The notes under the pieces are model-generated. The model was not told where the DNA came from. It saw nothing but the letters and a program-made list of their open reading frames with translations, and searched no databases. The position numbers and the translations under genes were made by a program. From positions 192,001 to 256,000 of the IMG/VR virus record IMGVR_UViG_3300036958_000333: a stretch of 64,000 bases of DNA; one strand, written 5' to 3'. Below, one piece after another: positions 1-64,000 of the stretch. Within the stretch, counting starts at the first letter, position 1, and each line of letters starts with the position of its first letter. This DNA is from a virus. Its lineage: Duplodnaviria; Caudoviricetes.

Positions 1-321
1 GGAAATGGAATGGTTATAACAACTCCAAATCATTCTGTATATAATGAAAATTATGAAACTTTTTATCCATATGAAAATGAAACATTAAGAATTCTTACTG
101 TTAATATACCAAATAAATTAATTGAAAATAAAAAGAAATCTTATAATTGGGATATTTATTTTATTAATTTAAATCTATTATCTAAAAATGATAGAAAAGT
201 TATAAAAATTGATTCTAAATATTCATCAAATGATGCTTGGGATATAGAATGTATTGATAATCATAATTTTATAGGTGGACAAAGAGAGCTTTTTGTATTG
301 CATAATACAAATAATTCTTAA
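1..321 (+). CDS. C-terminal end of a 5'-truncated protein ending in a Hint/intein domain with a 4-aa C-extein (TNNS)
   Basis: Frame is open from base 1. Intein block B-like VITTPNHS (TxxH), block F-like AWDIECIDNHNFIG, block G FVLHN|T, then NNS-stop. Confidence 0.7.
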   Translation, partial: GNGMVITTPNHSVYNENYETFYPYENETLRILTVNIPNKLIENKKKSYNWDIYFINLNLLSKNDRKVIKIDSKYSSNDAWDIECIDNHNFIGGQRELFVLHNTNNS

Positions 322-403
322 CATATAGATCTTATAAACAATAAGGCGAAAAATAGTTTTAAATAATAATCAATATTAAAATTAAAAATAAGAAAAGTAA
401 AAA

Positions 404-1666
404 ATGAATGAATTTGTACATATTCATTTACATACAGATTTTTCTTGCTTAGATGGATATTCTGATATAAAACAATATATTCAAAAAGCAAAAAAAAATA
501 ATATAAAATATTTTTCTGTTACAGATCATGGTAATTGCGCTTGTATTCCAAAATTAATACAAGAATGTAGGGAAAATGAAATAAAACCAATATTTGGATG
601 TGAATTTTATGTAAATAATTTTCATCATTTAGTTCCTAATTTTAAAAATTTATCTGATGAAGAAAAATATTTAGTAAAAAAGAACAATCATTTAATATTA
701 ATAGCTAAAAACGATATAGGTTATGAAAATCTAATAAAATTATCTTCTGAAAGTTGGATAAATGGATTTTATTATAAACCTAGAATATCACTTGATTTAA
801 TTAAAAAATATTCAGAAGGATTAATATGCACAACGGCATGTTTAGGATCAGAATTATCTCAATATATAATTAAAGAAAAATATAAAGAAGCAATAGATTT
901 AGTAAAAGAATACAAAGATATATTTGGAAAAGATTATTATTTAGAAATACAAATGATTAACATGAAAGAACAAGACGATGTCAATTCATATTTGATATCA
1001 TTATCAAATAAATTAGATATACCTTTGGTTCTAACTAATGATGTTCATTATTGTGAAAAGTCTGAATTTATTAATCAACAAATACTATTATTATTAAATT
1101 CTAAAGGAACAATAAGCAAGCCAGAAGGATTAGAGTTTCATACAAATCAGCTTTGGTATAAAACAATAGATGAATTAGACGAATTATGGGAAAATAATTA
1201 TAAATCAACTATACCTTTAGAAGAATATAAAGAATCAAAAATAAATACGGTAAAAATATGCGAAAAATGTAATGTTGTAATAGATACAAATCCAAAATTT
1301 CCAAAAATAGAAAATGCAGAAAACGAAATATCAGAAAGATGTATAACTGCAATGAAAAAGAAAGGGTTATATAAAAATAAAATATATCGAGATAGATTTT
1401 TAAAAGAATATGAGGTTATATTTTCTAAAAATTATTGTTCTTATTTTATGGTAGTAACAAAAATTATAGAATATGTTAAAAACGAATTAAAAGAACAAGT
1501 AGGTCCTGGAAGAGGAAGTTGTGGTGGAAGTTTGATATGTTATTTGTTAGGAATAACGCAAGTAGATCCAATTAAACATGAATTATTTTTCGAAAGATTT
1601 TTATCTAAAAGTCGCGGCGGTAAATTTGCAAAACTACAATTTGAAGAAAAAGACGAAATAATATGA
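404..1666 (+). CDS. dnaE: DNA polymerase III alpha-like, N-terminal fragment (PHP domain + first part of palm)
   Basis: PHP motifs HIHLHTDFS..DG, VTDHG, GCEFY, HLILIAKN..GY.NL, TACL, TNDVHY. Palm motifs VGPGRGSCGGSLICYLLGITQVDP and FERFL..R. Stops before PDIDxD. Confidence 0.95.
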   Translation: MNEFVHIHLHTDFSCLDGYSDIKQYIQKAKKNNIKYFSVTDHGNCACIPKLIQECRENEIKPIFGCEFYVNNFHHLVPNFKNLSDEEKYLVKKNNHLILIAKNDIGYENLIKLSSESWINGFYYKPRISLDLIKKYSEGLICTTACLGSELSQYIIKEKYKEAIDLVKEYKDIFGKDYYLEIQMINMKEQDDVNSYLISLSNKLDIPLVLTNDVHYCEKSEFINQQILLLLNSKGTISKPEGLEFHTNQLWYKTIDELDELWENNYKSTIPLEEYKESKINTVKICEKCNVVIDTNPKFPKIENAENEISERCITAMKKKGLYKNKIYRDRFLKEYEVIFSKNYCSYFMVVTKIIEYVKNELKEQVGPGRGSCGGSLICYLLGITQVDPIKHELFFERFLSKSRGGKFAKLQFEEKDEII

Positions 1667-2265
1667 AAACAATAATTGTACAAAACGATAATCCAATGGA
1701 CTGTTTAATATATATAATAGATAATTTTATAGAAAACAGTCCTATGTATATAGAAACAGATTTAAATAATATTGATGTTTCTAGTGATTTTTTTAACAAA
1801 TATAAATCAATGTTTAAATGGCATTTCAATGATTCTTTTAGATCTGTTTTGGTTAAAATGAAAAGACCTTTAACAAAATATGAGTTTTCATATTATAATA
1901 GAATATATGACTATTTCGGAGTAAATCAAGAAGAAATAATATCTAGAAATTTTAATAACATAATTTGTAATTGGGATTCTAAATCTGATTACAAAAATCA
2001 TCCAAAACCATGTTTTTTAACAGCAAAATTTATACAAGAAAAAGAATATATACATTTATCTATAACGTTCAGAACACGAGATATTATTAAAAGATTATAT
2101 CCAAACTGGATAGCGTTAAGAATTTTTTTTCAAAAAATATGTGATAAACATTGTAAAAAAATGGGAAAACTATTTGATTTTTCTAATCAAATAATCTGTG
2201 ATTCGAATAAAAGAAATCAAATAATGAATCTAGAAGAATATATAAATTATAAGCGACAGTATTAA
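1663..2265 (+). CDS. Divergent thymidylate synthase-fold protein (pyrimidine C5 methyl/hydroxymethyl transferase-like)
   Basis: YYNRI..YFGVNQ, W...D, catalytic PC, FRTRD (RSxD equivalent), YPNW (Asn specificity position). ATGA overlap with the dnaE-N stop. Confidence 0.65.
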   Translation: MKTIIVQNDNPMDCLIYIIDNFIENSPMYIETDLNNIDVSSDFFNKYKSMFKWHFNDSFRSVLVKMKRPLTKYEFSYYNRIYDYFGVNQEEIISRNFNNIICNWDSKSDYKNHPKPCFLTAKFIQEKEYIHLSITFRTRDIIKRLYPNWIALRIFFQKICDKHCKKMGKLFDFSNQIICDSNKRNQIMNLEEYINYKRQY

Positions 2266-2284
2266 TATCAATAATTATAAAAAT

Positions 2285-3223
2285 ATGGATAAATATAGGA
2301 AAATATATATAAACATTAATTCCAAATGTAACTATAATTGTATCGGTTGTTTAATGAGTAAAAATTATAGAAATAAACTTGATTTTATAAGTTTAGATAA
2401 TATAAAAAATATAATAGAAAATAAATTAAACAAATTGGTAAATGATAATTGTAAAAATATATATGAGATAAGTGGTGGAGAGCCGACTCTACATCCAAAT
2501 TTTAAAGAAATATCCAAATATATTCACGAAATACCAAATTCATATAAAACCGTTTTATTAACAAATGGAGATAAATTATCAGATAATAATTTTTCTAATG
2601 AAATATCAAAATATTTAGATGATTTTGTAATTTCTTTTTATTCTATAGATAAAAAACAACAAGATGAAATTACAAAAGTGAAAGGGTCTTGTTCAAATAA
2701 ATTAAAAGCTATAGAAAATATAATTCAATTAAATAAGAAAGTTCATATAAAAACAATAGTATCTGCCAAAACATATAAATCAATACCTGAAATAGCTGAA
2801 TTTTTTGGAAAATTATATGGTAATAAAATACATTTTACAATAAATTCAATACATTTGATTGGAGAAGCTTGGAATAATAAAAATAATCTTGCTATAAAAT
2901 ATACTGATTGTAGTCATTATATTGAAAAAGCAATAGATATAGCGTCATTATATAAAATGACTGTTAGTTTGTTTTTTCCTGCATGTATGATAGATCCAGC
3001 GTATTGGGAATTTCTTCCTATTAATTATGTAGAATCTATAAAAAGATCATATTCAATAACGCCAAATGGAGAATTAAATAAAGCTGGATTATTATTAGAT
3101 GAATTTATAAATAAAAACAAAACATGCAATGAATGTATAATTAAAGATAGGTGTAATTGGCCATGGGAAGAGTATATAAAAATATTTGGCGATAATGAAA
3201 TAATTAAAGGAGTAATAAAATAA
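2285..3223 (+). CDS. Radical SAM enzyme with C-terminal Cys cluster (HxsC/SPASM-like maturase type)
   Basis: CNYNCIGC (CxxxCxxC), SGGEPTLHP, LLTNG, C-terminal PAC...CNECIIKDRC. Confidence 0.9.
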   Translation: MDKYRKIYININSKCNYNCIGCLMSKNYRNKLDFISLDNIKNIIENKLNKLVNDNCKNIYEISGGEPTLHPNFKEISKYIHEIPNSYKTVLLTNGDKLSDNNFSNEISKYLDDFVISFYSIDKKQQDEITKVKGSCSNKLKAIENIIQLNKKVHIKTIVSAKTYKSIPEIAEFFGKLYGNKIHFTINSIHLIGEAWNNKNNLAIKYTDCSHYIEKAIDIASLYKMTVSLFFPACMIDPAYWEFLPINYVESIKRSYSITPNGELNKAGLLLDEFINKNKTCNECIIKDRCNWPWEEYIKIFGDNEIIKGVIK

Positions 3224-3224
3224 T

Positions 3225-3374
3225 ATGAATAATAATAAAAATAAAAAAAATAAAAATACAATCATGGTGTTTTCTAAAAAACGAAAATGTTTTATAAAAT
3301 TCGATGTAGTTCCAAATAAAATTAAAAAAGAGCTAATCGAAAATATTGGATGCAGTAATTCAGATTATGGTTAG
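3225..3374 (+). CDS. Unannotated 49-aa peptide MNNNKNKKNKNTIMVFSKKRKCFIKFDVVPNKIKKELIENIGCSNSDYG
   Basis: Hand-translated. ATG lies 1 nt after the rSAM stop and the ORF fills the gap to the next gene. Confidence 0.55.
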   Translation: MNNNKNKKNKNTIMVFSKKRKCFIKFDVVPNKIKKELIENIGCSNSDYG

Positions 3375-3386
3375 AAAGATATATAA

Positions 3387-4841
3387 ATGTTAAAAAAATG
3401 GATTTATGATAATTTATATGATTATAAAAAATCACAATTAACACCATCTAGATGTAATTTTAACTGGTTTAAAAAGAGAAATTTAGAAAACTATTATTAC
3501 AAAATAATAGAAAGTACTGGTTTTTTAGACAAAAATTCGGAATTAAAAGAAAGAATATATTATATAACTAATAATATCAATAAACAAATAACTTGTAAAA
3601 ATTGTGGAATTAATATAAAATATTATAGGAAATTCTGTTCTACAAAATGTTCAAGTAAATCTATAGAAGTTAGAAATAAAACCGCAAAAACGAATATGAA
3701 AAAATATGGAAATTCATGTTCTTTAAATAATGAAATTGTTAATTATAAAAAAAACAAAACATGGTTAAAAAAATATGGATGTAATCATATATTTCAAAAT
3801 GAAAAAATTAAATTAAAAATACAAAATACATTAAGAAAGAAACACAACAATGATTTAATAACAAACCAAGGACAAGTTCATTTAACAAAAGATATAATAG
3901 AGAAAATTAACAGTAAAGAATTTTTATATAATGAATATGTTATAAATAAAAAAACATATTCAGAAATAGCTAGGGATGTTGGAGTAAGCACAAGAACTAT
4001 ATGGCTACATGCAAAAAGTTTTAACATACAATCGAGAACAAGCTCGTTTAGATCATCTTATGAAAATGATATAATGAGCTTCATTCCTAGTAATTTTATA
4101 ATATTAAAGAATGTAAAAGACATAATACCACCATATGAACTAGATTTATATCTTCCTGATTATAAGTTAGCGATTGAATTTAACGGAATATATTGGCATT
4201 CACATAATAATGAAAAAAATAATGTAATAAATAGACATTATATAAAAACAAAACTATGTAAACGAAAAAATATTAAATTATTACATATATTTGAAAACGA
4301 ATGGATAAATAAAACAAAAAGACAGGTATGGAAATCAATAATTAATAATAAATTAAATAAAAATATATCATTAAATATTAATGATTGTAATATACAAGAT
4401 ATAAAAGATATAAATATTATAAATAATTTTATAAATGATAACAGCATAACATGTTTAGATAAATTTAATTTATGTGTTGGATTATATAATAATAATGAAC
4501 TATTGTCTATTTTATATGGATATTATAAAAATAACAAATTAATTTCTGATTTTTGTACTAAAAACAATCATTTTATAAAAAATTCAAAAAAAGCATTAAT
4601 TGATTTTTTTATACAAAAATATAAACCATATAAAATAATAACAAAAATAGATTTAAGATATAATGATATAACTGACTATGAAGAATTAAATATGAAATAT
4701 ATAAGATATGAAAAACCAACATTTATGTATATAAAAAATAATAAATTTTATGGCGAAAAAAATATAAATCCTATATTTGAAAATGAATATAGAAAAATAT
4801 GGAATTGTGGTAAAATTATTTTAGAATGGAGAAGTAATTAA
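3387..4841 (+). CDS. Putative free-standing homing endonuclease (PD-(D/E)XK type) with Zn-ribbon, KKYG repeats and HTH
   Basis: CKNC...FCSTKC, TNMKKYG/TWLKKYG repeats, HTH YSEIARDVGVSTRTI, nuclease core ELDLYLPDYKLAIEFNGIYWH. Confidence 0.7.
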   Translation: MLKKWIYDNLYDYKKSQLTPSRCNFNWFKKRNLENYYYKIIESTGFLDKNSELKERIYYITNNINKQITCKNCGINIKYYRKFCSTKCSSKSIEVRNKTAKTNMKKYGNSCSLNNEIVNYKKNKTWLKKYGCNHIFQNEKIKLKIQNTLRKKHNNDLITNQGQVHLTKDIIEKINSKEFLYNEYVINKKTYSEIARDVGVSTRTIWLHAKSFNIQSRTSSFRSSYENDIMSFIPSNFIILKNVKDIIPPYELDLYLPDYKLAIEFNGIYWHSHNNEKNNVINRHYIKTKLCKRKNIKLLHIFENEWINKTKRQVWKSIINNKLNKNISLNINDCNIQDIKDINIINNFINDNSITCLDKFNLCVGLYNNNELLSILYGYYKNNKLISDFCTKNNHFIKNSKKALIDFFIQKYKPYKIITKIDLRYNDITDYEELNMKYIRYEKPTFMYIKNNKFYGEKNINPIFENEYRKIWNCGKIILEWRSN

Positions 4842-4843
4842 AT

Positions 4844-5614
4844 ATGTCTAAAAAAGAAAGATTAGAAAACGATGGAGAAAAAAGAATTATTAATAAAACA
4901 GATCTTCGAACAGATACTGCGACAAAAAGAGTTTACATTCATAGGGATTATATCGCTCATGTATTAAGATATACTCATGTTGTTAAATGGTTTCAGAAAT
5001 TAAAAAACAGAAAAGACAATTTAAATATTTTAGATATGGGTTGTGGAAAAGAATTTCCTATATTAAGAATGTGTTATACTAATAAATTAAAACCACAATA
5101 TTATCTTGGTTTAGATATAAGAAAATTAAATTTTGATGAATTTCATAAAGAAATGAAACCTAATTTTGATTATGAATTTCAGCAATATGATTTTATTAAT
5201 CCTTTACCAAAATGTAAAAACGGAAATTGGGATTTTATTATATTTTTAGAAGTTTTAGAACATAATTCTAAAGAAGCAGGTATAAAAATATTAGAAAATA
5301 TTAAAAATATAATGAATCCAGATACAATATTTATTATGTCAACTCCATCATTTAATGGAAAAGCCGCTGAAAATCATATATATGAATGGGAATATCAAGA
5401 ATTAAAGCAAGAATTAGAAAAAACATTTATTATAGAAAATCATTATGGGACATTTGCGTCTCAAAAAGATATAGAAAATGTTATGTCTGATTGTGAAAAA
5501 GAAATATATGAAAAATTAAAAGATTATTATGATAGCAATTTCTTGTCTGCTGTTTTTGCACCAATTCACCCATATGCGTCTCGTAATTGTTTATGGAGAC
5601 TTAGATTAAAATAA
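4844..5614 (+). CDS. Class I SAM-dependent methyltransferase
   Basis: ILDMGCG motif I, YLGLDI, FLEVLEH, MSTP, HIYEW. Confidence 0.85.
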   Translation: MSKKERLENDGEKRIINKTDLRTDTATKRVYIHRDYIAHVLRYTHVVKWFQKLKNRKDNLNILDMGCGKEFPILRMCYTNKLKPQYYLGLDIRKLNFDEFHKEMKPNFDYEFQQYDFINPLPKCKNGNWDFIIFLEVLEHNSKEAGIKILENIKNIMNPDTIFIMSTPSFNGKAAENHIYEWEYQELKQELEKTFIIENHYGTFASQKDIENVMSDCEKEIYEKLKDYYDSNFLSAVFAPIHPYASRNCLWRLRLK

Positions 5615-5679
5615 ATCATATAAATCAATACCATTAAAATTTATAATAATATTTTATTATTAATATAATATATAATATT

Positions 5680-5925
5680 ATGATAGGAAGATCGTATTTT
5701 TGTGTAAGTTGTGGATATAAAAGTTCTAACTCTAATTCTTTAATTAAAGGAAAAGGAGGATGCTCCAGCTGTGGTAAATCTAATTATAAGTGCCCAAGAT
5801 GTGGAATGATTATGAAAATGAAAAAAATAGAAATACAAAATAATAATGTTTTTGAAAAAGCTATAAGCCCAAATATTGGAATAAAAGAAGGTTATTACGG
5901 TAATATTAGAATCAAAAGAGCATAA
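5680..5925 (+). CDS. Small Zn-ribbon protein (3 CxxC)
   Basis: CVSC, CSSC, CPRC. Confidence 0.7.
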   Translation: MIGRSYFCVSCGYKSSNSNSLIKGKGGCSSCGKSNYKCPRCGMIMKMKKIEIQNNNVFEKAISPNIGIKEGYYGNIRIKRA

Positions 5926-6091
5926 TATTATAGAATATAAGTACGTTTGTATTTTATGTTCTTATTCTTCTATAAATACAAGTAATCTTAAAAAAGTAGA
6001 ATGCAAAGAATGCAAAGATAAAAAAAACAATTTCAATTATCTTTGTCCATTGTGTCAATATCCTTTATTAAAATATAAATTAAAAAAATAA
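5897..6091 (+). CDS. Unannotated small Zn-ribbon paralog, non-ATG start (ACG or ATT)
   Basis: Hand translation ...YKYVCILCSYSSINTSNLKKVECKECKDKKNNFNYLCPLCQYPLL has the same CxxC layout as the upstream ORF. GAAGG lies just before ACG5897. Confidence 0.55.
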   Translation, partial: TVILESKEHNIIEYKYVCILCSYSSINTSNLKKVECKECKDKKNNFNYLCPLCQYPLLKYKLKK

Positions 6092-6152
6092 AGCGAATAT
6101 TTTAATTATATTAGAACTAGAAATGTAATTAATTGTATTTATAGGAATAATT

Positions 6153-7025
6153 ATGAAAGAAAAATTTCTTATAATAGATACCTATAACATGATTATAAGG
6201 TCTAAAAATTCAAAGGGAAAAACAATAGAATTATTTATAAAAACATTATATGATTCTATATTATTATTTAACCCAACAAGGGTTATTATGCCTATAGATG
6301 ATTATGTTGGAAATAGTTTTAGAAGAAAAATATTACCAACATATAAACAAAGAAATGATAAACAATTATTAAATCATAGTTTAGATTATAATTTTAAGAA
6401 AGAAAAATTTTCAATATTAAAAATTATAAAAACAATATTGCCAGTATATTTTTTGAAATATAAAGGATATGAAGCTGATGATATAATATCTATTATATGT
6501 AAAATAATTTCCGACAATATTGATATAATAATTTGGTCGAATGATCTAGACCTGGTTCAATTACAACAAAAATTTAACAATGTAAAGGTTTATGATCCAA
6601 AATCTAAAAGTTTCTTTAAAAGTCCTAAATATAATTTAGCTTATTATAAATCAATTATTGGAGATAAATCAGATAACATACCTGGAATTATAGAAATGAA
6701 TCATAAAATGGCAAAAAAAGCTTTAAGTTCATACAGCGAGTTTATAAGATTAATTGCAAGTGATCCAATAAAATATATAAAATATAAAAATAATTTAAAA
6801 ATAATAGATTTAATAAATAATAATCTTGAAATTCCAAGTAATTTAATATTTATATTAGAATCAAGTGTAAAATATCATCAAAAGGCATTTGAAAGAATAT
6901 TAAAGAACAATAAAATATATAGTATTATAAAACAAATTAATGAATATCATCAAGCTTTTTATTATTTAGAAAAATATAGTGAAATAAAAGGAGATAACTT
7001 TTTTAACAAAGGAGCTGGTAAATGA
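6153..7025 (+). CDS. 5'-3' exonuclease / T4 RNase H-like flap nuclease
   Basis: LIIDTYN, SFRRKILPTYK, YEADDII, SNDLDLVQL, GDKSDNIPGI. Confidence 0.92.
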   Translation: MKEKFLIIDTYNMIIRSKNSKGKTIELFIKTLYDSILLFNPTRVIMPIDDYVGNSFRRKILPTYKQRNDKQLLNHSLDYNFKKEKFSILKIIKTILPVYFLKYKGYEADDIISIICKIISDNIDIIIWSNDLDLVQLQQKFNNVKVYDPKSKSFFKSPKYNLAYYKSIIGDKSDNIPGIIEMNHKMAKKALSSYSEFIRLIASDPIKYIKYKNNLKIIDLINNNLEIPSNLIFILESSVKYHQKAFERILKNNKIYSIIKQINEYHQAFYYLEKYSEIKGDNFFNKGAGK

Positions 7026-7219
7026 ATGAAAGATGTCATGGAAAAAGAATTTTTATAGATGAAAATAATAATAAATATATTGGATTTAATAAAGATGATT
7101 TAGAATATGAAAGAGAAATATTAAAATCAATAATGAACAAAGAAGAAAATGTATTAATTAATTTATGGGCAATGAATAAAATAATATTGATAAATGATTT
7201 TATAGAAGAAAATCAATAA
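7022..7219 (+). CDS. Hypothetical protein
   Basis: ATGA-coupled to the exonuclease, with an AAGGAG SD upstream. Confidence 0.6.
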   Translation: MNERCHGKRIFIDENNNKYIGFNKDDLEYEREILKSIMNKEENVLINLWAMNKIILINDFIEENQ

Positions 7220-7220
7220 T

Positions 7221-8111
7221 ATGAACATTTATGTTAATACTGGCGGAGTAGAAGCTTTAATTATTACTGATAATTTAAAAAAATGGATAAAAAATACAGA
7301 TTATAATAATTCTGGATATGTTGATTTCAAGATATCTAAAGTATTTAAAAATATAGAATTTAATTATATTAGTATTTATAATTTTAATGAAATATTTAAA
7401 TCACTTGATTATAATAAAATATTTTGTTTTGGAAATAAAATTTATTTAAAATCGAAAAATAATTATTATTTAATAATAAGTTTGTCTAAATTTGGGTATT
7501 TTAGTGAAGATAAAAAGTCCAAACATTATATAATGTTTAAAATAAACGATGTTCCTTTATATTATAATGATATTTTATATTTTGCAGATACAATATCTTT
7601 TTTAAACAACGAAAACATTCCATATAATATGTATAGTCAAATTAAAAATTCTTTAGAATGGAGAGATGAAGATGCTGCATTTAAATTTACAAGAAAATGT
7701 AGAATGTCTGATAAAAGATTAAATCTACCAATATTTAGATGTATGATAAATAATAGAATTATACAGGGTATTAATGATATTTATGCAAGTGAATCATTAT
7801 TTGAATCAAAAATTCCTATAAATAAAAAGATAAAAGATTTACATGATAGAAAAATATTTGAAATAATATCAAAATGCCAAGAAATAATGAGAAAAAGCTA
7901 TATGTTAGGAGGATTTATAGAAAAAGGGCGCGAAAGTCTTGGGCCAAAAGGATATGGTAAAAAAATATTAAAAGTTTATGGAAAAAAAGGAAAACTATGT
8001 GAAAATTGTAAATCTGGAATTATACAATCAAAAAAAATTAAACTATCAAAAAACACTTTTATAAAAATGTATTATTGTCCAATTTGTCAATCGGAGAAAA
8101 ACAATGAATAA
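7221..8111 (+). CDS. Fpg/Nei (MutM-like) DNA glycosylase homolog lacking the catalytic N-terminal Pro-Glu
   Basis: H2TH-like IQGINDIYASESLF; Fpg Zn finger VYGKKGKLCENC...YYCPICQ. N-terminus is MNIYVNTGGVE rather than MPELPEVE. Confidence 0.8.
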   Translation: MNIYVNTGGVEALIITDNLKKWIKNTDYNNSGYVDFKISKVFKNIEFNYISIYNFNEIFKSLDYNKIFCFGNKIYLKSKNNYYLIISLSKFGYFSEDKKSKHYIMFKINDVPLYYNDILYFADTISFLNNENIPYNMYSQIKNSLEWRDEDAAFKFTRKCRMSDKRLNLPIFRCMINNRIIQGINDIYASESLFESKIPINKKIKDLHDRKIFEIISKCQEIMRKSYMLGGFIEKGRESLGPKGYGKKILKVYGKKGKLCENCKSGIIQSKKIKLSKNTFIKMYYCPICQSEKNNE

Positions 8112-8847
8112 AAAAATAAAAGATATGACTGTTGAAGAATATAAGGAATATAGACGAAAATATGCAAAAGAATACAATGAAAGAAAGAAAAAAGAAAAAG
8201 AAAAAAATCATCATGATAATGTAATAAAAAAATTAAAAGGAAAAGCAAAAAAACATTATATATCAGAAATGTCTTCTGAAGATGAAAAAAATATAAAAAA
8301 AATAGATGATAATAAATTTAATTTAATAAATTGGCCAAATGGAACTTTTTTTCCATTAAAGGTTCTTTATAATTCGGCAAATTTATATTTAGACTATACA
8401 GGATTTGATGCATTCATTGAAGTAACAGGATGTGTTGAAATAAGAGGAGAAGGAAAAGATAAAAAAATAATATTAGGAATAAATATAATAGTTATATCAG
8501 GAAGTTCAATTGGTCGATATTTTAAAACATATAATATTTGGGAAAAAGATATAACATACATGAAAGAAAATATAACATCTAAAAATTATTTCAAAGAATT
8601 ATTACCAATGACTCAAAAAGAATGTAGTGAAATAAAAAAAATGTCATTTGAAAAATTTATAACAACATGTATAGAATATTGCAATAAAGAAAAACAAGAA
8701 GCTGTTGATATAATATGGAGTTCTATAACGCCAGAATGTGAAAAAAAATATGGAATTACATTAGAAAAAATAAATTCTATTGCAGATGTAAAAGTAAATA
8801 AAAATAAAATAATTAAATATTCTAAAAAAATAAAGAGAAAAAAATAA
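8104..8847 (+). CDS. Hypothetical protein
   Basis: 247-aa ORF with a GGAG SD, in operon context. Confidence 0.7.
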   Translation: MNKKIKDMTVEEYKEYRRKYAKEYNERKKKEKEKNHHDNVIKKLKGKAKKHYISEMSSEDEKNIKKIDDNKFNLINWPNGTFFPLKVLYNSANLYLDYTGFDAFIEVTGCVEIRGEGKDKKIILGINIIVISGSSIGRYFKTYNIWEKDITYMKENITSKNYFKELLPMTQKECSEIKKMSFEKFITTCIEYCNKEKQEAVDIIWSSITPECEKKYGITLEKINSIADVKVNKNKIIKYSKKIKRKK

Positions 8848-8889
8848 TTATAATCCTTTTATTTATTATAATATATATTATAAAACTCA

Positions 8890-8930
8890 GCTGAACTAAA
8901 ATAAAATTGCGATTTCTGTTCAGCGAATCG
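8890..8930 (+). promoter_or_regulatory. Candidate 5'-UTR H-type pseudoknot next to the SD of ORF 8948
   Basis: GCTGAAC (8890-8896) pairs with GTTCAGC (8918-8924). Loop CGATTT (8910-8915) pairs with GAATCG (8925-8930). AAGGAG follows at 8936-8941. Confidence 0.45.
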
Positions 8931-8947
8931 GTTAAAAGGAGTAAAAT

Positions 8948-9634
8948 ATGTATAAAAATAATTTTGTAGTATGTATTAAAGATTGTAATGGACAAGTTCT
9001 TAGAGAAACAAACAACAATGAAGTTTATCTACCGTTTTATTCAGAATATTCTATAAAGATAAAAAACAAAAATGATTATGATTGTATTGCGTCAATATTT
9101 ATAGACGGAATAGATATTCTAAATGGTTCGTTTTTATTTATTAAAAAAGAAGACGAAACAGAAATAGAAAGATTTTTTTTAGATGAAAATGAAAATAATG
9201 GAAAAAAATTTAAGTTTGTTCCTTCTGATAATATAAAAGAATCAGATAAAAATGAAAATGGAATAATAAGAATAAAACTACTAAAACAAAATAATAATAA
9301 TACATATACGTATTATTATCCATATTATGATCCATATAGGATTTATAAACCATATAGTCCAACATATCCAGTATATTCATGTTCAAAAACAACAAGTGAA
9401 TATGAAACATTAAGCTTATATTCTGGAAAAACAGAGGAAGGATTAGAATCTAACCAATCATTTTTTAAAAAAGATAATATAATATATAGTGATTTTACTG
9501 AAATTATAATTAAATTGAAACATAATGACAAAACTTTAACAATAAATAATACTAAAAATAAATTTTGTAAAAATTGTGGAAAAAAAATGAAAATAAAAGA
9601 TTTTTTTTGTTCTAAATGTGGAAATAAATTATAA
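8948..9634 (+). CDS. Hypothetical protein with C-terminal zinc ribbon
   Basis: Strong SD; CKNCGK...FCSKCG at the C-terminus. Confidence 0.75.
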   Translation: MYKNNFVVCIKDCNGQVLRETNNNEVYLPFYSEYSIKIKNKNDYDCIASIFIDGIDILNGSFLFIKKEDETEIERFFLDENENNGKKFKFVPSDNIKESDKNENGIIRIKLLKQNNNNTYTYYYPYYDPYRIYKPYSPTYPVYSCSKTTSEYETLSLYSGKTEEGLESNQSFFKKDNIIYSDFTEIIIKLKHNDKTLTINNTKNKFCKNCGKKMKIKDFFCSKCGNKL

Positions 9635-9660
9635 AAAGATAAATTTAAAGGAAATAATAT

Positions 9661-9966
9661 ATGAAAGAAAATATAGTATCTCAAAAAGAAATAGAAAATC
9701 TTACATTAATAAATTCAAATTTTGCATCATCAAACAGGCAATTAGTAAAACAATTTAAAGAAATAAATAAAAAATTATTTTTATATGAAAACCAAATAAA
9801 ATTAATAAAAAAAGATATTGATGATATTAAGAAAGAAAATCAAATAAAATTAAACATAGCCACCATACAACGTAAAGATCCTATAGAAATCGAAAAAACA
9901 AAATCTAAAATAGAAATAATAGACAAAATAAATAATATAATTAAAGAAAGACTAAATTTTATTTAA
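9661..9966 (+). CDS. Hypothetical coiled-coil protein
   Basis: AAGGA SD, 101 aa. Confidence 0.6.
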   Translation: MKENIVSQKEIENLTLINSNFASSNRQLVKQFKEINKKLFLYENQIKLIKKDIDDIKKENQIKLNIATIQRKDPIEIEKTKSKIEIIDKINNIIKERLNFI

Positions 9967-11230
9967 ATAAATGTAATTTTGAATAAATTCTTTTAGCAAG
10001 AATATTATTTGAAATTATGTTTTCTGCTTCTATCCATCTCTTTTCTAAAACAAATACTGCATATTTTACTGCTAATATTGCATAATTATTTTTTAATATT
10101 TCTTCTTCTAATTTTTCCCATCTTGTGTTTTTAACGATTTGCTCGTGATGTTTTAAATATTTAATAATATATGGATATTCAAACATTTTACCAGAAAACA
10201 TAAGTTGACCTTTTATTGTATTAGCATCATATTCTAAACCACGCCTGTTAGTTCCATAGCTGATAACATTTCCTTTTTAAACTTTTACAAATTCATTATA
10301 TTTAAAACCATGAGTATATCCTCCTTTAGGAATCTTATATATTCCATCTTCAACCTGTTTATTTTTTTCATCGAAAAATTTTTCTACAGCTTTAATAAAA
10401 CCAGGAACATTTGTTCCATAAACCTGTTTATTTATTACATAATAAGGTTTCTTTTCAGGATATTCTTTATTATAATACGGTTTAATAAGAACTCTACATA
10501 TTGGATTTCTTATTTGAGTATCTCCTTTTCTTATAAGATATGCTATAACTGTCCCTTCTTTAACTTCTTCTTCTACAACATTATCTTTATTATATATATT
10601 TTGACAACTAGTCCATCCTTTGTTTGTAGACATACCAGCAACATCCGTAGGGTGTTTAGAAATAGCAATAAAAAAATCTCCACCAGAAGAAGAAGATCTT
10701 CTCGATGCAGATCTATATTTATCTTCAGAAAAATCTTTTAATAATTTTTTTAGTTATCTTAATAATTCTGATAATTCTATAATTCTTTTTTCTTTAACAT
10801 TTAAATCTTCAATATTTAATAAATTACTTATCTCTTCTCTTAATACCATTATTTCTTTTTCTATTTCTGTTATTTTTCTTTGTAATAATTTTCCTATTGA
10901 AATTTTTCTTATTATTTCTTTTCTTTTTCCATCTATTTCTTTTATTTCTTTTTTTAATGCAATACCAGATAAATAATCATATGTCTTATAACCAATATTA
11001 TTTAAATATCTATTTATTTCATCGTAAGAAGAATTTTTTTCTACATAATTTACATTTTCTATTTTAAAAGGAATATAAATCCTATAATTATTACCAAATA
11101 TTTCTTTATGAACATTTTTATAATAAAAATGAGTTCCTTCTGCTTGTTTAGCAATTCTAGTATATTTTTTATCTAGTCTTAAACTTCAAAGACTTTCATA
11201 TAATTTTCTAAAATATTCTGAAAACCTCAT
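9959..11230 (-). pseudogene. Paralog of 11266-12702 interrupted by three in-frame stop codons
   Basis: One frame from ATG11230 (MRFSEYFRKLYE) to 9959, with TGA at 11188-11186, TAA at 10756-10754 and TAA at 10279-10277. Colinear with the neighbour (AISKHP.DV..MS.NKGWTSC, IAYLI...D.QI.NPICRVLIKP, YA.FVLE.RW.EAE). Confidence 0.85.
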
Positions 11231-11265
11231 ATTATATTATATAATAATCTAAAAATTTCATATTA

Positions 11266-12702
11266 TTAATTTAATTTTGGATCTATTCCTCTATCCAAAC
11301 AATAATGTTTCCAATATTTTTCGTTTTGTTTTAATATATCTTCTGCTTCTGGAACTCTTACTTTTTTTATAAAATTAGCTACAACAAGATAAGCAAAAGT
11401 TGCATGTATATCTTTAAATACAGATTTTTCAAATTCTTTATCTCTATGACCTAATACTTTTATTAAATAAAGACAAGAAGCCAAAGGATCAGTTAAAATA
11501 ATATCTTCTGCTTCTGGCCATCTTTCTTCTAAAACAAATGCAGCATATTGAGCTGCCAATATTGGGTCCTTGTCTTTTAATACCTGTTCTTCTAATTTTT
11601 TCCATGTTTTATTTATAAAAGATTTATTATGTTCTTCTTCTTGAACCTTAATAAACAATGGATATTCTTTCATTTTATTTACAAAATCTTTTTTTATAAT
11701 ATCAGAGTCGATTATATTATTCTTATAAATATTATAACCAACAATATTACCTTTTTTAAGTTTTATAAAATCTCCATATTGAATTGAAGATTCAAGATTA
11801 TGTGATTGTGGATTACGACCATATAATCCAGTCATTTCTTTAGATATTTTGTCATTAATTTCATTAAAAAATTTCTTTACCGTTTCAACAAAACCTGGAA
11901 CATTTGCTCCATAAACCACGTCACTTGTTATAAAATATGGTTGTTTTTCTTCTTCTTTATATTTAAAAAATGGCTTAATAAGAACTCTACATATTGGGTT
12001 TGATATTTGTTTGTCTTCTTTTTTTATAAGATATGCTATAATAGTTCCAGATACAGCTTCTTGAATTGCTAGAGATCCTGCCATACAGCTAGTCCATCCT
12101 TTATTAACAGACATACTACCAACATCTATTGGATGTTTAGAAATAGCAACAAGAAAATCTTCAGAAGATTTTCTTGCCAAAGATCTTGCTGGATCTTTAA
12201 CAAAATTTTTTAACAATTCTTTTGCTAATTCCAATGATTCTGATAAATTTTTAATCTCTTCTTTTTTAATTTCTATTTTATCGGTATTTTTTTCTTTTGA
12301 TAATTTTTTTATTTCTTCTTCTAATAAATCTATTTCTTTTTTCATTTTTGTTATTTTTCTTTCTAACAATTTTCCTATTGTTATTTCTCTTACTACATTT
12401 TTTCCAAACATGTAATTATTTTGTTTTTTACTTATAGCAATACCAGACGAATAATCATCTATCTCATAACCAAACTTATTTAAATAATTATTTAATTTGA
12501 TATACGAAGGGAGATTTTTTATATTATCGTTGTCTTTTTCTTTAAAAGGAATATAAATTCTTGATTTATCACCAAATATTATTTTATGAATATGTTTATA
12601 AGAAGATCCTATTAATTTTCTAATTTCTTTAGTAAATTTACGATCTTTCCTAAAACTTCCAAAACCTTCGTATAACCTTTTATAATATTCTGAAAATTTC
12701 AT
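11266..12702 (-). CDS. Hypothetical protein, probable head-packaged internal protein
   Basis: 478 aa; N-terminus MKFSEYYKRLYE; TATAAATA immediately upstream. Confidence 0.75.
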   Translation of the reverse strand: MKFSEYYKRLYEGFGSFRKDRKFTKEIRKLIGSSYKHIHKIIFGDKSRIYIPFKEKDNDNIKNLPSYIKLNNYLNKFGYEIDDYSSGIAISKKQNNYMFGKNVVREITIGKLLERKITKMKKEIDLLEEEIKKLSKEKNTDKIEIKKEEIKNLSESLELAKELLKNFVKDPARSLARKSSEDFLVAISKHPIDVGSMSVNKGWTSCMAGSLAIQEAVSGTIIAYLIKKEDKQISNPICRVLIKPFFKYKEEEKQPYFITSDVVYGANVPGFVETVKKFFNEINDKISKEMTGLYGRNPQSHNLESSIQYGDFIKLKKGNIVGYNIYKNNIIDSDIIKKDFVNKMKEYPLFIKVQEEEHNKSFINKTWKKLEEQVLKDKDPILAAQYAAFVLEERWPEAEDIILTDPLASCLYLIKVLGHRDKEFEKSVFKDIHATFAYLVVANFIKKVRVPEAEDILKQNEKYWKHYCLDRGIDPKLN

Positions 12703-12708
12703 ATTATT

Positions 12709-12716
12709 TATTTATA
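12709..12716 (-). promoter_or_regulatory. T4-type late promoter-like TATAAATA
   Basis: Exact TATAAATA on the - strand, 6 nt before ATG12702, with no SD. Confidence 0.45.
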
Positions 12717-12776
12717 AGCGAAAACAAAAAAAATAATAAATTCTTTACAAATTTATAAAAATTAAGGAAAAATAAA

Positions 12777-14084
12777 TTGGAAAAATTAAAAAAAATAGCA
12801 ATTGAAAAATCAAAAGATAATAAGAAATATATAAAAAGATTAAATATTGAATTTGAAGAAATAGATAAGGCCGGTTTATGGAACTATTTCAAAGAAATAA
12901 TTAAATCAAATAAAAAATTTCATAATACTAATAATTTATTATGTGCATACTTGTGGGGAATATGTCCTGAAAATCCAATAGATAAAGACGAAGAATTAAA
13001 ATGGTACTATAGTAATGAATATCCAGATATAGACGTAGATTTTTCTCCAGAATCTAGAGATAAAATAAAAGAATTTTGCGCAAAAGAATTTGGAGAAAAT
13101 AATGTTGTATCAATAGCAAATTATAATCATTTTGGAATAAAATCCGGAATAAGAGACATTTCAAGGGTATTAGAAATACCATTAGAAGAGGTAAATGAAT
13201 GTACAACAAAACTAAATGATGATGTAAATGACATGAAATGGGAAGATGCTATAAAAACATATCCCGTACTGGAACAATTTGAAAAAGAACACCCAAAAGT
13301 ATGTGAATTAGTCAAACAATTTAATGGAAAAGTAAGATCTATAGGAAAACATGCTGGAGGATTAGTAATATCATCTTGTGATTTAACTAAAACAATACCG
13401 TTAATAACAAGAGAAAATCCAGAAAGTGATAAAAAATTTATATTATCTTCATTTTCAGAAGGTCAAAATAGATCTGATTTAAAAACAATGGGTTTAATAA
13501 AACAAGATATACTTGGATTAGATAATCTAAACTATATAAGTACTTGTTTAAAATATATGGAACAAAGAGGAAAATATGATCCTAAAAAGGGAATATTTAG
13601 AACAAAAGAAGACGGAGAAAATTGGGAAGATGAATCATATTTAAACGATCCAGAGTCAATAAAAGTAGCAAATAATGCAGATTTACAGCTTGTATTTCAA
13701 TTTGATTCTGATGGAATAAGAAAATTAGTTAAAAAAACTGGGGTTAATAATTTTTATGATTTAGTAGTATTTAATGCGCTGTATAGGCCTGGTCCTTTAA
13801 ACTGTTTGGAAGAAAATACTAAAATACTTACAAATAATGGATATGTTGAAATAAAACTTCTATCAAATAAACATAATAAAATTGCCTATATAGACAATAA
13901 TGGAAATATTAAGTATACATCCAAATTTATAGTAAAAAAGAAAAATAAAACAAAAAAAATATTAAAAATATCAACGAGTGAAAATGAAATATTATCTTCA
14001 TTAGATCATAAGTTTCTTAATAAAGATAATAAATTTATTGAAGCAAAAAGATTAAAAATTAATGATGAAATAAAAACAATATGA
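12777..14084 (+). CDS. dnaE: DNA polymerase III alpha-like, middle fragment (catalytic palm/fingers) fused to an N-terminal split-intein half
   Basis: TTG start after AAGGA. YPDIDVDF, IGKHAGGLVIS, KQDILGL, VFQFDS.G, ALYRPGPLN, then CLEENTKILTNNG. Confidence 0.95.
   Translation: MEKLKKIAIEKSKDNKKYIKRLNIEFEEIDKAGLWNYFKEIIKSNKKFHNTNNLLCAYLWGICPENPIDKDEELKWYYSNEYPDIDVDFSPESRDKIKEFCAKEFGENNVVSIANYNHFGIKSGIRDISRVLEIPLEEVNECTTKLNDDVNDMKWEDAIKTYPVLEQFEKEHPKVCELVKQFNGKVRSIGKHAGGLVISSCDLTKTIPLITRENPESDKKFILSSFSEGQNRSDLKTMGLIKQDILGLDNLNYISTCLKYMEQRGKYDPKKGIFRTKEDGENWEDESYLNDPESIKVANNADLQLVFQFDSDGIRKLVKKTGVNNFYDLVVFNALYRPGPLNCLEENTKILTNNGYVEIKLLSNKHNKIAYIDNNGNIKYTSKFIVKKKNKTKKILKISTSENEILSSLDHKFLNKDNKFIEAKRLKINDEIKTI
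13803..14081 (+). mobile_element. Split intein N-half (IntN, 93 aa)
   Basis: Block A CLEENTKILTNNG, block B SSLDHKF, ends FIEAKRLKINDEI-stop. Confidence 0.92.
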
Positions 14085-14968
14085 AAAGAATTCCATGGAA
14101 TAAAGGTCTAAATAAATATAATAATAAAACAATGGCTATAATAGCTGAAAAAGTAAAAAAATCTTATGATAAAAAAAGAAGAAAAGAATATTCTGATAAA
14201 TTAAAAGAAAAATATAAAAACGGCGATATATTAACTCCAGAAAAAAGAAGAAAAGTAATATTATGTGGATCTAAAGCTTGGGCTAATAAAGTAAAAAACG
14301 CTTCACTAGAAGAAAGGAAAAAAATATTATTTAATTTTATTACTGCTGGAAATAATGCTCAAAAAGAAAGAAGAAAACATCTAACTCCAGAAGATTATCA
14401 AAGATTATATCCGTTTGCGAAAGGAATAGCGAAATATTATAATTGCGATAATTGTGGAAAAAAAGTAATAAAATGGTTTGGTGGTAAAAAAAGATCAAAT
14501 AAAAGATTTTGTTGTAGAAAATGTTATACCGACTTTTTAAGAAAAAATCCATCATATGGAATAAATAACAAAAAACAAATTCTTTTTTATTCTAAAAAAA
14601 TGTTATGTCATTTTAAACTTTTATCTAGTTTAGAAAAATATATAGCAAATATATTAGAAGAATCAAAATGGATAAAAACATGGAGCGCAAACTCTATATG
14701 TATTCAATATGTTGATAAAAATAAAAAGAAAAGAAGATATTATCCTGATTTTTTCTTTAATGATAAATACATTTTAGAAGTAAAATCAAATTATGTAGAA
14801 AATATAAATAAAAATAAAGATAATTTAAATAATAAAAAAATGGAAGCTAGAAAATACTGTAAAAAAAATGGATTTGTATTTTTATATTGGAAATTTAATA
14901 AAACAGATGAAAAAAGTGTTATAAAAGATCGTAGAATTAAATTTTTATTTGGCGAAATAAATCAATAA
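14081..14968 (+). CDS. Free-standing homing endonuclease between the intein halves (NUMOD3-like + Zn finger + TnsA-like PD-(D/E)XK)
   Basis: PWNKG, CDNC...FCCRKC, SSLE...RRYYPDF...ILEVKS. ATGA overlap with the IntN stop. Confidence 0.8.
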   Translation: MKRIPWNKGLNKYNNKTMAIIAEKVKKSYDKKRRKEYSDKLKEKYKNGDILTPEKRRKVILCGSKAWANKVKNASLEERKKILFNFITAGNNAQKERRKHLTPEDYQRLYPFAKGIAKYYNCDNCGKKVIKWFGGKKRSNKRFCCRKCYTDFLRKNPSYGINNKKQILFYSKKMLCHFKLLSSLEKYIANILEESKWIKTWSANSICIQYVDKNKKKRRYYPDFFFNDKYILEVKSNYVENINKNKDNLNNKKMEARKYCKKNGFVFLYWKFNKTDEKSVIKDRRIKFLFGEINQ

Positions 14969-14982
14969 TACAAAATAAAATC

Positions 14983-15117
14983 ATGATTAAAATAAAAAAA
15001 ATACAATCAATAAAAAAATTAGAAGAAAAACAAACATGTTATGATATATGTTTATTAGAAAAAGATACATATATTAATGAATCTAATTTTATAGCAGAAG
15101 GTTTTATAGTTCATAAT
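14983..15117 (+). mobile_element. Split intein C-half (IntC, 45 aa)
   Basis: MIKIKKIQSIKK...CYDI...NFIAEGFIVHN followed by Ser+1 (15118-15120). Confidence 0.92.
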
Positions 15118-16614
15118 TCTGGAATGGCAAATGCTTATACTGAAAGAAGAAATGGAAAAAAAGATTATAAGACACATGAAATATTAGATAAAATAATAGG
15201 AGACACACAATATGTTATAATATATCAAGAACAATTATTAAAAATAATGAATGTTATTGGAAATATTTCTTTACAAGACTGTGAAATGATAAGAAAAGCA
15301 ATGGCCAAAAAAAGAGAAAAAGAATTCATAAAATATAAAGAAATATTTATTGAAAATGGACAAAAAACCCTAGAATGGAGCAAACAAGAAATAGAAGAAT
15401 TATGGAATCAAATGATTACATTTGCAGATTATGGATTTAACAAATCTCACTCTGTTGCATATACTATGATATCTTCAAGATGTTTATATTTAAAGACTCA
15501 TTATCCAGAAGAATATTTTGCTGCAGTTTTAACGCATTTAAAAACTGGAGATGAAAGAATAAAAAAGTATATACAAGAAGGAGAAAAAAAAGGACTTGTA
15601 TTTATACCGTTAGATATAAATAAATCCAAAACAGGATTTATACCAACAGAAAATGGAATTATAATAGGATTTGATAAAATAAAAGGAATCAAAAAAGAAG
15701 CCATAGAATTAATAAACTTACAACCATTTCATTCTTTTGAAGATTATTTAGAAAGATATGGATTATCAAAAATAACTGCAGAAATATTAATAAAGGCAAA
15801 TGCTTTTAAAAATTTTGAAAATAATATTAAAATATTATTAGAATATTTTAATTATAGAAGAAGCATAAAAGAATCTGATTGTGGAATGGGTAAAAATGAT
15901 TTTGGAAAAATGTTTAAAGAAATAAAAGGATTAAAATCATGCCCTAAGAATATCTATGAACAATTTTTACAATTATGTGATAATAAAAGTAAAATAAAAT
16001 ATAATATATTATTAGATTTTATTAAAAATAATAAATTTGATTTTACAGAAATAGACAAAAACACAATTTTAGAATATATTGAAAAACATAAAAATATATT
16101 TAACTTATCTATAATGACATTAGAAGAATTTAAAAAACAACAACATATTCAAGAAATATCTGATTTTTCATATGAAGAAAAATGTGAATTTGAAGAAAAA
16201 CTATATTCTTTTTATTTTAATCATCCAATAGAAAATTATCAAATAGAAGGAAAACAAATATCAGATGTTATAGAAAATGATTTGGGAGGAATTATTGAAG
16301 GAATAATAAAAGATATAGTAAAAAAGAAAACAAAAAACGATAATTCATATTATATTTTAACTATAGAAGATAAATATGATCAAATTAAAGTTTTACTATG
16401 GTCAAATCAATATAATAAGTATAAAGATATAATATATAAACAATCTGCTATAAGATTAAAAATTAAAAAAAGCCCTTATTCAGCATATAATTTATCAGAT
16501 GATGAAAATATTAAAAGAATAAGGAAAAAAGACGAATTATCTGAAAAAAAAGAAAAAGAAATAAAATTAAAAGAAGAATTTGAAAAACTATTAATAGATT
16601 TAGATAATAAATAA
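14983..16614 (+). CDS. dnaE: C-terminal split-intein half + DNA polymerase III alpha C-terminal fragment (fingers, HhH, OB-fold)
   Basis: IntC, then SGM...IYQEQ, IRKAMAKK, YGFNKSHSVAY, YLKTHYPEEY, LDINKS, GFDKIKGI and a C-terminal OB-like region. Confidence 0.95.
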   Translation: MIKIKKIQSIKKLEEKQTCYDICLLEKDTYINESNFIAEGFIVHNSGMANAYTERRNGKKDYKTHEILDKIIGDTQYVIIYQEQLLKIMNVIGNISLQDCEMIRKAMAKKREKEFIKYKEIFIENGQKTLEWSKQEIEELWNQMITFADYGFNKSHSVAYTMISSRCLYLKTHYPEEYFAAVLTHLKTGDERIKKYIQEGEKKGLVFIPLDINKSKTGFIPTENGIIIGFDKIKGIKKEAIELINLQPFHSFEDYLERYGLSKITAEILIKANAFKNFENNIKILLEYFNYRRSIKESDCGMGKNDFGKMFKEIKGLKSCPKNIYEQFLQLCDNKSKIKYNILLDFIKNNKFDFTEIDKNTILEYIEKHKNIFNLSIMTLEEFKKQQHIQEISDFSYEEKCEFEEKLYSFYFNHPIENYQIEGKQISDVIENDLGGIIEGIIKDIVKKKTKNDNSYYILTIEDKYDQIKVLLWSNQYNKYKDIIYKQSAIRLKIKKSPYSAYNLSDDENIKRIRKKDELSEKKEKEIKLKEEFEKLLIDLDNK

Positions 16615-16629
16615 AATGGAGGAAAAATA

Positions 16630-17223
16630 ATGCCTAATTATATAGAATGGGGAAAAGACCCAGAAAAAGGAATGTCTTTATTTGGATTTTCTTGTAAAGC
16701 CGTTCTAGAAGGAAAAAAACTAAAAAGTGAAATAATTGGATTGTTAAAACAAGGAGAAGTTGGTATAAGAAAAGCCATAGCTCATTTTAAATCTGAATCA
16801 TTAGCGTGTTCTGATGAATCAATTAATGTTGTTATGAGAATAAAACAAGATATGAAAAATAACAATATAGATTATATTTATAAGAAAAGCTATGTTTATA
16901 CAATCAATAGGGTTTTTTGGGCACACGATAAAGACGTTCCAAAAAATGATCCGAGATATTGTAAATTAGAAATAATTGATTGTAATAAAATAAATAAAGA
17001 TAAATATATGAAATCAAACAGACAATTTGACGCAAAAAATTTTATAAAAGACTTTTCTAATCCAGAATTTTTAAAAACAAAAAAGAGTAAAAAGAATTTC
17101 TTTATAAAAGAAGAAATACCAGAATCAAACATTCCAAACGAACAAATCGACCAAGAATGGAACAATAATCAAAAGGAAGGATCTTTAAATACAAAAATTG
17201 AAAGAAGAAGAACAAAAAATTGA
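16630..17223 (+). CDS. Hypothetical protein
   Basis: Strong GGAGG SD, 197 aa. Confidence 0.75.
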   Translation: MPNYIEWGKDPEKGMSLFGFSCKAVLEGKKLKSEIIGLLKQGEVGIRKAIAHFKSESLACSDESINVVMRIKQDMKNNNIDYIYKKSYVYTINRVFWAHDKDVPKNDPRYCKLEIIDCNKINKDKYMKSNRQFDAKNFIKDFSNPEFLKTKKSKKNFFIKEEIPESNIPNEQIDQEWNNNQKEGSLNTKIERRRTKN

Positions 17224-17491
17224 ATTTCATCCATATGAAAATATTAATATTAATTTTAAATCTAAGTATGTATTTTTATATTATGAAAATACTAAAAAAG
17301 ATAAAATATTTTCCTTTTGCCAATTACTGATAAATAAATATAAAAATTTTGGAATTATATATACAAACAGGGGAATATTAATTAATTTAGAAAAAGTTAA
17401 TATTAATAAATTAAATATTAATGATTATGATAATATTATTAATAATGGAATTATTGCTATAAAAAACGAATTAATAGAATATATTTATTAA
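17198..17491 (+). CDS. Hypothetical protein
   Basis: Fills the operon; TTG start is uncertain. Confidence 0.5.
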   Translation: MKEEEQKIEFHPYENININFKSKYVFLYYENTKKDKIFSFCQLLINKYKNFGIIYTNRGILINLEKVNINKLNINDYDNIINNGIIAIKNELIEYIY

Positions 17492-17995
17492 ATGTTAATA
17501 ATTTCATATAAAAAACAAGATGAAAAATTAAACATATATGATCATAAAAACACTTTATATATAATTAATAAAAAAGATATAGAAATTAACAAATTAATAG
17601 GAAAATTTGTAGAAATAATAAACGAAAATATAGAAAAAGAAATTATAAATATAATAACTAAATATTATAAAAAATTTAATTATATTTTGTTAATTAATAA
17701 CAATATAATAAATTTTAGTCATATATTTGATTTAATAAATAAATTAAAAGAACCATGGTTAATATGTGGAAATATTATTAAAGAAAAATATTATAATGAC
17801 AAATTTATACCAGAACACTTTAATATTAATTGTTTATTAATAAATTGTAATAAAATAAATATAAGCGAAATAAAAGAACAAATAATAAAAGATATAAATT
17901 TTCCTATTTTTTCAAAAATAATATATTCGAATAGAAAAAAATGTATTGATAAAAACATAATGAAAATAAATAAAAACAATTTAATAATAATTTAG
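17492..17995 (+). CDS. Hypothetical protein
   Basis: Abuts the previous stop; 167 aa. Confidence 0.55.
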   Translation: MLIISYKKQDEKLNIYDHKNTLYIINKKDIEINKLIGKFVEIINENIEKEIINIITKYYKKFNYILLINNNIINFSHIFDLINKLKEPWLICGNIIKEKYYNDKFIPEHFNINCLLINCNKINISEIKEQIIKDINFPIFSKIIYSNRKKCIDKNIMKINKNNLIII

Positions 17996-18003
17996 GAGAT
18001 AAT

Positions 18004-18579
18004 ATGAAAATAAAAAATATTAATGAAATTGTACCTACAATTTCTTTATTAAATGAAGAAGAAAAACAAAACGCAAAAAAAGAATGGTATACTATTTTAC
18101 ATGAAATGTTTGATTGGCAAAGAATGTTTGGAGATTATTGTTTTAAAAAAAATAATATAAAAGACAATGACGGAAATATATTAGAATTTAATACAATATT
18201 TAAAGAATTTCAAGAAAAAAAATTCGGACCAAATGATCTCCCAAACGAATGGATAAAAAAATTTCACGAATGTATGGTAAAAGAATTAGAAGAAATAGAA
18301 GAATTATTACCATGGAAACATTGGTCTAAAGAATCTATTGGAGAAAAAACATATAAAGATTTAACAAAAGACGAAAGACTAGGAATGTTAAAAATAGAAC
18401 TTGTTGATATATGGCATTTTTTAATGAGCGCTATGATGTGTGTTGGAATGGGACCAAAAGAATTACATGAATTGTATATTTCTAAAAATAAAGTTAATTT
18501 TGAAAGACAACAAAAAGAATATAATACAGCTAATAAAAACGAAGATGATAATATAAATATAACAAAAAAAATTAACTAA
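18004..18579 (+). CDS. Dimeric all-alpha dUTPase/dCTPase
   Basis: ELEE..E.LPWKHW, ELVDIWHFLMS, YISKNKVNFERQ. Confidence 0.88.
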   Translation: MKIKNINEIVPTISLLNEEEKQNAKKEWYTILHEMFDWQRMFGDYCFKKNNIKDNDGNILEFNTIFKEFQEKKFGPNDLPNEWIKKFHECMVKELEEIEELLPWKHWSKESIGEKTYKDLTKDERLGMLKIELVDIWHFLMSAMMCVGMGPKELHELYISKNKVNFERQQKEYNTANKNEDDNINITKKIN

Positions 18580-19373
18580 ATTTTATAAAATTTATTATTT
18601 GAATATTCCATAAGTTGAAGTATTTTATTTGTTTTTTTCATATTAATCTCGTCTCTCCATATTCGTAATCTTGTATATTTTTTCAACAAATCTGAATAGA
18701 TTTTAATAAAATCTTTATTAATAAAATGATCTATTATATGTACTGAAAATTCATTACCAGAATTATAAATCATTTCTATTCCATCTAGAAATTCATGCAT
18801 ATTAAACATCTTTCCAGTAGGATGACAAGAAACTATAAATTTTATTTTTTTATTTATAATTTTTTTTAAATTATTAATATTATATATTGAAGTAAACAAT
18901 AATATATTTTTAGAATATTCTAAAAGTATATCAATTATTTTATTAATATTTTTATGCAACAAAGGTTCGCCTCCAGCTACTTCTATTATTAAATTAGAAT
19001 TAGGAAAATTAACTTTAAAATCATTAAATAATTTTAAAGTTAATTCTACTGGAATACTTTCTTTCGATAAATTGTTTGGATATTTTACACCACAATATAC
19101 ACAATCATTAAGACAAGTAGTAACTGGATGAAAACTCATTCTTATTATAGAATTATTATATTCACTTGTCTTTTCTGATCTAGTAGTATATGATAAATCA
19201 CAATCTATCTTGCATTCTTTATAATATTTACAACTAAAATCATTGCATAATTTAAAATTATTTTTTATTGAATATATCTCTATATTTTTATGAAAAAACT
19301 TATGGCATCTAAATACTTTCCAATCATCTGTTTTTTCAATAACAAACCAATTATTTCCTGCAGAACAATACAT
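18576..19373 (-). CDS. Radical SAM protein with N-terminal SPASM/twitch-like Cys domain
   Basis: N-terminal CSAG..WFVI...VFRCH...C..C..C..C, then CLNDCVYC and AGGEPLLH. Confidence 0.8.
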   Translation of the reverse strand: MYCSAGNNWFVIEKTDDWKVFRCHKFFHKNIEIYSIKNNFKLCNDFSCKYYKECKIDCDLSYTTRSEKTSEYNNSIIRMSFHPVTTCLNDCVYCGVKYPNNLSKESIPVELTLKLFNDFKVNFPNSNLIIEVAGGEPLLHKNINKIIDILLEYSKNILLFTSIYNINNLKKIINKKIKFIVSCHPTGKMFNMHEFLDGIEMIYNSGNEFSVHIIDHFINKDFIKIYSDLLKKYTRLRIWRDEINMKKTNKILQLMEYSNNKFYKI

Positions 19374-19376
19374 ATA

Positions 19377-20510
19377 TTAAATTTTTTCAAATTTTTTTTC
19401 AATTTCAACATTATTTGATGATTTATATAAACTATAAATTGTAAAGTTTTTACATCTATGTCCAATACAGTGTTTTTCATAATAAATATTAAAATTATAT
19501 TTTTTTTGAAAAACTTGTTGTTTAATGAATTTTTTAATTTCATCAATATGATCATTATTATCTATATGAATATTAAATGTTTCTAAATCTTCTTGTTGAA
19601 TTATTTGTAAATAATCATGTTTTTTTATTATATCCTTTAATATTATTAATTTATCAGTAAAATCTATTAATTCTCCTTTGTGGTTATATAAACATGTAAT
19701 CATACATGGTTCAAAATTAAATTTTCTATAATAACTTCCACATTCACATAAATGAAATTCGTTTTCTAAAGGATAAATATTATCTGGATTTCCATCTTTT
19801 TCATTCCACCAAGTATTATAAAAATTAAATAAATCTATTATTTTTCTATCTTCTGTACAATAAAACAGATTTTCCATCCAATGCATGTTTCCATATGGAC
19901 AAGTATAAAAAGCAGTACCTTCTTTCCAACTCCTCATTTGATTAACATATGGTATACCTAATTCTTTTAATATATTAAAATCAAAATATTTATTATCTGT
20001 TTCAGTTGTAGATATTACAGACGCTGTATTTTTAATCAAATCTATAAAATTATCATATCTTAAAAGTTCATGTAATGTCATAGGAGTACATATATAACAA
20101 ACATTGTTTAAATAATAAAAATCTTTTAAATTATTATATGGATTAATATAAAAAGCTTTTCCCTCGGATTGTATTTCTTTGTCATTAATATATGAATTGA
20201 TATTATATATTCTTAAATATAACTTGTTTTGTACATTATAAAATCTATGCATATAATTCCATATCAAATCACATATAATTCTAAAATTTGGACCCCATTT
20301 ATACATAACATGAGAACATTTAGTTGATCCATTAGATTTTAATTTTACATAATTACAAAAGTTATTTTTTAATTTTTTATATATTTTTTCTAGATCATAT
20401 AAGTGTTTATATGAAATTTTATTTTCTTGAATAAAATATCCTAAATTTTTTATACTATCTATTGGATTATTTATATATTCTTCATATTTTTTTATATATT
20501 CGTTATACAT
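19377..20510 (-). CDS. PaaK/CapK-like (phenylacetate-CoA ligase family) adenylating enzyme, divergent
   Basis: KSNGST (TSGST-like P-loop), FYTCPYGNMH..EN, CECG, YLQIIQ. Confidence 0.6.
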   Translation of the reverse strand: MYNEYIKKYEEYINNPIDSIKNLGYFIQENKISYKHLYDLEKIYKKLKNNFCNYVKLKSNGSTKCSHVMYKWGPNFRIICDLIWNYMHRFYNVQNKLYLRIYNINSYINDKEIQSEGKAFYINPYNNLKDFYYLNNVCYICTPMTLHELLRYDNFIDLIKNTASVISTTETDNKYFDFNILKELGIPYVNQMRSWKEGTAFYTCPYGNMHWMENLFYCTEDRKIIDLFNFYNTWWNEKDGNPDNIYPLENEFHLCECGSYYRKFNFEPCMITCLYNHKGELIDFTDKLIILKDIIKKHDYLQIIQQEDLETFNIHIDNNDHIDEIKKFIKQQVFQKKYNFNIYYEKHCIGHRCKNFTIYSLYKSSNNVEIEKKFEKI

Positions 20511-20528
20511 ATATTTAAAATTTTTATT

Positions 20529-21329
20529 TTATGTTTTTGTGTTATAAAATAAATCATAATATTTTTCTTTATATTTATATAAATCTAAACTAGTAACATG
20601 TAAAAAATCAAATTTTTTAAAATATTTGATATTATCAGTATTAAATGTTTTATTAGTACATACATCTAAAATAATTCCAGTATTTATATTTAATCTAGTA
20701 TAAGTAAGATTAAATATATTATTATATAATAAATTATATAAATTAGTTATCCTATATTTTAATAATAAATAAGCCATTAATATTTCATCATTTCCTTGAT
20801 ATATAGGAAAATTATTAATACATTTATAATATTTTTTTGCTTCATTTAATAAATTATAAATAGTTTGATTATTTTTAATTTCTTTTTTTAATATTTTTAT
20901 AAAAAAATCAAAATATTTTTTTGAAAATAAAATTAAAAAAAATTTAATATAACTATAATAATCTTTTTTAAAATTATTTATATCAAAAACGGAAAACATG
21001 AATTTATCTTTTATATTGTAATTTCTATTTTTATTTAAATTATTTTTTAGTTTTAATATTTTATTTTCAAAATCTAAACGATTTATATTTAATATTGTAT
21101 CAATATCTAATATAAAATAATAATCATATTTATTTAATAAATTATTGTTTATTGAAAATATAGTATAAAATCTTTCTATATAAGTATCATTTATGTTTTC
21201 AATTTTATTTTCTAATAATATACAATCATATCCATTGTTTTTACAATGAAATTCTTGCATTTTATATGCATCATAATAACTATTATATAATTTATTTTTA
21301 CATATTGAAAATATACACAATACAGACAT
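20529..21329 (-). CDS. Putative GT-A glycosyltransferase (GT34-like), paralog of 24790-25599
   Basis: YC..NGYD, YDYYFILDID (DxD), DE..MA, FLH. Confidence 0.6.
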   Translation of the reverse strand: MSVLCIFSICKNKLYNSYYDAYKMQEFHCKNNGYDCILLENKIENINDTYIERFYTIFSINNNLLNKYDYYFILDIDTILNINRLDFENKILKLKNNLNKNRNYNIKDKFMFSVFDINNFKKDYYSYIKFFLILFSKKYFDFFIKILKKEIKNNQTIYNLLNEAKKYYKCINNFPIYQGNDEILMAYLLLKYRITNLYNLLYNNIFNLTYTRLNINTGIILDVCTNKTFNTDNIKYFKKFDFLHVTSLDLYKYKEKYYDLFYNTKT

Positions 21330-21349
21330 AAATATTATATATTATTTAA

Positions 21350-21367
21350 ATAAGAGTTGTTGTTAAT
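21350..21367. repeat. Left arm of an 18-bp perfect inverted repeat (ATAAGAGTTGTTGTTAAT)
   Basis: Exact reverse complement of 21728-21745. Confidence 0.9.
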
Positions 21368-21376
21368 AATTATTAA

Positions 21377-21700
21377 TTATACTGATTTAAAAGCTATTGA
21401 TATATCATAATAATTTTCATCTTCATAACAAGAATAATTCCAACAACAAGAAATAAATTTAATATCTTTATTTAATACTTCTTTTAATGAAGATTTCAAC
21501 TTAATAACATAATCACTATCATTTGCAATATATTCTGGCAATTCGTCTTCTGTTATTGTAAAATGAATATCTATTTCACTTTTTTGAATATTTTTTGATG
21601 TTAAAAATTGAGACCCAGAAATTTTTAAATTCGTTAGATTTTTTGAAAACGCAGAATTTAAAAAATTTTTAATACTATCTACGAGTTTTTCATTTTTCAT
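21377..21700 (-). CDS. Hypothetical protein enclosed by the inverted repeats
   Basis: 107 aa with a strong GGAGGT SD. Confidence 0.75.
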   Translation of the reverse strand: MKNEKLVDSIKNFLNSAFSKNLTNLKISGSQFLTSKNIQKSEIDIHFTITEDELPEYIANDSDYVIKLKSSLKEVLNKDIKFISCCWNYSCYEDENYYDISIAFKSV

Positions 21701-21727
21701 ATTTTACCTCCAGCCTGAAAAATTGGC

Positions 21728-21745
21728 ATTAACAACAACTCTTAT
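21728..21745. repeat. Right arm of the 18-bp perfect inverted repeat (ATTAACAACAACTCTTAT)
   Basis: Exact reverse complement of 21350-21367. Confidence 0.9.
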
Positions 21746-21763
21746 AATAAATAAGAAATATTA

Positions 21764-22099
21764 TTAGTCTTTTTTTATAATATTTATAAAATTTTCATCA
21801 TTTAATAATTCACATGGATTGTCTGGCAATTTTCTATAATATAAATAATATACATATTCATATATTTTTATACATGTATCAGGATCTGCTAAATGTAATA
21901 ATTTATGATGATTTGAACATAACATTACTATATTTATAGAACTATCTTTTCCTCCAAGACATATTGGATTAACATGATGATATTCTTTTTTTTCTTGAGA
22001 ATCACAACAAACACACTTTCCTTTTTGTCTTTGTTTAATAAACTCTTTTAATTGTTTGTTTAATTTATTTCTTTTCTTTATTTCCATAATATTTGTCAA
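21764..22099 (-). CDS. HNH endonuclease
   Basis: CVCC...EYHHVNP..LGG....NIVMLCSNHH..LH. Confidence 0.85.
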   Translation of the reverse strand: MTNIMEIKKRNKLNKQLKEFIKQRQKGKCVCCDSQEKKEYHHVNPICLGGKDSSINIVMLCSNHHKLLHLADPDTCIKIYEYVYYLYYRKLPDNPCELLNDENFINIIKKD

Positions 22100-22781
22100 A
22101 TATACTTATTATTTTATTAGAAATATCATCATGATTATCTAGTATTTTATCATTTGGCATAAGTTCTAATACTTTTTTTATTTTATATGGAGGGATTTCT
22201 TTATACCATACTCTTCTTTTTAATACATAAATATAAAAATATAAATAAGAATTTGCACCTCTAATATATTTATCTATTTTTATTGGAAGATCAAAGTCTT
22301 TAATCATTTTAACGGTTCTTTTTTCACAATCTCTTTCGCATTCTAATGTTCTTTTAACATATTCTTTTATTTTATTTTTTGAAAACTCTTTTCCCGTTAT
22401 CCAATCATCCATCAGGGAACTAACATCTACTTTTTTTCCTTTTACATTATCATATAATATATTCCAATACTTTGATTTTTCAACCCATTGTCTATAATGA
22501 CAAAATTCATGAACAAAAATAGGAAACCATTCGTCTATATCATTACCAATTGCACATATAAATTCGGGATAATTATTATAAGAAAAATAACCTATTGATT
22601 TCTCATTATCTTTATAATGAATAAACTTTTTATCTAAAAAACGTATTTTAACATTATTATCAGACATTTCCTTTATAGCATATTTTATGAATTTATCTAT
22701 TTTATTATTATTTTTATATATTGATTTATATACAAAAAGATTATTATTAGATTCATTTATATATTCACTAAATTTCTTCAT
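22065..22781 (-). CDS. Putative zincin-like metallopeptidase; N-terminus resembles a capsid-targeting sequence
   Basis: FVHEFCH (HExxH) with downstream ECERDCE; starts MKKFSEYINES. Confidence 0.6.
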   Translation of the reverse strand: MKKFSEYINESNNNLFVYKSIYKNNNKIDKFIKYAIKEMSDNNVKIRFLDKKFIHYKDNEKSIGYFSYNNYPEFICAIGNDIDEWFPIFVHEFCHYRQWVEKSKYWNILYDNVKGKKVDVSSLMDDWITGKEFSKNKIKEYVKRTLECERDCEKRTVKMIKDFDLPIKIDKYIRGANSYLYFYIYVLKRRVWYKEIPPYKIKKVLELMPNDKILDNHDDISNKIISIFDKYYGNKEKK

Positions 22782-22820
22782 ATATATTTTTTATTATATA
22801 TTAAAAAATATACAATTAAT

Positions 22821-23789
22821 TTATTTTAATTTATTTACTTGTTTTTCAATCCAAGGATATGTCTTTTTTATACCATCTTCTAGATTATATTTAGCTTTCC
22901 ATCCTAACGAATATATCTTTTCATTGCTAAAATTTCTAGATTCTACACCAACAGGTCCATCAATGTAATTTATATTAATCTTCTTTTTAGCCACTTTTGC
23001 TACAACATTAACTAAATCATTAACAGATGAATATTCTGGAGATCCTATATTAACAGGGACAGAAATATCAGAATCTACTAATAAAATAATACCGTCAATT
23101 AAATCATCAATATAAGTATAACTACGAACAGCTTGTCCTAAGCTGTTTGGATTACTCCATATATCTATAGTTCCTCCATCTTCTACTTCTGCAACTTTCC
23201 TACATATTGCTGCTGGAGCTTTTTCTTTTTTATTATTCCAAGCTCCATATGGACCATAGGTATTCTGAAATCTAGCTATTCTAGGATGAAAACCATACTT
23301 TCTAGCATAATTTAATATTAAACGTTCAGCATATAATTTTTCCCATCCATATTCATTTTCAGGAATTGCCGGATAAGAATCTTCTTCCTTTAATTCAGGT
23401 TCACCTATTTTCATATCTCTATAAACACAAACAAATGAAGAAAAGAAATATTTTGGAATACCCAGTTTAGATATAGAATTAATTATATTAACATTAATTA
23501 ATGTATTATCATAAACAATTTCTTGTTCTTTATTAAAAATCCAACCCATTCCCCCCATGTTTGCTGCAAAATTAAAACATATATCACATGGTTTTCCATT
23601 TATCAATAATGAATCATAACAATTTTCTGAAAATCTTAAATCTAGTATTTTAAACTCATCAACTGGTATATTTCTAAATTCATGATATTTAATATCTACT
23701 CCTCTCACAAAGTATCCTAATTCTTTTAATTTATAACAAATATGTCCTCCAATAAATCCTCCTGCTCCACAAACAACTGCTTTTTTCAT
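22821..23789 (-). CDS. NAD-dependent epimerase, GDP-mannose 3,5-epimerase-like
   Basis: GAGGFIG, AANMGGMG, YGWEKL (YxxxK), KAPAAICRKV. The GGAGG SD favours start 23789 over 23801. Confidence 0.88.
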   Translation of the reverse strand: MKKAVVCGAGGFIGGHICYKLKELGYFVRGVDIKYHEFRNIPVDEFKILDLRFSENCYDSLLINGKPCDICFNFAANMGGMGWIFNKEQEIVYDNTLINVNIINSISKLGIPKYFFSSFVCVYRDMKIGEPELKEEDSYPAIPENEYGWEKLYAERLILNYARKYGFHPRIARFQNTYGPYGAWNNKKEKAPAAICRKVAEVEDGGTIDIWSNPNSLGQAVRSYTYIDDLIDGIILLVDSDISVPVNIGSPEYSSVNDLVNVVAKVAKKKININYIDGPVGVESRNFSNEKIYSLGWKAKYNLEDGIKKTYPWIEKQVNKLK

Positions 23790-23804
23790 TAATTCCTCCA
23801 TAAT

Positions 23805-24752
23805 TTATATATTTAAATAAGTTTCTATCTTATTTATTAAATTTCCTACATTTATATTTTTAAAACAATATGGTATATCATAATTTTTTCTATGACAATT
23901 GGATAATATCCTACACGGACAAGATTTTATTATATTTTTATATTTTATTTGATCATCATCTTTTAATTGTATTATTTTCATAGAATTTTGTTTAGTTATT
24001 ATTCTTGGAATAGTTGGTCCAAAAATTCCAACAACATTATTATTTTTGAAAGCACTAGCTATATTTAAATATATATTATCTGTACAAATTATATATTTTG
24101 AATTACTCATAATATCAAATATTTCATTTAAATTTAAAAAATATTTTAATATTTTTTTAGCCCAATAATCATTAGAATAATCAAAAAATGGTATTGCTAA
24201 TATTTTAATATCAAAACCTTTAATAATAAAATGATCATATATTTTTTTTTCTATTTCTTCTGGCAAAGCTGTTTTTTTATAACCGTTACAACAAATTATC
24301 ATTGATTTATTATTTAAATTATTATATAACATAGATATGTTTAAAGGATACTCTATTCCAATTTCTTTTGATAGTTCTATATGATTTGTATAAATAGAAT
24401 CATAACTTATTATTTTATAAACATGAAGTGGTTTTGAGTTTTTATGAAGATTATAATATTTAATAGGTTCTAAAATCCAATTTTTTAAATTTTCACTACA
24501 AGATATGAATATATCTAAATCTATATTATTATTTTTACAATGATTATATAAAGCAAGAGATAAAAGTAATGTTTGTATAAATATAATTAAATCAAAACCT
24601 TCATATTTAAAAACTATTTTTTTATTTTCAGATATATATATAGGCAAAGGATAATTATTAATTGTTTCCTTTTTTCTAATATTTAACTTATTTAATTTTA
24701 TCATTATTAAAAAATAAGAAAATTTCAATAAATATTTTATATAATAAAACAA
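23805..24752 (-). CDS. GT9 (heptosyltransferase-like) glycosyltransferase, divergent
   Basis: IICTDN..LNIASAF....VVGIFGPT and a C-terminal CPC...C...C. Start may be the later MIKLNK. Confidence 0.65.
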   Translation of the reverse strand: MFYYIKYLLKFSYFLIMIKLNKLNIRKKETINNYPLPIYISENKKIVFKYEGFDLIIFIQTLLLSLALYNHCKNNNIDLDIFISCSENLKNWILEPIKYYNLHKNSKPLHVYKIISYDSIYTNHIELSKEIGIEYPLNISMLYNNLNNKSMIICCNGYKKTALPEEIEKKIYDHFIIKGFDIKILAIPFFDYSNDYWAKKILKYFLNLNEIFDIMSNSKYIICTDNIYLNIASAFKNNNVVGIFGPTIPRIITKQNSMKIIQLKDDDQIKYKNIIKSCPCRILSNCHRKNYDIPYCFKNINVGNLINKIETYLNI

Positions 24753-24789
24753 ATAAATTGAATATTATTCATAATAATTTTAATTATTT

Positions 24790-25599
24790 TTACATTTTTT
24801 TAAAAAAGTTTTTTCTTTTATTTTTTCTTTTATTTAATAATTTATTGAAATCATATGTATAATATTTTTCTTTATTTTTACTAATTTCTAAAAATGCAAT
24901 ATGAATAATATCTGTTACAGGAGGTATTTTATTAAAATCTTCAGTAAAAGTTTTATCTGAAATATTTAAAAAACATGATTTAAAAATATTATTAGTATCA
25001 AAACTAAATATGTTTAACGTTTTATATTTTATTAAATGATATGCCATTAATTTTTCATCTTCACAAGACCATTTTGCTATTCTATCAATAAATTCATAAT
25101 ATTTGTTTGCTCTATCTAAGGAGATCATAATATCTGATTTGTTTTTCAATTCATTTTTTAATTGTTTTATAAAAAATTTAAAATATTTCTGCGAAAAACA
25201 TATATGACAAAATCTAATATAACTTCCTTCATTATTTTTTAAATCAATTATACTAAAATAAGATAATACAAATTTATCTTTTATATTATAGTTTTTATTT
25301 TCATTTAAATAATTTTTTAATTTTAATACTTTTTTTTTATATTCAGTACAATTAATATTTAATATAATATCAATATCTAAAATAACATAATAATCATATT
25401 TATCTAGTAAATTATCATTTATAGAAAGTAAAGTACAAAACCTTTCAATCCAAACATTATTTATACCTTTAATATTGTTTTCTAACAATATACAGTCATA
25501 TCCTTTTTGTTTACATATATTTTCTTGTATTTTATATGCGCTGTAATAATCATTATAAAATTCATTCTTGCATATTGAAAATATACATAAAATTGACAT
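24790..25599 (-). CDS. Putative GT-A glycosyltransferase (GT34-like), paralog of 20529-21329
   Basis: Start MSILCIFSICK matches the paralog's MSVLCIFSICK; YDYYVILDID. Confidence 0.6.
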   Translation of the reverse strand: MSILCIFSICKNEFYNDYYSAYKIQENICKQKGYDCILLENNIKGINNVWIERFCTLLSINDNLLDKYDYYVILDIDIILNINCTEYKKKVLKLKNYLNENKNYNIKDKFVLSYFSIIDLKNNEGSYIRFCHICFSQKYFKFFIKQLKNELKNKSDIMISLDRANKYYEFIDRIAKWSCEDEKLMAYHLIKYKTLNIFSFDTNNIFKSCFLNISDKTFTEDFNKIPPVTDIIHIAFLEISKNKEKYYTYDFNKLLNKRKNKRKNFFKKM

Positions 25600-25613
25600 A
25601 TATATATATATGT
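25596..25613. promoter_or_regulatory. 18-bp palindrome ACATATATATATATATGT containing both divergent start codons
   Basis: CAT at 25597-25599 and ATG at 25610-25612 are separated only by (AT)5. Confidence 0.55.
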
Positions 25614-26647
25614 ATAATTTTTTAAACTTAAATTTTAATGAATATAAAGACAAAATTGCCTTGGTTTATAGTTCTTTTTATATTTTTCCAGAAAATGTTG
25701 TATTAAATGAAGTTAATAATTTAGATAGACAAATAGAAATATGTAGAAATATAGAGTACAAAGAGAATTGGAAAGGTAGAGGAATAGTTATATCTTGTGG
25801 AAAAGATCATTACTATTTATTATATATTCAATTAAATATATTAAGAGATTTAAATATTAATTTACCTATAGAAATATGGAATTATCCAGATGAAATAGAT
25901 AACAATATAAGAAACAAGTTCTTGTCATATTTTAATTCGTTAGATATAGAATTTAGAGAATGTTTAGATACAAAATTTATTTGTCATAGATTTAGAGGAT
26001 GGATGATTAAAAATTATGCAATGTTTCATAGCAAATTTGAAGAAGTTATACAACTAGATGTTGATAGTTTTCCTCTTGTTAATCCAGAAAACCTATTCGA
26101 ATTAGAAGAATATAAAAAATATAAATGCATATTTTGGAATGATAGTAAACTATATAGTTCTAATAACAATATAATTATATGGTTAAATTTTAATAAAAAA
26201 AGCCAAATATGGAAATTTTCAAATGTTGAATATAATGATAATTTTCCAACATTAGAAGTCGGACAAGTCTACATAAATAAAAAATATCATTATTTACCAA
26301 TGTTATTGTCTTTGTACATAATAGAAAGATCCGACTTCTATTTTCATATATTTTACGGTGATAAAGATGTTTTTAATATCATATTTCATAGAATCAATAT
26401 TCCATTCGAATACTTAAATATATATCTTATTAATAATAATATTGGATTTTTAATATGCAAAAAATCATTAAATGAAAAATATTTTATTCATATGTCATTT
26501 GGGAATGCAAAGCTTAATAATATATTAAATATTAAATACAATAATAATTCTTTTTTATCACAAGAATTAAATATTATTTATAATTACTTTAATGAATTTG
26601 ATAATTTTATAAAACAAAAAAGTAATGTTTTTTTTAATAAATTATAA
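25610..26647 (+). CDS. GT71 / Mnn2-like alpha-mannosyltransferase
   Basis: GRGIVI, LPIEIW, K..AM..SKFEEV..LDVDSFPL.NP..LF, FWND, EVGQVYINK, YGDKD.F. Confidence 0.8.
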   Translation: MYNFLNLNFNEYKDKIALVYSSFYIFPENVVLNEVNNLDRQIEICRNIEYKENWKGRGIVISCGKDHYYLLYIQLNILRDLNINLPIEIWNYPDEIDNNIRNKFLSYFNSLDIEFRECLDTKFICHRFRGWMIKNYAMFHSKFEEVIQLDVDSFPLVNPENLFELEEYKKYKCIFWNDSKLYSSNNNIIIWLNFNKKSQIWKFSNVEYNDNFPTLEVGQVYINKKYHYLPMLLSLYIIERSDFYFHIFYGDKDVFNIIFHRINIPFEYLNIYLINNNIGFLICKKSLNEKYFIHMSFGNAKLNNILNIKYNNNSFLSQELNIIYNYFNEFDNFIKQKSNVFFNKL

Positions 26648-26821
26648 AATTATTTAATTTCATTTTTTAAAATTATTATGTGGTTATATAAATATAAATA
26701 TAATTAAATCAATATTCTATATTTAAAATTTTTTACAAAAAATAATAATTAATTTTTATATATCTTACTTATTTATATTATAAAAAAATAAATTTATACT
26801 TTAATAAATATTTTATATAAA

Positions 26822-26986
26822 ATGAATGAATTAAATAAATTTAATTTACTAATAGATAATTTTGATATCGAATTAAAGGAATATAAAATAGAAGAAAAAA
26901 TATTAATTATTGAAATTTTATTTTTATTATTAAATCAGACAGAATTTACGGAATTTTTATTTAAAGAAGAAAACAATATTGCGTAA
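26822..26986 (+). CDS. Small hypothetical protein (54 aa), not in the ORF track
   Basis: Hand-translated MNELNKFNLLIDNFDIELKEY...; overlaps the amidoligase start. Confidence 0.4.
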   Translation: MNELNKFNLLIDNFDIELKEYKIEEKILIIEILFLLLNQTEFTEFLFKEENNIA

Positions 26987-27779
26987 AACTGGAATAGAAA
27001 TTGAATTTGCAGATGTTAATATTTTTAATAAAAAAATATGCAAAGAGATATTTGTTAATTTAAAACTTCCATGTAATGAAAAAAACAACGATTTATATAA
27101 TCAGTGGATAGTTAAAGATGATCCAACATGTGGTTTTGAGATTAATACACCAATAATATATTCTAATAATGATTTTTATAATTTAAAGATTGTATTAAAA
27201 GAAATAAAAAAAACATATAAAGAAGAAGAAATAATAAATAAAGATTGTGGATTACATGTGCATATCGATATATCAAATTTTGTTAATGTAAAACAGTTTT
27301 TATATTTATTACAAATAACTAAAATACTTGAAAATACAATTATATTTAAAATTACAAACAAAACAAGAATAAGAAATAAATATTGTAAAAAAATATGTTA
27401 TTATAGCAAAGTTAAACAATGTTTAAATAACGATCTTAAAAAATTTTCTAAAAATATAAACAAATTACCAAAAAATTCCGGATTAAGTATAAAATCATAT
27501 AGCACTCTTGGTACAGCAGAATTTAGATATTATCAATCAACATTAAATTATTATGAAATAATAAATTGGATAAATTTTTTACAAAAAATAATTGATTTTA
27601 TATTTGATAAAAATAATATAAAATGGTTAGATAATAACTATTATAAAATAATGAATAAAACAAAAAAAATTAGCCATAAAAAAATATTTAAAATTCTTAA
27701 ATTAAATAGAGAAACTATTAATTTTATACAAAAAAAGGTTAAAGAAAATGTACGGAATGTTTTATGTAAAAAAAAATAA
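26979..27779 (+). CDS. Putative amidoligase (COOH-NH2 ligase type 2)
   Basis: GIEIEF, W.VKDD.TCGFEI.TP, CGLHVHI, TAEFR. Confidence 0.85.
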   Translation: MRKTGIEIEFADVNIFNKKICKEIFVNLKLPCNEKNNDLYNQWIVKDDPTCGFEINTPIIYSNNDFYNLKIVLKEIKKTYKEEEIINKDCGLHVHIDISNFVNVKQFLYLLQITKILENTIIFKITNKTRIRNKYCKKICYYSKVKQCLNNDLKKFSKNINKLPKNSGLSIKSYSTLGTAEFRYYQSTLNYYEIINWINFLQKIIDFIFDKNNIKWLDNNYYKIMNKTKKISHKKIFKILKLNRETINFIQKKVKENVRNVLCKKK

Positions 27780-28080
27780 TGTTGTAAATATAATATTTTT
27801 ATTTGAAATTAATAAAAATTATCCATATGAAACAAAAAATAATAATATAAGAATATTTGATTGGAAACAGGTTAAAATAAATAATATAATAAAAAATAAA
27901 ATAATAAAAAGTATTAATGAAAATTTCAAACAACCAATAGAAACTTATTATCAAATATTTAAAGATAAAAATGAAATAAAAAAATTTTGTAAAATTAATA
28001 ATATACAAAATTTAGAATCAATATTTAAAACATCTAATCTAGAAATAGATATAGATAACTTACTTTCTCTTAGAATCTGA
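27748..28080 (+). CDS. Hypothetical protein
   Basis: 110-aa ORF overlapping the amidoligase end. Confidence 0.5.
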   Translation: MYGMFYVKKNNVVNIIFLFEINKNYPYETKNNNIRIFDWKQVKINNIIKNKIIKSINENFKQPIETYYQIFKDKNEIKKFCKINNIQNLESIFKTSNLEIDIDNLLSLRI

Positions 28081-28404
28081 TTTTTTATTCTTATGTCTTC
28101 TTAAAAATATTCTAGGAACTATAATAGAACGATTAGTATCTATAACTTTCACAACAATATCGTTTTTATCACACTCTTTTATAATTCCACCATTTTTCTT
28201 TAAAAGATTATAATTTTCCATTAATAAATCTTTATCTTTGTTTAAATATCCGATTTTAGAAATAACATTTTTTTCAGATAACCTTATAACAACTCTTTCT
28301 CCTATTTTTAGTTTATTATTTTCATCAAAAACAATAGATGATTCATTACTAGATATCAACCATTTTTTAAAATCTTTTAATGAAAATGAAGGTTCATTAT
28401 TCAT
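28060..28404 (-). CDS. Hypothetical protein
   Basis: GGTGA SD; follows the giant tail gene. Confidence 0.65.
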   Translation of the reverse strand: MNNEPSFSLKDFKKWLISSNESSIVFDENNKLKIGERVVIRLSEKNVISKIGYLNKDKDLLMENYNLLKKNGGIIKECDKNDIVVKVIDTNRSIIVPRIFLRRHKNKKSDSKRK

Positions 28405-28422
28405 AAAATCACCAATATACGA

Positions 28423-31400
28423 TTATATATTTTTATTTAAAACAATTGTTGCAATAAGTTTTCTTTTAGTATTATCTGTTCCATGATTGTTTTTTATTAT
28501 CGTACTATTGGGATTAACCATTTTTACTTGTAAATATTCCCTATCATTCCCAGAAGTTCCTTTTTGATTAAAATTTTTAGGTTCCCAATATCCTCCTGTA
28601 TATAAATTCATAGTAATATTATTAATAGATGGAGTAAAAGCAGGTTCATTGGTATTCATTCCTATAAATACTTTTATTTTATTTGTAATTCCTTCTATAA
28701 ATCCAAGATAAGCCTGTGGAATATTTCTTTCTTCATGTCTTAAATAATTATTCCATCCAGACCATGGCCAAGATAATATATTTGATAATTCAGAGAACTC
28801 CATTCCTTGTTCCATAATATCTTTAGAATCAACTATAAACCACAAATCCATATCACTATTATACTTTTTCCATGTTAAACCATCGTCGAAAGAAAATAAT
28901 AATTTTATTTGAGTATCTTGCCATTGCATATATGTACTTGGATCATAAATTTCTATTGGCATTTTTAAAGATTCTGATCCAACTAATTTATTATTATATG
29001 TTGCTGTATTTATTTCTATTTCAAATCCAGCTATAGAAGCATCATATTCACTAACCGTACTTAAATCAAATTTAACATCAAAATAAGAATGTGGAACAGT
29101 AGTGTCTGTCATATCTGAAATGTAAATAAGTTTTAAATCTTCATCATCTTCTGTTGCATCATATATTTTCAATATATTATCTTTTTTTAATATTAACTCA
29201 TCACCTTTAATAAATTCAAAACCTTCATCGTATAATATGAAATATTGATAATATTCTATATTAGTATTTTCTTTTCTAAATATTATTTTTCCAAAACAAT
29301 AAGCTTGTTTATCTTCTAATACGTCGATTATTTTAATTAAATTAGAATTTCCAGGACTATCATATAAAGAATTAATATTTTTTAATTCATTTAAAACCCA
29401 ATTTGGAACATTAATATAAGTATTTGGAATATATGCTGTTTCACCAGTAATATCAGAAATAGAAATATAATTTTTCATAATATAAACATCTATATTCTCA
29501 GAAGAAGAAGATGGAAAAACGTTTGATTCAGGGCTACTATCTAATGTAATTATAGTCTCGGTATTAGATAATATTTTATAATTTCCTTCTAATTCTGAAT
29601 ATTTTGACGTTATTGTCAATATTTTTCCTGCAAATTCATTAATAACAAATCCAGATCCTTGAAATTGATCTGTAGCTATTATTTTACCAATTATTTTTTT
29701 ACATATAGAATTATCATAAACTTCTGTATTATATGTTAACATTCTAGTTCTATCATCTCTTATTCTTGATGCTGTTTCAGTATCCACATATATTTCTTGA
29801 GTATGAACCCATGATGGAATCCTAGAAGAATATTCTCCTCCAATTTTATCTCCAATATATCTAACTAAATGATTAGATATATTGGTTTTATAATAACTAT
29901 TATTATAATGATCTTTTGTATGATAATTAATATCTACTAATTCTATAAGTATATCAGTTGGTATAATCATATCAGTTATAAAAACATTATTATTTATTTC
30001 ATTTTTAGTTTCATCTTCATCAGAAAATTTATCAAATGATCCGCTTATTGTTATTGTATCTAAATTATTACTTTCAATAACATAAACTCCAGTAAAAGAA
30101 CTAGAACTTGAACGCGGTATATATAAAAGTTTTCCAATAAGTTCATCTTCTTCATAATTTAGAATCAACGTTGATTTAAATTCAGTTGAGCTTATTATTT
30201 TTCCATCACCAATGTTTTCTAAATTATCTTTACATAAATAAAAATAAATATTTTCATCATCTTTATCTTTTTCTAATGTATTAATATATAATTTTCCATT
30301 ATCATAATTAAATATTCCTTTAAATATAAAATTATCATAATATACATTTTCAGGTTCAGTATGTAATGAAGAAAAATTGCTATATATTAATAACTTAAAA
30401 GTATCTATGTTTTCAAATTCAATATATCCTAGTCCAGCAGGGACATTGTTATCTAAATCATTATATCTTATTCTAGGCTTTACATAAAAAGAACAATAAT
30501 ATATTGGACACATATACTTGCCTAATAATAACAGATTTAAAGTAATTTTTGCTATTCCCCAAATCGAATAATAAGAATCTAATTCTAAATTATAATTTGT
30601 AACCTCTCCTATTTTTACTGGAGGATTTTCTTTTACTATATTTTTATGTTTTAAACTTATATATTTATCTTTATCAGATCCATCTATTTCTTCCATACGA
30701 TAAATATCTGATTTTTCATTTTGTATAAATACAGAAGGAGAATTCCATTTTAATAAGTTATCAATAACTGTTTTTCCATGAGTTCTCCCTCCAAAATATA
30801 TTCCTCTATTCTCAGAATCAGTTACTAATGCTCCCCATGTGTTTTTATATGGTTTTATACCAACGTCAGTGCTATAATTTTTCCAATTTACTCCGGTTAA
30901 TTCTAAAAAATGAGTATTTTCAATTTTAGAAATATAAGGAATATAATTTGTAGAAAAAGATTGATGTAATGTATTTATAATTTGTATGTGTAATGTTCCT
31001 GTACTGGAATCAAACCAAGATTTTCCACTTCTTATAGTTGGATCAGGATTATACTGACCGCCAGATAATTCAATAAAAGCAAGATTAAAAGCAAAATACG
31101 AACTATTTGGAATAAAATATTCTACATATGAATTTATACCACTATTATAAACTCCAACATAAACAACATGATCTCCACTTCCAGGTCCTCCTGGAATTGT
31201 TATAGTTAGTTTAGATATTATAGTCCATCTTCTTTCACCTATAGGAGATCCATTAGAAGGCCAATATATTCCGTCTATTTCGGTTTCAATTCTACTATCT
31301 CCACTAATTGTAATTCCATCATCATGTAAATAAACATGATGTATCCAATCTGGATGTGATTCTGTTATTTTATCACTTCCGCTATACAAATCAAAATCGT

Positions 31401-34400
31401 CAAAATTAGTCGAATCATATATGCTAAATTCATCAAACCTGTCATTTTCTATTGATATTGTTTTTTCCTGAGCTAAAGAATTTAATTCGTTATTTGAACA
31501 TCTTAAACCATTAGGAACAACAAATAAAGAGCTTAATTTTAAATTAGAAATAATAGTATAATCATTATCTTTTTTAACAAAATCTATATTTCTATTTAAT
31601 GTTGATAAATTAACTTTTCTTCTTGTATAATTTAATTTCCCACACCATATATCATCTAAAGATTTTGACGTAATATAATTTCTTGGATTAATATCATCAT
31701 TATTTCCACATGCTATCCATATTTCATTATCAAGATCTCGTTTCTTTATATATTCTATATAATTTTTTCCATCTGTATGATTATCAACAATAGGTGGAAT
31801 TTCTATATTTCTATTTATAATCGCTATTCCATTTCCATTTCTTGATTTAGGAATATCATCTGTCAAATTTTTAATATAAGCCCATCCAACATTAACATCT
31901 TGGGCTCCTATTATTAATAGAGTATTATCATAATAATTAGTATAATCAGAAGTAGTAAATCCTCCAAAATATATCATAGCTATGTTTTCTACATATGGAT
32001 TCTGAGAGTGTCCTTTAGGAGCTGGTTTTATTCCACCATAATATTTAATTTTAGCTCCTCTCCAAGATGTTATTCCTTCTATAGGAGAGCCATTGCTTGC
32101 TTTTAATGGATCTAATTTAGACCATCTTCCTAAAAAACCAAATGGTTTTTCTGGTAAATTACTATCTTGCTCATAATTTAATTGAAATCTATAAGAATTT
32201 GATCTATTAAATACCATAAAATTTGGAAACCTTGATATTCCAGCTAACGAATCTCTTGTATAACCTGTTATAACTAAAGATCCAGATATACAAGGAACAG
32301 GAGCATATGATGATCCATTTTTAGCTAATGGCATAAATCTAAAAATAATTTTATTATTTAAAGAATCATTAATATCAGATATAAATATGGTTCTAGCATC
32401 TTTATAAGATTGATTGTCTCCAATGTTCATATCTCCGGATATTGAAACAGAATCTGGAGGCCAAGATACACCACCATCTAAATCATCTGGATATCCATTA
32501 GACCTAGAAGGATTATAAGATCCGCCACCATAAATTACTATTTGGTCATGTTCTGGTCTACCTGGATAAGAAATAACAATTTGATCACCTTCTAAATATT
32601 GATCTGAATCAGTTCTAGAACCTCCCGTTAATCCTTTAACTTGAACACATATAGAATTGTCTAAATTATCATGACAAACAGATATATCTTGTATAATTCC
32701 ATGAGATCCTGAAGTAAGATTGTATATTTCAAAATTAATTATACTATCTCTATAACCCTCTATTGTTTTTACTTTATTAGTTAAATTTTCTTTATCACTA
32801 TAATATGGTAAATTAGGATTATCACATTTATCATGTTTTTCTATATATGGATCAATTGAATCAAAAAATTCATAAAATGTTTCTTTATATTCCTTTTCAA
32901 AATAAGAAGCTTTTTTATGAAAGTAAGGATATTTAATATACTTAGGAGATATTCCAAATTTTGATGGTTTTATCCATAAATGATAATATTTTCCAGTAAG
33001 ATTAATTGGATCTTCATATTCAGAAAAATCTATTCCTCTATCTCCATCAGGAGTAGGTGTTGGTACTGCTTCGCTGAAATGATATTGGTTTCCAAGAATT
33101 CCTTTATATGCAACATTTTCAATTATATCTGAAATATGAAACACTCTTGGCGGAGGATTTTCAACAGATACAACTTCCCATTGGTTTGTATTTAAATTAT
33201 ATCTCCACATAGAAGTGTCTATAGAACCATTCATTCCATATCCACCCTGTATGTATACATAATTTTTATAATAAAAACTAGTAAAACCAGCTCTTGGACC
33301 AGGACCTGATTTAGATGGTTCTTCTGGAGAACTCCAAATAGAATACTTACATGCCATATCTTGTTTAGAATAATATAATCCTCTTAAACTTGAATCAGAA
33401 GAATCATAAAACGCAGAAAATTCAACTTGTCCTAACTCATCTAGTTTAAAATCAAAATCGGTAATATCAATATAATTCAAGTATTCTAAAGGATCAGAAA
33501 AATTTCTTATTCTATATTCATATGATAATATAGAATTGTCTTCATGTTCATTTTCCCAAGAACCACACCTGTTATGAATATGGCATGGACACTCTAATCT
33601 TTCAGAATCTTTATTAATATAAAATACATGAATATTATCTGAATTAGAACATTTATTTGAATATATTTTATGATCAAAATTTCTTTCATATTTTTTTTCT
33701 ACTAATATTTTTAAATTATTTCCATATTTTGATGTTTTTTGAACGTACCATTCAGATGAAACAGATGGATGTTTAAATGATAATAATATTTCATTAGACT
33801 TTTTGTCTTTATTTAATGAAAAATTAGATGCTGCAACAACTGGAGTTCCTCTTAAATGTATAGATTTGTTTTGTAAATTAAATTTTTTATCGTCAGTATA
33901 CAACAATCCCGGTTCAATATAATCTTCCCATATTGCGACAGAAAAATCATTTTTATTATTACATATAAAATTATCTATATAATTTGAAAATAAGAATTGG
34001 TGATTATATTCAATATTTTCATTTAAATCAATCATTTTTGATGATTTTATATCTTCAGATGCTTCAAATACATAATCTGTATTTGGATCGGATGATGATT
34101 TTTTTATTAATAATGCATTTATAGAAGAATCTTTTGTATTTCTATAAATAATCCATATACTAAAATTCTTACTACTCCAAACATATTTATATTCATAAGA
34201 GAAAATTTCAGTAGACAATTGAGGAGTTAATAATATTTTACATCCTTCTGAATATAATCCATTAATTATTTTTGGAGATATGTTTTCTGGCCATAATTGA
34301 AGATTTTTAGTTGCATTTAAATTTACCCAAAACGCAACATTATGTGGATATCCATTAGAATCGTTTTGAGAAGCAGTTATTCCAACGACATACGAATAAT

Positions 34401-35811
34401 CAAATTTATTACTAATTTCATAGTTTAATGGGATATCTTTAAAATATATAATTTCTCTTATAAACAAATCGATATCAGAATATGAATTTCCTTCAGAATC
34501 TAAATTTTTTCTCGGAAAAAATATTGGAGTTCCAAAATTATGACACCAAGATATAAAATAAGGTCTATTTGTTCCTTGGTCTAAATAAGCAAGACCAAAC
34601 ATATCATTTCCATCTAAATTATTTGAATCATCCATTAAATTAGAAGTATCTTTATATTTTGTTATAATATGAACGGCAGAAAATTGATTTGCTTTTACTG
34701 GAAATTCTAATTGTCCAAACTTATAATTTACATTATATTCTAACCACTCGTCTCTTCCTTGCATTAAATAATTACATACTATAGTATTGTCTTCTCGTAT
34801 ACTTAAAACATATGATATCCCAGATTCCTTTGAGCTGAAAACTTTAATATTAGAAGCAGACTTATTTGTTCTTGAAGTATTTCTAAGTATTGTAAAATCT
34901 TCTTGATTTTTTTGTCTAACTATAGACGCTTCTTTTGAATTTATTATTATATTACTTATATAAAAAACTCCATTATATGAAGTTTGTAATGGTTTATTTA
35001 TATAAATTATTGGAGGTAAATTATTATCATTTTGTGTTAATATATAAGAAATTTTATATTGAACATTGTCTTTATCTTCTCCTACTAATCCTATAATGCC
35101 AGGATTTAATGTCGTAGAAAAAGAACCTGTTATTTGAGTAGAAGATATAGTTATTATTACATTATCTAAACTATAAAAAGATGATTTTATATAATAAGAA
35201 TTTCCTTCAGAAAAATTTATATTAACATTTGATATTTCTTCTCCAGATATTCTTTCTTTGATTTGTATTATTCTTGAAAAATTATAATCAGAATCGTGCT
35301 CTAATACATATTCTGATCCTTTGTTTAAAGTAAAAGAATATGTATATAAAAACATTCCTTGATTTAATTTAGAATCTATTGAAGACGAGGAAGATGTTGA
35401 TATTTCTGTCCAAACATTGTCTTTCCATAAATATATTTTCTTTTCAGAAGAAACCAATCTCGTATCATTTTCTTTATTTATTCCAGATTTTAATGTAGGT
35501 AGATCAGAATAGTTCTGTACAGCATCTCTCCAATTTGATTTATATGAAAAAACTTCTCGTCTAGTAACATATGGATTATCTCCAGATGGTAAATATGAAT
35601 TAGATAAAGCGTAATATATATTTGAATTTGGAAGTAATAATTTTTGTATATCAGTAGAAAATTTTTCTATTGTTATTTCTCCATTTTTTAGATGTATATT
35701 TTCTACTGCACTATCTTGTATTACTCTTTGATCAACACATCCTGTGTCTAGATTTATATTTTTGACTTCTCCTTCTTGTATGAATAATCCTTTTACTTTT
35801 TCTTGAATCAT
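28423..35811 (-). CDS. Giant (2462 aa) virion/tail-fibre-type protein with kelch-like beta-propeller repeats
   Basis: GPRAGFTSFYYKNYVYIQGG...MWRYNLNTNQW..PPRVFH and further YGG/FGG blades; lies in the tail module. Confidence 0.7.
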   Translation of the reverse strand: MIQEKVKGLFIQEGEVKNINLDTGCVDQRVIQDSAVENIHLKNGEITIEKFSTDIQKLLLPNSNIYYALSNSYLPSGDNPYVTRREVFSYKSNWRDAVQNYSDLPTLKSGINKENDTRLVSSEKKIYLWKDNVWTEISTSSSSSIDSKLNQGMFLYTYSFTLNKGSEYVLEHDSDYNFSRIIQIKERISGEEISNVNINFSEGNSYYIKSSFYSLDNVIITISSTQITGSFSTTLNPGIIGLVGEDKDNVQYKISYILTQNDNNLPPIIYINKPLQTSYNGVFYISNIIINSKEASIVRQKNQEDFTILRNTSRTNKSASNIKVFSSKESGISYVLSIREDNTIVCNYLMQGRDEWLEYNVNYKFGQLEFPVKANQFSAVHIITKYKDTSNLMDDSNNLDGNDMFGLAYLDQGTNRPYFISWCHNFGTPIFFPRKNLDSEGNSYSDIDLFIREIIYFKDIPLNYEISNKFDYSYVVGITASQNDSNGYPHNVAFWVNLNATKNLQLWPENISPKIINGLYSEGCKILLTPQLSTEIFSYEYKYVWSSKNFSIWIIYRNTKDSSINALLIKKSSSDPNTDYVFEASEDIKSSKMIDLNENIEYNHQFLFSNYIDNFICNNKNDFSVAIWEDYIEPGLLYTDDKKFNLQNKSIHLRGTPVVAASNFSLNKDKKSNEILLSFKHPSVSSEWYVQKTSKYGNNLKILVEKKYERNFDHKIYSNKCSNSDNIHVFYINKDSERLECPCHIHNRCGSWENEHEDNSILSYEYRIRNFSDPLEYLNYIDITDFDFKLDELGQVEFSAFYDSSDSSLRGLYYSKQDMACKYSIWSSPEEPSKSGPGPRAGFTSFYYKNYVYIQGGYGMNGSIDTSMWRYNLNTNQWEVVSVENPPPRVFHISDIIENVAYKGILGNQYHFSEAVPTPTPDGDRGIDFSEYEDPINLTGKYYHLWIKPSKFGISPKYIKYPYFHKKASYFEKEYKETFYEFFDSIDPYIEKHDKCDNPNLPYYSDKENLTNKVKTIEGYRDSIINFEIYNLTSGSHGIIQDISVCHDNLDNSICVQVKGLTGGSRTDSDQYLEGDQIVISYPGRPEHDQIVIYGGGSYNPSRSNGYPDDLDGGVSWPPDSVSISGDMNIGDNQSYKDARTIFISDINDSLNNKIIFRFMPLAKNGSSYAPVPCISGSLVITGYTRDSLAGISRFPNFMVFNRSNSYRFQLNYEQDSNLPEKPFGFLGRWSKLDPLKASNGSPIEGITSWRGAKIKYYGGIKPAPKGHSQNPYVENIAMIYFGGFTTSDYTNYYDNTLLIIGAQDVNVGWAYIKNLTDDIPKSRNGNGIAIINRNIEIPPIVDNHTDGKNYIEYIKKRDLDNEIWIACGNNDDINPRNYITSKSLDDIWCGKLNYTRRKVNLSTLNRNIDFVKKDNDYTIISNLKLSSLFVVPNGLRCSNNELNSLAQEKTISIENDRFDEFSIYDSTNFDDFDLYSGSDKITESHPDWIHHVYLHDDGITISGDSRIETEIDGIYWPSNGSPIGERRWTIISKLTITIPGGPGSGDHVVYVGVYNSGINSYVEYFIPNSSYFAFNLAFIELSGGQYNPDPTIRSGKSWFDSSTGTLHIQIINTLHQSFSTNYIPYISKIENTHFLELTGVNWKNYSTDVGIKPYKNTWGALVTDSENRGIYFGGRTHGKTVIDNLLKWNSPSVFIQNEKSDIYRMEEIDGSDKDKYISLKHKNIVKENPPVKIGEVTNYNLELDSYYSIWGIAKITLNLLLLGKYMCPIYYCSFYVKPRIRYNDLDNNVPAGLGYIEFENIDTFKLLIYSNFSSLHTEPENVYYDNFIFKGIFNYDNGKLYINTLEKDKDDENIYFYLCKDNLENIGDGKIISSTEFKSTLILNYEEDELIGKLLYIPRSSSSSFTGVYVIESNNLDTITISGSFDKFSDEDETKNEINNNVFITDMIIPTDILIELVDINYHTKDHYNNSYYKTNISNHLVRYIGDKIGGEYSSRIPSWVHTQEIYVDTETASRIRDDRTRMLTYNTEVYDNSICKKIIGKIIATDQFQGSGFVINEFAGKILTITSKYSELEGNYKILSNTETIITLDSSPESNVFPSSSSENIDVYIMKNYISISDITGETAYIPNTYINVPNWVLNELKNINSLYDSPGNSNLIKIIDVLEDKQAYCFGKIIFRKENTNIEYYQYFILYDEGFEFIKGDELILKKDNILKIYDATEDDEDLKLIYISDMTDTTVPHSYFDVKFDLSTVSEYDASIAGFEIEINTATYNNKLVGSESLKMPIEIYDPSTYMQWQDTQIKLLFSFDDGLTWKKYNSDMDLWFIVDSKDIMEQGMEFSELSNILSWPWSGWNNYLRHEERNIPQAYLGFIEGITNKIKVFIGMNTNEPAFTPSINNITMNLYTGGYWEPKNFNQKGTSGNDREYLQVKMVNPNSTIIKNNHGTDNTKRKLIATIVLNKNI

Positions 35812-36669
35812 TTATATTTCCTTATCATAAACAATAATATTATCAATAAAATTAAAGTTCTTATTATAAGTATATGTATTTATCCCATATTTTTTTAACC
35901 AATATGCTCCTGCACTTATAATACTAGATTCTATAATTTGTTGAGGATACATATAAACCCCTTCTTTTATATATACAACTCCCGATCTTTCTTCTCTTAT
36001 ATAATTTTCAGTATTTAATAAAAAAACATTTCTTATACCAAAATAATATATTAAATTAAAAATAGATAATATCAAACACCTATGATCTTCTAAAAATATA
36101 TTATAAGAATTTATATTTATAGTATTTCTTTTTGATTTAGACGGCGGAGTATTATATGAATATTTCGTTCCTTTATAAAATTTAATAAAATCATGATTCG
36201 TTCTATAAGAAAATAAACCTATTGGAATAGATGTATAATCTTTTGGTAAAAAATTAATAATATATCTATATGGATTATTGCAAATATATAAATCAATAAG
36301 ATCATTATGATATTTTAAAGAATCATTAATTCCTATAATTAAACATTTATTATTTTTAATTTCTTTTAAAAAATTATTATCTATCTTAGAATTTATTATT
36401 ATAGCTTTAGAATATCTAGAAAAATCATTTATATTAATATTAGAAGATAATAAATCAGAATTTTTAAATATATTTGAATTAAGAAAAACCAATTCTTCTT
36501 CTGAAAAATATTCATCTATATCAAAGTGTTTTTTATTTGTACAAAAATTTCTAATATAAAAAAAACCACTATAATCTAAAGATAAATAGTCATTAACATT
36601 ATTCTTAACTATATCATTATCTTTAAAATTTAACTTAAAAGATTTGTAATATTTTTCTATTTCTATCAT
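35812..36669 (-). CDS. Hypothetical protein, possibly MAF/DUF115-like glycosyltransferase fold
   Basis: LIIGINDSL...DLYI and YYFGIRNVFLL patterns. Confidence 0.45.
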   Translation of the reverse strand: MIEIEKYYKSFKLNFKDNDIVKNNVNDYLSLDYSGFFYIRNFCTNKKHFDIDEYFSEEELVFLNSNIFKNSDLLSSNININDFSRYSKAIIINSKIDNNFLKEIKNNKCLIIGINDSLKYHNDLIDLYICNNPYRYIINFLPKDYTSIPIGLFSYRTNHDFIKFYKGTKYSYNTPPSKSKRNTININSYNIFLEDHRCLILSIFNLIYYFGIRNVFLLNTENYIREERSGVVYIKEGVYMYPQQIIESSIISAGAYWLKKYGINTYTYNKNFNFIDNIIVYDKEI

Positions 36670-36712
36670 TTAATTATATATATATTATAGAATTATAAGG
36701 TAAATTTATAAA

Positions 36713-37549
36713 ATGTTTTGTACTGGTGGAAATAAATGGTTTGTAATAAATGGAAATCTTGGAAATGTTTATTCTTGCCATATAAGATTTTATAAAAACG
36801 AAAAACAATTTAAATTGTCTGAAGATATTAAACTAAGAGAAGACGAATGTAAAGAAACCAAATGTGATAATAAATGTGATTATTGTCATATAATAAAAAG
36901 TAATAAACGAGATGAAATTAAATCACAAAATCAAGTACATATATTGTTTTATACAAATGATATGTGCATGAATGAATGTGAATATTGTAATATTCCTTCT
37001 AAAAAAAGTAATAATCTAGATATAAATGATATGTCAATATTTTATAAAAATTTATTAAAAATATATCCTAATTATAATTATTCTATATTATTTTGTGGTG
37101 GAGAACCAACTTTTCATCCATATATTGAAAAATGTATTTTATATACACACGAAATATTGGGCGAAAGATTAAATTATGTAGAATTATATTCTAATGGAAT
37201 ATTAAATCATAAAATAGAAAAAATATTAAAATCATGTAAAAAAAAACAATTAGATAAAATTATTTTTAGAATATCAGCTCATCCAACCGGAAAAATGTTT
37301 AATTTATATAATTGGACTAAAACTATATTATTAATTAAAAAATATAATGCAAAACTATCAGTAAAGATAGTAAATCATGAATGTAACAAAATGTTTATTC
37401 CAATAATAAAAAATATAACTGAAAAATTAAATATAGAATTTCAAACTGTTCAAGATAATCACATGTATTTTCCTAGATATAATATGATTAGTAATATACT
37501 TTGTGATAAAAAAAACATTTTAAAAGAAAACTTTTTTATTAACTTGTAG
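36713..37549 (+). CDS. Radical SAM protein with N-terminal SPASM/twitch-like domain, paralog of 18576-19373
   Basis: CTGG.KWFVING..GNVYSCH...C..C..CDYC, then CMNECEYC and GGEPTFHP; shared S.HPTGKMFN. Confidence 0.8.
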   Translation: MFCTGGNKWFVINGNLGNVYSCHIRFYKNEKQFKLSEDIKLREDECKETKCDNKCDYCHIIKSNKRDEIKSQNQVHILFYTNDMCMNECEYCNIPSKKSNNLDINDMSIFYKNLLKIYPNYNYSILFCGGEPTFHPYIEKCILYTHEILGERLNYVELYSNGILNHKIEKILKSCKKKQLDKIIFRISAHPTGKMFNLYNWTKTILLIKKYNAKLSVKIVNHECNKMFIPIIKNITEKLNIEFQTVQDNHMYFPRYNMISNILCDKKNILKENFFINL

Positions 37550-38744
37550 TTCCTAAACACGGAACTAATTTAAAACAAGCTCCTGTTGCCATTTCCTCTT
37601 CTTTAGGAGGTGTAGGCAATACCCATGTAGGAGGAGTAAAAGAATCTATAGTTACAACTATTGGAGGAATCTTTATATCAACAGTATAAGCAAACGAAGG
37701 AACCTCTATTGTTGGACATGGCTCAACGGTTGGAACTTCTGTACAAGGAACTGTTTCTGGACATTTTAATGTACATGGCGGACAAGGAATTACTGGAGGA
37801 CTTGGAATCTCCCACGGTTCTATAATTGGACAATTAATTAAAGGAATATCTGCCAACGGAGGTTCAAATTCACAAGGTTCACATATTGCATTATTTTCAG
37901 ATATACAAGCGCAACAATCTCCAAGTTTTACTGTTAAAGATACTCCAAAATTAAAATCATTTATATTAGTCGATTCAAATCTTGATGTTTCCAATTCTGA
38001 TTTACTATATATAACAATAGGATTTAAGTTATTAGTTATTGGATCGGCTTCTTTTTTTGGAATAAAAGAATAACTTTCATAATCTCCTATTATTGTTATA
38101 TGAAATTGAACTTTAACATATGTGTCTGTTTCTTCTAAAACTTCATACCAATAAATACCATATGGACAGTTTAAATCATCTTCTTGAACAGCTAGATTTT
38201 CCATATCCTTCAATCTATAATCTATTGAAAAATGATCTTGAGAATTATCTATTCCAATTAATTCTTCTATTCCAAATAAAGCGTCTTTTAATGCGTTATG
38301 ATGTTCTGCAACAACATATCCTCTAACCCATTCATTTACAACATGTACTCTAGATGGAAGTTCACTTATTTTGGTTAATTTTTTAAATGCTATTACTCTT
38401 CTATATTTATTTTTTATATTTTCATCTATATATTTGTTTTCAAAAAACAGCTCTATAGATCCATAATAATTTTCATTATTAGCCAATTCAACCTGAAGGT
38501 TTGGATAATATTCTATTTCTGTATCATTATAATATATTAATTCTCCTTCTACATTAATAATTCCATTGTCAAAATTCCAAATAGGTTTAGTAAACCATTC
38601 TCTTGGAACTATATAAATTATATCATCCGATAAATGAAAACTTTTTAATAATTTAGATTCACTATTATTATAAACTTGATATAGATTTGTATTAGAATCC
38701 AAATCTTTTGGAAATAATATTTGAGGTGTTAATTTTAAATTCAT
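37539..38744 (-). CDS. Virion structural protein with Pro/Cys/Thr-rich C-terminus
   Basis: Shares the FPKDLD...ELIYY...VAEHHN..KDA module with its two neighbours. Confidence 0.65.
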   Translation of the reverse strand: MNLKLTPQILFPKDLDSNTNLYQVYNNSESKLLKSFHLSDDIIYIVPREWFTKPIWNFDNGIINVEGELIYYNDTEIEYYPNLQVELANNENYYGSIELFFENKYIDENIKNKYRRVIAFKKLTKISELPSRVHVVNEWVRGYVVAEHHNALKDALFGIEELIGIDNSQDHFSIDYRLKDMENLAVQEDDLNCPYGIYWYEVLEETDTYVKVQFHITIIGDYESYSFIPKKEADPITNNLNPIVIYSKSELETSRFESTNINDFNFGVSLTVKLGDCCACISENNAICEPCEFEPPLADIPLINCPIIEPWEIPSPPVIPCPPCTLKCPETVPCTEVPTVEPCPTIEVPSFAYTVDIKIPPIVVTIDSFTPPTWVLPTPPKEEEMATGACFKLVPCLGTTS

Positions 38745-38757
38745 TTATATTCCTATA

Positions 38758-40983
38758 TTAAAATAATATCATATCCCATTGTTTTGTTCCTACATCAGTT
38801 ATATATTCAGGTCTTTGTTGTAATTTTTGAAAAGAAAGATTATCTATATTAAATCTTCCAAAAGCATCATAACTATAATCATAACTAAAATATAAACTAG
38901 AATTATAAGCTTCTTTTGAGTCTTCATGAGAAGCTGAAACTAAAATTGCATTTTCATTTCTACTATCTGGATTATTATTATAAAAATTAGAAGAGTATGA
39001 TTCTATTTGTCCTGATGTTAATGTCGTCCATACTTTAACTATAGGATCATATTTATATAAATCACCTCTATTAGAATTAATATAAATTCCATTTTTTAAA
39101 GCATTCATTCCAAGTTCGGTTTTTGAAAAAGGAAGAGGACCATTTATTGTAATAAATGAAGGAAACTCAGTTTCAGACGATTCAGACAAACTTATAGGAT
39201 TAAATTCAAAGAAATCTTCTAAATAATTATTTTTTGAGTTTCTTAATATATAACCTTTATCTATATAACTAGTTGATTTCCATTTACAAGGTTTATTATT
39301 AGGATTTAATTTAATTTCCTTAGCATTTTTAAAACTATCCAAAGATATATCAGAATTAATATATCCTGAATTTATTTTGGACATTATAGTTTTATTTGTT
39401 ATATCATAATATCTTATAGACTGATCCATTATTTCCATATCAGATAAATCAACAAGTCCTCCAAATATAAATATTTTTCCAGTATCATAATATGGTATAT
39501 ATAACGTATACCAATTATATAATTTTCTTGTATTTAATGCGTTTTCTTTTAATATTATATTTTCAACAGATTTATATTTAGCAATATTTATTTCATTTAC
39601 ACTCTTAGACCATAAAATATATGAATCATCTGACCCACTTATTCCATGAAATCCTTTGTCATCTTTAAATGATATTTTAGTATCATCTATTAAAAAATCA
39701 TATCCAAAATTAAAAGTAGGGTGATTTAATTTCCACGAATTTGATCTTATAGAATATTCATTTATATTAAAATTACTAGAAACAGTATTTATATATCCTA
39801 TCCAAACAGATGGTTTTTCCATTACATCTATAGCGTTTGGTATATAATTTCCAACCCACGATCCATTTTCAGCTATAGCTTTTAAACCAATATGATATAA
39901 TCCACCACTTTCAAATGAAATATTTATATAACTTGTTTTAGGTATTAATTCACCAGATATTCCAGGAACATCCCATATATATTCTTTTATTTCAATATTA
40001 CTATTATTAGAAAGATCTGGTTCTGCTATTACTTGAATTTGTTCTGTTTCTGATTTGCATCTTCTTAAACTCCACCCGTTTGCATCTTCTTTTCCATCTC
40101 CAGCTATTCTTATATCTATTCTTACAGGAGATTGATCTATTACTCTTATAATATCTTTTAATAATATTCTGTCCGATCCAAATTCGTTTTTTACATATAA
40201 ACTTAAACTATAAACTCCTGAATTTTTAAACTTATATTTAATTTCTTTATTCCATGTTTTTTTTCTTTCAGTTTTAATTAATTTTTCGTTATTATAAATA
40301 TTAAAAACATACTCTTTAGTATCTATATCTAAAGAAACAATTAACTTAAAAGAATCTTGTATACATTGAAATACCCACTGTACAGTATTATCTAGTTCTG
40401 GAGAAAACCCCGGTCTTATTCTTGTAGTAGAATCTTTAATTGTTATATATTCATTTGTTAATAATACATTAGGATATACAAAAAACCAAGGCTTTGGTTT
40501 TCTTATATTAGAAACATAAAAATTTGTAAACCATTCTATAGTAGACTGATCATTGGTTTTTCTGTTTCCTACATATTTTTCTATATTTAATATTGCGTCT
40601 TTATTATAATTATGATTTTCAGCTACAACATTTTGTATTGCAATTGATCCTATTGGAAAATATATTATTGTTTGACCATCTAAAATTGTTACATTTTTAA
40701 GTTGATTATTTTTTTTTCCGTTATAATGAAATAAAGCTGCTCTATATTTTGCTTCTCCATAATTTTCTTTTAAATATATAGTAACATACCCGGAATCAGG
40801 CCAATTATCTGAATTATCTAATTCTATTACTCCTTCTCCATTTTGCCAATTATATGTATCTATATCATCTTTATCATATGGTTTAATTTCTTTTATTATA
40901 AAAGAATATAAGCTATCAACAACTGTTTTTAGTTCATATTCGGTATTATATTTTTCTGGAAACATTGATTTTTCTGGAATCAT
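38758..40983 (-). CDS. Virion structural protein (shared N-module, PKD-like domains, propeller-like C-terminus)
   Basis: VAENHNYNKDAILNIEKYVG; F.NSGVYSLSLYVKN, YIWD. Confidence 0.65.
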   Translation of the reverse strand: MIPEKSMFPEKYNTEYELKTVVDSLYSFIIKEIKPYDKDDIDTYNWQNGEGVIELDNSDNWPDSGYVTIYLKENYGEAKYRAALFHYNGKKNNQLKNVTILDGQTIIYFPIGSIAIQNVVAENHNYNKDAILNIEKYVGNRKTNDQSTIEWFTNFYVSNIRKPKPWFFVYPNVLLTNEYITIKDSTTRIRPGFSPELDNTVQWVFQCIQDSFKLIVSLDIDTKEYVFNIYNNEKLIKTERKKTWNKEIKYKFKNSGVYSLSLYVKNEFGSDRILLKDIIRVIDQSPVRIDIRIAGDGKEDANGWSLRRCKSETEQIQVIAEPDLSNNSNIEIKEYIWDVPGISGELIPKTSYINISFESGGLYHIGLKAIAENGSWVGNYIPNAIDVMEKPSVWIGYINTVSSNFNINEYSIRSNSWKLNHPTFNFGYDFLIDDTKISFKDDKGFHGISGSDDSYILWSKSVNEINIAKYKSVENIILKENALNTRKLYNWYTLYIPYYDTGKIFIFGGLVDLSDMEIMDQSIRYYDITNKTIMSKINSGYINSDISLDSFKNAKEIKLNPNNKPCKWKSTSYIDKGYILRNSKNNYLEDFFEFNPISLSESSETEFPSFITINGPLPFSKTELGMNALKNGIYINSNRGDLYKYDPIVKVWTTLTSGQIESYSSNFYNNNPDSRNENAILVSASHEDSKEAYNSSLYFSYDYSYDAFGRFNIDNLSFQKLQQRPEYITDVGTKQWDMILF

Positions 40984-40989
40984 ATTTTA

Positions 40990-42189
40990 TTACCCTATTA
41001 TTATAGAATCATTTAATTTTATATTATCATTACTTCTATTTATGTTATAACCTATTGTAGATTTTATTAATGTATTTGTTTCATTATATTTTTTACCTAA
41101 TATTAATTCTTCTTTTGAAATTATCTCATTTTGACCTACGACAATAGGTGTCCTAAATTTATATGTTTTTATTGTTTCATTATAATCAACTACCTGAAGT
41201 TCAGGCCAAAAAATACCTTCTTTAATATAAGTATGATTAATAATATGATTATATGATCCTTCTGTAATTTCAAAATTTCCGTCACCAAAATTCCATTTTC
41301 TTTTAATAACTATACCTCGAGTTTGATCTACAAATTGAACAGTTAAAGGAACACTACTATCATAATCTGGAATACCATAAGAATTAATACTAAGTTTTTT
41401 ATAATTTTGCGGATTTCTTGAATAAGCTATAACATCATAAACGACATTATTATCAAATACTTCTATATATTTATTTTTAGTTAAAAAGGATTTTTTTCCA
41501 CCGGTAGATTTAAGTTTTAAAGTAACAGTATAATTTCCTGGTTTTAAATAAGTATGACTGGTGTTTTTATTAAATTTTTCGTTTATATCAGATGATCCAT
41601 ATGGATCTCCAAAATCCCATTCAAAATCAATATATGGTTCTCCTATAGAAAGATTTAAAAAATTCACTAATAAAGGAGCATATCCTCTTCTTGGATATCC
41701 TATATACTTAGAACTAGGAGTAAACCATTTTATATCTAAATATTTTACTCTACTAGTTAATGTTCCATTAATATCAGGCAAATCTGAAATCAAACCAATT
41801 TTTTGTTCACATTTTATTATAGCATCACGAATAGAATTATGATGTAATGATGAAACACATCCAAGAACAACACTTCCAGAATTATGATTCATTGCCATAC
41901 TTCCATTAAATCCTCTAATTAAATTATAAAAACAATTAGAGGAAACATCTTTGTTTTTATAATATATTAATTCATCATTTATTCTTATAATTCCATATTC
42001 CGGAAAATGATAATTATCGTTAACATAAATATAATTACTATTAATATTTAATTTTGCCATTAATACAGAAATTGAATTGTTTTTAGCATTATGCAATGTA
42101 ATTTCATTATCCAAATCTTTAGGAAATATTGACAAATCACCAATTTTGTAATCTTTAATTGTATTTAATATTTTAGTGTTTTCGTTCAT
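40990..42189 (-). CDS. Virion structural protein with two PKD domains
   Basis: GYAPLLVNF...WDFGD...HTYLKPGNYTVTL and PLTVQF...WNFGDG...HTY; SLHHNSIRDAII..EQKIG. Confidence 0.75.
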   Translation of the reverse strand: MNENTKILNTIKDYKIGDLSIFPKDLDNEITLHNAKNNSISVLMAKLNINSNYIYVNDNYHFPEYGIIRINDELIYYKNKDVSSNCFYNLIRGFNGSMAMNHNSGSVVLGCVSSLHHNSIRDAIIKCEQKIGLISDLPDINGTLTSRVKYLDIKWFTPSSKYIGYPRRGYAPLLVNFLNLSIGEPYIDFEWDFGDPYGSSDINEKFNKNTSHTYLKPGNYTVTLKLKSTGGKKSFLTKNKYIEVFDNNVVYDVIAYSRNPQNYKKLSINSYGIPDYDSSVPLTVQFVDQTRGIVIKRKWNFGDGNFEITEGSYNHIINHTYIKEGIFWPELQVVDYNETIKTYKFRTPIVVGQNEIISKEELILGKKYNETNTLIKSTIGYNINRSNDNIKLNDSIIIG

Positions 42190-42222
42190 ATAATTCCAAC
42201 CTTATATTTAATTATATTTTCA

Positions 42223-42996
42223 TTAAATTAATCCTGTATTTCTAACTCGAGTTAATGATTTTTTTAAATCAGGATGTAAATTATCTATTAATGCTCTAAA
42301 TAATGGATTATATTCAACTAACATTTTTTGAACCTCTAATTGTAAATTTTTAAAATAATTTTCCGGAAGTTTTTGATAAGATTTATCTTGTTTTTCTTTT
42401 ATTTTTAATAAATCTGGACTACTAGTTATACAATAAAATACAGCTTCTGGATCTGGATCTTCTATATAAAATATAGCATTTATATCTTGTTTTACGGCTT
42501 CTAATTGTACTAACTTAGAAGGTTTATTGTTATAATATATTAATTTCCAATATTTTTTAACAGCATAAATATTTGCCAATTCACACATTTCTTTTTTTTC
42601 TCTAAAAAAATACTTTAAAATGTTTATATCTTTTTTTATAGCCTCCATCTGTTCTTTTTCAGAAGGATCGTTTATAAAAATAATAGAAGATGGATTAATA
42701 TTTATAGCTGTTAATCTTACTTTCTCAGAAGATTCAGTTACTTCTAAAATATATTTTATAGAATTTGGATATTTTTTAACAGCCGCTAATTGTATTTTTT
42801 CAGTTGGTTTCGATATATGCTTTATAACTCTTGGATTTGTTAAAATAGCCTTCATTTGTACTTTTTCAGAAGGATTAGTAATATATTGTATATTATAAGG
42901 ATCTCTATCAATTAATTTTAATTGTTCTTCTTCTGAAATATTATCGTATTTATTTGATTCACTTATTTTATTTATGTAATCATTAAACTTCTTCAT
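42223..42996 (-). CDS. Helical repeat protein (NPSEKVQL.AV repeats, DUF4116-like)
   Basis: Repeated I..PSEKVQ..A(V/I) units; paralog of 58178-58729. Confidence 0.7.
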   Translation of the reverse strand: MKKFNDYINKISESNKYDNISEEEQLKLIDRDPYNIQYITNPSEKVQMKAILTNPRVIKHISKPTEKIQLAAVKKYPNSIKYILEVTESSEKVRLTAININPSSIIFINDPSEKEQMEAIKKDINILKYFFREKKEMCELANIYAVKKYWKLIYYNNKPSKLVQLEAVKQDINAIFYIEDPDPEAVFYCITSSPDLLKIKEKQDKSYQKLPENYFKNLQLEVQKMLVEYNPLFRALIDNLHPDLKKSLTRVRNTGLI

Positions 42997-43525
42997 AAGT
43001 TATTCTTTTTTCATTTATTCTTTCACCTATCATTCTTATTAGTTCATTCCTTACCTCAGAGTATTTTGGTAAATCTAATATAGACTGAATTAGGCTTATT
43101 GGAGGAAATTGTCCAATTAAAACATATGATTTTAATTCTTTTTGAAATTTTTTGTTCCAATATTCCTCTTCTAATTGCTCCTTTTTAGTTAAATCTATCT
43201 TACCAACAAGATCTTTATATATATCATAAAATATATATACTTCTCTTTTAATATCTTCTATGATAATTTCAAATTCAGATATCTTTTTTAATACAATATG
43301 ATCTTTTTGTTCTTGTTCTAATAATTTATTATATTCTATTATAATATTTTCATATGATTTTATTCTGCTTCTTATCTCTAAAACACATTGTTTATATTTT
43401 CCATAATCTGTTGGTTGAGAATTTATAATAAAGTTTCTTATTTGAAATTCAGAATGTCCATAAGTTTCGTTATTTTTTGTATTATCTTTAAAATCTTTTA
43501 TTAAATCTTCAAATTCAATATTCAT
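42983..43525 (-). CDS. Hypothetical coiled-coil protein
   Basis: AGGAG SD, 180 aa. Confidence 0.7.
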   Translation of the reverse strand: MNIEFEDLIKDFKDNTKNNETYGHSEFQIRNFIINSQPTDYGKYKQCVLEIRSRIKSYENIIIEYNKLLEQEQKDHIVLKKISEFEIIIEDIKREVYIFYDIYKDLVGKIDLTKKEQLEEEYWNKKFQKELKSYVLIGQFPPISLIQSILDLPKYSEVRNELIRMIGERINEKRITYEEV

Positions 43526-43588
43526 TTAAGCGCTCCTATAAAAAAAAATATAAATATAAATAATAAAGAAAATAAAGGTATAAAATAT

Positions 43589-44137
43589 ATGACAAATAAT
43601 TTATCTGGATCAAGATGCTATATAGCAAGACCAATAGAATTTGCTAAAAATAAAAACATAAATTTTACTAAATTAGAAAAATTTTTAAAATTAAATAATG
43701 TCAAAATATTAGATCCTAAAAAAATAAAATTTCATGGAATATCTGAAATAAAAGATAGAAAAAAATTATTTAAAAACAACAATTTTGAAGAAATTAGATC
43801 TCAAATGAAAATAATAGTAAGAAAAGATCTAAGATGTGTTGATATATCAGATTTTATAATAGCATTTCTTCCAAAAGGGGTAAGAACAACAGGAACAATA
43901 CATGAAATAATAGAATCAGATAGACAAAATAAACCAACATTACTAGTATGTCCAGAAGGAAAAAAATATATACCAGCATGGTTTTTTGGAATAATAAAAC
44001 TTGAATATATGTTCAATTCAATAGATGAATTAATAGAATATTTAAATAAAATAAATTCATTAAAAGAAATTATAAAAATAGATGATAGATGGCAATTTAT
44101 AATAAAAGACCTTTTAGAAAAAGAAACAAATACATAA
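43589..44137 (+). CDS. Nucleoside 2-deoxyribosyltransferase / dNMP N-glycosidase-like protein
   Basis: CYIARPI, ILDP, DLRCVDISDFIIA, GTIHEI (catalytic Glu), KP. Confidence 0.75.
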   Translation: MTNNLSGSRCYIARPIEFAKNKNINFTKLEKFLKLNNVKILDPKKIKFHGISEIKDRKKLFKNNNFEEIRSQMKIIVRKDLRCVDISDFIIAFLPKGVRTTGTIHEIIESDRQNKPTLLVCPEGKKYIPAWFFGIIKLEYMFNSIDELIEYLNKINSLKEIIKIDDRWQFIIKDLLEKETNT

Positions 44138-44139
44138 TA

Positions 44140-44766
44140 TTAAGGAACATAAAATTTAATTGAAAAAAAAGACCATATTGGCGAATTAAAATCAAAAACA
44201 ATATTACCGTTTTTTCTAGAAATATTTGAATATTCTGGTTTTATTAAAGTTTCGTCAGAAACTAAAGTTTCTCCAGAAACTTTATTTATTAAATAAAAAT
44301 TTGATAAAATTATTTGATCTTGTGAATAATTATTTTTCTTAAAAAATAACTTATCTGACAATTCAATAATATTAATATCTAAACTATATGTTTTAATTTC
44401 GTTTAATTCTAACATGTTATATATTAAATTACTATCATAAGATTCTTTTGGAGAAGAAGATATTTGTATTGTTGCAGAACTTTTTTTCAAATTTGTAAAC
44501 TTAAGAATCCATTTTCCTGGAATTATATCTACAGGATCATATAATAAATTCTTAGATAATGTATAAATAGGATAAATAATAATATTTTCTGGAGTAAATG
44601 ATGTTTCTACAAAAATAGAACTTGTCTTTTTTAATAATTTAAATTCTATAAATCCTGTTTCTTCTTTTTTAAATGAAGAACATTTCCAATAAAATCCAGA
44701 ATATATCTTTTCTATTGTAAAATTAATAACAAAACCATATCTATGTATTTGAACATTATAATCCAT
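44140..44766 (-). CDS. Hypothetical protein
   Basis: 208 aa, coupled to the GT gene. Confidence 0.6.
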   Translation of the reverse strand: MDYNVQIHRYGFVINFTIEKIYSGFYWKCSSFKKEETGFIEFKLLKKTSSIFVETSFTPENIIIYPIYTLSKNLLYDPVDIIPGKWILKFTNLKKSSATIQISSSPKESYDSNLIYNMLELNEIKTYSLDINIIELSDKLFFKKNNYSQDQIILSNFYLINKVSGETLVSDETLIKPEYSNISRKNGNIVFDFNSPIWSFFSIKFYVP

Positions 44767-47700
44767 TTTTTATTCTATAATATTCTTCCACAACCATATC
44801 GGCCGTATCATCAGTATATAATTTATGTTTTTTAATAAAATCATGTCCTTTATTAGCTATTTCTAATCTTTCATCTTCATGGTCCAGATAATATCTTATT
44901 TTATCAATTAAATCATCACCTCCTGTTGAAAATACAACAGGACAATTTTCTTTTCCATCAGATTCAAAAAATGTTCTTGTTGCTATAAAATCATCTGTAA
45001 TAACAAATCCATTACAAGCTAATATCCAAATAGGCCTATCATTTAAACAATTAACTCCAAAAGTTCCATTTTTTAAATTAACCTTAACACCATCTCTTTG
45101 TTCATCGGCATTAAAATTAACCATAATTTTTGTGTTTTTACAACATATATTAAAATCTTGCATAGGTAATATACCATAATAATGAGGATCATAAGATTCA
45201 TCATAATATTCTTGTTTAAAATAAGTATCTGTAATTAAAGCTTTTTTCTGAATTTCTGATTTCCAAAGTCTGTTTCCATATATAGTAAAGCCAAAATCCT
45301 TTCCTACGCACGGTTTTATAAATTGATTTATCATATCTACACCTTTGTATTGAACTTGATATCCTCCAATATACGCAACATCACAATGATATAGACTAGA
45401 ATTATATTGATATGGGTAATGATATTGAGATGATGCATTTAAATGTTTAAATTTACATGGAATATTTTTTTCTTTTAACCATTCATATCCATATAATGAA
45501 TTTGTCCACACTTGATCATATTTTAAAAACTCAACTGTTTCCATTGTAGAACGACACGAATCCATATTAAAATGCCAGAAAATAGTTAAATTATCTTTTC
45601 TTTTTCTAAAATGTTCTACTCCTCTCCAGCAAGAATTAGAAAATATAATATCATATTCATCTGGATTCATTAAATCATAATTATATGTATCAAACATTTG
45701 GCACATATAAACATCTGATCTTGATTCAAATGAATTTTTTAACCAATGAACAACCTGATGTTCTCCTCCAATTCCATATTTATCTTCATAAGAAGAAACA
45801 CCACACATAGATAAAACAGCGACTTTTAGTCCATTCTTATCTTTTAAATTAAACTTATCGTCTTTTTTTAATATATCAATATCATATGTTATTGGATTAA
45901 TATAAATCTTACTATAATTAGATTCTAATATATTATCTCTTAAATCGTTTATATTAAAAGATGGTTTTATAAAATATAATAATTTTGTTTGAATAATTAT
46001 CATTTCTCCAAACAATATAATATCATAGTTTCTATGAGATAATAAAATATAACATAATCTATCAAATGAGTTAACATCAATTGGATTTATTATAGTATAA
46101 TTACTCTCAAGTTTTCTTATTATTTTTTCTATATCTTGTTTCTCATTAAAATCTATAATTTGTAAATTAGTATAGTTAAATACTGATTTTGGTTTAAATT
46201 TTTCACAAAAAACAGAAAATCTTATTTGATTATTTTTAATATTTAAATCAAAAACGTTATTTTTAATTATATTTTCTTTCTTTTCTTTTAAAATATCATC
46301 TTGTTCATTTTTTTCTATATCAATATAATTATTTGGAAAAGACTTTATAAATTTATCTCTTTCTTCTTTTCTTTCAAATATTATTGTGTTTGTTATATTT
46401 GGATTTGTTCTATATTTATTATTATTTAATATTAAATTATTCCATTCTAAATCTATATCTTCTTTAAAATTATTTCTTATTGAATAAAAACAAAAAGGAA
46501 CTCTAGAATAATTTTTTAAATTAAAATATTTTATAAATTCATTATCGCAAATACCATAAACCTTATTATTGTTTTGATTATCTATTAAAGCATAATGACA
46601 AATATTTAATCTTTCATTGTTATTAAAATAATCAAAAGTTTTTTCAATAAAATCATTTGAAACTATAATATTAGAATATAAAGAAACAATAATATTATCA
46701 TTATCAAAATAAGAAGATTTTAGAGATATATTATAAATATCATTAACAATATTTATTTTATTTATCTTAATATTATTTTTTTCAAATGTTTTTAAAACAT
46801 GTATTCTGTTATTTTTTAAACAATATACATAATATTTTATAATACCATTATATTTATTATCTTTAATACTTTTAAGACAATAGTCTAAAATATTAATATC
46901 ATTTATAATAATCACGAATGATATTAATTTTTTATTTCTTATTTCTAATATTTTGTTTTTATATTTTAATACCTTATTTAGAATAAAACTACAAACGCTA
47001 GAAAAAGAATTCTTTTTATAATAATCTTTCATATATTCCAAAGAATATAATTGTTTTTCATATATTAAATCTAAATTTGATAAATAAAACTTTAACTTTT
47101 CTGATAAATCATTTCCACCATCAGAATATTCAATACAATCTTTAAATAATTCTTTTTGTTCATCGCTATTATCTGTAATAACAAAACATCCATTTTTTAC
47201 AAGATCAAAAACCCTATTATTTATAAAACCAAGATTTAACTGGTCAGGTGAATTAAAATTAATAAATATTTTTGCTAAATCAGAAATATTATAACAATAA
47301 CTTTTGTCTAAAATACCACTATAATAATATTCATATAATTTAGAAAAATATTTTGAATCAAAAATTCCTTTTTCAAATAATTTTTTTTGCTCATCAAATA
47401 ACCATTTTCTTCCACCATATATTTTGAAATTATAACTCATACATGGAATAAGAAAATTATCTATTTTTTCTTGTGTTTTATATTCTGGATTATAATTTCC
47501 AAGATATATTATATCAATTTCTTTTTTAGACGGATGAATTATATCATTTAATCTTTCATAATAAGGAAACCCAGGAAACTGCAAGTATTCTGATATTATA
47601 TTATCTTTAATTAATTGTTTGTGTAATAATAATGAAGAACTAAAATAAATATCATACTTATTTGAAATAATACTATTAATATCTTTACCAAGATTTTCAT

Positions 47701-47929
47701 TAAATAACCAAGTAGCCCAAATAGACTGCTTTTTATTAGAAATATTTATTGGATGATTTAATGATAAAATAAAATCATAATTGTTATTTAAAATATCATC
47801 TGTGTTTCTTGTAATAATATCAACATTATGTCCTAATGTATTAAATTCATTCTTTAATTGTAAACATATTTGATCTTCTCCTCCTATAGAAAAATCAGAT
47901 AAAGGAAATGATATTATTAAAATATTCAT
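44756..47929 (-). CDS. Multidomain glycosyltransferase (two GT-B/CgeB-like modules flanking a GT2-like domain)
   Basis: GGE....L, DI.Y.G.Y, KI..NFN, NNRVF/NDRPI...GFVITD and Y+L....ER occur twice; central ISFVIII. Confidence 0.8.
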   Translation of the reverse strand: MNILIISFPLSDFSIGGEDQICLQLKNEFNTLGHNVDIITRNTDDILNNNYDFILSLNHPINISNKKQSIWATWLFNENLGKDINSIISNKYDIYFSSSLLLHKQLIKDNIISEYLQFPGFPYYERLNDIIHPSKKEIDIIYLGNYNPEYKTQEKIDNFLIPCMSYNFKIYGGRKWLFDEQKKLFEKGIFDSKYFSKLYEYYYSGILDKSYCYNISDLAKIFINFNSPDQLNLGFINNRVFDLVKNGCFVITDNSDEQKELFKDCIEYSDGGNDLSEKLKFYLSNLDLIYEKQLYSLEYMKDYYKKNSFSSVCSFILNKVLKYKNKILEIRNKKLISFVIIINDINILDYCLKSIKDNKYNGIIKYYVYCLKNNRIHVLKTFEKNNIKINKINIVNDIYNISLKSSYFDNDNIIVSLYSNIIVSNDFIEKTFDYFNNNERLNICHYALIDNQNNNKVYGICDNEFIKYFNLKNYSRVPFCFYSIRNNFKEDIDLEWNNLILNNNKYRTNPNITNTIIFERKEERDKFIKSFPNNYIDIEKNEQDDILKEKKENIIKNNVFDLNIKNNQIRFSVFCEKFKPKSVFNYTNLQIIDFNEKQDIEKIIRKLESNYTIINPIDVNSFDRLCYILLSHRNYDIILFGEMIIIQTKLLYFIKPSFNINDLRDNILESNYSKIYINPITYDIDILKKDDKFNLKDKNGLKVAVLSMCGVSSYEDKYGIGGEHQVVHWLKNSFESRSDVYMCQMFDTYNYDLMNPDEYDIIFSNSCWRGVEHFRKRKDNLTIFWHFNMDSCRSTMETVEFLKYDQVWTNSLYGYEWLKEKNIPCKFKHLNASSQYHYPYQYNSSLYHCDVAYIGGYQVQYKGVDMINQFIKPCVGKDFGFTIYGNRLWKSEIQKKALITDTYFKQEYYDESYDPHYYGILPMQDFNICCKNTKIMVNFNADEQRDGVKVNLKNGTFGVNCLNDRPIWILACNGFVITDDFIATRTFFESDGKENCPVVFSTGGDDLIDKIRYYLDHEDERLEIANKGHDFIKKHKLYTDDTADMVVEEYYRIKNGL

Positions 47930-48017
47930 AATATATATATAAGATAATATTTTATTAAAAAAAACATATAAATATTAATAAATATATTTAAATATTTTTA
48001 TTTTAAAAGGAAAAAAA

Positions 48018-48233
48018 ATGAGTATTAAATTTAGAGAATTTTTAGATAATACAAAAACAATAGAAGATAATTTTGATAAAAGTAAAATAGCAAATAGAAT
48101 AATAAATTCTATTAAATCAAGATTGTTTTCACTATCAATAAATGACTTAGAACATATAGAAAACACTGTAAATTCTTCTTTACAAAATAGAAGAATTAAT
48201 ATAGCAAAAATGTCAAAATTTAATCGTTATTAA
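48018..48233 (+). CDS. Small hypothetical protein
   Basis: AAAGGA SD; N-terminus MSIKFREFL. Confidence 0.55.
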   Translation: MSIKFREFLDNTKTIEDNFDKSKIANRIINSIKSRLFSLSINDLEHIENTVNSSLQNRRINIAKMSKFNRY

Positions 48234-50157
48234 ATCCGTATATTGGAATAAAATAACCTGATTTGTTATTTATTTTAATCTTAAAATATCCTACTAAATC
48301 TATATCATCAGAATGTATTTGATTAATAATACTATTTGTAGTATCATTTCCTTCTGTTCCGTCTATTCTAATTATCGGACTACCTGAATTTGTTTGGTTT
48401 AAATAAAGTACCTCGACTTGTTCGTTATTATTAGAATATATTTGTAATTTTCCTTTATTACTAAATTCAGATCTACTTATAGAATCATTAGTTCCAAAAG
48501 CAAACCTATCTATATTAGAATCAAATTTTATAACATTAAAATTTTCAAATATATTGTTTTCGCGAACATTTATTTTCATTGACGACCCTTCTGTTTCATC
48601 CCAAAAACATTCTAAACTAAACAAAGAATATACACTATAATCATTTGATATAACAGAAAACCATTCTGTTTTTACTCCTGTCGAATTTATATTATAAAAT
48701 CTTGTAATAAAATAATCAGAATCCGATTTACCAAAAATATCAAAACAATTAGATCCAACATTTTTCATGGTTATTTTAGGCGAAGAAATTAAACTAGAAT
48801 TTAAATAAATAGTATTAAAATAAGCATCTGCACTAGCGTTAGATCCAATTATTGTATTGTCTATTTCTACACCACCAATTCTAACATTATTCCAATCAAT
48901 AGTTGAATTAACCAATAAATCTATTTCATTTGAATTTCCACAAATTATATCCATAGAACCATTAGAGCTTTTAAATTTTAGTTCTGTTGTTTGAGAAGAT
49001 GGAGTTATAAATCCTGAAGTTCCAACAATTCTATTCCAAATATTTTGATTATCTGATCCAAAAACATGATGCCTAGAAGATTCATAATTTTTCAACATAT
49101 TATGATCTATAGAAGATATATCTAATATAAAATATAACGTATCTATTCCTATTTCTGTATCACTATATGGATTTGAATTTCTTATTCTAAAACTATTTTC
49201 CATTTTAAATATACCAGTAGAAGAACTTCCTATTAAAGGATAAAATCTAAGTGGTTTAGCAGCCTTATTTATCTTTAATATGGAATAATCAGAAGCAGAT
49301 ATAATATCTCCCCACCAATATCCATATTCTGACTTTTCACTTTCTTGATTAAAATCAGGTCCAAAAAATAAAGGAATATCAAAGTCGCATATAACTTTAT
49401 CATTCTTATCAGGCAATTCAGATATAGGAATATTTTTATTAAATCTAAATTCTCCTATAGAATAAAAAAACTGATTAATAGAACTATCAGGAATTCTATG
49501 TGTATTTACATATACTCTTAATGATCCCATTTCATATTGACCATCATATACTTTATATCTATATAAATCATCTGGGTCTGGACGATAAGCTTCAATATTA
49601 TATTTACTTATATGATAATATTCTAAAGGAATATTAGTATCAAATTTTACTTTTATTGGACCTTCAATATTATCTCCGGCCATTTGAGTAATATTTAAAG
49701 ATCTTCCAGATATAAATTGTACTGGTTCTTTTAAAAAAGAATTATTTTTAATTTGTAATTTAAAACTTTTTTCATCTAAATTATTTAGAAAATGTCTTTC
49801 TGCCACGGTCATTTTTACATAAGTATCACTATCTTCGATAATATCAATACTAATAGATTCTGGTAAACATTGTTCTTTTAATAATGGAAATTTATCATCA
49901 TTTAATTCAAATACAATATCTAAAAATTCTTTTGCTTGACTAGTTGTACTATAAGTATCAGACAATTGTTTAGTAATAGAAAATATTTTTTCGCTTATTA
50001 GCGCATTATTTCTAAATAATATTGCATCAATTCCTTGTCTTACACTATCTTGATTAATATTTGGAATAGATCTTAATAAAAATGGATTTTCTATAGTTCC
50101 ATCAACTTTTGGTATTATATCTAATACACTCACTTTTATCTCCTTATGCAAAAACAA
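48220..50157 (-). CDS. Virion structural / tail-fibre-like protein
   Basis: 645 aa, beta-rich, in the tail operon. Confidence 0.6.
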   Translation of the reverse strand: MFLHKEIKVSVLDIIPKVDGTIENPFLLRSIPNINQDSVRQGIDAILFRNNALISEKIFSITKQLSDTYSTTSQAKEFLDIVFELNDDKFPLLKEQCLPESISIDIIEDSDTYVKMTVAERHFLNNLDEKSFKLQIKNNSFLKEPVQFISGRSLNITQMAGDNIEGPIKVKFDTNIPLEYYHISKYNIEAYRPDPDDLYRYKVYDGQYEMGSLRVYVNTHRIPDSSINQFFYSIGEFRFNKNIPISELPDKNDKVICDFDIPLFFGPDFNQESEKSEYGYWWGDIISASDYSILKINKAAKPLRFYPLIGSSSTGIFKMENSFRIRNSNPYSDTEIGIDTLYFILDISSIDHNMLKNYESSRHHVFGSDNQNIWNRIVGTSGFITPSSQTTELKFKSSNGSMDIICGNSNEIDLLVNSTIDWNNVRIGGVEIDNTIIGSNASADAYFNTIYLNSSLISSPKITMKNVGSNCFDIFGKSDSDYFITRFYNINSTGVKTEWFSVISNDYSVYSLFSLECFWDETEGSSMKINVRENNIFENFNVIKFDSNIDRFAFGTNDSISRSEFSNKGKLQIYSNNNEQVEVLYLNQTNSGSPIIRIDGTEGNDTTNSIINQIHSDDIDLVGYFKIKINNKSGYFIPIYGFNND

Positions 50158-50611
50158 TAGTCCAATTTAACGTAAATTTTAACTCGCTACTTTTTGTTAA
50201 TCCAGAAAACGTTACCATTGAAAACAATTCTCCTTCTTCTGTTTTTAATCCAGCTTCGTTAATTCTCATACTATTGCAATCAGTTGTGCTTATAACTCCG
50301 GTGCATTTAAATCTAGTTTTATATCCTATATTCCATTCTGGTGAAACTGGAACCTCCAATACAGAATTATATATATCTTCTCTATTTATATCTATTGTTT
50401 TAGGTATAGTTCCGTCTTCTCCTCCGGTTCCAAAAACCATTTTACTTATATAAAAATTATATGAAGCAAATTGATTAGCCATTGCCATTGCTAAAATTTG
50501 TTTTCCTTTATTTACAACAGTATTAGATTTTGAAATATTGGCAATAATATTTCCTGTTATTATATCTTCTACTGTAAGATTTATAAATCCTTTTGGGAAA
50601 ATTTCAGACAT
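50144..50611 (-). CDS. Tail-collar/fibre-attachment-like baseplate protein
   Basis: NTVVNKGKQILA...M.FGTGG...INEAGL......F....K....L.WTI.F. Confidence 0.65.
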   Translation of the reverse strand: MSEIFPKGFINLTVEDIITGNIIANISKSNTVVNKGKQILAMAMANQFASYNFYISKMVFGTGGEDGTIPKTIDINREDIYNSVLEVPVSPEWNIGYKTRFKCTGVISTTDCNSMRINEAGLKTEEGELFSMVTFSGLTKSSELKFTLNWTIVFA

Positions 50612-50626
50612 TATAATCTCCTTTTA

Positions 50627-53600
50627 TTATGAAGAAAGATTTATTTTTACCTTTCCTCCAGTATATATATTTTCTACTTCTAAATTTATTGTTTCGTTTT
50701 GTTGTATTTTATCAACATTAATGGGTCCACGAAAATATCCACTAAGATCACATACAACTTCTATAACATCTTCTGGATATACATCATGTCCGGTTATACC
50801 GTCGCCGAAATATATTTTTATTTCATGATCAGATATTCTTTTAACTATATATTCTTTAAGTCCAATATTTCCTGGAGACTCATCATATTTTGTCCATTTT
50901 TCTACTCTATGCCATTGTTTTCCATTAACGTAAACATTTATATCATTTCCTATAACTAAATAATTATAATATATATTTAAATATACCTGTTCTCCTTTTA
51001 TTTTATTAACAACTTTATAATAATTATTATGTGTTGTGTTTACTGGACCTATAATAAAGAAATTATTTAAATACTTTGTATCAGATTTCACCAAAATAGT
51101 ATTTTTATCGTCTTCGGAATTTATTTTTATATCATATGTTCCTGGAACTATTTCTAATATATTATTAACAGGAACTTTTAAATTAGATATATTTGGATCT
51201 ATTGTAATATTAACAATATCTGATTTTGGAACATCTAAATTATAATCATATATATTTCTTCTTATTATTCTATAATGAGAGTTTGGATCAGAAAAACTTC
51301 CAGTATATGATCCATCTTGCTGTAAATCGTCTGAAAATGTTATAATAGATCCAGAAACGCTTTCTACTTGAGCCCAAGAATAATTAATTTCTTTTAAATC
51401 AATATCCAATTCATATCGTATAACTAAATCTTCTGCTTTTATATAATAATTATCAAAATTTATTTCTGTATCCTCTAGGGTATACTCGCTCCCTCCGGTC
51501 GCAGTTCCTTCAAGAATATTTATTAATTCATTTGTATTTGGATATACAGAATTTTCTTTATATTCTGTTAATTTACACATTCTTATTTTCATCAACTGAG
51601 ATGATATTACTTCTTCTATTGAAAGTTCATTTATTTTTATTTTATAATAATTATCATCATATATTTCTGAAACGTTATAATATAAGTATTCGTCTCCAAA
51701 TAATATTCCAATTAAAATATCATTTAATTTCTTTGTATCTGTTAAATTATGATAAATTATATTATAAAAATTAAAACAATTATCTTTTGCATATATTATA
51801 TCTGTTGACGATGTTATATAACCAAAATTACTAGATAAACATTTTTCAAATATTGAAAAATTATGAATTCCATCGGTTCCATTAGCATATCCGTTAAATT
51901 TTATTTTATTATTAACAACATTTATAATTTTATAATAATATCTGTCATCTATACATGCATAAAAAGAATCTCTAATTATATTCCATTCAGATATAAAATC
52001 ACTAATTCCATCAATTTCCACCTCTCCATATACGTCATCTCTCTTTAAATATCCAGAAATAGAATCTAAAGATTCTATAATATTACCATCTTTATAAATA
52101 GAAAAAGAAATTTGTTTATCATAATCATAACCATATTCATAATTACCTAATACAATAATATTATTATTAATATATTCTATATTATATTCTCCAATTGTTG
52201 CTCCAGAATTTATATAAACAGTATAAATATGAGTATCATCTTTTATATCAAAATTTACAATATCTCCATTTTCCAATAAATCTATGTTAGAATATATTAT
52301 AAATTTTCCAGATTTAATTACAGAAACAGAAATATTTCCAGGCCAATTGGGAGATTCTGATACCGCTTGTGGAAATCTTCTAGTATAAATAGAATAAACC
52401 CAAGGACCTGTATGTGAGTATGGAGGATCTGGAAGATCATCTATTCCATCATCTGTCCCGTCACATAATCTTATTTGATTTTTATATATTTTTGATATAT
52501 TATAAGATTTTCCACCATGTTCTCCAGAATCTATAGGAGATTCAATTACAACCCTCGATAAATTAACGTTTAATAAAACAGGTAAAAGAGACTCGACGTG
52601 TTCTTGTTTTGTTCCAATAGGAAAAGAGTTAAAAGAAACATTAATATCATATAAACATACATTTTCCTTTAAATCTTCTAGTTTTGTTTCAAATACAGCA
52701 TCTGCAAAAAAATAACTCTCTGATTTTTTTCTTTTTTGAAACTCATTTATTTCTTGATCAATAGGATAATATCCTATAGTAGTTACATCTTGATATTGAT
52801 TAATTATATTTAAACTAATATTAGAATCTATCCTTACAGTATCTAATATTTGACTAGAATAAGATATATTCTTAACATTAGAATGAAATGGTTTAAATTC
52901 TTTAATTAAATCATTTATTTCTTTTGTCATTTTATCAGAAAAATTTTGAACATTTAAAGAAATAGAAAAATATGAACTCCAACAACATTTACATTTATCC
53001 TTAAATGTTTCGTCAATATCGCATGGATTATAAGATGGCCTAATTGATCCATCATATTCTTCCATATTATAGACATTTTCAGACCAAGGAAATTTTGTTC
53101 TAATATATCCATAAATTAATGGTTCATGAAGCGCATTTCTTTTTGAACATACGTCGCAAATATTATATTCATCCAAACATATTAAATTTTCAACCATTTC
53201 ATTTTGCGAAACATAACACGTAGAATCTGGAAGAAGTCTTGTGTTATAATTAACATATGGAATTAATTTATTATCATAATAACTTTTATCAATAGGTTCT
53301 CTATTATCTAATAATGGAAGAGATATTATAAAATCATCTTTACTTATACTGTAATTATCAAAATTTATTAAATAATCAGAACTAGAAGAATTCATTTCAT
53401 ATGGATATTTATTATATTGATATCTAAACTTCAATATATCATTTTCTTTTGGAGTAAATTCCTTTAATTTTCCAGATATCTTATCTTTTCCTATTATTTT
53501 ACCATCTTTATTTTTAGTTGAATTGACAGTATTTACTTCTTTTCTTATTATACCTTTTAAATTAGAATAATTTAAATAATTAGTTCCATTTAACATTATA

Positions 53601-55657
53601 TTAAATTCTATATTTTCGACAATAAGAGATTTATTAATAAATAAATTTTCTGATTCTCCATAATATTTAATTCTAAATTTAATTAATCTATATTCATCTG
53701 GATCCGTATGATCTTCATATTCAATAGATTCTGCTTCATATAAACCATTTATAACATTTCCAAAAATTATATGAATTTGATATAAAGATATTTCATTATA
53801 AAAATCATCTTCAATGTTATCAAATATTCCGGTTTTATCTTTATATTCTATATAATATTCTTGAGATTCTGTATAAAAATTCCATCCTATTTGAGGTTTA
53901 TATATTTCTGTCTTTGTTTCTTTTAATGATGAATCTAAATAAACCAAATCAAATAAATCATAGATTAAATGATTTTTATCATCATATATTGGAAATAAAT
54001 CAAACCATTTTTCTTTTTCAACAGAATAATATTCAATTTTATATCTAGAATAATTTAAATTATTTATTCCAATAATATCTTCATAATCTTGTCCAAAAAT
54101 ATCATATCCATCTTGAGTATATTGAATTAATGGAGAATATGTAGTATTATGATATTCTACAGTATTAGGTTTATTTTTTAAAAAAAAGTAATCTGTCCAT
54201 AAATAATCAGAATATACTTGCCAATAAAATATTATACTTGTTGTCTCTACTCCTATCAATTGTAATGCTCTTATTAGACCTCGAGCCGTTCCTTTTTGTT
54301 TTAAAACTTTTGGTAAATTAACTAATTGTCTTCTCCAAACACTTGCTCCATTTCCCTTTAGTCTATATGAAAATAAATTAGATAGATAAGGAAGAGTTTT
54401 TAAATGGCATCTACTTGGATCTAATAATTGAGGAAATTGATCTGCTTTTTCTTGAACATCATATATGCTTTCTCCAAATGCTCTCAAAGTTTGATTTAAA
54501 ACATCGTTTGCTTGATAATCTATGTAAAAAAATGGCAAATGCTTTTCTAATATTTGATAATAATTTTCTCTTGTAAATTTTCTAGAAAATACTTCTGGTA
54601 TTTCAAAATCTTCATATATTAAATATGTATTTTGAAATATTTCATAAATATCTGATCCTTGTCTTAAATAATACCAATATGCTATATAACTACCGCTTCC
54701 TGTATTAAAATTATCTTCTATAAACCAATCCAAATAATATCTATATATTATATTATTTTCTTCAGTAGTATAAGTTTCAAAAGAAATAGGAGAACTATAA
54801 AATGACTTTATATAACCATTTTTTTGATCAGAATGACTACCTATAGTTATTTCATTTAAATTTTTATCCAGTATTTTCCAATAAAAAATATCTGAAAAAT
54901 TATAATTTGAATTATTAAAACCTACTATAAAAAATGAATTATAAACATTTAAATTGTTAGACTTATATAAATTTAAACATGGATATGAATCAAAATTTAC
55001 ATTATCTGTAGATATTTGTAAAGTACAAGAAGATAAATTTGGTATTGTTGAAAAATCACAACCTGATTCAAAACATTCAAAATAATATAAGTCTTTTTTC
55101 CATAACGGAGAAAAATAATTTAAATTTTCATCAAAACTTATTGTAGCTTCTTTATCTATAAAATCTACTGATATATTATTATAATCATAGTCAACTATAA
55201 CAAATTCTATTATTCCATCTGGAATTTCAGAAAAAACTCCAGATATTATTAATACATTACTCTGTGGTTGATAATCATTATCATATGATAATGTTGGAAT
55301 GTCTATTATTTTATAAAAACCAGAAATTGTATTTGGAGAAGAAATTTTAACATAATAATTTCCATTCAATAAATTAATTAAATTTTTTTGATTATTTTCA
55401 GATAAGGAAAAGAAATTTAAAAAATTTATATCTAAACTTGATTTAAGATATACATTTCTACTTCCATAAAAAGATCTTATTTGTATATTTTCTTTATAAG
55501 GTTCTATATGGCTATTATCTAATTTTTCTATACATACCTTTTTTATCTCTTCAAGATGTATTTTTTGACCATTAGAATCATAAAGATCATTAATTGTTAA
55601 ATATAATCTTGCTGTTTCTCCAACATGCAAATCGTTATATGAAGTTTTTATAATCAC
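50627..55657 (-). CDS. Large baseplate wedge protein containing a P2 gpI-like domain
   Basis: LLDP..C....LPYLSNLF......WRRQL......KQKGT..GL...L; FKPFH. Confidence 0.7.
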   Translation of the reverse strand: MIIKTSYNDLHVGETARLYLTINDLYDSNGQKIHLEEIKKVCIEKLDNSHIEPYKENIQIRSFYGSRNVYLKSSLDINFLNFFSLSENNQKNLINLLNGNYYVKISSPNTISGFYKIIDIPTLSYDNDYQPQSNVLIISGVFSEIPDGIIEFVIVDYDYNNISVDFIDKEATISFDENLNYFSPLWKKDLYYFECFESGCDFSTIPNLSSCTLQISTDNVNFDSYPCLNLYKSNNLNVYNSFFIVGFNNSNYNFSDIFYWKILDKNLNEITIGSHSDQKNGYIKSFYSSPISFETYTTEENNIIYRYYLDWFIEDNFNTGSGSYIAYWYYLRQGSDIYEIFQNTYLIYEDFEIPEVFSRKFTRENYYQILEKHLPFFYIDYQANDVLNQTLRAFGESIYDVQEKADQFPQLLDPSRCHLKTLPYLSNLFSYRLKGNGASVWRRQLVNLPKVLKQKGTARGLIRALQLIGVETTSIIFYWQVYSDYLWTDYFFLKNKPNTVEYHNTTYSPLIQYTQDGYDIFGQDYEDIIGINNLNYSRYKIEYYSVEKEKWFDLFPIYDDKNHLIYDLFDLVYLDSSLKETKTEIYKPQIGWNFYTESQEYYIEYKDKTGIFDNIEDDFYNEISLYQIHIIFGNVINGLYEAESIEYEDHTDPDEYRLIKFRIKYYGESENLFINKSLIVENIEFNIMLNGTNYLNYSNLKGIIRKEVNTVNSTKNKDGKIIGKDKISGKLKEFTPKENDILKFRYQYNKYPYEMNSSSSDYLINFDNYSISKDDFIISLPLLDNREPIDKSYYDNKLIPYVNYNTRLLPDSTCYVSQNEMVENLICLDEYNICDVCSKRNALHEPLIYGYIRTKFPWSENVYNMEEYDGSIRPSYNPCDIDETFKDKCKCCWSSYFSISLNVQNFSDKMTKEINDLIKEFKPFHSNVKNISYSSQILDTVRIDSNISLNIINQYQDVTTIGYYPIDQEINEFQKRKKSESYFFADAVFETKLEDLKENVCLYDINVSFNSFPIGTKQEHVESLLPVLLNVNLSRVVIESPIDSGEHGGKSYNISKIYKNQIRLCDGTDDGIDDLPDPPYSHTGPWVYSIYTRRFPQAVSESPNWPGNISVSVIKSGKFIIYSNIDLLENGDIVNFDIKDDTHIYTVYINSGATIGEYNIEYINNNIIVLGNYEYGYDYDKQISFSIYKDGNIIESLDSISGYLKRDDVYGEVEIDGISDFISEWNIIRDSFYACIDDRYYYKIINVVNNKIKFNGYANGTDGIHNFSIFEKCLSSNFGYITSSTDIIYAKDNCFNFYNIIYHNLTDTKKLNDILIGILFGDEYLYYNVSEIYDDNYYKIKINELSIEEVISSQLMKIRMCKLTEYKENSVYPNTNELINILEGTATGGSEYTLEDTEINFDNYYIKAEDLVIRYELDIDLKEINYSWAQVESVSGSIITFSDDLQQDGSYTGSFSDPNSHYRIIRRNIYDYNLDVPKSDIVNITIDPNISNLKVPVNNILEIVPGTYDIKINSEDDKNTILVKSDTKYLNNFFIIGPVNTTHNNYYKVVNKIKGEQVYLNIYYNYLVIGNDINVYVNGKQWHRVEKWTKYDESPGNIGLKEYIVKRISDHEIKIYFGDGITGHDVYPEDVIEVVCDLSGYFRGPINVDKIQQNETINLEVENIYTGGKVKINLSS

Positions 55658-55659
55658 TA

Positions 55660-57243
55660 TTAACTCACCATATTTATAGATATGTTAATATTACCTGGTC
55701 TTATAATTTTCCAGAAATCAACTAATAAATTATCAGTACTAGAAATTAAATTTTGACTATTTGCTACAAACTCTACGTCTACTGATGTTATATTTGGTAT
55801 TGAGTTTAAATATTGTACTAAATCATACTTTTTTAACGGCTGTCCTATTCTCCATCTATTTAAATCAAAAAAATCATTAATTATTTCTACTATTTTGTCA
55901 TTTATGTCTTTTTTAAATTCAAAATAAAACTTATTAACTTCTACATTTATGTTAATATTTTGAAATACTTGTCCTGCATCTTTAATACAAACATAATCGG
56001 TTAACATTTTTATAGAATTAATATAATTTAATAACTCCCTTTTTAATACGGAGTTTGCAGTAACCAAAGTTTTTTCTGTTTCTTGTTGTAAAACATAAAT
56101 ATCTACTATGTTTCCAGAACACCCGCTATTTCTTAAAACAGCTATTGCTTTTCCTATTCTGCCATGATATATAGTAGAAAATTTTTCAGACAAAAAAGAA
56201 TAATCTTCACCACTAACACATCTATTTTGAGCTTTATTCCATAAAGGCAATTTTGATTTTATCTCATTTATTGATTCAGCATTTTCTCCACCTTCTCCTC
56301 TTGTATAATTAGTAATAACAACAGGAACAGAACCTGGAACTAAATTACTTGTAATATTTATAATTTGATTAATATATCCAGCAGATATGTTTCCTCTACT
56401 TCCACCACCATATCTAAAATTAATAGTAATTTTAGATCCAGCAGGAGGTATTTTTCCTTTTACATCATCAGCAAATAATATTAAAGCTCTATATTTTTCA
56501 TCTCTTTCTATTACATAATATGGACCATTATCATTTTCATTAAAAAAATCAACATTAATCCATTTTTGATTATTAACATATACTTCTATAGATCCATCTA
56601 ATATATTTTCAACTGAAACAAAATAACTCTGATTTCTTGATCCATTAGATGTAAAATTAACAACTGAAGAAGTTCCTTCTAATGCTACTATAGACATATT
56701 ATTTACTGAACCAGCTGGAATATAAATATCTTGATTTAATATCGGATTCCATTCTTCATCTGCAGGATATAATTCAAAATTTAATGCTCTTCCATCTCTA
56801 GAGGAAGCTGATATAAAATGTCCTCTTGTTATTTTTATATCAAAAGTATAAGGATTAGGAATAGATGCAGATATTTTGGCAATTGACGCTCTTGGTGGTC
56901 TAACTGGATATCCTACTAGCTTTGCTAATCTATGAGCGTTTTTTAATCGAGAAACTGTATCTACAAACATTTCATTTGCATATAAATCCAACTTAAATGA
57001 AATCAAATCTGCCATATATGCCCATAACTCTACAAGCATTATTCCTAAATCCGATTCTACAAAATCATTAAAATCATCTGGAAAATATTTTTTAATATAC
57101 TCTATAGTTCTTTTTTTAATTGAATAAAAATCAAAAGCAGTATAAGATATATTTTTTAAATCTGGAATTCCAGTAATTTCTCCTATATCAAAAGGTTTTG
57201 GGTTTTTGAATGGATTATCTGGTCTATTTTCAATATTTGTCAT
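55660..57243 (-). CDS. Baseplate wedge subunit, T4 gp6 / P2 gpJ-like
   Basis: SYT..DF..IK......F.DFVESDLG..LVEL.AY, GG...ES..EIK......QNRCVS.EDY. Confidence 0.88.
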   Translation of the reverse strand: MTNIENRPDNPFKNPKPFDIGEITGIPDLKNISYTAFDFYSIKKRTIEYIKKYFPDDFNDFVESDLGIMLVELWAYMADLISFKLDLYANEMFVDTVSRLKNAHRLAKLVGYPVRPPRASIAKISASIPNPYTFDIKITRGHFISASSRDGRALNFELYPADEEWNPILNQDIYIPAGSVNNMSIVALEGTSSVVNFTSNGSRNQSYFVSVENILDGSIEVYVNNQKWINVDFFNENDNGPYYVIERDEKYRALILFADDVKGKIPPAGSKITINFRYGGGSRGNISAGYINQIINITSNLVPGSVPVVITNYTRGEGGENAESINEIKSKLPLWNKAQNRCVSGEDYSFLSEKFSTIYHGRIGKAIAVLRNSGCSGNIVDIYVLQQETEKTLVTANSVLKRELLNYINSIKMLTDYVCIKDAGQVFQNININVEVNKFYFEFKKDINDKIVEIINDFFDLNRWRIGQPLKKYDLVQYLNSIPNITSVDVEFVANSQNLISSTDNLLVDFWKIIRPGNINISINMVS

Positions 57244-57254
57244 AATTAAATCCT

Positions 57255-57767
57255 TTAAGATTTATTTAATTTAAAAACTAAACTTTCTATTCCGTCTAAA
57301 TTGTTTTTCAAAGCATAATCTATTCTTATTATAATAGAATTTAAATCAATATTATCTGAATTATTTGAAATATGATTTAATAAATTTTTATCTGATTCCC
57401 CATATCTTACATCTATTCTTTTAACAACTATTCTAGGTTCCCATCTTCTTATTGCTTCTGATATTATTGAATTAGCTTGTTCTAATGTAATAGGATCAAC
57501 AGCTTCAAATATTAACTTTCTTAAACCAGTTCCATAACTTGGCATCATTAATCTTTCACCTGGTTCAGTGAGTATTAATTGAATCAAATCTGCTTTAATA
57601 ACTTCATGATTAATAGCTCGAAAGAAAAAACCTCTAGGATCATTTCTATTTAGTGGAAAAGGAAATCCTTTAATAGAATAATTTTGAGATTTTATATATT
57701 CTTCTCTACTTTGTTCATAATTATAAAAACTATCATATTTTCTTTTATTTTGTTCGTTATCAGACAT
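57255..57767 (-). CDS. Baseplate wedge / sheath initiator, gp25/GPW-like
   Basis: IKADLIQLILTEPGERLMMPSYGTGL...FE...AIRRWEPRI.V. Confidence 0.92.
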   Translation of the reverse strand: MSDNEQNKRKYDSFYNYEQSREEYIKSQNYSIKGFPFPLNRNDPRGFFFRAINHEVIKADLIQLILTEPGERLMMPSYGTGLRKLIFEAVDPITLEQANSIISEAIRRWEPRIVVKRIDVRYGESDKNLLNHISNNSDNIDLNSIIIRIDYALKNNLDGIESLVFKLNKS

Positions 57768-57768
57768 A

Positions 57769-58158
57769 TTAATCCTTTTTATAATTATTCATCATACTAT
57801 CTATGTGAAAATCAGATAATTTTTTCACAGATAAATCATCTACTGTATCTGGACATATCCTAATATTTACAGGAATTATAATTCCTGTAAAAATTTCTTT
57901 AGAAAAATAATCTAATTCATCTGATTTTAACCACATTCTCATATATAATTTTTCAATATTTTTATCCCAATATAAATAACCATATGTTATTACATCTTCG
58001 TTTTTATTAAAATATTTATGAACAGAAAAACAATATTTATCTAATTTATACAATTCATTTTCAGAATATGTAACACCTTCAATATTTATTGAACAAGGAT
58101 AAAAAATTATTTCAAATTCTATAAATACTTTCACATAACAATATAGAAAAGTTATCAC
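57769..58158 (-). CDS. Hypothetical protein
   Basis: 129 aa, GTG start. Confidence 0.55.
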   Translation of the reverse strand: MITFLYCYVKVFIEFEIIFYPCSINIEGVTYSENELYKLDKYCFSVHKYFNKNEDVITYGYLYWDKNIEKLYMRMWLKSDELDYFSKEIFTGIIIPVNIRICPDTVDDLSVKKLSDFHIDSMMNNYKKD

Positions 58159-58177
58159 AAAGATTTATTAAAACGAA

Positions 58178-58729
58178 TTAATAATTTTTAAATGTATTAT
58201 AATAATTAGAAAATTTACTTTTTAAACTAGGATTCAGGTTTTCTATTAACATTAAAAATACTGGATCAAATTCAATTAACATTTCTTGAACACGTATTGG
58301 TAAATTTTGAAAATACCCATGTGGTATTTTCATATTTTTAAATCTTCTTCTTAATAATTCTGGATGACTAATTATACAATAAAAAGCGACTTCGTCATCT
58401 GGATTTTTTATAGAAAGAATATTAATAACATTATCAATAACAACTTCTAATTGGACCTGTTTTGATGGGTTTTTTAAACAATTTATTGCATAACTATCTT
58501 TTCTAACTGATGCAAGTTTTATCATTTCAGGAACATTTTCTTCACCTATTTTTTCTACAATATTCCTTAATAACCATGGATTCATTTTAACAATCTTTAA
58601 TTGTAATTGAACACTAATATTAGAAATATATGATATATTATTTGGATCTTTTATTATTAATTCTAACTGCTCTTTTTCTGATAAATGATCATATTTTCCG
58701 GACTCGTTTTCGTTTATATACATTCTCAT
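58178..58729 (-). CDS. Helical repeat protein, paralog of 42223-42996
   Basis: ES.KYD..SE.EQL.LI..DP.NI.YI.N; PD.E..FYCI.S.P.LL; YF.NL...VQ.ML.E. Confidence 0.7.
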   Translation of the reverse strand: MRMYINENESGKYDHLSEKEQLELIIKDPNNISYISNISVQLQLKIVKMNPWLLRNIVEKIGEENVPEMIKLASVRKDSYAINCLKNPSKQVQLEVVIDNVINILSIKNPDDEVAFYCIISHPELLRRRFKNMKIPHGYFQNLPIRVQEMLIEFDPVFLMLIENLNPSLKSKFSNYYNTFKNY

Positions 58730-58803
58730 TTAATAATCCTTTTAAAATATTAATATATTATATATGTATAACATAATAATTGTTTTTTTTAATAAAATTT
58801 TTA

Positions 58804-60855
58804 TTAATTTGCTATAAGATACTTTGCTGGATGAGCCGGAAGAGGACCATCTCCTCCAAGTAATAATACAGGAGCAACACCTTCTGGAGGTTTTCCTTCA
58901 CCATCTGGTGGTATTTCTCCAAGTATTATATGTGGATTTCTAAGACACAAATGCATAGTACTATTTAAAGCATATGTTAAATGAACACCATTTCTACAAA
59001 ATATAATATGATCACCAAGTTTTGCATATTGAATTATATTTTTTCTATTAGCAACATCAATCATATTTTGCTCTTCAACTACATGAATCTGATTTCCCTC
59101 TTTACTAACAAGAATTTCATCCTTTACAGTAACTCTTGTATAATTTAACTCAACAGTTGTTAATCTTTCACCGGCACAATTTAAGTGAACTAACTTTTTA
59201 TTAACAACCTGATTCATTAAAAGAAAATTAACCGGATCATTCCATCCTGGGGCGTTAGATATCTTAATATACTGCTCTGTTGGCTTTTCCTGATTAGATC
59301 CATCTTCAAACAACATATATTGACCAAAACCAGACTTTATTTTAATACAAACCTGTTCCCCCATACCCTTTCCGTTAGGTTGAAAATTAGGTCTATCATA
59401 AACATCATTGTCTCTATATCCTCTTTGACCCGTACCAGAATATCTACTGGTAGATCTAACCATTGGAGATTTAACTTTACATTGATAATCAGAAAATATA
59501 ATTTCATGACCTGATGTAGATTTAATATGTATTTTTCTCTCTTTATCTGCTTTTCCATTCATATCAGTATGGTCTATCATTCCAACATAATGACCACAAG
59601 CTGTACTCAAAAATATACCATCTTTTTCAGATCTTATTTTTTCATCTTTGTCATGATGATCAGATAATGTTATTCTATGCTCTGTATGACTTTCTAATCT
59701 AACCATAGTTCTATATAATTTCTTTCCTTCTTTTGGCATAGGAGGAAATTTGTTTCTCCATTCGTTTTGTTTTTCTTCTAAATCTCCTTTAATTTTATCA
59801 TCTATTATTAATCTTCCACCTCCAAGTGATTGTATTTGAATACCAGTATGATTTAATTCTACGGAGTGATTATTACCAATTTTATCGAACGCTTGTCCTC
59901 CAGTGGATAATCTGTCATTATGGGAATCCCAATATTTATTATCATAAATTTCTTCTGCTGTTTTGTCACAATCATCTTTCATAATAATCATATTTCCCCT
60001 TGATGATTGAACAACTAATCTTTTTCCCCATAATTTTTTTTCTCTTTCATAAGATCCATCATCAAATAAAATAAAATGTTTTTCAGGTGTTTTTATTCCA
60101 TACATATGTGGAATATCCTTTGATCTCCACCCTTGAGTAGAATATCCTTCTCCAAGAACCCCTCTTCTTTCTTCGTTCAATCCTTCTATTAATTGAATAT
60201 TTTGAGTATCGCTTGCGGCAATTATATATTCTCCTCCAGAATCTTGAGTTTGATCAGATTCTTTTGGGCTTAAATCGTTTCCATAATACGATTCATTATT
60301 CCATGGAGGCATTAAACTATCTTTTAATCCAGTTTTAATATCACTATTTCTATTACCAGAACTCCATCTATAACCTTCTCTTTGAGGATTAAACGCATAA
60401 ACATTATTTGAAGGATCAGCTTTTTTTGGTATCCAAGTTGTTCCAATATAAAACACAGATTCTCTATCTCCACCTTGAAACATTAATAAAACAGTAGAAC
60501 CTTCTGTTGGAATAAATGTACATCCTACATCATCTATTGCTCCAAATGGAGAACATGGAGAAGCCCAACTTAAATTACTTTCACTAACTCCTTCTTGTCT
60601 TAAATTATGAATAATAGGACAATATACCATTATTCTCCCAATTTTCCATGGATCTCTTGTATCAACACAAACTCCCATATAAATCCCATATAACGGAACA
60701 ATTGGCCTACCACTTTTACTTAATACGCTATCTACTTTTAGAGCTCTATTAAAAGGAGTTAAAGCTTTTGGTATTCTACCTCGTTCTAACTCAATACTAT
60801 GAATCTTATCTTTTAATTTATTAATATCATATAACATCTCATCTAATAAAGCCAT
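58804..60855 (-). CDS. Baseplate central spike, gp5/VgrG-like (OB-fold + beta-helix repeats)
   Basis: G.C.DTRDP...GRI.V..P, WA.P, IPTEGS.V...F.GGD....FYIG; repeated S..GH.I..D units. Confidence 0.85.
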   Translation of the reverse strand: MALLDEMLYDINKLKDKIHSIELERGRIPKALTPFNRALKVDSVLSKSGRPIVPLYGIYMGVCVDTRDPWKIGRIMVYCPIIHNLRQEGVSESNLSWASPCSPFGAIDDVGCTFIPTEGSTVLLMFQGGDRESVFYIGTTWIPKKADPSNNVYAFNPQREGYRWSSGNRNSDIKTGLKDSLMPPWNNESYYGNDLSPKESDQTQDSGGEYIIAASDTQNIQLIEGLNEERRGVLGEGYSTQGWRSKDIPHMYGIKTPEKHFILFDDGSYEREKKLWGKRLVVQSSRGNMIIMKDDCDKTAEEIYDNKYWDSHNDRLSTGGQAFDKIGNNHSVELNHTGIQIQSLGGGRLIIDDKIKGDLEEKQNEWRNKFPPMPKEGKKLYRTMVRLESHTEHRITLSDHHDKDEKIRSEKDGIFLSTACGHYVGMIDHTDMNGKADKERKIHIKSTSGHEIIFSDYQCKVKSPMVRSTSRYSGTGQRGYRDNDVYDRPNFQPNGKGMGEQVCIKIKSGFGQYMLFEDGSNQEKPTEQYIKISNAPGWNDPVNFLLMNQVVNKKLVHLNCAGERLTTVELNYTRVTVKDEILVSKEGNQIHVVEEQNMIDVANRKNIIQYAKLGDHIIFCRNGVHLTYALNSTMHLCLRNPHIILGEIPPDGEGKPPEGVAPVLLLGGDGPLPAHPAKYLIAN

Positions 60856-60929
60856 AATATTTAAATATACTCCTTTTATATTTTTCTATTTCTAGTTTAT
60901 TTCTTATGAAAATACAATACAAAATTAAA

Positions 60930-62594
60930 TTATTGTTCATCTCCTCCTGTATTAGATCCTCCTGTATTAGATCCTCCTTCATTAGATCCTCCTGTATTAT
61001 TTTCACCTTCTTCTCCTCCTTCTGTAGAAGAACCTTCTTCTTCTTTTTTAAGATTTATATCAGAAGGATCTGCAGATAACGACAATGTTGTTTTATACGC
61101 CCCAGAATCGTCTATTACATGAGCAATACCAGATATAAGATATGAACCAGAAAATCTTCTATCTAAAAAATCATAATACATAGAGTCCATTGTTCCAATT
61201 TGTACTTCTTCTCCACTAATAGAACCAAATATTGAAGTCTCTGATCCTGGTGGAAATAATGATGTTGCTTCAGATGGTATTCTAGCTTCTCTTCGCCATT
61301 TTAACTCATCACTTATGTAAGATGTGTTCCAAATATAAACAATGACATATTCTCCAATATATAATATATCATCTAAATTTGGAATACCAAGTAAATCAAC
61401 TTCTAATTTAATTGGTATATACAAAGCGCCATTATTCCCAGCTGTTCCAATTATAGTACCCATCTTGTTTATAATATTTTGTCTAAATGTCCTTGGACTA
61501 TCTAAAGGTTTTGCTACAACAGTAGCCTGACCACCTTGTCCACTTTCACCTAATTTTCCATCTGATTTGATTTGATGTCCTACAGATCTTGTCATTGTAT
61601 CTTGAGAAGTTATTTGAGGAAACAAAGACCATAAATAGTCTCCAGAAAAAGTTGGTCTTATGCTAAGAGCAGTATGTTTTCCAGGACCTAATCCAGATCC
61701 AGATTCAATTTCACCAGCACTACTTCCTTCTGGTGGATTAACATGTATTTCAAAAAGAGCCTTATTTTTTGGAATAGTTGAATAAGACGGTTTAAATTGT
61801 ATATATTGAGTATCTTTGTCCACTACTGGAATCATACACGGACCAACTTTTTCATGATCTTTTAAATTATTATTTTCTTTATAATGAAGTTCTGATGTCC
61901 ATTTCTGAACCGTTAACAAAAAAGGATAACCCGATCCAGGCCAATTATTTGGAGTATCAACATCAAACTTTTGTTCAAAATCATCAGAAAAATGAGGTTC
62001 AGGATCCCATGTATCAGATAATAACCCCTGTTTTTTTCTTAATTCACATAATTGTTTGAATGCTTCTCTAAAACTTAAAGGTGTTGGAAATTCAAAAGTC
62101 GTCCAATTTCCAGCAAATGCAAATTGATCTTGTCCAACAAATTTATAACTAATTCCTCCCTGAATAAATTCAACATCCATTTTATATATACTCAAACAAT
62201 GTATTGACGAAGAATGTTTTGTTCTTGTACCTCCTACAGATGACGGATCAGATATTCTATTTCCATCTATTCCTCTACCTTCATATCCAAATTGAAAATA
62301 AACATTCTGCCTAGAACAATCTTCGATATTAGCAAATACATTTTTAGCAACTATTCCTGGCCATATTAAATTCCATCCAGAACGATCTTCATATATAGTA
62401 AATTCTACAGAAGAACCTTGATTATTTCCAAAATATGACCACCTAAATTGCTTTAACCATCTAAATTTTTCATCTAATCCTCTTGGAAAATTTATTCTTA
62501 ACTCCTCTGATTCTCCAATTTGAACCCAAGCCCAAGGACGATAAACTGCAGCGTTTATATCTGTTAATTCTATTTTTTCTAAATTATCTGTCAT
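60930..62594 (-). CDS. Putative baseplate hub protein (gp27/gp44-like position)
   Basis: FQFGY, LLGIP.L, FSGSYLISGIAH.I..SG.YKT.L; lies between the gp53-like and gp5-like genes. Confidence 0.6.
   Translation of the reverse strand: MTDNLEKIELTDINAAVYRPWAWVQIGESEELRINFPRGLDEKFRWLKQFRWSYFGNNQGSSVEFTIYEDRSGWNLIWPGIVAKNVFANIEDCSRQNVYFQFGYEGRGIDGNRISDPSSVGGTRTKHSSSIHCLSIYKMDVEFIQGGISYKFVGQDQFAFAGNWTTFEFPTPLSFREAFKQLCELRKKQGLLSDTWDPEPHFSDDFEQKFDVDTPNNWPGSGYPFLLTVQKWTSELHYKENNNLKDHEKVGPCMIPVVDKDTQYIQFKPSYSTIPKNKALFEIHVNPPEGSSAGEIESGSGLGPGKHTALSIRPTFSGDYLWSLFPQITSQDTMTRSVGHQIKSDGKLGESGQGGQATVVAKPLDSPRTFRQNIINKMGTIIGTAGNNGALYIPIKLEVDLLGIPNLDDILYIGEYVIVYIWNTSYISDELKWRREARIPSEATSLFPPGSETSIFGSISGEEVQIGTMDSMYYDFLDRRFSGSYLISGIAHVIDDSGAYKTTLSLSADPSDINLKKEEEGSSTEGGEEGENNTGGSNEGGSNTGGSNTGGDEQ
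60942..60999. repeat. About 4 x 15-bp tandem repeat (TCCTCCTGTATTAGA) encoding SNTGG
   Basis: Directly visible; C-terminal low-complexity tail of 60930-62594. Confidence 0.85.
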
Positions 62595-62598
62595 AATA

Positions 62599-62955
62599 TT
62601 ATCCTATATAAGTCAATGGAGGAATTTGTATTGTTATACCAGCAACAAACTCTTCTATATCAAAAATATTATTAAATTCCATAATAAACCACCAATAACC
62701 AGGATCTCCATATGCATCATCACTAACTAGCCAAGGTTTATATTCAGTTGATTTTTTTATTAAATAAAATTTTACACCAGAAGGAACTTTATCAACAACC
62801 GGATTAAAATTCCTTTTATATAAATCATATGTAAGTATATTAAAATTACTATAATATATTAATTTAGATTTTTGATATCTAGAAGAAAAGTCCAATAACT
62901 CTTTCTTTAATTCAGATTCTTTATTATTTATTTCTATTATTTTGTTTGTAATCAT
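62599..62955 (-). CDS. Baseplate wedge gp53 / LysM-like protein
   Basis: EYKPWLVS..AYGDP.YWW.I...NNI.D......G..I.IP. Confidence 0.8.
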   Translation of the reverse strand: MITNKIIEINNKESELKKELLDFSSRYQKSKLIYYSNFNILTYDLYKRNFNPVVDKVPSGVKFYLIKKSTEYKPWLVSDDAYGDPGYWWFIMEFNNIFDIEEFVAGITIQIPPLTYIG

Positions 62956-63003
62956 TATATCACCTTTTTATAATATAGGAAATTTAATACATATTAAAAT
63001 AAA

Positions 63004-63618
63004 TTAATATTTTCCCTCCAATACATCGTCAGCTCCTGGTAAAGATTGCCAAGAATATATTATATCCCAATTTGTTTGTATAGAAACATGTAAAGGCATA
63101 TAAGTTTTTATTTTTTCACTATAAAACCATTGAACTTTTGTTTCATAATTTATCGAATAATCTTTTAATAAAACTGGAACTCCATCTGGACTAGAACTTA
63201 ATAATTGTCCACATTTAATTTTGGCCATTCTAGGAGGAAGATAAGTTTGTCTATATTCTGGATGTGTTAAAGAAGATATTTTTCTTATAATTCCAAGATT
63301 TCTAGATATATCTTCTTCACAAGTGACATATAAGTGTATTGTCATTGATATAGACCTATCAGATGAGCTGGTATATGTTTTTACCGGAGATGTTCTTCCT
63401 AATATTTGTTGATCAGCATAAGTAGCTGATTTTTTCTCACTTATTTCCGGAAGAGCATAAAGTTCTATAGTTTCATATCCTTGGGCATCTAAATTCTGAA
63501 TAGAAATATCGGCTTGATCTATTCTATCTTCTTCTGATCTTGCAACTTGAAGTTTTATCCAACAATCATGTATTGGTTTAATTTTTCCATTTTTGTCTGT
63601 AGCTAAATAATCAACCAT
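63004..63618 (-). CDS. Tail tube initiator / baseplate-associated protein
   Basis: PEISE.KSA.Y....ILGR.SP...Y..S..R.I.M, YLPP....I..G. Confidence 0.65.
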   Translation of the reverse strand: MVDYLATDKNGKIKPIHDCWIKLQVARSEEDRIDQADISIQNLDAQGYETIELYALPEISEKKSATYADQQILGRTSPVKTYTSSSDRSISMTIHLYVTCEEDISRNLGIIRKISSLTHPEYRQTYLPPRMAKIKCGQLLSSSPDGVPVLLKDYSINYETKVQWFYSEKIKTYMPLHVSIQTNWDIIYSWQSLPGADDVLEGKY

Positions 63619-63638
63619 TTAAAACCTCTTTAAAATAA

Positions 63639-64000
63639 TTAATAAACAGTCCCCAAAGAAGGATTTGCAACAGCAGTAGTTTGCCAAGTATTATAACTTG
63701 ACATTGGAACACCATCATTTGCTGATAAAGTATTTTCATTTTTAGGAATTGTTCCTCCAGTACTTCCAGACATAATAACACCATCTCTTTTTGGAGTAAC
63801 CGATAAACAATTTTTAATTTCTTTTAATAAATTAACCATTTCTGTTGTATTAGAATTAATTCCAGTTAATTGATTTATTCCACTTAAATCTCCCTTTTGT
63901 TCGGCGGTAATATCTCCAGATTTACTACTAGATCCAATTAATTCTGTTTTTATTTCTCCTTTTACTTTATCTAGTGAACCTAATTCTTTAGATAATTTCA
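63639..64000 (-). CDS. C-terminal end of a longer gene running off the window (tape-measure-like position)
   Basis: Frame is open from 63998 down to the stop at 63639; S/G/T-rich tail. Confidence 0.55.
   Translation of the reverse strand, partial: KLSKELGSLDKVKGEIKTELIGSSSKSGDITAEQKGDLSGINQLTGINSNTTEMVNLLKEIKNCLSVTPKRDGVIMSGSTGGTIPKNENTLSANDGVPMSSYNTWQTTAVANPSLGTVY

Follow-up and report, generated by a model that had tools for sequence, protein, structure and literature searches.

A DnaE-type polymerase encoded by three genes in a large phage, with an active site predicted to be shared between two subunits

A minimal split Pol III alpha has been described in group 2.2 jumbo phages (Iyer, Anantharaman, Krishnan, Burroughs, and Aravind, 2021, Viruses 13:63; PMC7824862). 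It is encoded by two distant genes, one for an N-terminal NTP-binding unit and the other for a C-terminal Mg- and DNA-binding unit; it has no PHP, fingers, or HhH and accompanies a family B polymerase (PMC7824862). Fractured genes, including three such DnaE loci in ocean metagenomes, were reported by Dassa et al. (2009, NAR 37:2560; PMC2677866). Also cited in that paper are the cyanobacterial split DnaE intein, which assembles DnaE from two gene products through trans-splicing (Wu, Hu, and Liu, 1998), and gp43 of Aeromonas phage 25, a split family B polymerase with an endonuclease between its parts (PMC2677866). Both a Pol III alpha split in the same region as the one described here (PMC7824862) and the fractured-gene arrangement of an intein (PMC2677866) are known from these publications.

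The DNA analyzed here (the window) is a stretch of 64,000 nucleotides, positions 192,001 to 256,000 of the IMG/VR record IMGVR_UViG_3300036958_000333, from a large wastewater phage. Its DnaE-type polymerase is encoded as three ORFs (pieces A, B, and C), the coordinates of which were confirmed, and no single polypeptide carries the catalytic core. The TIGR00594 profile is covered at positions 1–394 by A, 312–641 by B, and 641–895 by C. The features of pieces A and B up to the end of the B extein are as follows.

346–352, plus strand: GCGAAAA, 58 nt upstream of the A start codon, possible shared promoter element
404–1666, plus strand: piece A ORF, 420 aa, PHP and N-terminal palm, with a conserved tail and then a stop (ORF list, Pfam, TIGR00594)
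419–952, plus strand: PHP domain, residues 6–183 by Pfam (PF02811, E 2e-49)
1337–1594, plus strand: A's copy of the duplicated palm segment, residues 312–397 (hhalign against the B head)
1502–1519, plus strand: GS loop GPGRGS, residues 367–372, triphosphate-binding element (DnaE alignment, A-family conservation)
1589–1615, plus strand: FERF helix with R398 and R404, residues 396–404 (DnaE alignment, A-family conservation)
1616–1666, plus strand: conserved 16-residue tail (405–420) and stop of piece A (family alignment)
12718–12724, plus strand: GCGAAAA, the same motif, 59 nt upstream of the B start codon
12764–12779, plus strand: ribosome-binding site AGGA, 9 nt upstream of the TTG, and TTG start of piece B (aligned start of relatives)
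12777–13802, plus strand: piece B extein, residues 1–342, diverged head, catalytic palm, thumb, and first part of the fingers (Pfam, TIGR00594 312–641)
12786–13001, plus strand: B's diverged copy of the palm segment, residues 4–75, GS loop deleted and FERF arginines lost (hhalign, family consensus)
13023–13040, plus strand: catalytic strand PDIDVD, residues 83–88, with P83, D84, D86, and D88 invariant (DnaE alignment)
13500–13508, plus strand: KQD, residues 242–244, with the third catalytic aspartate (aligned to the E. coli K-F-D motif)

A first-pass annotation of this DNA had ascribed to piece A a full set of PHP ligands, the GPGRGS and FERF motifs, and a stop free of any intein, and this description was borne out by Pfam and the alignments. 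The ligand set extends beyond the Pfam domain to H215, and all nine metal ligands (H8, H10, D17, H42, E67, H96, C146, D213, and H215) are present and are invariant or nearly so in 44 aligned A-family sequences. The PF07733 match in A is limited to profile positions 16–98, and the Pfam and TIGRFAM profiles detected neither a Hint domain nor an intein in this piece. Residues R370, G371, S372, R398, F399, and R404 are invariant among 44 A-type proteins with identities of 35–61%. In some relatives, mini-inteins sit exactly at the GS loop of A; inteins tend to occupy functional sites, and these insertions count in favor of the shared active site proposed below. The tail and stop of A are kept among A-type relatives down to 35–40% identity. 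Judging from its hydrophobic pattern, the tail may be a vestige of the catalytic strand in which the aspartates have been replaced.

The piece B ORF (12777–14084) starts with TTG, and its relatives begin at the same point. As the first-pass annotation had proposed, it lies 11 kb downstream (the A–B distance is 11.1 kb, with opposite-strand genes between) and carries the PDIDVD and KQD aspartates, which was confirmed by family invariance: D84, D86, D88, K242, and D244 are the same in all of 45 B-type proteins, none of which has a GS loop. Piece B matches PF07733 at profile positions 11–260 and the finger domain (PF17657) at 25–102. Alignment with reference DnaE proteins, suggested in that annotation as a check, placed A at residues 5–396 of E. 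coli DnaE and up to residue 458 of Taq DnaE, and B at residues 367–645 of E. coli DnaE. The C-family features are partitioned, with the PHP domain, GS loop, and arginines only in A and the catalytic aspartates (D84, D86, and D244) only in B. The break has no intein and falls between the triphosphate-binding elements and the metal-binding strand. To our knowledge, the GS loop and the catalytic aspartates are about 35 residues apart on one chain in every cellular C-family replicase studied.

The start of B is a diverged copy of the last ~85 residues of A. Comparison of the A-tail family with the B-head family by hhalign gave a probability of 96.7 and an E-value of 4e-10 over 71 columns, and the position of the GS loop coincides exactly with a gap of 12 residues in B. 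The first-pass annotation had called the B segment a degenerate second copy; the duplication and the loss of the GS loop and arginines hold, but the segment is not decaying, being conserved across the family with R21, E25, and N50 invariant. No new conserved basic residues that might replace the GS loop appear in the B family alignment. An alternative origin of the B N-terminus as a decayed C-intein, raised by an H-N-T triplet near residue 50, was rejected: members of the family do not keep the residue pattern, there is no Hint match, and the region instead aligns to the A tail and the canonical palm. The GCGAAAA motif upstream of both A and B might be a shared promoter element, although its enrichment is slight (7 occurrences in the window versus 2.6 expected); a longer shared upstream pattern did not hold.

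The remainder of B and piece C (ORF 14983–16614) comprise the following features.

13803–14084, plus strand: N-terminal split-intein half, 93 aa, starting with Cys and followed by a stop (TIGR01445, PF14890 3–92, PT-HINT)
14081–14968, plus strand: free-standing endonuclease ORF, 295 aa, between the intein halves (Pfam TnsA-like match below the cut-off, Atlas neighbours)
14983–15117, plus strand: C-terminal split-intein half, 45 aa, ending in HN and followed by Ser (PF14890, TIGR01443)
15118–16614, plus strand: piece C extein, rest of the fingers, HhH domain, and C-terminal region (Pfam finger 81–164, HHH_6, TIGR00594 641–895)

TIGR01445 matches B residues 343–414 with 27.8 bits (cut-off 24.5), and TIGR01443 matches C residues 33–46 with 16.1 bits, just above its cut-off of 15.6. 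The two halves match complementary parts of PF14890 (3–92 for the N-terminal half and 120–155 for the C-terminal half, E 7e-5); the N-terminal half also matches the BIL domain 2lwy. The B extein ends and the C extein starts at TIGR00594 position 641, and the junction matches the RPGP motif of E. coli. The finger domain PF17657 is divided between B (25–102) and C (81–164), and PF14579 is found in C, so that both fingers and HhH are present. The intein halves thus restore a motif of the host protein, and the proposal of the first-pass annotation that the third piece is added by protein trans-splicing is supported at the sequence level: the split intein is predicted to rejoin B and C into a contiguous host protein. 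The YGFNK motif is intact in C, and some relatives have a contiguous intein at that motif.

The endonuclease ORF between the intein halves is an addition to the first-pass account. Its start overlaps the B stop, and it ends 15 nt before C. Its sole Pfam match is a TnsA-like N-terminal domain below the cut-off (E 8.9e-5), its Atlas neighbours are viral NUMOD3 and TnsA-like clusters, and no PDB sequence match was found for it.

The split is not peculiar to this phage. PHP-less B-type proteins that start at the same point make up 236 of the 262 retrieved relatives of B, and the A/B fission marks a large clade of uncultured large phages. Three other contigs also carry both A and B, separated by 3.4, 7.9, and 8.4 kb, and have neighbours in common. 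Contiguous relatives (LR756511.1 and four others) nest within the split clade in both the B-core and A-core trees, and a single split clade was rejected by an AU test (p 1.4e-6) on a grouping chosen after the first tree had been seen. In these relatives, A's GS/arginine segment is joined directly to the catalytic strand and the B head is missing. Their nesting within the split clade and their use of A's segment together imply re-fusion, and the contiguous DnaE of the LR756511.1 type thus appears by phylogeny to be a re-fusion of A and B. No B-type protein was found in the GenBank phage collection, where the best match was the contiguous LR756511.1 gene. Pattern scans of IMG/VR yielded one distant A-type locus and no B locus; the record concerned is 21% complete and has A only, and no PolB was found in it. 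Bacillus phage Edson was considered as a cultured example and set aside, since the ~750-bp insert that interrupts its gene lies past the catalytic strand, which is a different break.

Structure prediction of the A–B complex, also suggested in the first-pass annotation, gave an ipSAE of 0.84, and the best of 3 controls reached 0.01. Of 80 solved complexes, 58 attain the score mark for a pass, as do 2 of 110 mismatched pairs. Contact agreement between runs was at least 92%, partner pLDDT was at least 88, and about 250 contacts were confident. The predicted interface involves residues 364–373 (GS loop) and 402–414 (tail) of A and residues 74–90 of B, which include the catalytic strand. A and B are halves of a split gene, and the pass may stem from solved structures of single-chain DnaE that the model has learned. 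In the models of the single pieces, the A tail (402–420) and the B catalytic strand (80–87) had pLDDT below 50, and the B head had a pLDDT of ~90. The B-alone model can be superposed on the canonical palm starting with residue 1 (E. coli 289–557, Z 7.5–8.5, rmsd ~17 Å). Foldseek and VIA-align confirmed the DnaE palm in this model with rmsd of ~17–24 Å, and its domain arrangement is therefore unreliable.

We consider it likely that the three gene products form a heteromeric C-family polymerase in which A docks non-covalently, B and C are trans-spliced, and the active site is composite. The proposal that the active site is assembled in trans from non-covalent subunits is supported by conservation and the predicted complex, as far as computation reaches. 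Trans-splicing of B and C at the RPGP motif would give one chain of ~840 residues holding the catalytic aspartates, thumb, fingers, and HhH domain. A would be a separate subunit that brings the PHP domain, a predicted active proofreading exonuclease, and would contribute in trans the residues that grip the incoming dNTP by its triphosphate, namely the GS loop and the arginines of the FERF helix; the assembly may serve as the replicase. The A/B fission would be old and would have begun with an overlap of ~85 residues, after which the two pieces underwent reciprocal loss: the aspartates would have gone from the catalytic strand in A, and the GS loop and arginines from B's copy of the segment, this copy being kept probably as a docking surface. 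For the clade as a whole, we favor, with somewhat less assurance, an obligate two-subunit polymerase with a composite nucleotidyl-transfer site, in which the element active in one chain persists in the other as an inactive copy that serves for docking; one lineage would later have undergone a precise re-fusion, and in the present phage the second subunit would be assembled by a split intein, giving a three-gene catalytic core.

The complete PHP ligands would suit a role of A as only a detachable PHP-exonuclease proofreading subunit, with its palm fragment as a docking handle; the B head would then fill the canonical place, and B–C would polymerize alone with a non-canonical hold on the dNTP. 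The B head is conserved, folds confidently alone, and falls, in the B-alone model, in the part that aligns to the canonical N-terminal palm, so that it could compete with A's segment for the same place. Invariance of A's triphosphate-binding residues across 44 diverged sequences would be needless for a mere handle, however, and B's copy lacks the GS loop by deletion, with no basic residues newly conserved in its stead. The re-fused relatives, moreover, retained A's segment and dropped B's head. We regard this explanation as unlikely, though the most serious competitor to a composite active site.

Considerably less probable still is that A and B–C are independent and form no stable complex, A then working by itself as a PHP phosphoesterase or nuclease whose palm stub is vestigial. 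Stand-alone PHP proteins exist, and in one relative A and B may be more than 49 kb apart; the complex prediction nevertheless passes with its many confident contacts, the conserved tail of A is disordered in the A-alone model, A's palm motifs are invariant, and the two genes are found together in replication modules that are syntenic. An artefact, a decaying gene, or repair at the nucleic acid level (misassembly, pseudogene, RNA trans-splicing, or bypassing) is scarcely credible, as the same A/B termini recur in hundreds of independent assemblies, an identical A ORF is found on a separate ENA contig (P0005), and near-identical DNA to positions 10000–17000 is present in runs of several studies. 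The opposite-strand genes between A and B, the variable A–B distance among relatives, and the strong conservation of both pieces also speak against it.

If the composite site is formed as proposed, it is a natural and widespread enzyme with the GS loop and aspartates on separate subunits, in which a pol-beta-like core tolerates fission at its center, and it offers a ready-made two-hybrid-like system for studies of active-site assembly. It would also be a model of gene fission by overlap and then reciprocal loss, with an apparent natural reversal as an internal control. PHP-less "DnaE" proteins (820–950 aa) and "truncated" PHP proteins (420–480 aa) of metagenomic phages are probably partner subunits and not fragments. 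With the B/C break, the list of natural split inteins grows by one, located at a conserved site of DnaE.

Bacterial DnaE1 with an active PHP (Taq, 2hpi; M. tuberculosis, 5lew and 7pu7) and LR756511.1 share with the present polymerase the domain order, PHP ligands, GS loop, arginines, and aspartate triad, but they are single chains with a single copy of the palm segment. In gp43 of Aeromonas phage 25, we know of no duplicated overlap. Gp43 is likewise a phage replicative polymerase made from non-covalent fragments without an intein; it differs in polymerase family and in that its break adjoins a homing endonuclease gene. The fractured genes of Dassa et al. have the layout of the B/C region, namely N-extein with IntN, endonuclease ORF, and IntC with C-extein on one strand (PMC2677866). 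Their endonuclease family is Vsr-like (PMC2677866); the matches here are to TnsA-like PD-(D/E)xK and NUMOD3 proteins. The cyanobacterial DnaE intein lies in the YGFNK motif, while the B/C junction is at RPGP; the cyanobacterial split DnaE is not known to have an endonuclease between the halves or an intein-free third piece, both of which are present here.

Among the closest counterparts of the A/B break is the group 2.2 split Pol III alpha. A split in jumbo phages, for which the first-pass annotation had advised looking, is represented by the N units of GAP32 and RaK2, which match PF07733 at 19–96 in ORFs of 172–188 aa and stop within the FERF helix; a C unit was not found in either phage with the B profile. 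The N units end at PF07733 positions 95–96, versus 98 for piece A, and match the A tail by BLASTP (E 1e-8); the jumbo-phage break is therefore in the same region as the A/B break. In both systems, the break lies between the NTP-binding and Mg-binding subdomains. No overlap or duplicated segment is reported for the group 2.2 version (PMC7824862), whereas one is present here, and in contrast to that minimal module the present locus encodes full-size DnaE parts with an active-looking PHP domain, fingers, HhH, and C-terminal region.

The window has a G+C content of approximately 21%, carries baseplate genes of the myovirus type, and derives from a large phage. DnaE, the Pol III alpha subunit, is matched by three open reading frames (ORFs) on the plus strand, designated here as pieces A, B, and C. 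The distance from A to B is 11.1 kb and is filled by other genes, including those for a radical SAM protein, an HNH homing endonuclease, a methyltransferase, and an exonuclease. The features are as follows.

404-1666, plus strand, piece A (420 aa)
2285-3223, radical SAM gene, between A and B
3387-4841, plus strand, free-standing HNH homing endonuclease (phrog_3339, E 4e-56), between A and B
4844-5614, methyltransferase, between A and B
~9959-12702, minus strand, gene block between A and B
12777-14084, plus strand, piece B (435 aa; start codon TTG, preceded at 9 nt by an AGGA site)
14081-14968, ORF between B and C (295 aa)
14983-16614, plus strand, piece C (543 aa)

The ORF directly upstream of piece A (1-321, plus strand) continues beyond the 5' edge of the window, and its end matches weakly the C-terminal intein splicing region PF14890 (profile positions 96-155, E 0.008).

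The three pieces were placed on the DnaE model TIGR00594 (1022 positions), of which A covers 1-394, B 312-641, and C 641-895. In alignments with Escherichia coli DnaE, A spans residues 5-396 and stops just past the arginines of the FERF helix, while B spans 367-645 and holds the PDxD strand and the KxD aspartate. All nine residues of the PHP metal site are present in A. The first-pass annotation, which had described a DnaE in three pieces, was thus right in every particular.

It had also noticed that B begins with a second copy of the segment that ends A, devoid of the GS motif and the arginines. Comparison by hhalign of the A-family alignment cut to A 312-420 with the B-family alignment cut to B 1-100 bears this out (probability 96.7, E 4e-10, 71 columns). 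A 12-residue gap in B lies exactly opposite the strand and GS loop of A, indicating that the copy in B lost this loop by deletion; the FERF arginines are likewise absent from it. Piece A terminates in a conserved 16-residue tail, which is left unaligned by Pfam and, compared with contiguous relatives, appears to match the catalytic strand in hydrophobic pattern with the aspartates replaced. The PHP ligands, Arg370, Gly371, Ser372, Arg398, Phe399, and Arg404 are invariant in 44 homologues of A (A-type), and Pro83, Asp84, Asp86, Asp88, Lys242, and Asp244 are invariant in 45 homologues of B (B-type), as are Arg21, Glu25, and Asn50 in the head. Therefore, strict selection maintains one half of the nucleotidyl-transfer machinery in each chain. 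The head of B is a conserved element rather than debris.

Close A-type relatives have mini-inteins inserted exactly at the GS loop, which fits a functionally critical site. The insertion (…GRG/C…HN/S…) is contiguous in the relatives P0008, P0011, P0012, and P0013. P0015, P0016, and P0018 stop after the N-part at this site and may be either N-terminal split-intein halves or products of contig truncation; in the former case, they would represent yet another break in DnaE.

The A/B fission is a family trait. Searches with A retrieved proteins of 417-480 aa with identities down to 35-40% and the same tail and stop. With the B extein as query, PHP-less proteins of 820-950 aa sharing the start point of B were retrieved in very large numbers. 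The catalytic core lies within 110 residues of the N-terminus (B-type) in 236 of the 262 retrieved relatives, and only 11 are full-length. A and B co-occur on one contig in three further assemblies (spacing 3.4, 7.9, and 8.4 kb), with a helicase upstream and genes for a methyltransferase, a FEN-type exonuclease, an H2TH glycosylase, and a patatin in between; in one IMG/VR fragment, the distance exceeds 49 kb. The contigs bearing relatives reach 250-690 kb, and one encodes a T4-type portal. None of 50,697 GenBank phage records contains a B-type gene. DNA nearly identical to window positions 10000-17000 is present in metagenome runs on wastewater, activated sludge, and anaerobic digesters from at least nine studies (2016-2024), and two biofilm metatranscriptomes contain small shares of such DNA.

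Several relatives show further peculiarities. In the GCA_004196295.1 contig (L002, 2172-9961), genes for PrkA, DUF444, and SpoVR (1463 aa, containing two LAGLIDADG inteins) lie directly upstream of the piece A of that contig. The B-type protein P0290 (611 aa) has a circularly permuted YpsA SLOG domain (PF12694, E 1.4e-29) as an N-terminal fusion partner, and its C-terminal end is an intein N-part. The replication module on a 21,274-nt Logan contig (P0017 and P0129) also encodes ThyX, ribosomal protein S21, an RNase T-like exonuclease immediately downstream of B, and a CCA-adding or poly(A) polymerase-like enzyme. In the cultured 234-kb Bacillus phage Edson (PV796108.1, ~191891-194998; L007, L009, and L010), dnaE is interrupted by approximately 750 bp, possibly an intron or other insert, immediately past the catalytic PDxD strand, and each part is annotated as a hypothetical protein.

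Phage LR756511.1 (595 kb) encodes the nearest contiguous DnaE. In a FastTree phylogeny of the B core (148 tips), this protein and four more contiguous ones lie deep within the split forms; an A-core tree built independently places contiguous proteins likewise, and IQ-TREE with 45 tips recovered the nesting again. The nested genes are L005 (LR756511.1 334079-343371, ORF 3995-7534), P0347, P0282, P0279, and P0344. Constraining the split forms to one group, which was defined only after a tree had been seen, cost 112.5 log-likelihood units (AU p 1.4e-6). Parsimony strongly favors a single fission and a single later re-fusion over many identical fissions, and the nested contiguous genes look like re-fused halves that have lost both redundant elements: the GS/arginine segment of A runs straight into the catalytic strand, and the B head is absent.

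Structure prediction was applied to the two chains separately and together. A alone folded with a pLDDT of 88.8 except for its tail (402-420, below 50), and B alone had a confident head (approximately 90) and a catalytic strand (80-87) below 50. With A and the B extein both supplied as alignments, the complex scored 0.84 against 0.01 for the best control; this mark was reached by 58 of 80 solved complexes, compared with 2 of 110 mismatched pairs. The runs agreed in at least 92% of contacts, with a partner pLDDT of at least 88. The predicted interface comprises the PHP surface, the GS loop (364-373), and the tail (402-414) of A, and the catalytic strand (74-90) and head (24-64) of B. Because the chains are halves of a protein with solved single-chain structures, this pass may be memory, and the predicted complex shows likeness rather than binding.

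The B-alone model keeps alive the alternative that B's own head fills the canonical palm place, as VIA-align puts its residues 1-246 on E. coli 289-557 (Z 7.5-8.5, rmsd ~17 Å). The re-fused genes provide evolutionary evidence that the active site uses A's copy, since they keep A's segment without the B head. We infer a composite active site shared between A and B; the trans-assembly proposed in the first-pass annotation is computationally supported.

The B-C junction is of another kind. The last 93 residues of B begin with Cys and score above the cut-off of TIGR01445, and the first 45 residues of C end in HN followed by Ser and score just above the cut-off of TIGR01443. The two halves match complementary parts of PF14890, the N-terminal half shows weak matches to a BIL domain and to the N-intein of Npu DnaE, and the exteins meet at a single profile position. 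The intervening ORF resembles viral nucleases of the NUMOD3 plus TnsA-like type. This arrangement is the “fractured gene” layout, for which three DnaE loci were described (Dassa et al., 2009; PMC2677866). No intein was found at the window's RPGP site among the close relatives examined, which have contiguous inteins elsewhere instead. The B-type proteins P0125-P0128 (L002 and L016) have contiguous inteins at YGFNK, the cyanobacterial split-DnaE site, and none at RPGP; P0125 has an additional LAGLIDADG intein.

A full-text literature search found no description of the A/B family. Group 2.2 jumbo phages have a “minimal” Pol III alpha divided between two proteins, one binding NTP and the other binding Mg and DNA; the two genes are far apart, other Pol III domains are lacking, and a family B polymerase is also present (Iyer et al., 2021; PMC7824862). 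We found its N unit in GAP32 and RaK2 as ORFs of 172-188 aa, which match PF07733 positions 19-96, stop inside the FERF helix, and resemble the tail of A (E 1e-8), indicating that both systems are broken in the same region. A Pol III alpha split in this region and fractured DnaE genes were therefore already known. In contrast to the minimal split, the parts of the A/B family are full-size and PHP-bearing with a duplicated overlap, the family is very abundant, one lineage has apparently been re-fused, and the window phage carries a third, intein-mediated break.

Follow-up and report, generated by a model that had tools for sequence, protein, structure and literature searches.

A mini thymidylate synthase and a Hen1-like methyltransferase, parted by an insertion, probably make a modified thymine-like DNA building block in a phage

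Results

The window analysed here is a stretch of 64,000 nucleotides from a giant Caudoviricetes phage; its G+C content is 16-32%, and the phage genome is 79% A+T. The genes of the locus, and the one at 18004-18579, lie on the plus strand. The locus opens with the N-terminal piece of a split DnaE (404-1666; PHP domain and start of the palm; PF02811 E=2e-49, PF07733 E=6e-27), given for context only, with other DnaE pieces at 12777-14084 and 14983-16614. Its TGA stop codon (1664-1666) overlaps, within an ATGA, the ATG at 1663 of a gene for a 200-aa enzyme with a thymidylate synthase (TS) fold, here called mini-TS (1663-2265). Then come an HxsC-like radical SAM enzyme of 312 aa (2285-3223), a candidate precursor peptide of 49 aa (3225-3374), a Hef-like (DUF7487) homing endonuclease of 484 aa (3387-4841) and a Hen1-like class I SAM-dependent methyltransferase of 256 aa (4844-5614). 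The original prediction had seen a single operon here, in which TS-like, radical SAM and methyltransferase genes served one pathway. The genes are real and the ATGA overlap is as described, but the endonuclease and the peptide ORF had been overlooked and the three-enzyme operon does not hold. Positions 1663-5614 comprise two unrelated things: a module of mini-TS and methyltransferase, and an insertion of ~2.6 kb, with the radical SAM gene, the 49-aa ORF and the homing endonuclease, that splits the module.

Mini-TS has no match in Pfam. It matches the NCBIfam profile TIGR03283 of short-form TS with E=8.8e-10 and 38 bits, below the cut-off of 174.55, and all 32 members of its family match that profile. 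By hhalign it aligns with short-form TS over 127 columns (probability 99.9%, E=6e-33), and the family profile finds T4 TS in register (E=2.4e-7). The AlphaFold model (pLDDT 96.6) gave VIA-align Z-scores of 18.0 to HY126 AfhB (9iqu; rmsd 2.8 Å over 181 aligned residues, 8% sequence identity), 17.7 to 9iqc, 17.3 to MilA and ~15 to ThyA. Judged by sequence, the nearest relatives are archaeal short-form TS; judged by fold, AfhB and MilA tie as the closest. The TS relationship originally assigned to the 200-aa product is borne out.

The catalytic motifs P116-C117, R137-x-R139-D140 and P147-N148, which had been noted in this one protein, are conserved across the 32 members, as is Y77. Y77 and D140 are invariant, and conservation is 90% or higher at C117, R137, R139, N148 and W53-H54. 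Y77, C117, R137, D140 and N148 align with TS Y94, C146, R166, D169 and N177; N148 is the uracil-selecting Asn, and the TS counterpart of D140 is the Asp that contacts the pterin. Conservation of these residues, R139 included, points to an active enzyme with uracil as its target. The H-x-Y motif is missing, as predicted, and alignments show both it and the R-R phosphate pair of TS to be absent across the mini-TS family. Mini-TS also lacks the C-terminal tail of TS that closes over folate, and at the position of E. coli TS L143 it has Pro, not an acidic residue. Acidic residues there are associated with products that are hydroxymethylated and not methylated (PMC13326640).

The methyltransferase, of class I as predicted (PF13489, PF13847), has 34 invariant residues over 25 homologues. 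Its family profile matches HEN1 (E=4e-7) and bacterial Hen1 (E=2e-6), and the enzyme weakly resembles UbiG and CmoB-type enzymes. The motifs E-V-[IL]-E-H, S-T-P-N and N-H-x-x-E align with HEN1 and bacterial Hen1; the invariant E136-V-L-E139-H140, S-T-P and N177-H178 fall on their metal-site motifs, whose residues are ligands in HEN1 structures. These motifs predict metal-assisted O-methylation by the phage enzyme. Hen1 enzymes methylate the ribose 2'-OH at RNA 3' ends, so the phage methyltransferase could act on RNA.

The methyltransferase family is widespread in phages, with 294 relatives in IMG/VR. Of the 80 viral loci fetched, 68 have a same-strand TS homologue no more than ~3 kb away, a figure that overstates the count of independent events because many of these loci are mutually syntenic. 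In the 66 full-length TS homologues near the methyltransferase, C146, R166 and D169 are always kept, N177 is always replaced by Asp, and L143 is replaced by Asp in 64, which together form a dCMP-hydroxymethylase signature (PMC13326640). The cultured Stenotrophomonas phage AXL3 has a homologue of the methyltransferase together with a kinase, a dCMP deaminase, a MazG-like gene and a TS homologue that bears this D/D signature. Of 37 restriction enzymes, 35 fail to cut AXL3 DNA, among them every one whose recognition site contains G/C (PMC7504290). As the methyltransferase family has partners among TS homologues of the cytosine type as well as of the uracil type, it most simply acts on what these install.

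Mini-TS and methyltransferase genes adjoin or overlap in seven further independent contexts, whichever of the two comes first. In L001, L002/L008, L006 and L007, dnaE-N is followed by mini-TS and then directly by the methyltransferase, with no radical SAM gene; in L003, only an endonuclease and two small ORFs stand between the pair. Genes for distant mini-TS proteins (23-40% identity) likewise abut or overlap one for a methyltransferase of this family, which lies downstream in L009 and L011 and upstream in L104 and the P0021 contig. The pair's neighbours are nucleotide-pool genes (dCTP deaminase, dCMP deaminase, MazG-like pyrophosphatase, a second TS): L011 also encodes a MazG-like pyrophosphatase and a dCMP deaminase, and the order in the P0021 contig is dCTP deaminase, methyltransferase, mini-TS, full-length TS. 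No methyltransferase adjoins mini-TS in the short contigs L005 and L010, and in the related jumbo phage L103 the slot is filled by a methyltransferase of 63% identity, but a TS homologue is absent for 10 kb around. The pair recurs in relatives, but the radical SAM gene is absent from every relative carrying both. The ~2.6-kb insertion is peculiar to this phage among the contigs compared.

Within the insertion, the radical SAM enzyme has the CxxxCxxC motif and a PF04055 match of 43.3 bits; its best NCBIfam match is TIGR03977 (HxsC; E=7e-30, below cut-off). Its closest homologues (41-47% identity) sit in bacterial peptide-maturation clusters, where an ORF of 46-49 aa always comes directly after. 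The 49-aa ORF has a Shine-Dalgarno-like AAGGAG 12 nt upstream of its start and ends in I-G-C-S-N-S-D-Y-G. Aligned with five bacterial peptides from the same position, it has G42, S44, N45, D47, Y48 and G49 invariant, and blastp against the window ORFs gave E=3e-5. Because G-C-S-N-S-D-Y-G matches the peptide that follows the bacterial radical SAM homologues, the two genes look like a maturase-precursor pair: the radical SAM enzyme is probably a peptide maturase and part of the insertion, and the 49-aa ORF is its candidate precursor. The endonuclease (PHROG 3339 E=4.4e-56, PHROG 559 HNH E=2.5e-36, PF24308 E=2e-8) is the mobile part of the insertion, and a homologue with 32% identity fills the same slot in L003. 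Given the gene's absence from pair-bearing relatives, its homologues in peptide clusters, its own peptide and the endonuclease alongside, the radical SAM step once proposed for the pyrimidine pathway is not supported.

Genes elsewhere in the window had also been tied to this pathway. The product of 18004-18579 is, as stated, dimeric dUTPase-like (all-alpha NTP pyrophosphohydrolase; PF08761 34.8 bits, above the 22.9-bit cut-off; PHROG 173 E=1e-9) and has a counterpart of 60% identity in L007; it might provide dUMP, and its membership of the module is something that we only infer. The NDT-like call at 43589 is weak, at 21 bits, below the 28.8-bit cut-off. A link to the "degenerate" Fpg is not supported, since its N-terminal Pro-Glu is lost in this phage only and relatives bearing mini-TS and methyltransferase keep M-P-E-G-V-E. 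Nor is a link to the remodelled polymerase, as L103, which has no TS homologue near the slot, likewise has its DnaE split, in two pieces.

Discussion

Together, mini-TS and the Hen1-like methyltransferase probably make an undescribed modified thymine-like DNA building block. From gene architecture, homologies, residue conservation and linkage we infer a substrate, a cofactor, a product and an entry of the modified base into DNA. We favor, at a probability of about 0.5, a two-step pyrimidine pathway in which one-carbon addition at C5 is followed by O-methylation. Mini-TS would bind a uracil nucleotide, most likely dUMP, which the phage dUTPase-like pyrophosphatase could provide. Cys117 would attack uracil C6 and a one-carbon unit would be joined at C5, most likely leaving a 5-hydroxymethyl group, or else another hydroxyl-bearing group. 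The metal-dependent Hen1-like O-methyltransferase would cap this hydroxyl with the methyl of SAM, giving a deoxyuridine with an O-methylated substituent at C5, such as 5-methoxymethyl-dU. After phosphorylation this product might replace thymidine, partly or wholly, in phage DNA. Linkage and nucleotide-pool context support a non-canonical pyrimidine pathway for mini-TS and methyltransferase, but not for the radical SAM enzyme. Loss of R-R and H-x-Y makes dUMP uncertain as the substrate, and Pro at the L143 position would allow a plain methyl product (dTMP). The lack of the folate-closing tail, which calls the one-carbon donor into question, also speaks against the two-step reading.

It is possible, with clearly lower probability, that mini-TS is simply the phage's own short-form, archaeal-type TS making dTMP, and that the methyltransferase is unrelated, acting for instance in RNA-end 2'-O-methylation. 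The nearest sequence family is indeed the methanogen-type TS, matched by 32/32 members and by hhalign; the catalytic Cys, Arg, Asp, Asn and Tyr are retained, the residue at the L143 position is non-acidic, window G+C is low, and Hen1 RNA methyltransferases are among the closest solved relatives of the methyltransferase. However, the TIGR03283 score is far under its cut-off, and the R-R and H-x-Y that short-form TS keep are gone family-wide. Mini-TS in the P0021 contig directly adjoins a full-length TS and so is no substitute for TS there. Chance explains neither the overlap with the methyltransferase in both orders, across 23-55% identity, nor the linkage of the methyltransferase family to dCMP-hydroxymethylase-like genes. 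An unlikely reading takes mini-TS for a flavin-dependent C5 hydroxylase on dUMP, similar to AfhB or RB69 gp48, with the methyltransferase turning 5-hydroxy-dUMP into 5-methoxy-dUMP. The two top structural matches and the UbiG- and CmoB-type similarity of the methyltransferase would fit, and enzymes of the AfhB/gp48 class are likewise short and no longer carry out folate chemistry (PMC13326640). Yet the Z gap between AfhB and MilA is below 1 and counts as a tie, sequence identity to AfhB is 8%, and the D169N change diagnostic of 5-hydroxy-dCMP synthases (PMC13326640) is absent, D140 being invariant.

We consider it improbable that the two proteins form a two-component, folate-independent C5-methylase, in which the TS-fold Cys activates uracil and the Rossmann-fold half gives the SAM methyl. 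One active site split in this way between two proteins would be without precedent, the methyltransferase has motifs of metal-dependent O-methyltransferases, and its family is also partnered by full-length dCMP-hydroxymethylase-like enzymes, for which a methyl donor is unnecessary; the invariant D140, as counterpart of the pterin-contacting Asp of TS, fits it poorly too. Its appeal comes from the missing folate-closing tail, the frequent gene overlap, and bacterial short TS domains fused to pterin-binding or MtrA-like one-carbon carrier domains, whose partner position the methyltransferase takes in the phage. Most improbable is the sequential action of TS-fold, radical SAM and methyltransferase enzymes on one pyrimidine, as originally predicted. 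The genes do share a strand with short gaps, and radical SAM enzymes occur in some thymidine hypermodification pathways (PMC8989533), but relatives with the pair carry no radical SAM gene, its bacterial homologues belong to peptide maturation with a conserved peptide that is present here too, and a homing endonuclease flanks it.

Both parts of the locus can be set beside known systems. As in HxsC-type maturases and other radical SAM-precursor pairs of RiPP or peptide-cofactor pathways (PqqE/PqqA, MftC/MftA), a small conserved ORF lies directly downstream of the inserted radical SAM gene, although the enzyme scores below the HxsC cut-off and the peptide lacks His-Xaa-Ser repeats. Unlike the bacterial cluster, the phage cassette has enzyme and peptide only, without the MetRS paralogue, PP-loop enzyme, amidohydrolase and U32 proteins. 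Hen1, the small-RNA 3'-terminal 2'-O-methyltransferase, shares with the phage methyltransferase the class I fold and the E-V-[IL]-E-H, S-T-P-N and His-containing motifs, but the profile match is only E=4e-7. The phage enzyme has its own invariant H-R-D-Y-x-A-H-x-x-R-W at the N-terminus and Y-Y-D-S-N and S-R-N at the C-terminus, has no RNA-binding domains or Pnkp partner, and sits in a context of deoxynucleotide metabolism.

Archaeal and methanogen short-form TS (TIGR03283, MJ0757-like) resemble mini-TS in being ~200 aa long, in lacking the C-terminal hairpin and tail of ThyA, and in having the Cys, R-x-x-D, Asn and Tyr-x-x-Arg motif in register. They differ in that alignment fails over the first 66 residues, the T-R-R pair becomes N-N and A-H-I-Y becomes N-Q-I-I, and mini-TS has an extra Arg (R139) and a conserved W-H-x-x-D-S-x-R-S motif; its family is also viral and paired with a methyltransferase. 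The phage dCMP 5-hydroxylases (HY126 AfhB, 9iqu/9iqc; RB69 gp48) likewise have a compact TS fold, recruited to make a precursor for DNA hypermodification (PMC13326640), whereas mini-TS has the uracil-type Asn where they have Asp (TS N177) and Asp where they have Asn (TS D169), and this phage has no arabinosylation genes. T4 gp42-type dCMP hydroxymethylase modules (dCTPase, hydroxymethylase, kinase, deaminase) house the methyltransferase family in 40-60-kb phages, including AXL3 and PW916. The TS partner here is instead mini and uracil-type and is non-acidic at the L143 position, and the decorating enzyme is a methyltransferase rather than a glycosyl- or carbamoyl-transferase, but the logic is shared: a TS homologue makes a 5-substituted nucleotide and a second enzyme decorates it.

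Results

The 200-aa product of the gene at 1663-2265 (+), here called mini-TS, is a member of the thymidylate synthase (TS) superfamily, despite having no match in Pfam or PHROG (PF00303, Thymidylat_synt, was absent at E<=0.01). It is recognized by the NCBIfam model of methanogen-type TS, TIGR03283 (38.4 bits, E=8.8e-10, below the curated cut-off of 174.55 bits), as are all 32 of the aligned family members. A whole-library profile search returned about 36 mini-TS representatives of 180-207 aa, followed by short-form TS, ThyA and DHFR-TS at E=1e-10 to 1e-3. Residues 67-193 aligned with short-form TS in hhalign at 99.9% probability (E=6e-33), and the family profile matched T4 TS in register (E=2.4e-7). 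The AlphaFold model from the 32-sequence alignment has a pLDDT of 96.6 and supersedes an earlier one from 7 sequences (pLDDT 54). Against this model 396 PDB chains scored Z>=8, with 175-185 of its 200 residues aligned and all of the listed chains TS-fold; they include the dCMP hydroxylase AfhB of phage HY126 (Z 18.0), MilA (Z 17.3) and ThyA enzymes (about Z 15), each over some 180 residues. The protein has the alpha/beta fold of the ThyA and dCMP hydroxymethylase superfamily, and the TS relationship originally predicted for the gene after dnaE-N is upheld by TIGR03283, hhalign, the T4 TS match and the model alike. A tblastn search of 50,697 phage records with mini-TS gave no match, and IMG/VR scans with four mini-TS queries (A1, P0021, P0027 and P0015) found no relative.

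The active site is partly classical and partly remodelled. C117, R137, D140 and Y77, equivalent to C146, Arg166, Asp169 and Tyr94, are conserved in register in the 32 sequences; across the family Y77 and D140 are invariant, and W53, H54, C117, R137, R139, R144 and N148 nearly so. N148 corresponds to the uracil-selecting Asn177 of ThyA and is at least 90% conserved. The phosphate-binding Arg126'/Arg127' pair of ThyA is missing, its place taken by N98-N99, of which N98 is invariant in seven close relatives and variable in the wider family. The deoxyribose motif His207-x-Tyr209 is also gone: S-N-Q-I-I stands where D-x-H-x-Y would be, and some 25 residues later the chain stops, without the C-terminal folate-closing tail. 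At the L143 position, acidic in T4 gp42 and MilA-type hydroxymethylases, mini-TS has P114, and the family is variable and non-acidic. Since the catalytic residues are conserved and both R-R and H-x-Y are replaced, the residue observations of the original prediction hold.

Mini-TS and the Hen1-like class I methyltransferase at 4844-5614 (+) (256 aa) are a conserved, uncharacterised gene pair. The ATGA overlap of dnaE-N with the mini-TS start is real on direct reading of this very A+T-rich window (16-32% G+C). The contig listed for its methyltransferase measures 272,848 bp, so the source is a metagenomic jumbo phage. In the related phage loci L001, L002/L008, L006 and L007 the order is dnaE-N, mini-TS, methyltransferase, an 81-aa ORF, FEN and an Fpg-like gene; the pair abuts or overlaps, and the radical SAM gene is absent. 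In another relative, L003, the pair is separated by a homologous endonuclease gene plus two small, unrelated ORFs. Distant mini-TS genes (23-40% identity) also adjoin a methyltransferase of the same family, which lies downstream in L009 and L011 and upstream in L104 and the P0021 contig. L011 further carries a MazG-like pyrophosphatase and a dCMP deaminase, and on the P0021 contig the order is dCTP deaminase, methyltransferase, mini-TS, full-length TS. On two short contigs no methyltransferase was seen within about 1 kb of mini-TS. In the related jumbo phage L103 an unrelated 234-aa protein (L103:9159-9863) occupies the slot between dnaE-N and the methyltransferase, and no TS homologue lies within 10 kb of it. 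Complex prediction for the two proteins scored 0.00, which is evidence neither way.

The methyltransferase family, with 34 invariant residues, is much larger than the mini-TS family, with more than 435 matching database clusters and 294 relatives in IMG/VR, and it is linked to TS homologues across many phages. Of the 80 viral loci fetched, 68 have a TS homologue no more than about 3 kb from the methyltransferase, most commonly in the order DUF932, methyltransferase, one or two MazG-like genes, TS homologue, dCMP deaminase, family A polymerase. The full-length TS partners keep C146, R166 and D169 (66/66), while Asp replaces N177 in all 66 and L143 in 64 of them, a pattern described as the signature of cytosine-specific hydroxymethylases (PMC13326640). 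The module of methyltransferase and TS homologue is present in Stenotrophomonas phage AXL3 and Pseudoxanthomonas phage PW916 (PMC9414467), and AXL3 DNA resists 35 of 37 restriction enzymes, every one with G/C in its site (PMC7504290).

Among solved structures the family profile lies closest to a rickettsial lysine methyltransferase (E=1.5e-8), followed by plant HEN1 (E=4e-7) and bacterial Hen1 (E=2e-6). E136, E139, H140 and H178 are invariant in the family and form the E-x-x-E-H plus downstream His arrangement of the Hen1 type; the invariant E-V-L-E-H, S-T-P and N-H-x-x-E motifs are all in register with their Hen1 counterparts. One homologue, the 434-aa protein P0227, also contains a uracil-DNA glycosylase domain (PF03167), a fusion that hints that the family may deal with uracil-related DNA chemistry.

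The radical SAM gene at 2285-3223 lies in the interval between mini-TS and the methyltransferase. It has the C15-x3-C19-x2-C22 motif and scores 43.3 bits against PF04055 (cut-off 29.5 bits), placing it in the radical SAM superfamily. Its best family match is HxsC (TIGR03977, E=7e-30) at 103.9 bits, short of the 267.9-bit cut-off, and the adjacent 49-aa peptide is without His-Xaa-Ser repeats, so HxsC membership does not follow. That peptide's ORF (3225-3374), absent from the original prediction, begins one base after the radical SAM gene. The nearest homologues of the enzyme (41-47% identity) are bacterial, for example from Paludibacteraceae, and a 46-49-aa ORF directly follows it in five bacterial loci as in the window. 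All these small ORFs share an invariant G-x-S-N-x-D-Y-G tail; such a conserved small neighbour fits a radical SAM maturase with its precursor peptide. Next comes a Hef-like homing endonuclease that had been missed (3387-4841; PHROG 3339 at E=4e-56, Pfam DUF7487).

The bacterial cluster is conserved and runs MetRS paralogue, PP-loop enzyme, amidohydrolase, radical SAM enzyme, 46-49-aa ORF, two U32-family proteins, further radical SAM peptide maturases and Tpt1-like genes. The phage holds only the enzyme and peptide; neither the amidohydrolase, PP-loop enzyme, U32 proteins, MetRS paralogue nor Tpt1 was found in the window, and neither enzyme nor peptide was found in the phage relatives. L021:2779-11825 exemplifies the bacterial arrangement, seen also in L015, L018, L020 and L022: MetRS paralogue, WbuX-like PP-loop enzyme, Amidohydro_2, radical SAM enzyme, 46-aa peptide, two U32 proteins (UbiU/TrhP-like), two more radical SAM enzymes, one of them PapB-like, and Tpt1-like genes. 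With AbiEii, BrxL or transposases often close by, the arrangement has the look of a so far undescribed cluster for a peptide-derived natural product or for defence, and its additional MetRS may serve as a copy for self-resistance. Elsewhere in the window, partial radical SAM matches occur at 18576-19373 (-) (E=1.6e-5) and 36713-37549 (+) (E=8.5e-7).

Discussion

Nearly every known hypermodification of pyrimidines in phage DNA starts with a TS homologue, and each newly found tailoring enzyme has so far brought to light another base and further means of escaping restriction. The Hen1-like methyltransferase is a new candidate for such an enzyme, with a linkage to TS homologues that extends over hundreds of viral contigs. 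Its O-methyltransferase hallmarks, together with its pairing with both cytosine-type and uracil-type TS homologues, suggest most simply that it would methylate the oxygen of the C5 substituent that its partner installs. We propose a model in which mini-TS would act on dUMP, perhaps provided by the dimeric dUTPase-like pyrophosphatase (18004), Cys117 would add to uracil C6, a one-carbon unit would be placed at C5, and the methyltransferase would O-methylate the new hydroxyl. The one-carbon donor is uncertain, since mini-TS retains D140 but has no folate tail; the lack of an acidic residue at the L143 position leaves it uncertain whether mini-TS makes a methyl or a hydroxymethyl product, and the loss of R-R and H-x-Y with the gain of R139 and R144 does the same for the sugar-phosphate form of the substrate.

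In a broader context, it is tempting to speculate that the methyltransferase family and its TS partners specify widespread, undescribed phage DNA bases, the O-methylated 5-hydroxymethyl-pyrimidines. These would be 5-methoxymethyl-dU in this jumbo clade, with its mini uracil-type partner, and 5-methoxymethyl-dC in AXL3-like phages, hundreds of them of 40-60 kb, whose partner is of the dCMP-hydroxymethylase type; mini-TS would then be a new functional TS branch with a remodelled sugar-phosphate site. We put the chance of this whole reading at roughly one in four. Literature searches on this methyltransferase in hypermodification pathways, on 5-methoxymethyl bases and on AXL3 DNA chemistry found no description. 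The cytosine-type version is testable now, as AXL3 and PW916 are cultured and AXL3 DNA is restriction-resistant.

The original prediction was an operon of TS-fold, radical SAM and methyltransferase genes. Its outer members are conserved as a pair in relatives; the radical SAM gene is no part of that pair, being missing there. Nor does it appear to be a step in a pyrimidine pathway, since its bacterial homologues sit in a peptide-maturation cluster and it has its own precursor peptide. Judged by sequence and neighbourhood, the gene and the 49-aa ORF are a putative maturase-precursor pair beside a homing endonuclease, not a nucleotide enzyme. A maturase and precursor copied from a bacterial cluster with a second methionyl-tRNA synthetase point to phage-borne peptide-derived natural products.

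The pathway had also been offered as a possible reason for the remodelled polymerase and the degenerate Fpg. DnaE is indeed in three ORFs (404-1666, 12777-14084 and 14983-16614); it breaks first just before the catalytic aspartates, mini-TS opens the 11-kb block of other genes that separates the first two pieces, and a TnsA-like endonuclease ORF (14081-14968) parts the middle from the C-terminal piece. The split is clade-wide; relatives divide the gene in other ways and differ in their inteins and endonucleases (the N-terminal piece of L001 contains an intein, and L103 has two pieces with inteins). A link with the module finds no support in L103, where DnaE is split though no mini-TS was found within 10 kb of the slot. 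The Fpg/Nei-like protein (7221-8111) has lost its N-terminal Pro-Glu, beginning M-N-I-Y-V-N-T-G-G-V-E instead of M-P-E-G-V-E, and with it the Pro nucleophile; the L001, L006/L007 and L103 homologues retain the usual start. The loss therefore has nothing to do with the module, and the alignment of the N-termini led us to drop that link. The supposed NDT-like glycosidase (43589) scored under threshold.

Other neighbours merit mention. An NAD-dependent epimerase/dehydratase, a mannosyltransferase-like glycosyltransferase and an amidoligase-like gene at 22821-27779 may represent sugar or other tailoring chemistry. In L001:422-6756 and L103:1-7257 dnaE-N is immediately preceded by a PrkA, DUF444 and SpoVR triad, whose SpoVR gene is broken by one or two LAGLIDADG inteins; inteins and homing endonucleases are unusually abundant in this phage clade.

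A 200-aa TS subfamily that has lost the classical dUMP sugar-phosphate contacts bears on the minimal TS fold and on which one-carbon donor pared-down TS forms use. In Thermodesulfobacteriota and Cyanobacteriota, short TS domains occur as fusions with a pterin-binding DUF4346 domain and an MtrA-like domain (ESM Atlas), which suggests that the one-carbon unit of short-form TS enzymes is delivered by a separate carrier domain.

The E-V-I-E-H and H-containing F-E-W regions of HEN1 and bacterial Hen1 align with E136, E139, H140 and H178, which we take to be equivalent to the ligands of the metal that activates the acceptor hydroxyl in HEN1 structures. Short-form TS still has the R-R pair and H-x-Y, whereas mini-TS has replaced both. 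The flavin-dependent 5-hydroxy-dCMP synthase carries D169N and N177D (PMC13326640); mini-TS keeps D140 and N148, and the absence of the D169N signature weakens a flavin-hydroxylase reading. We infer that the chemistry of the pair is a variant of the TS-based pyrimidine hypermodification pathways.
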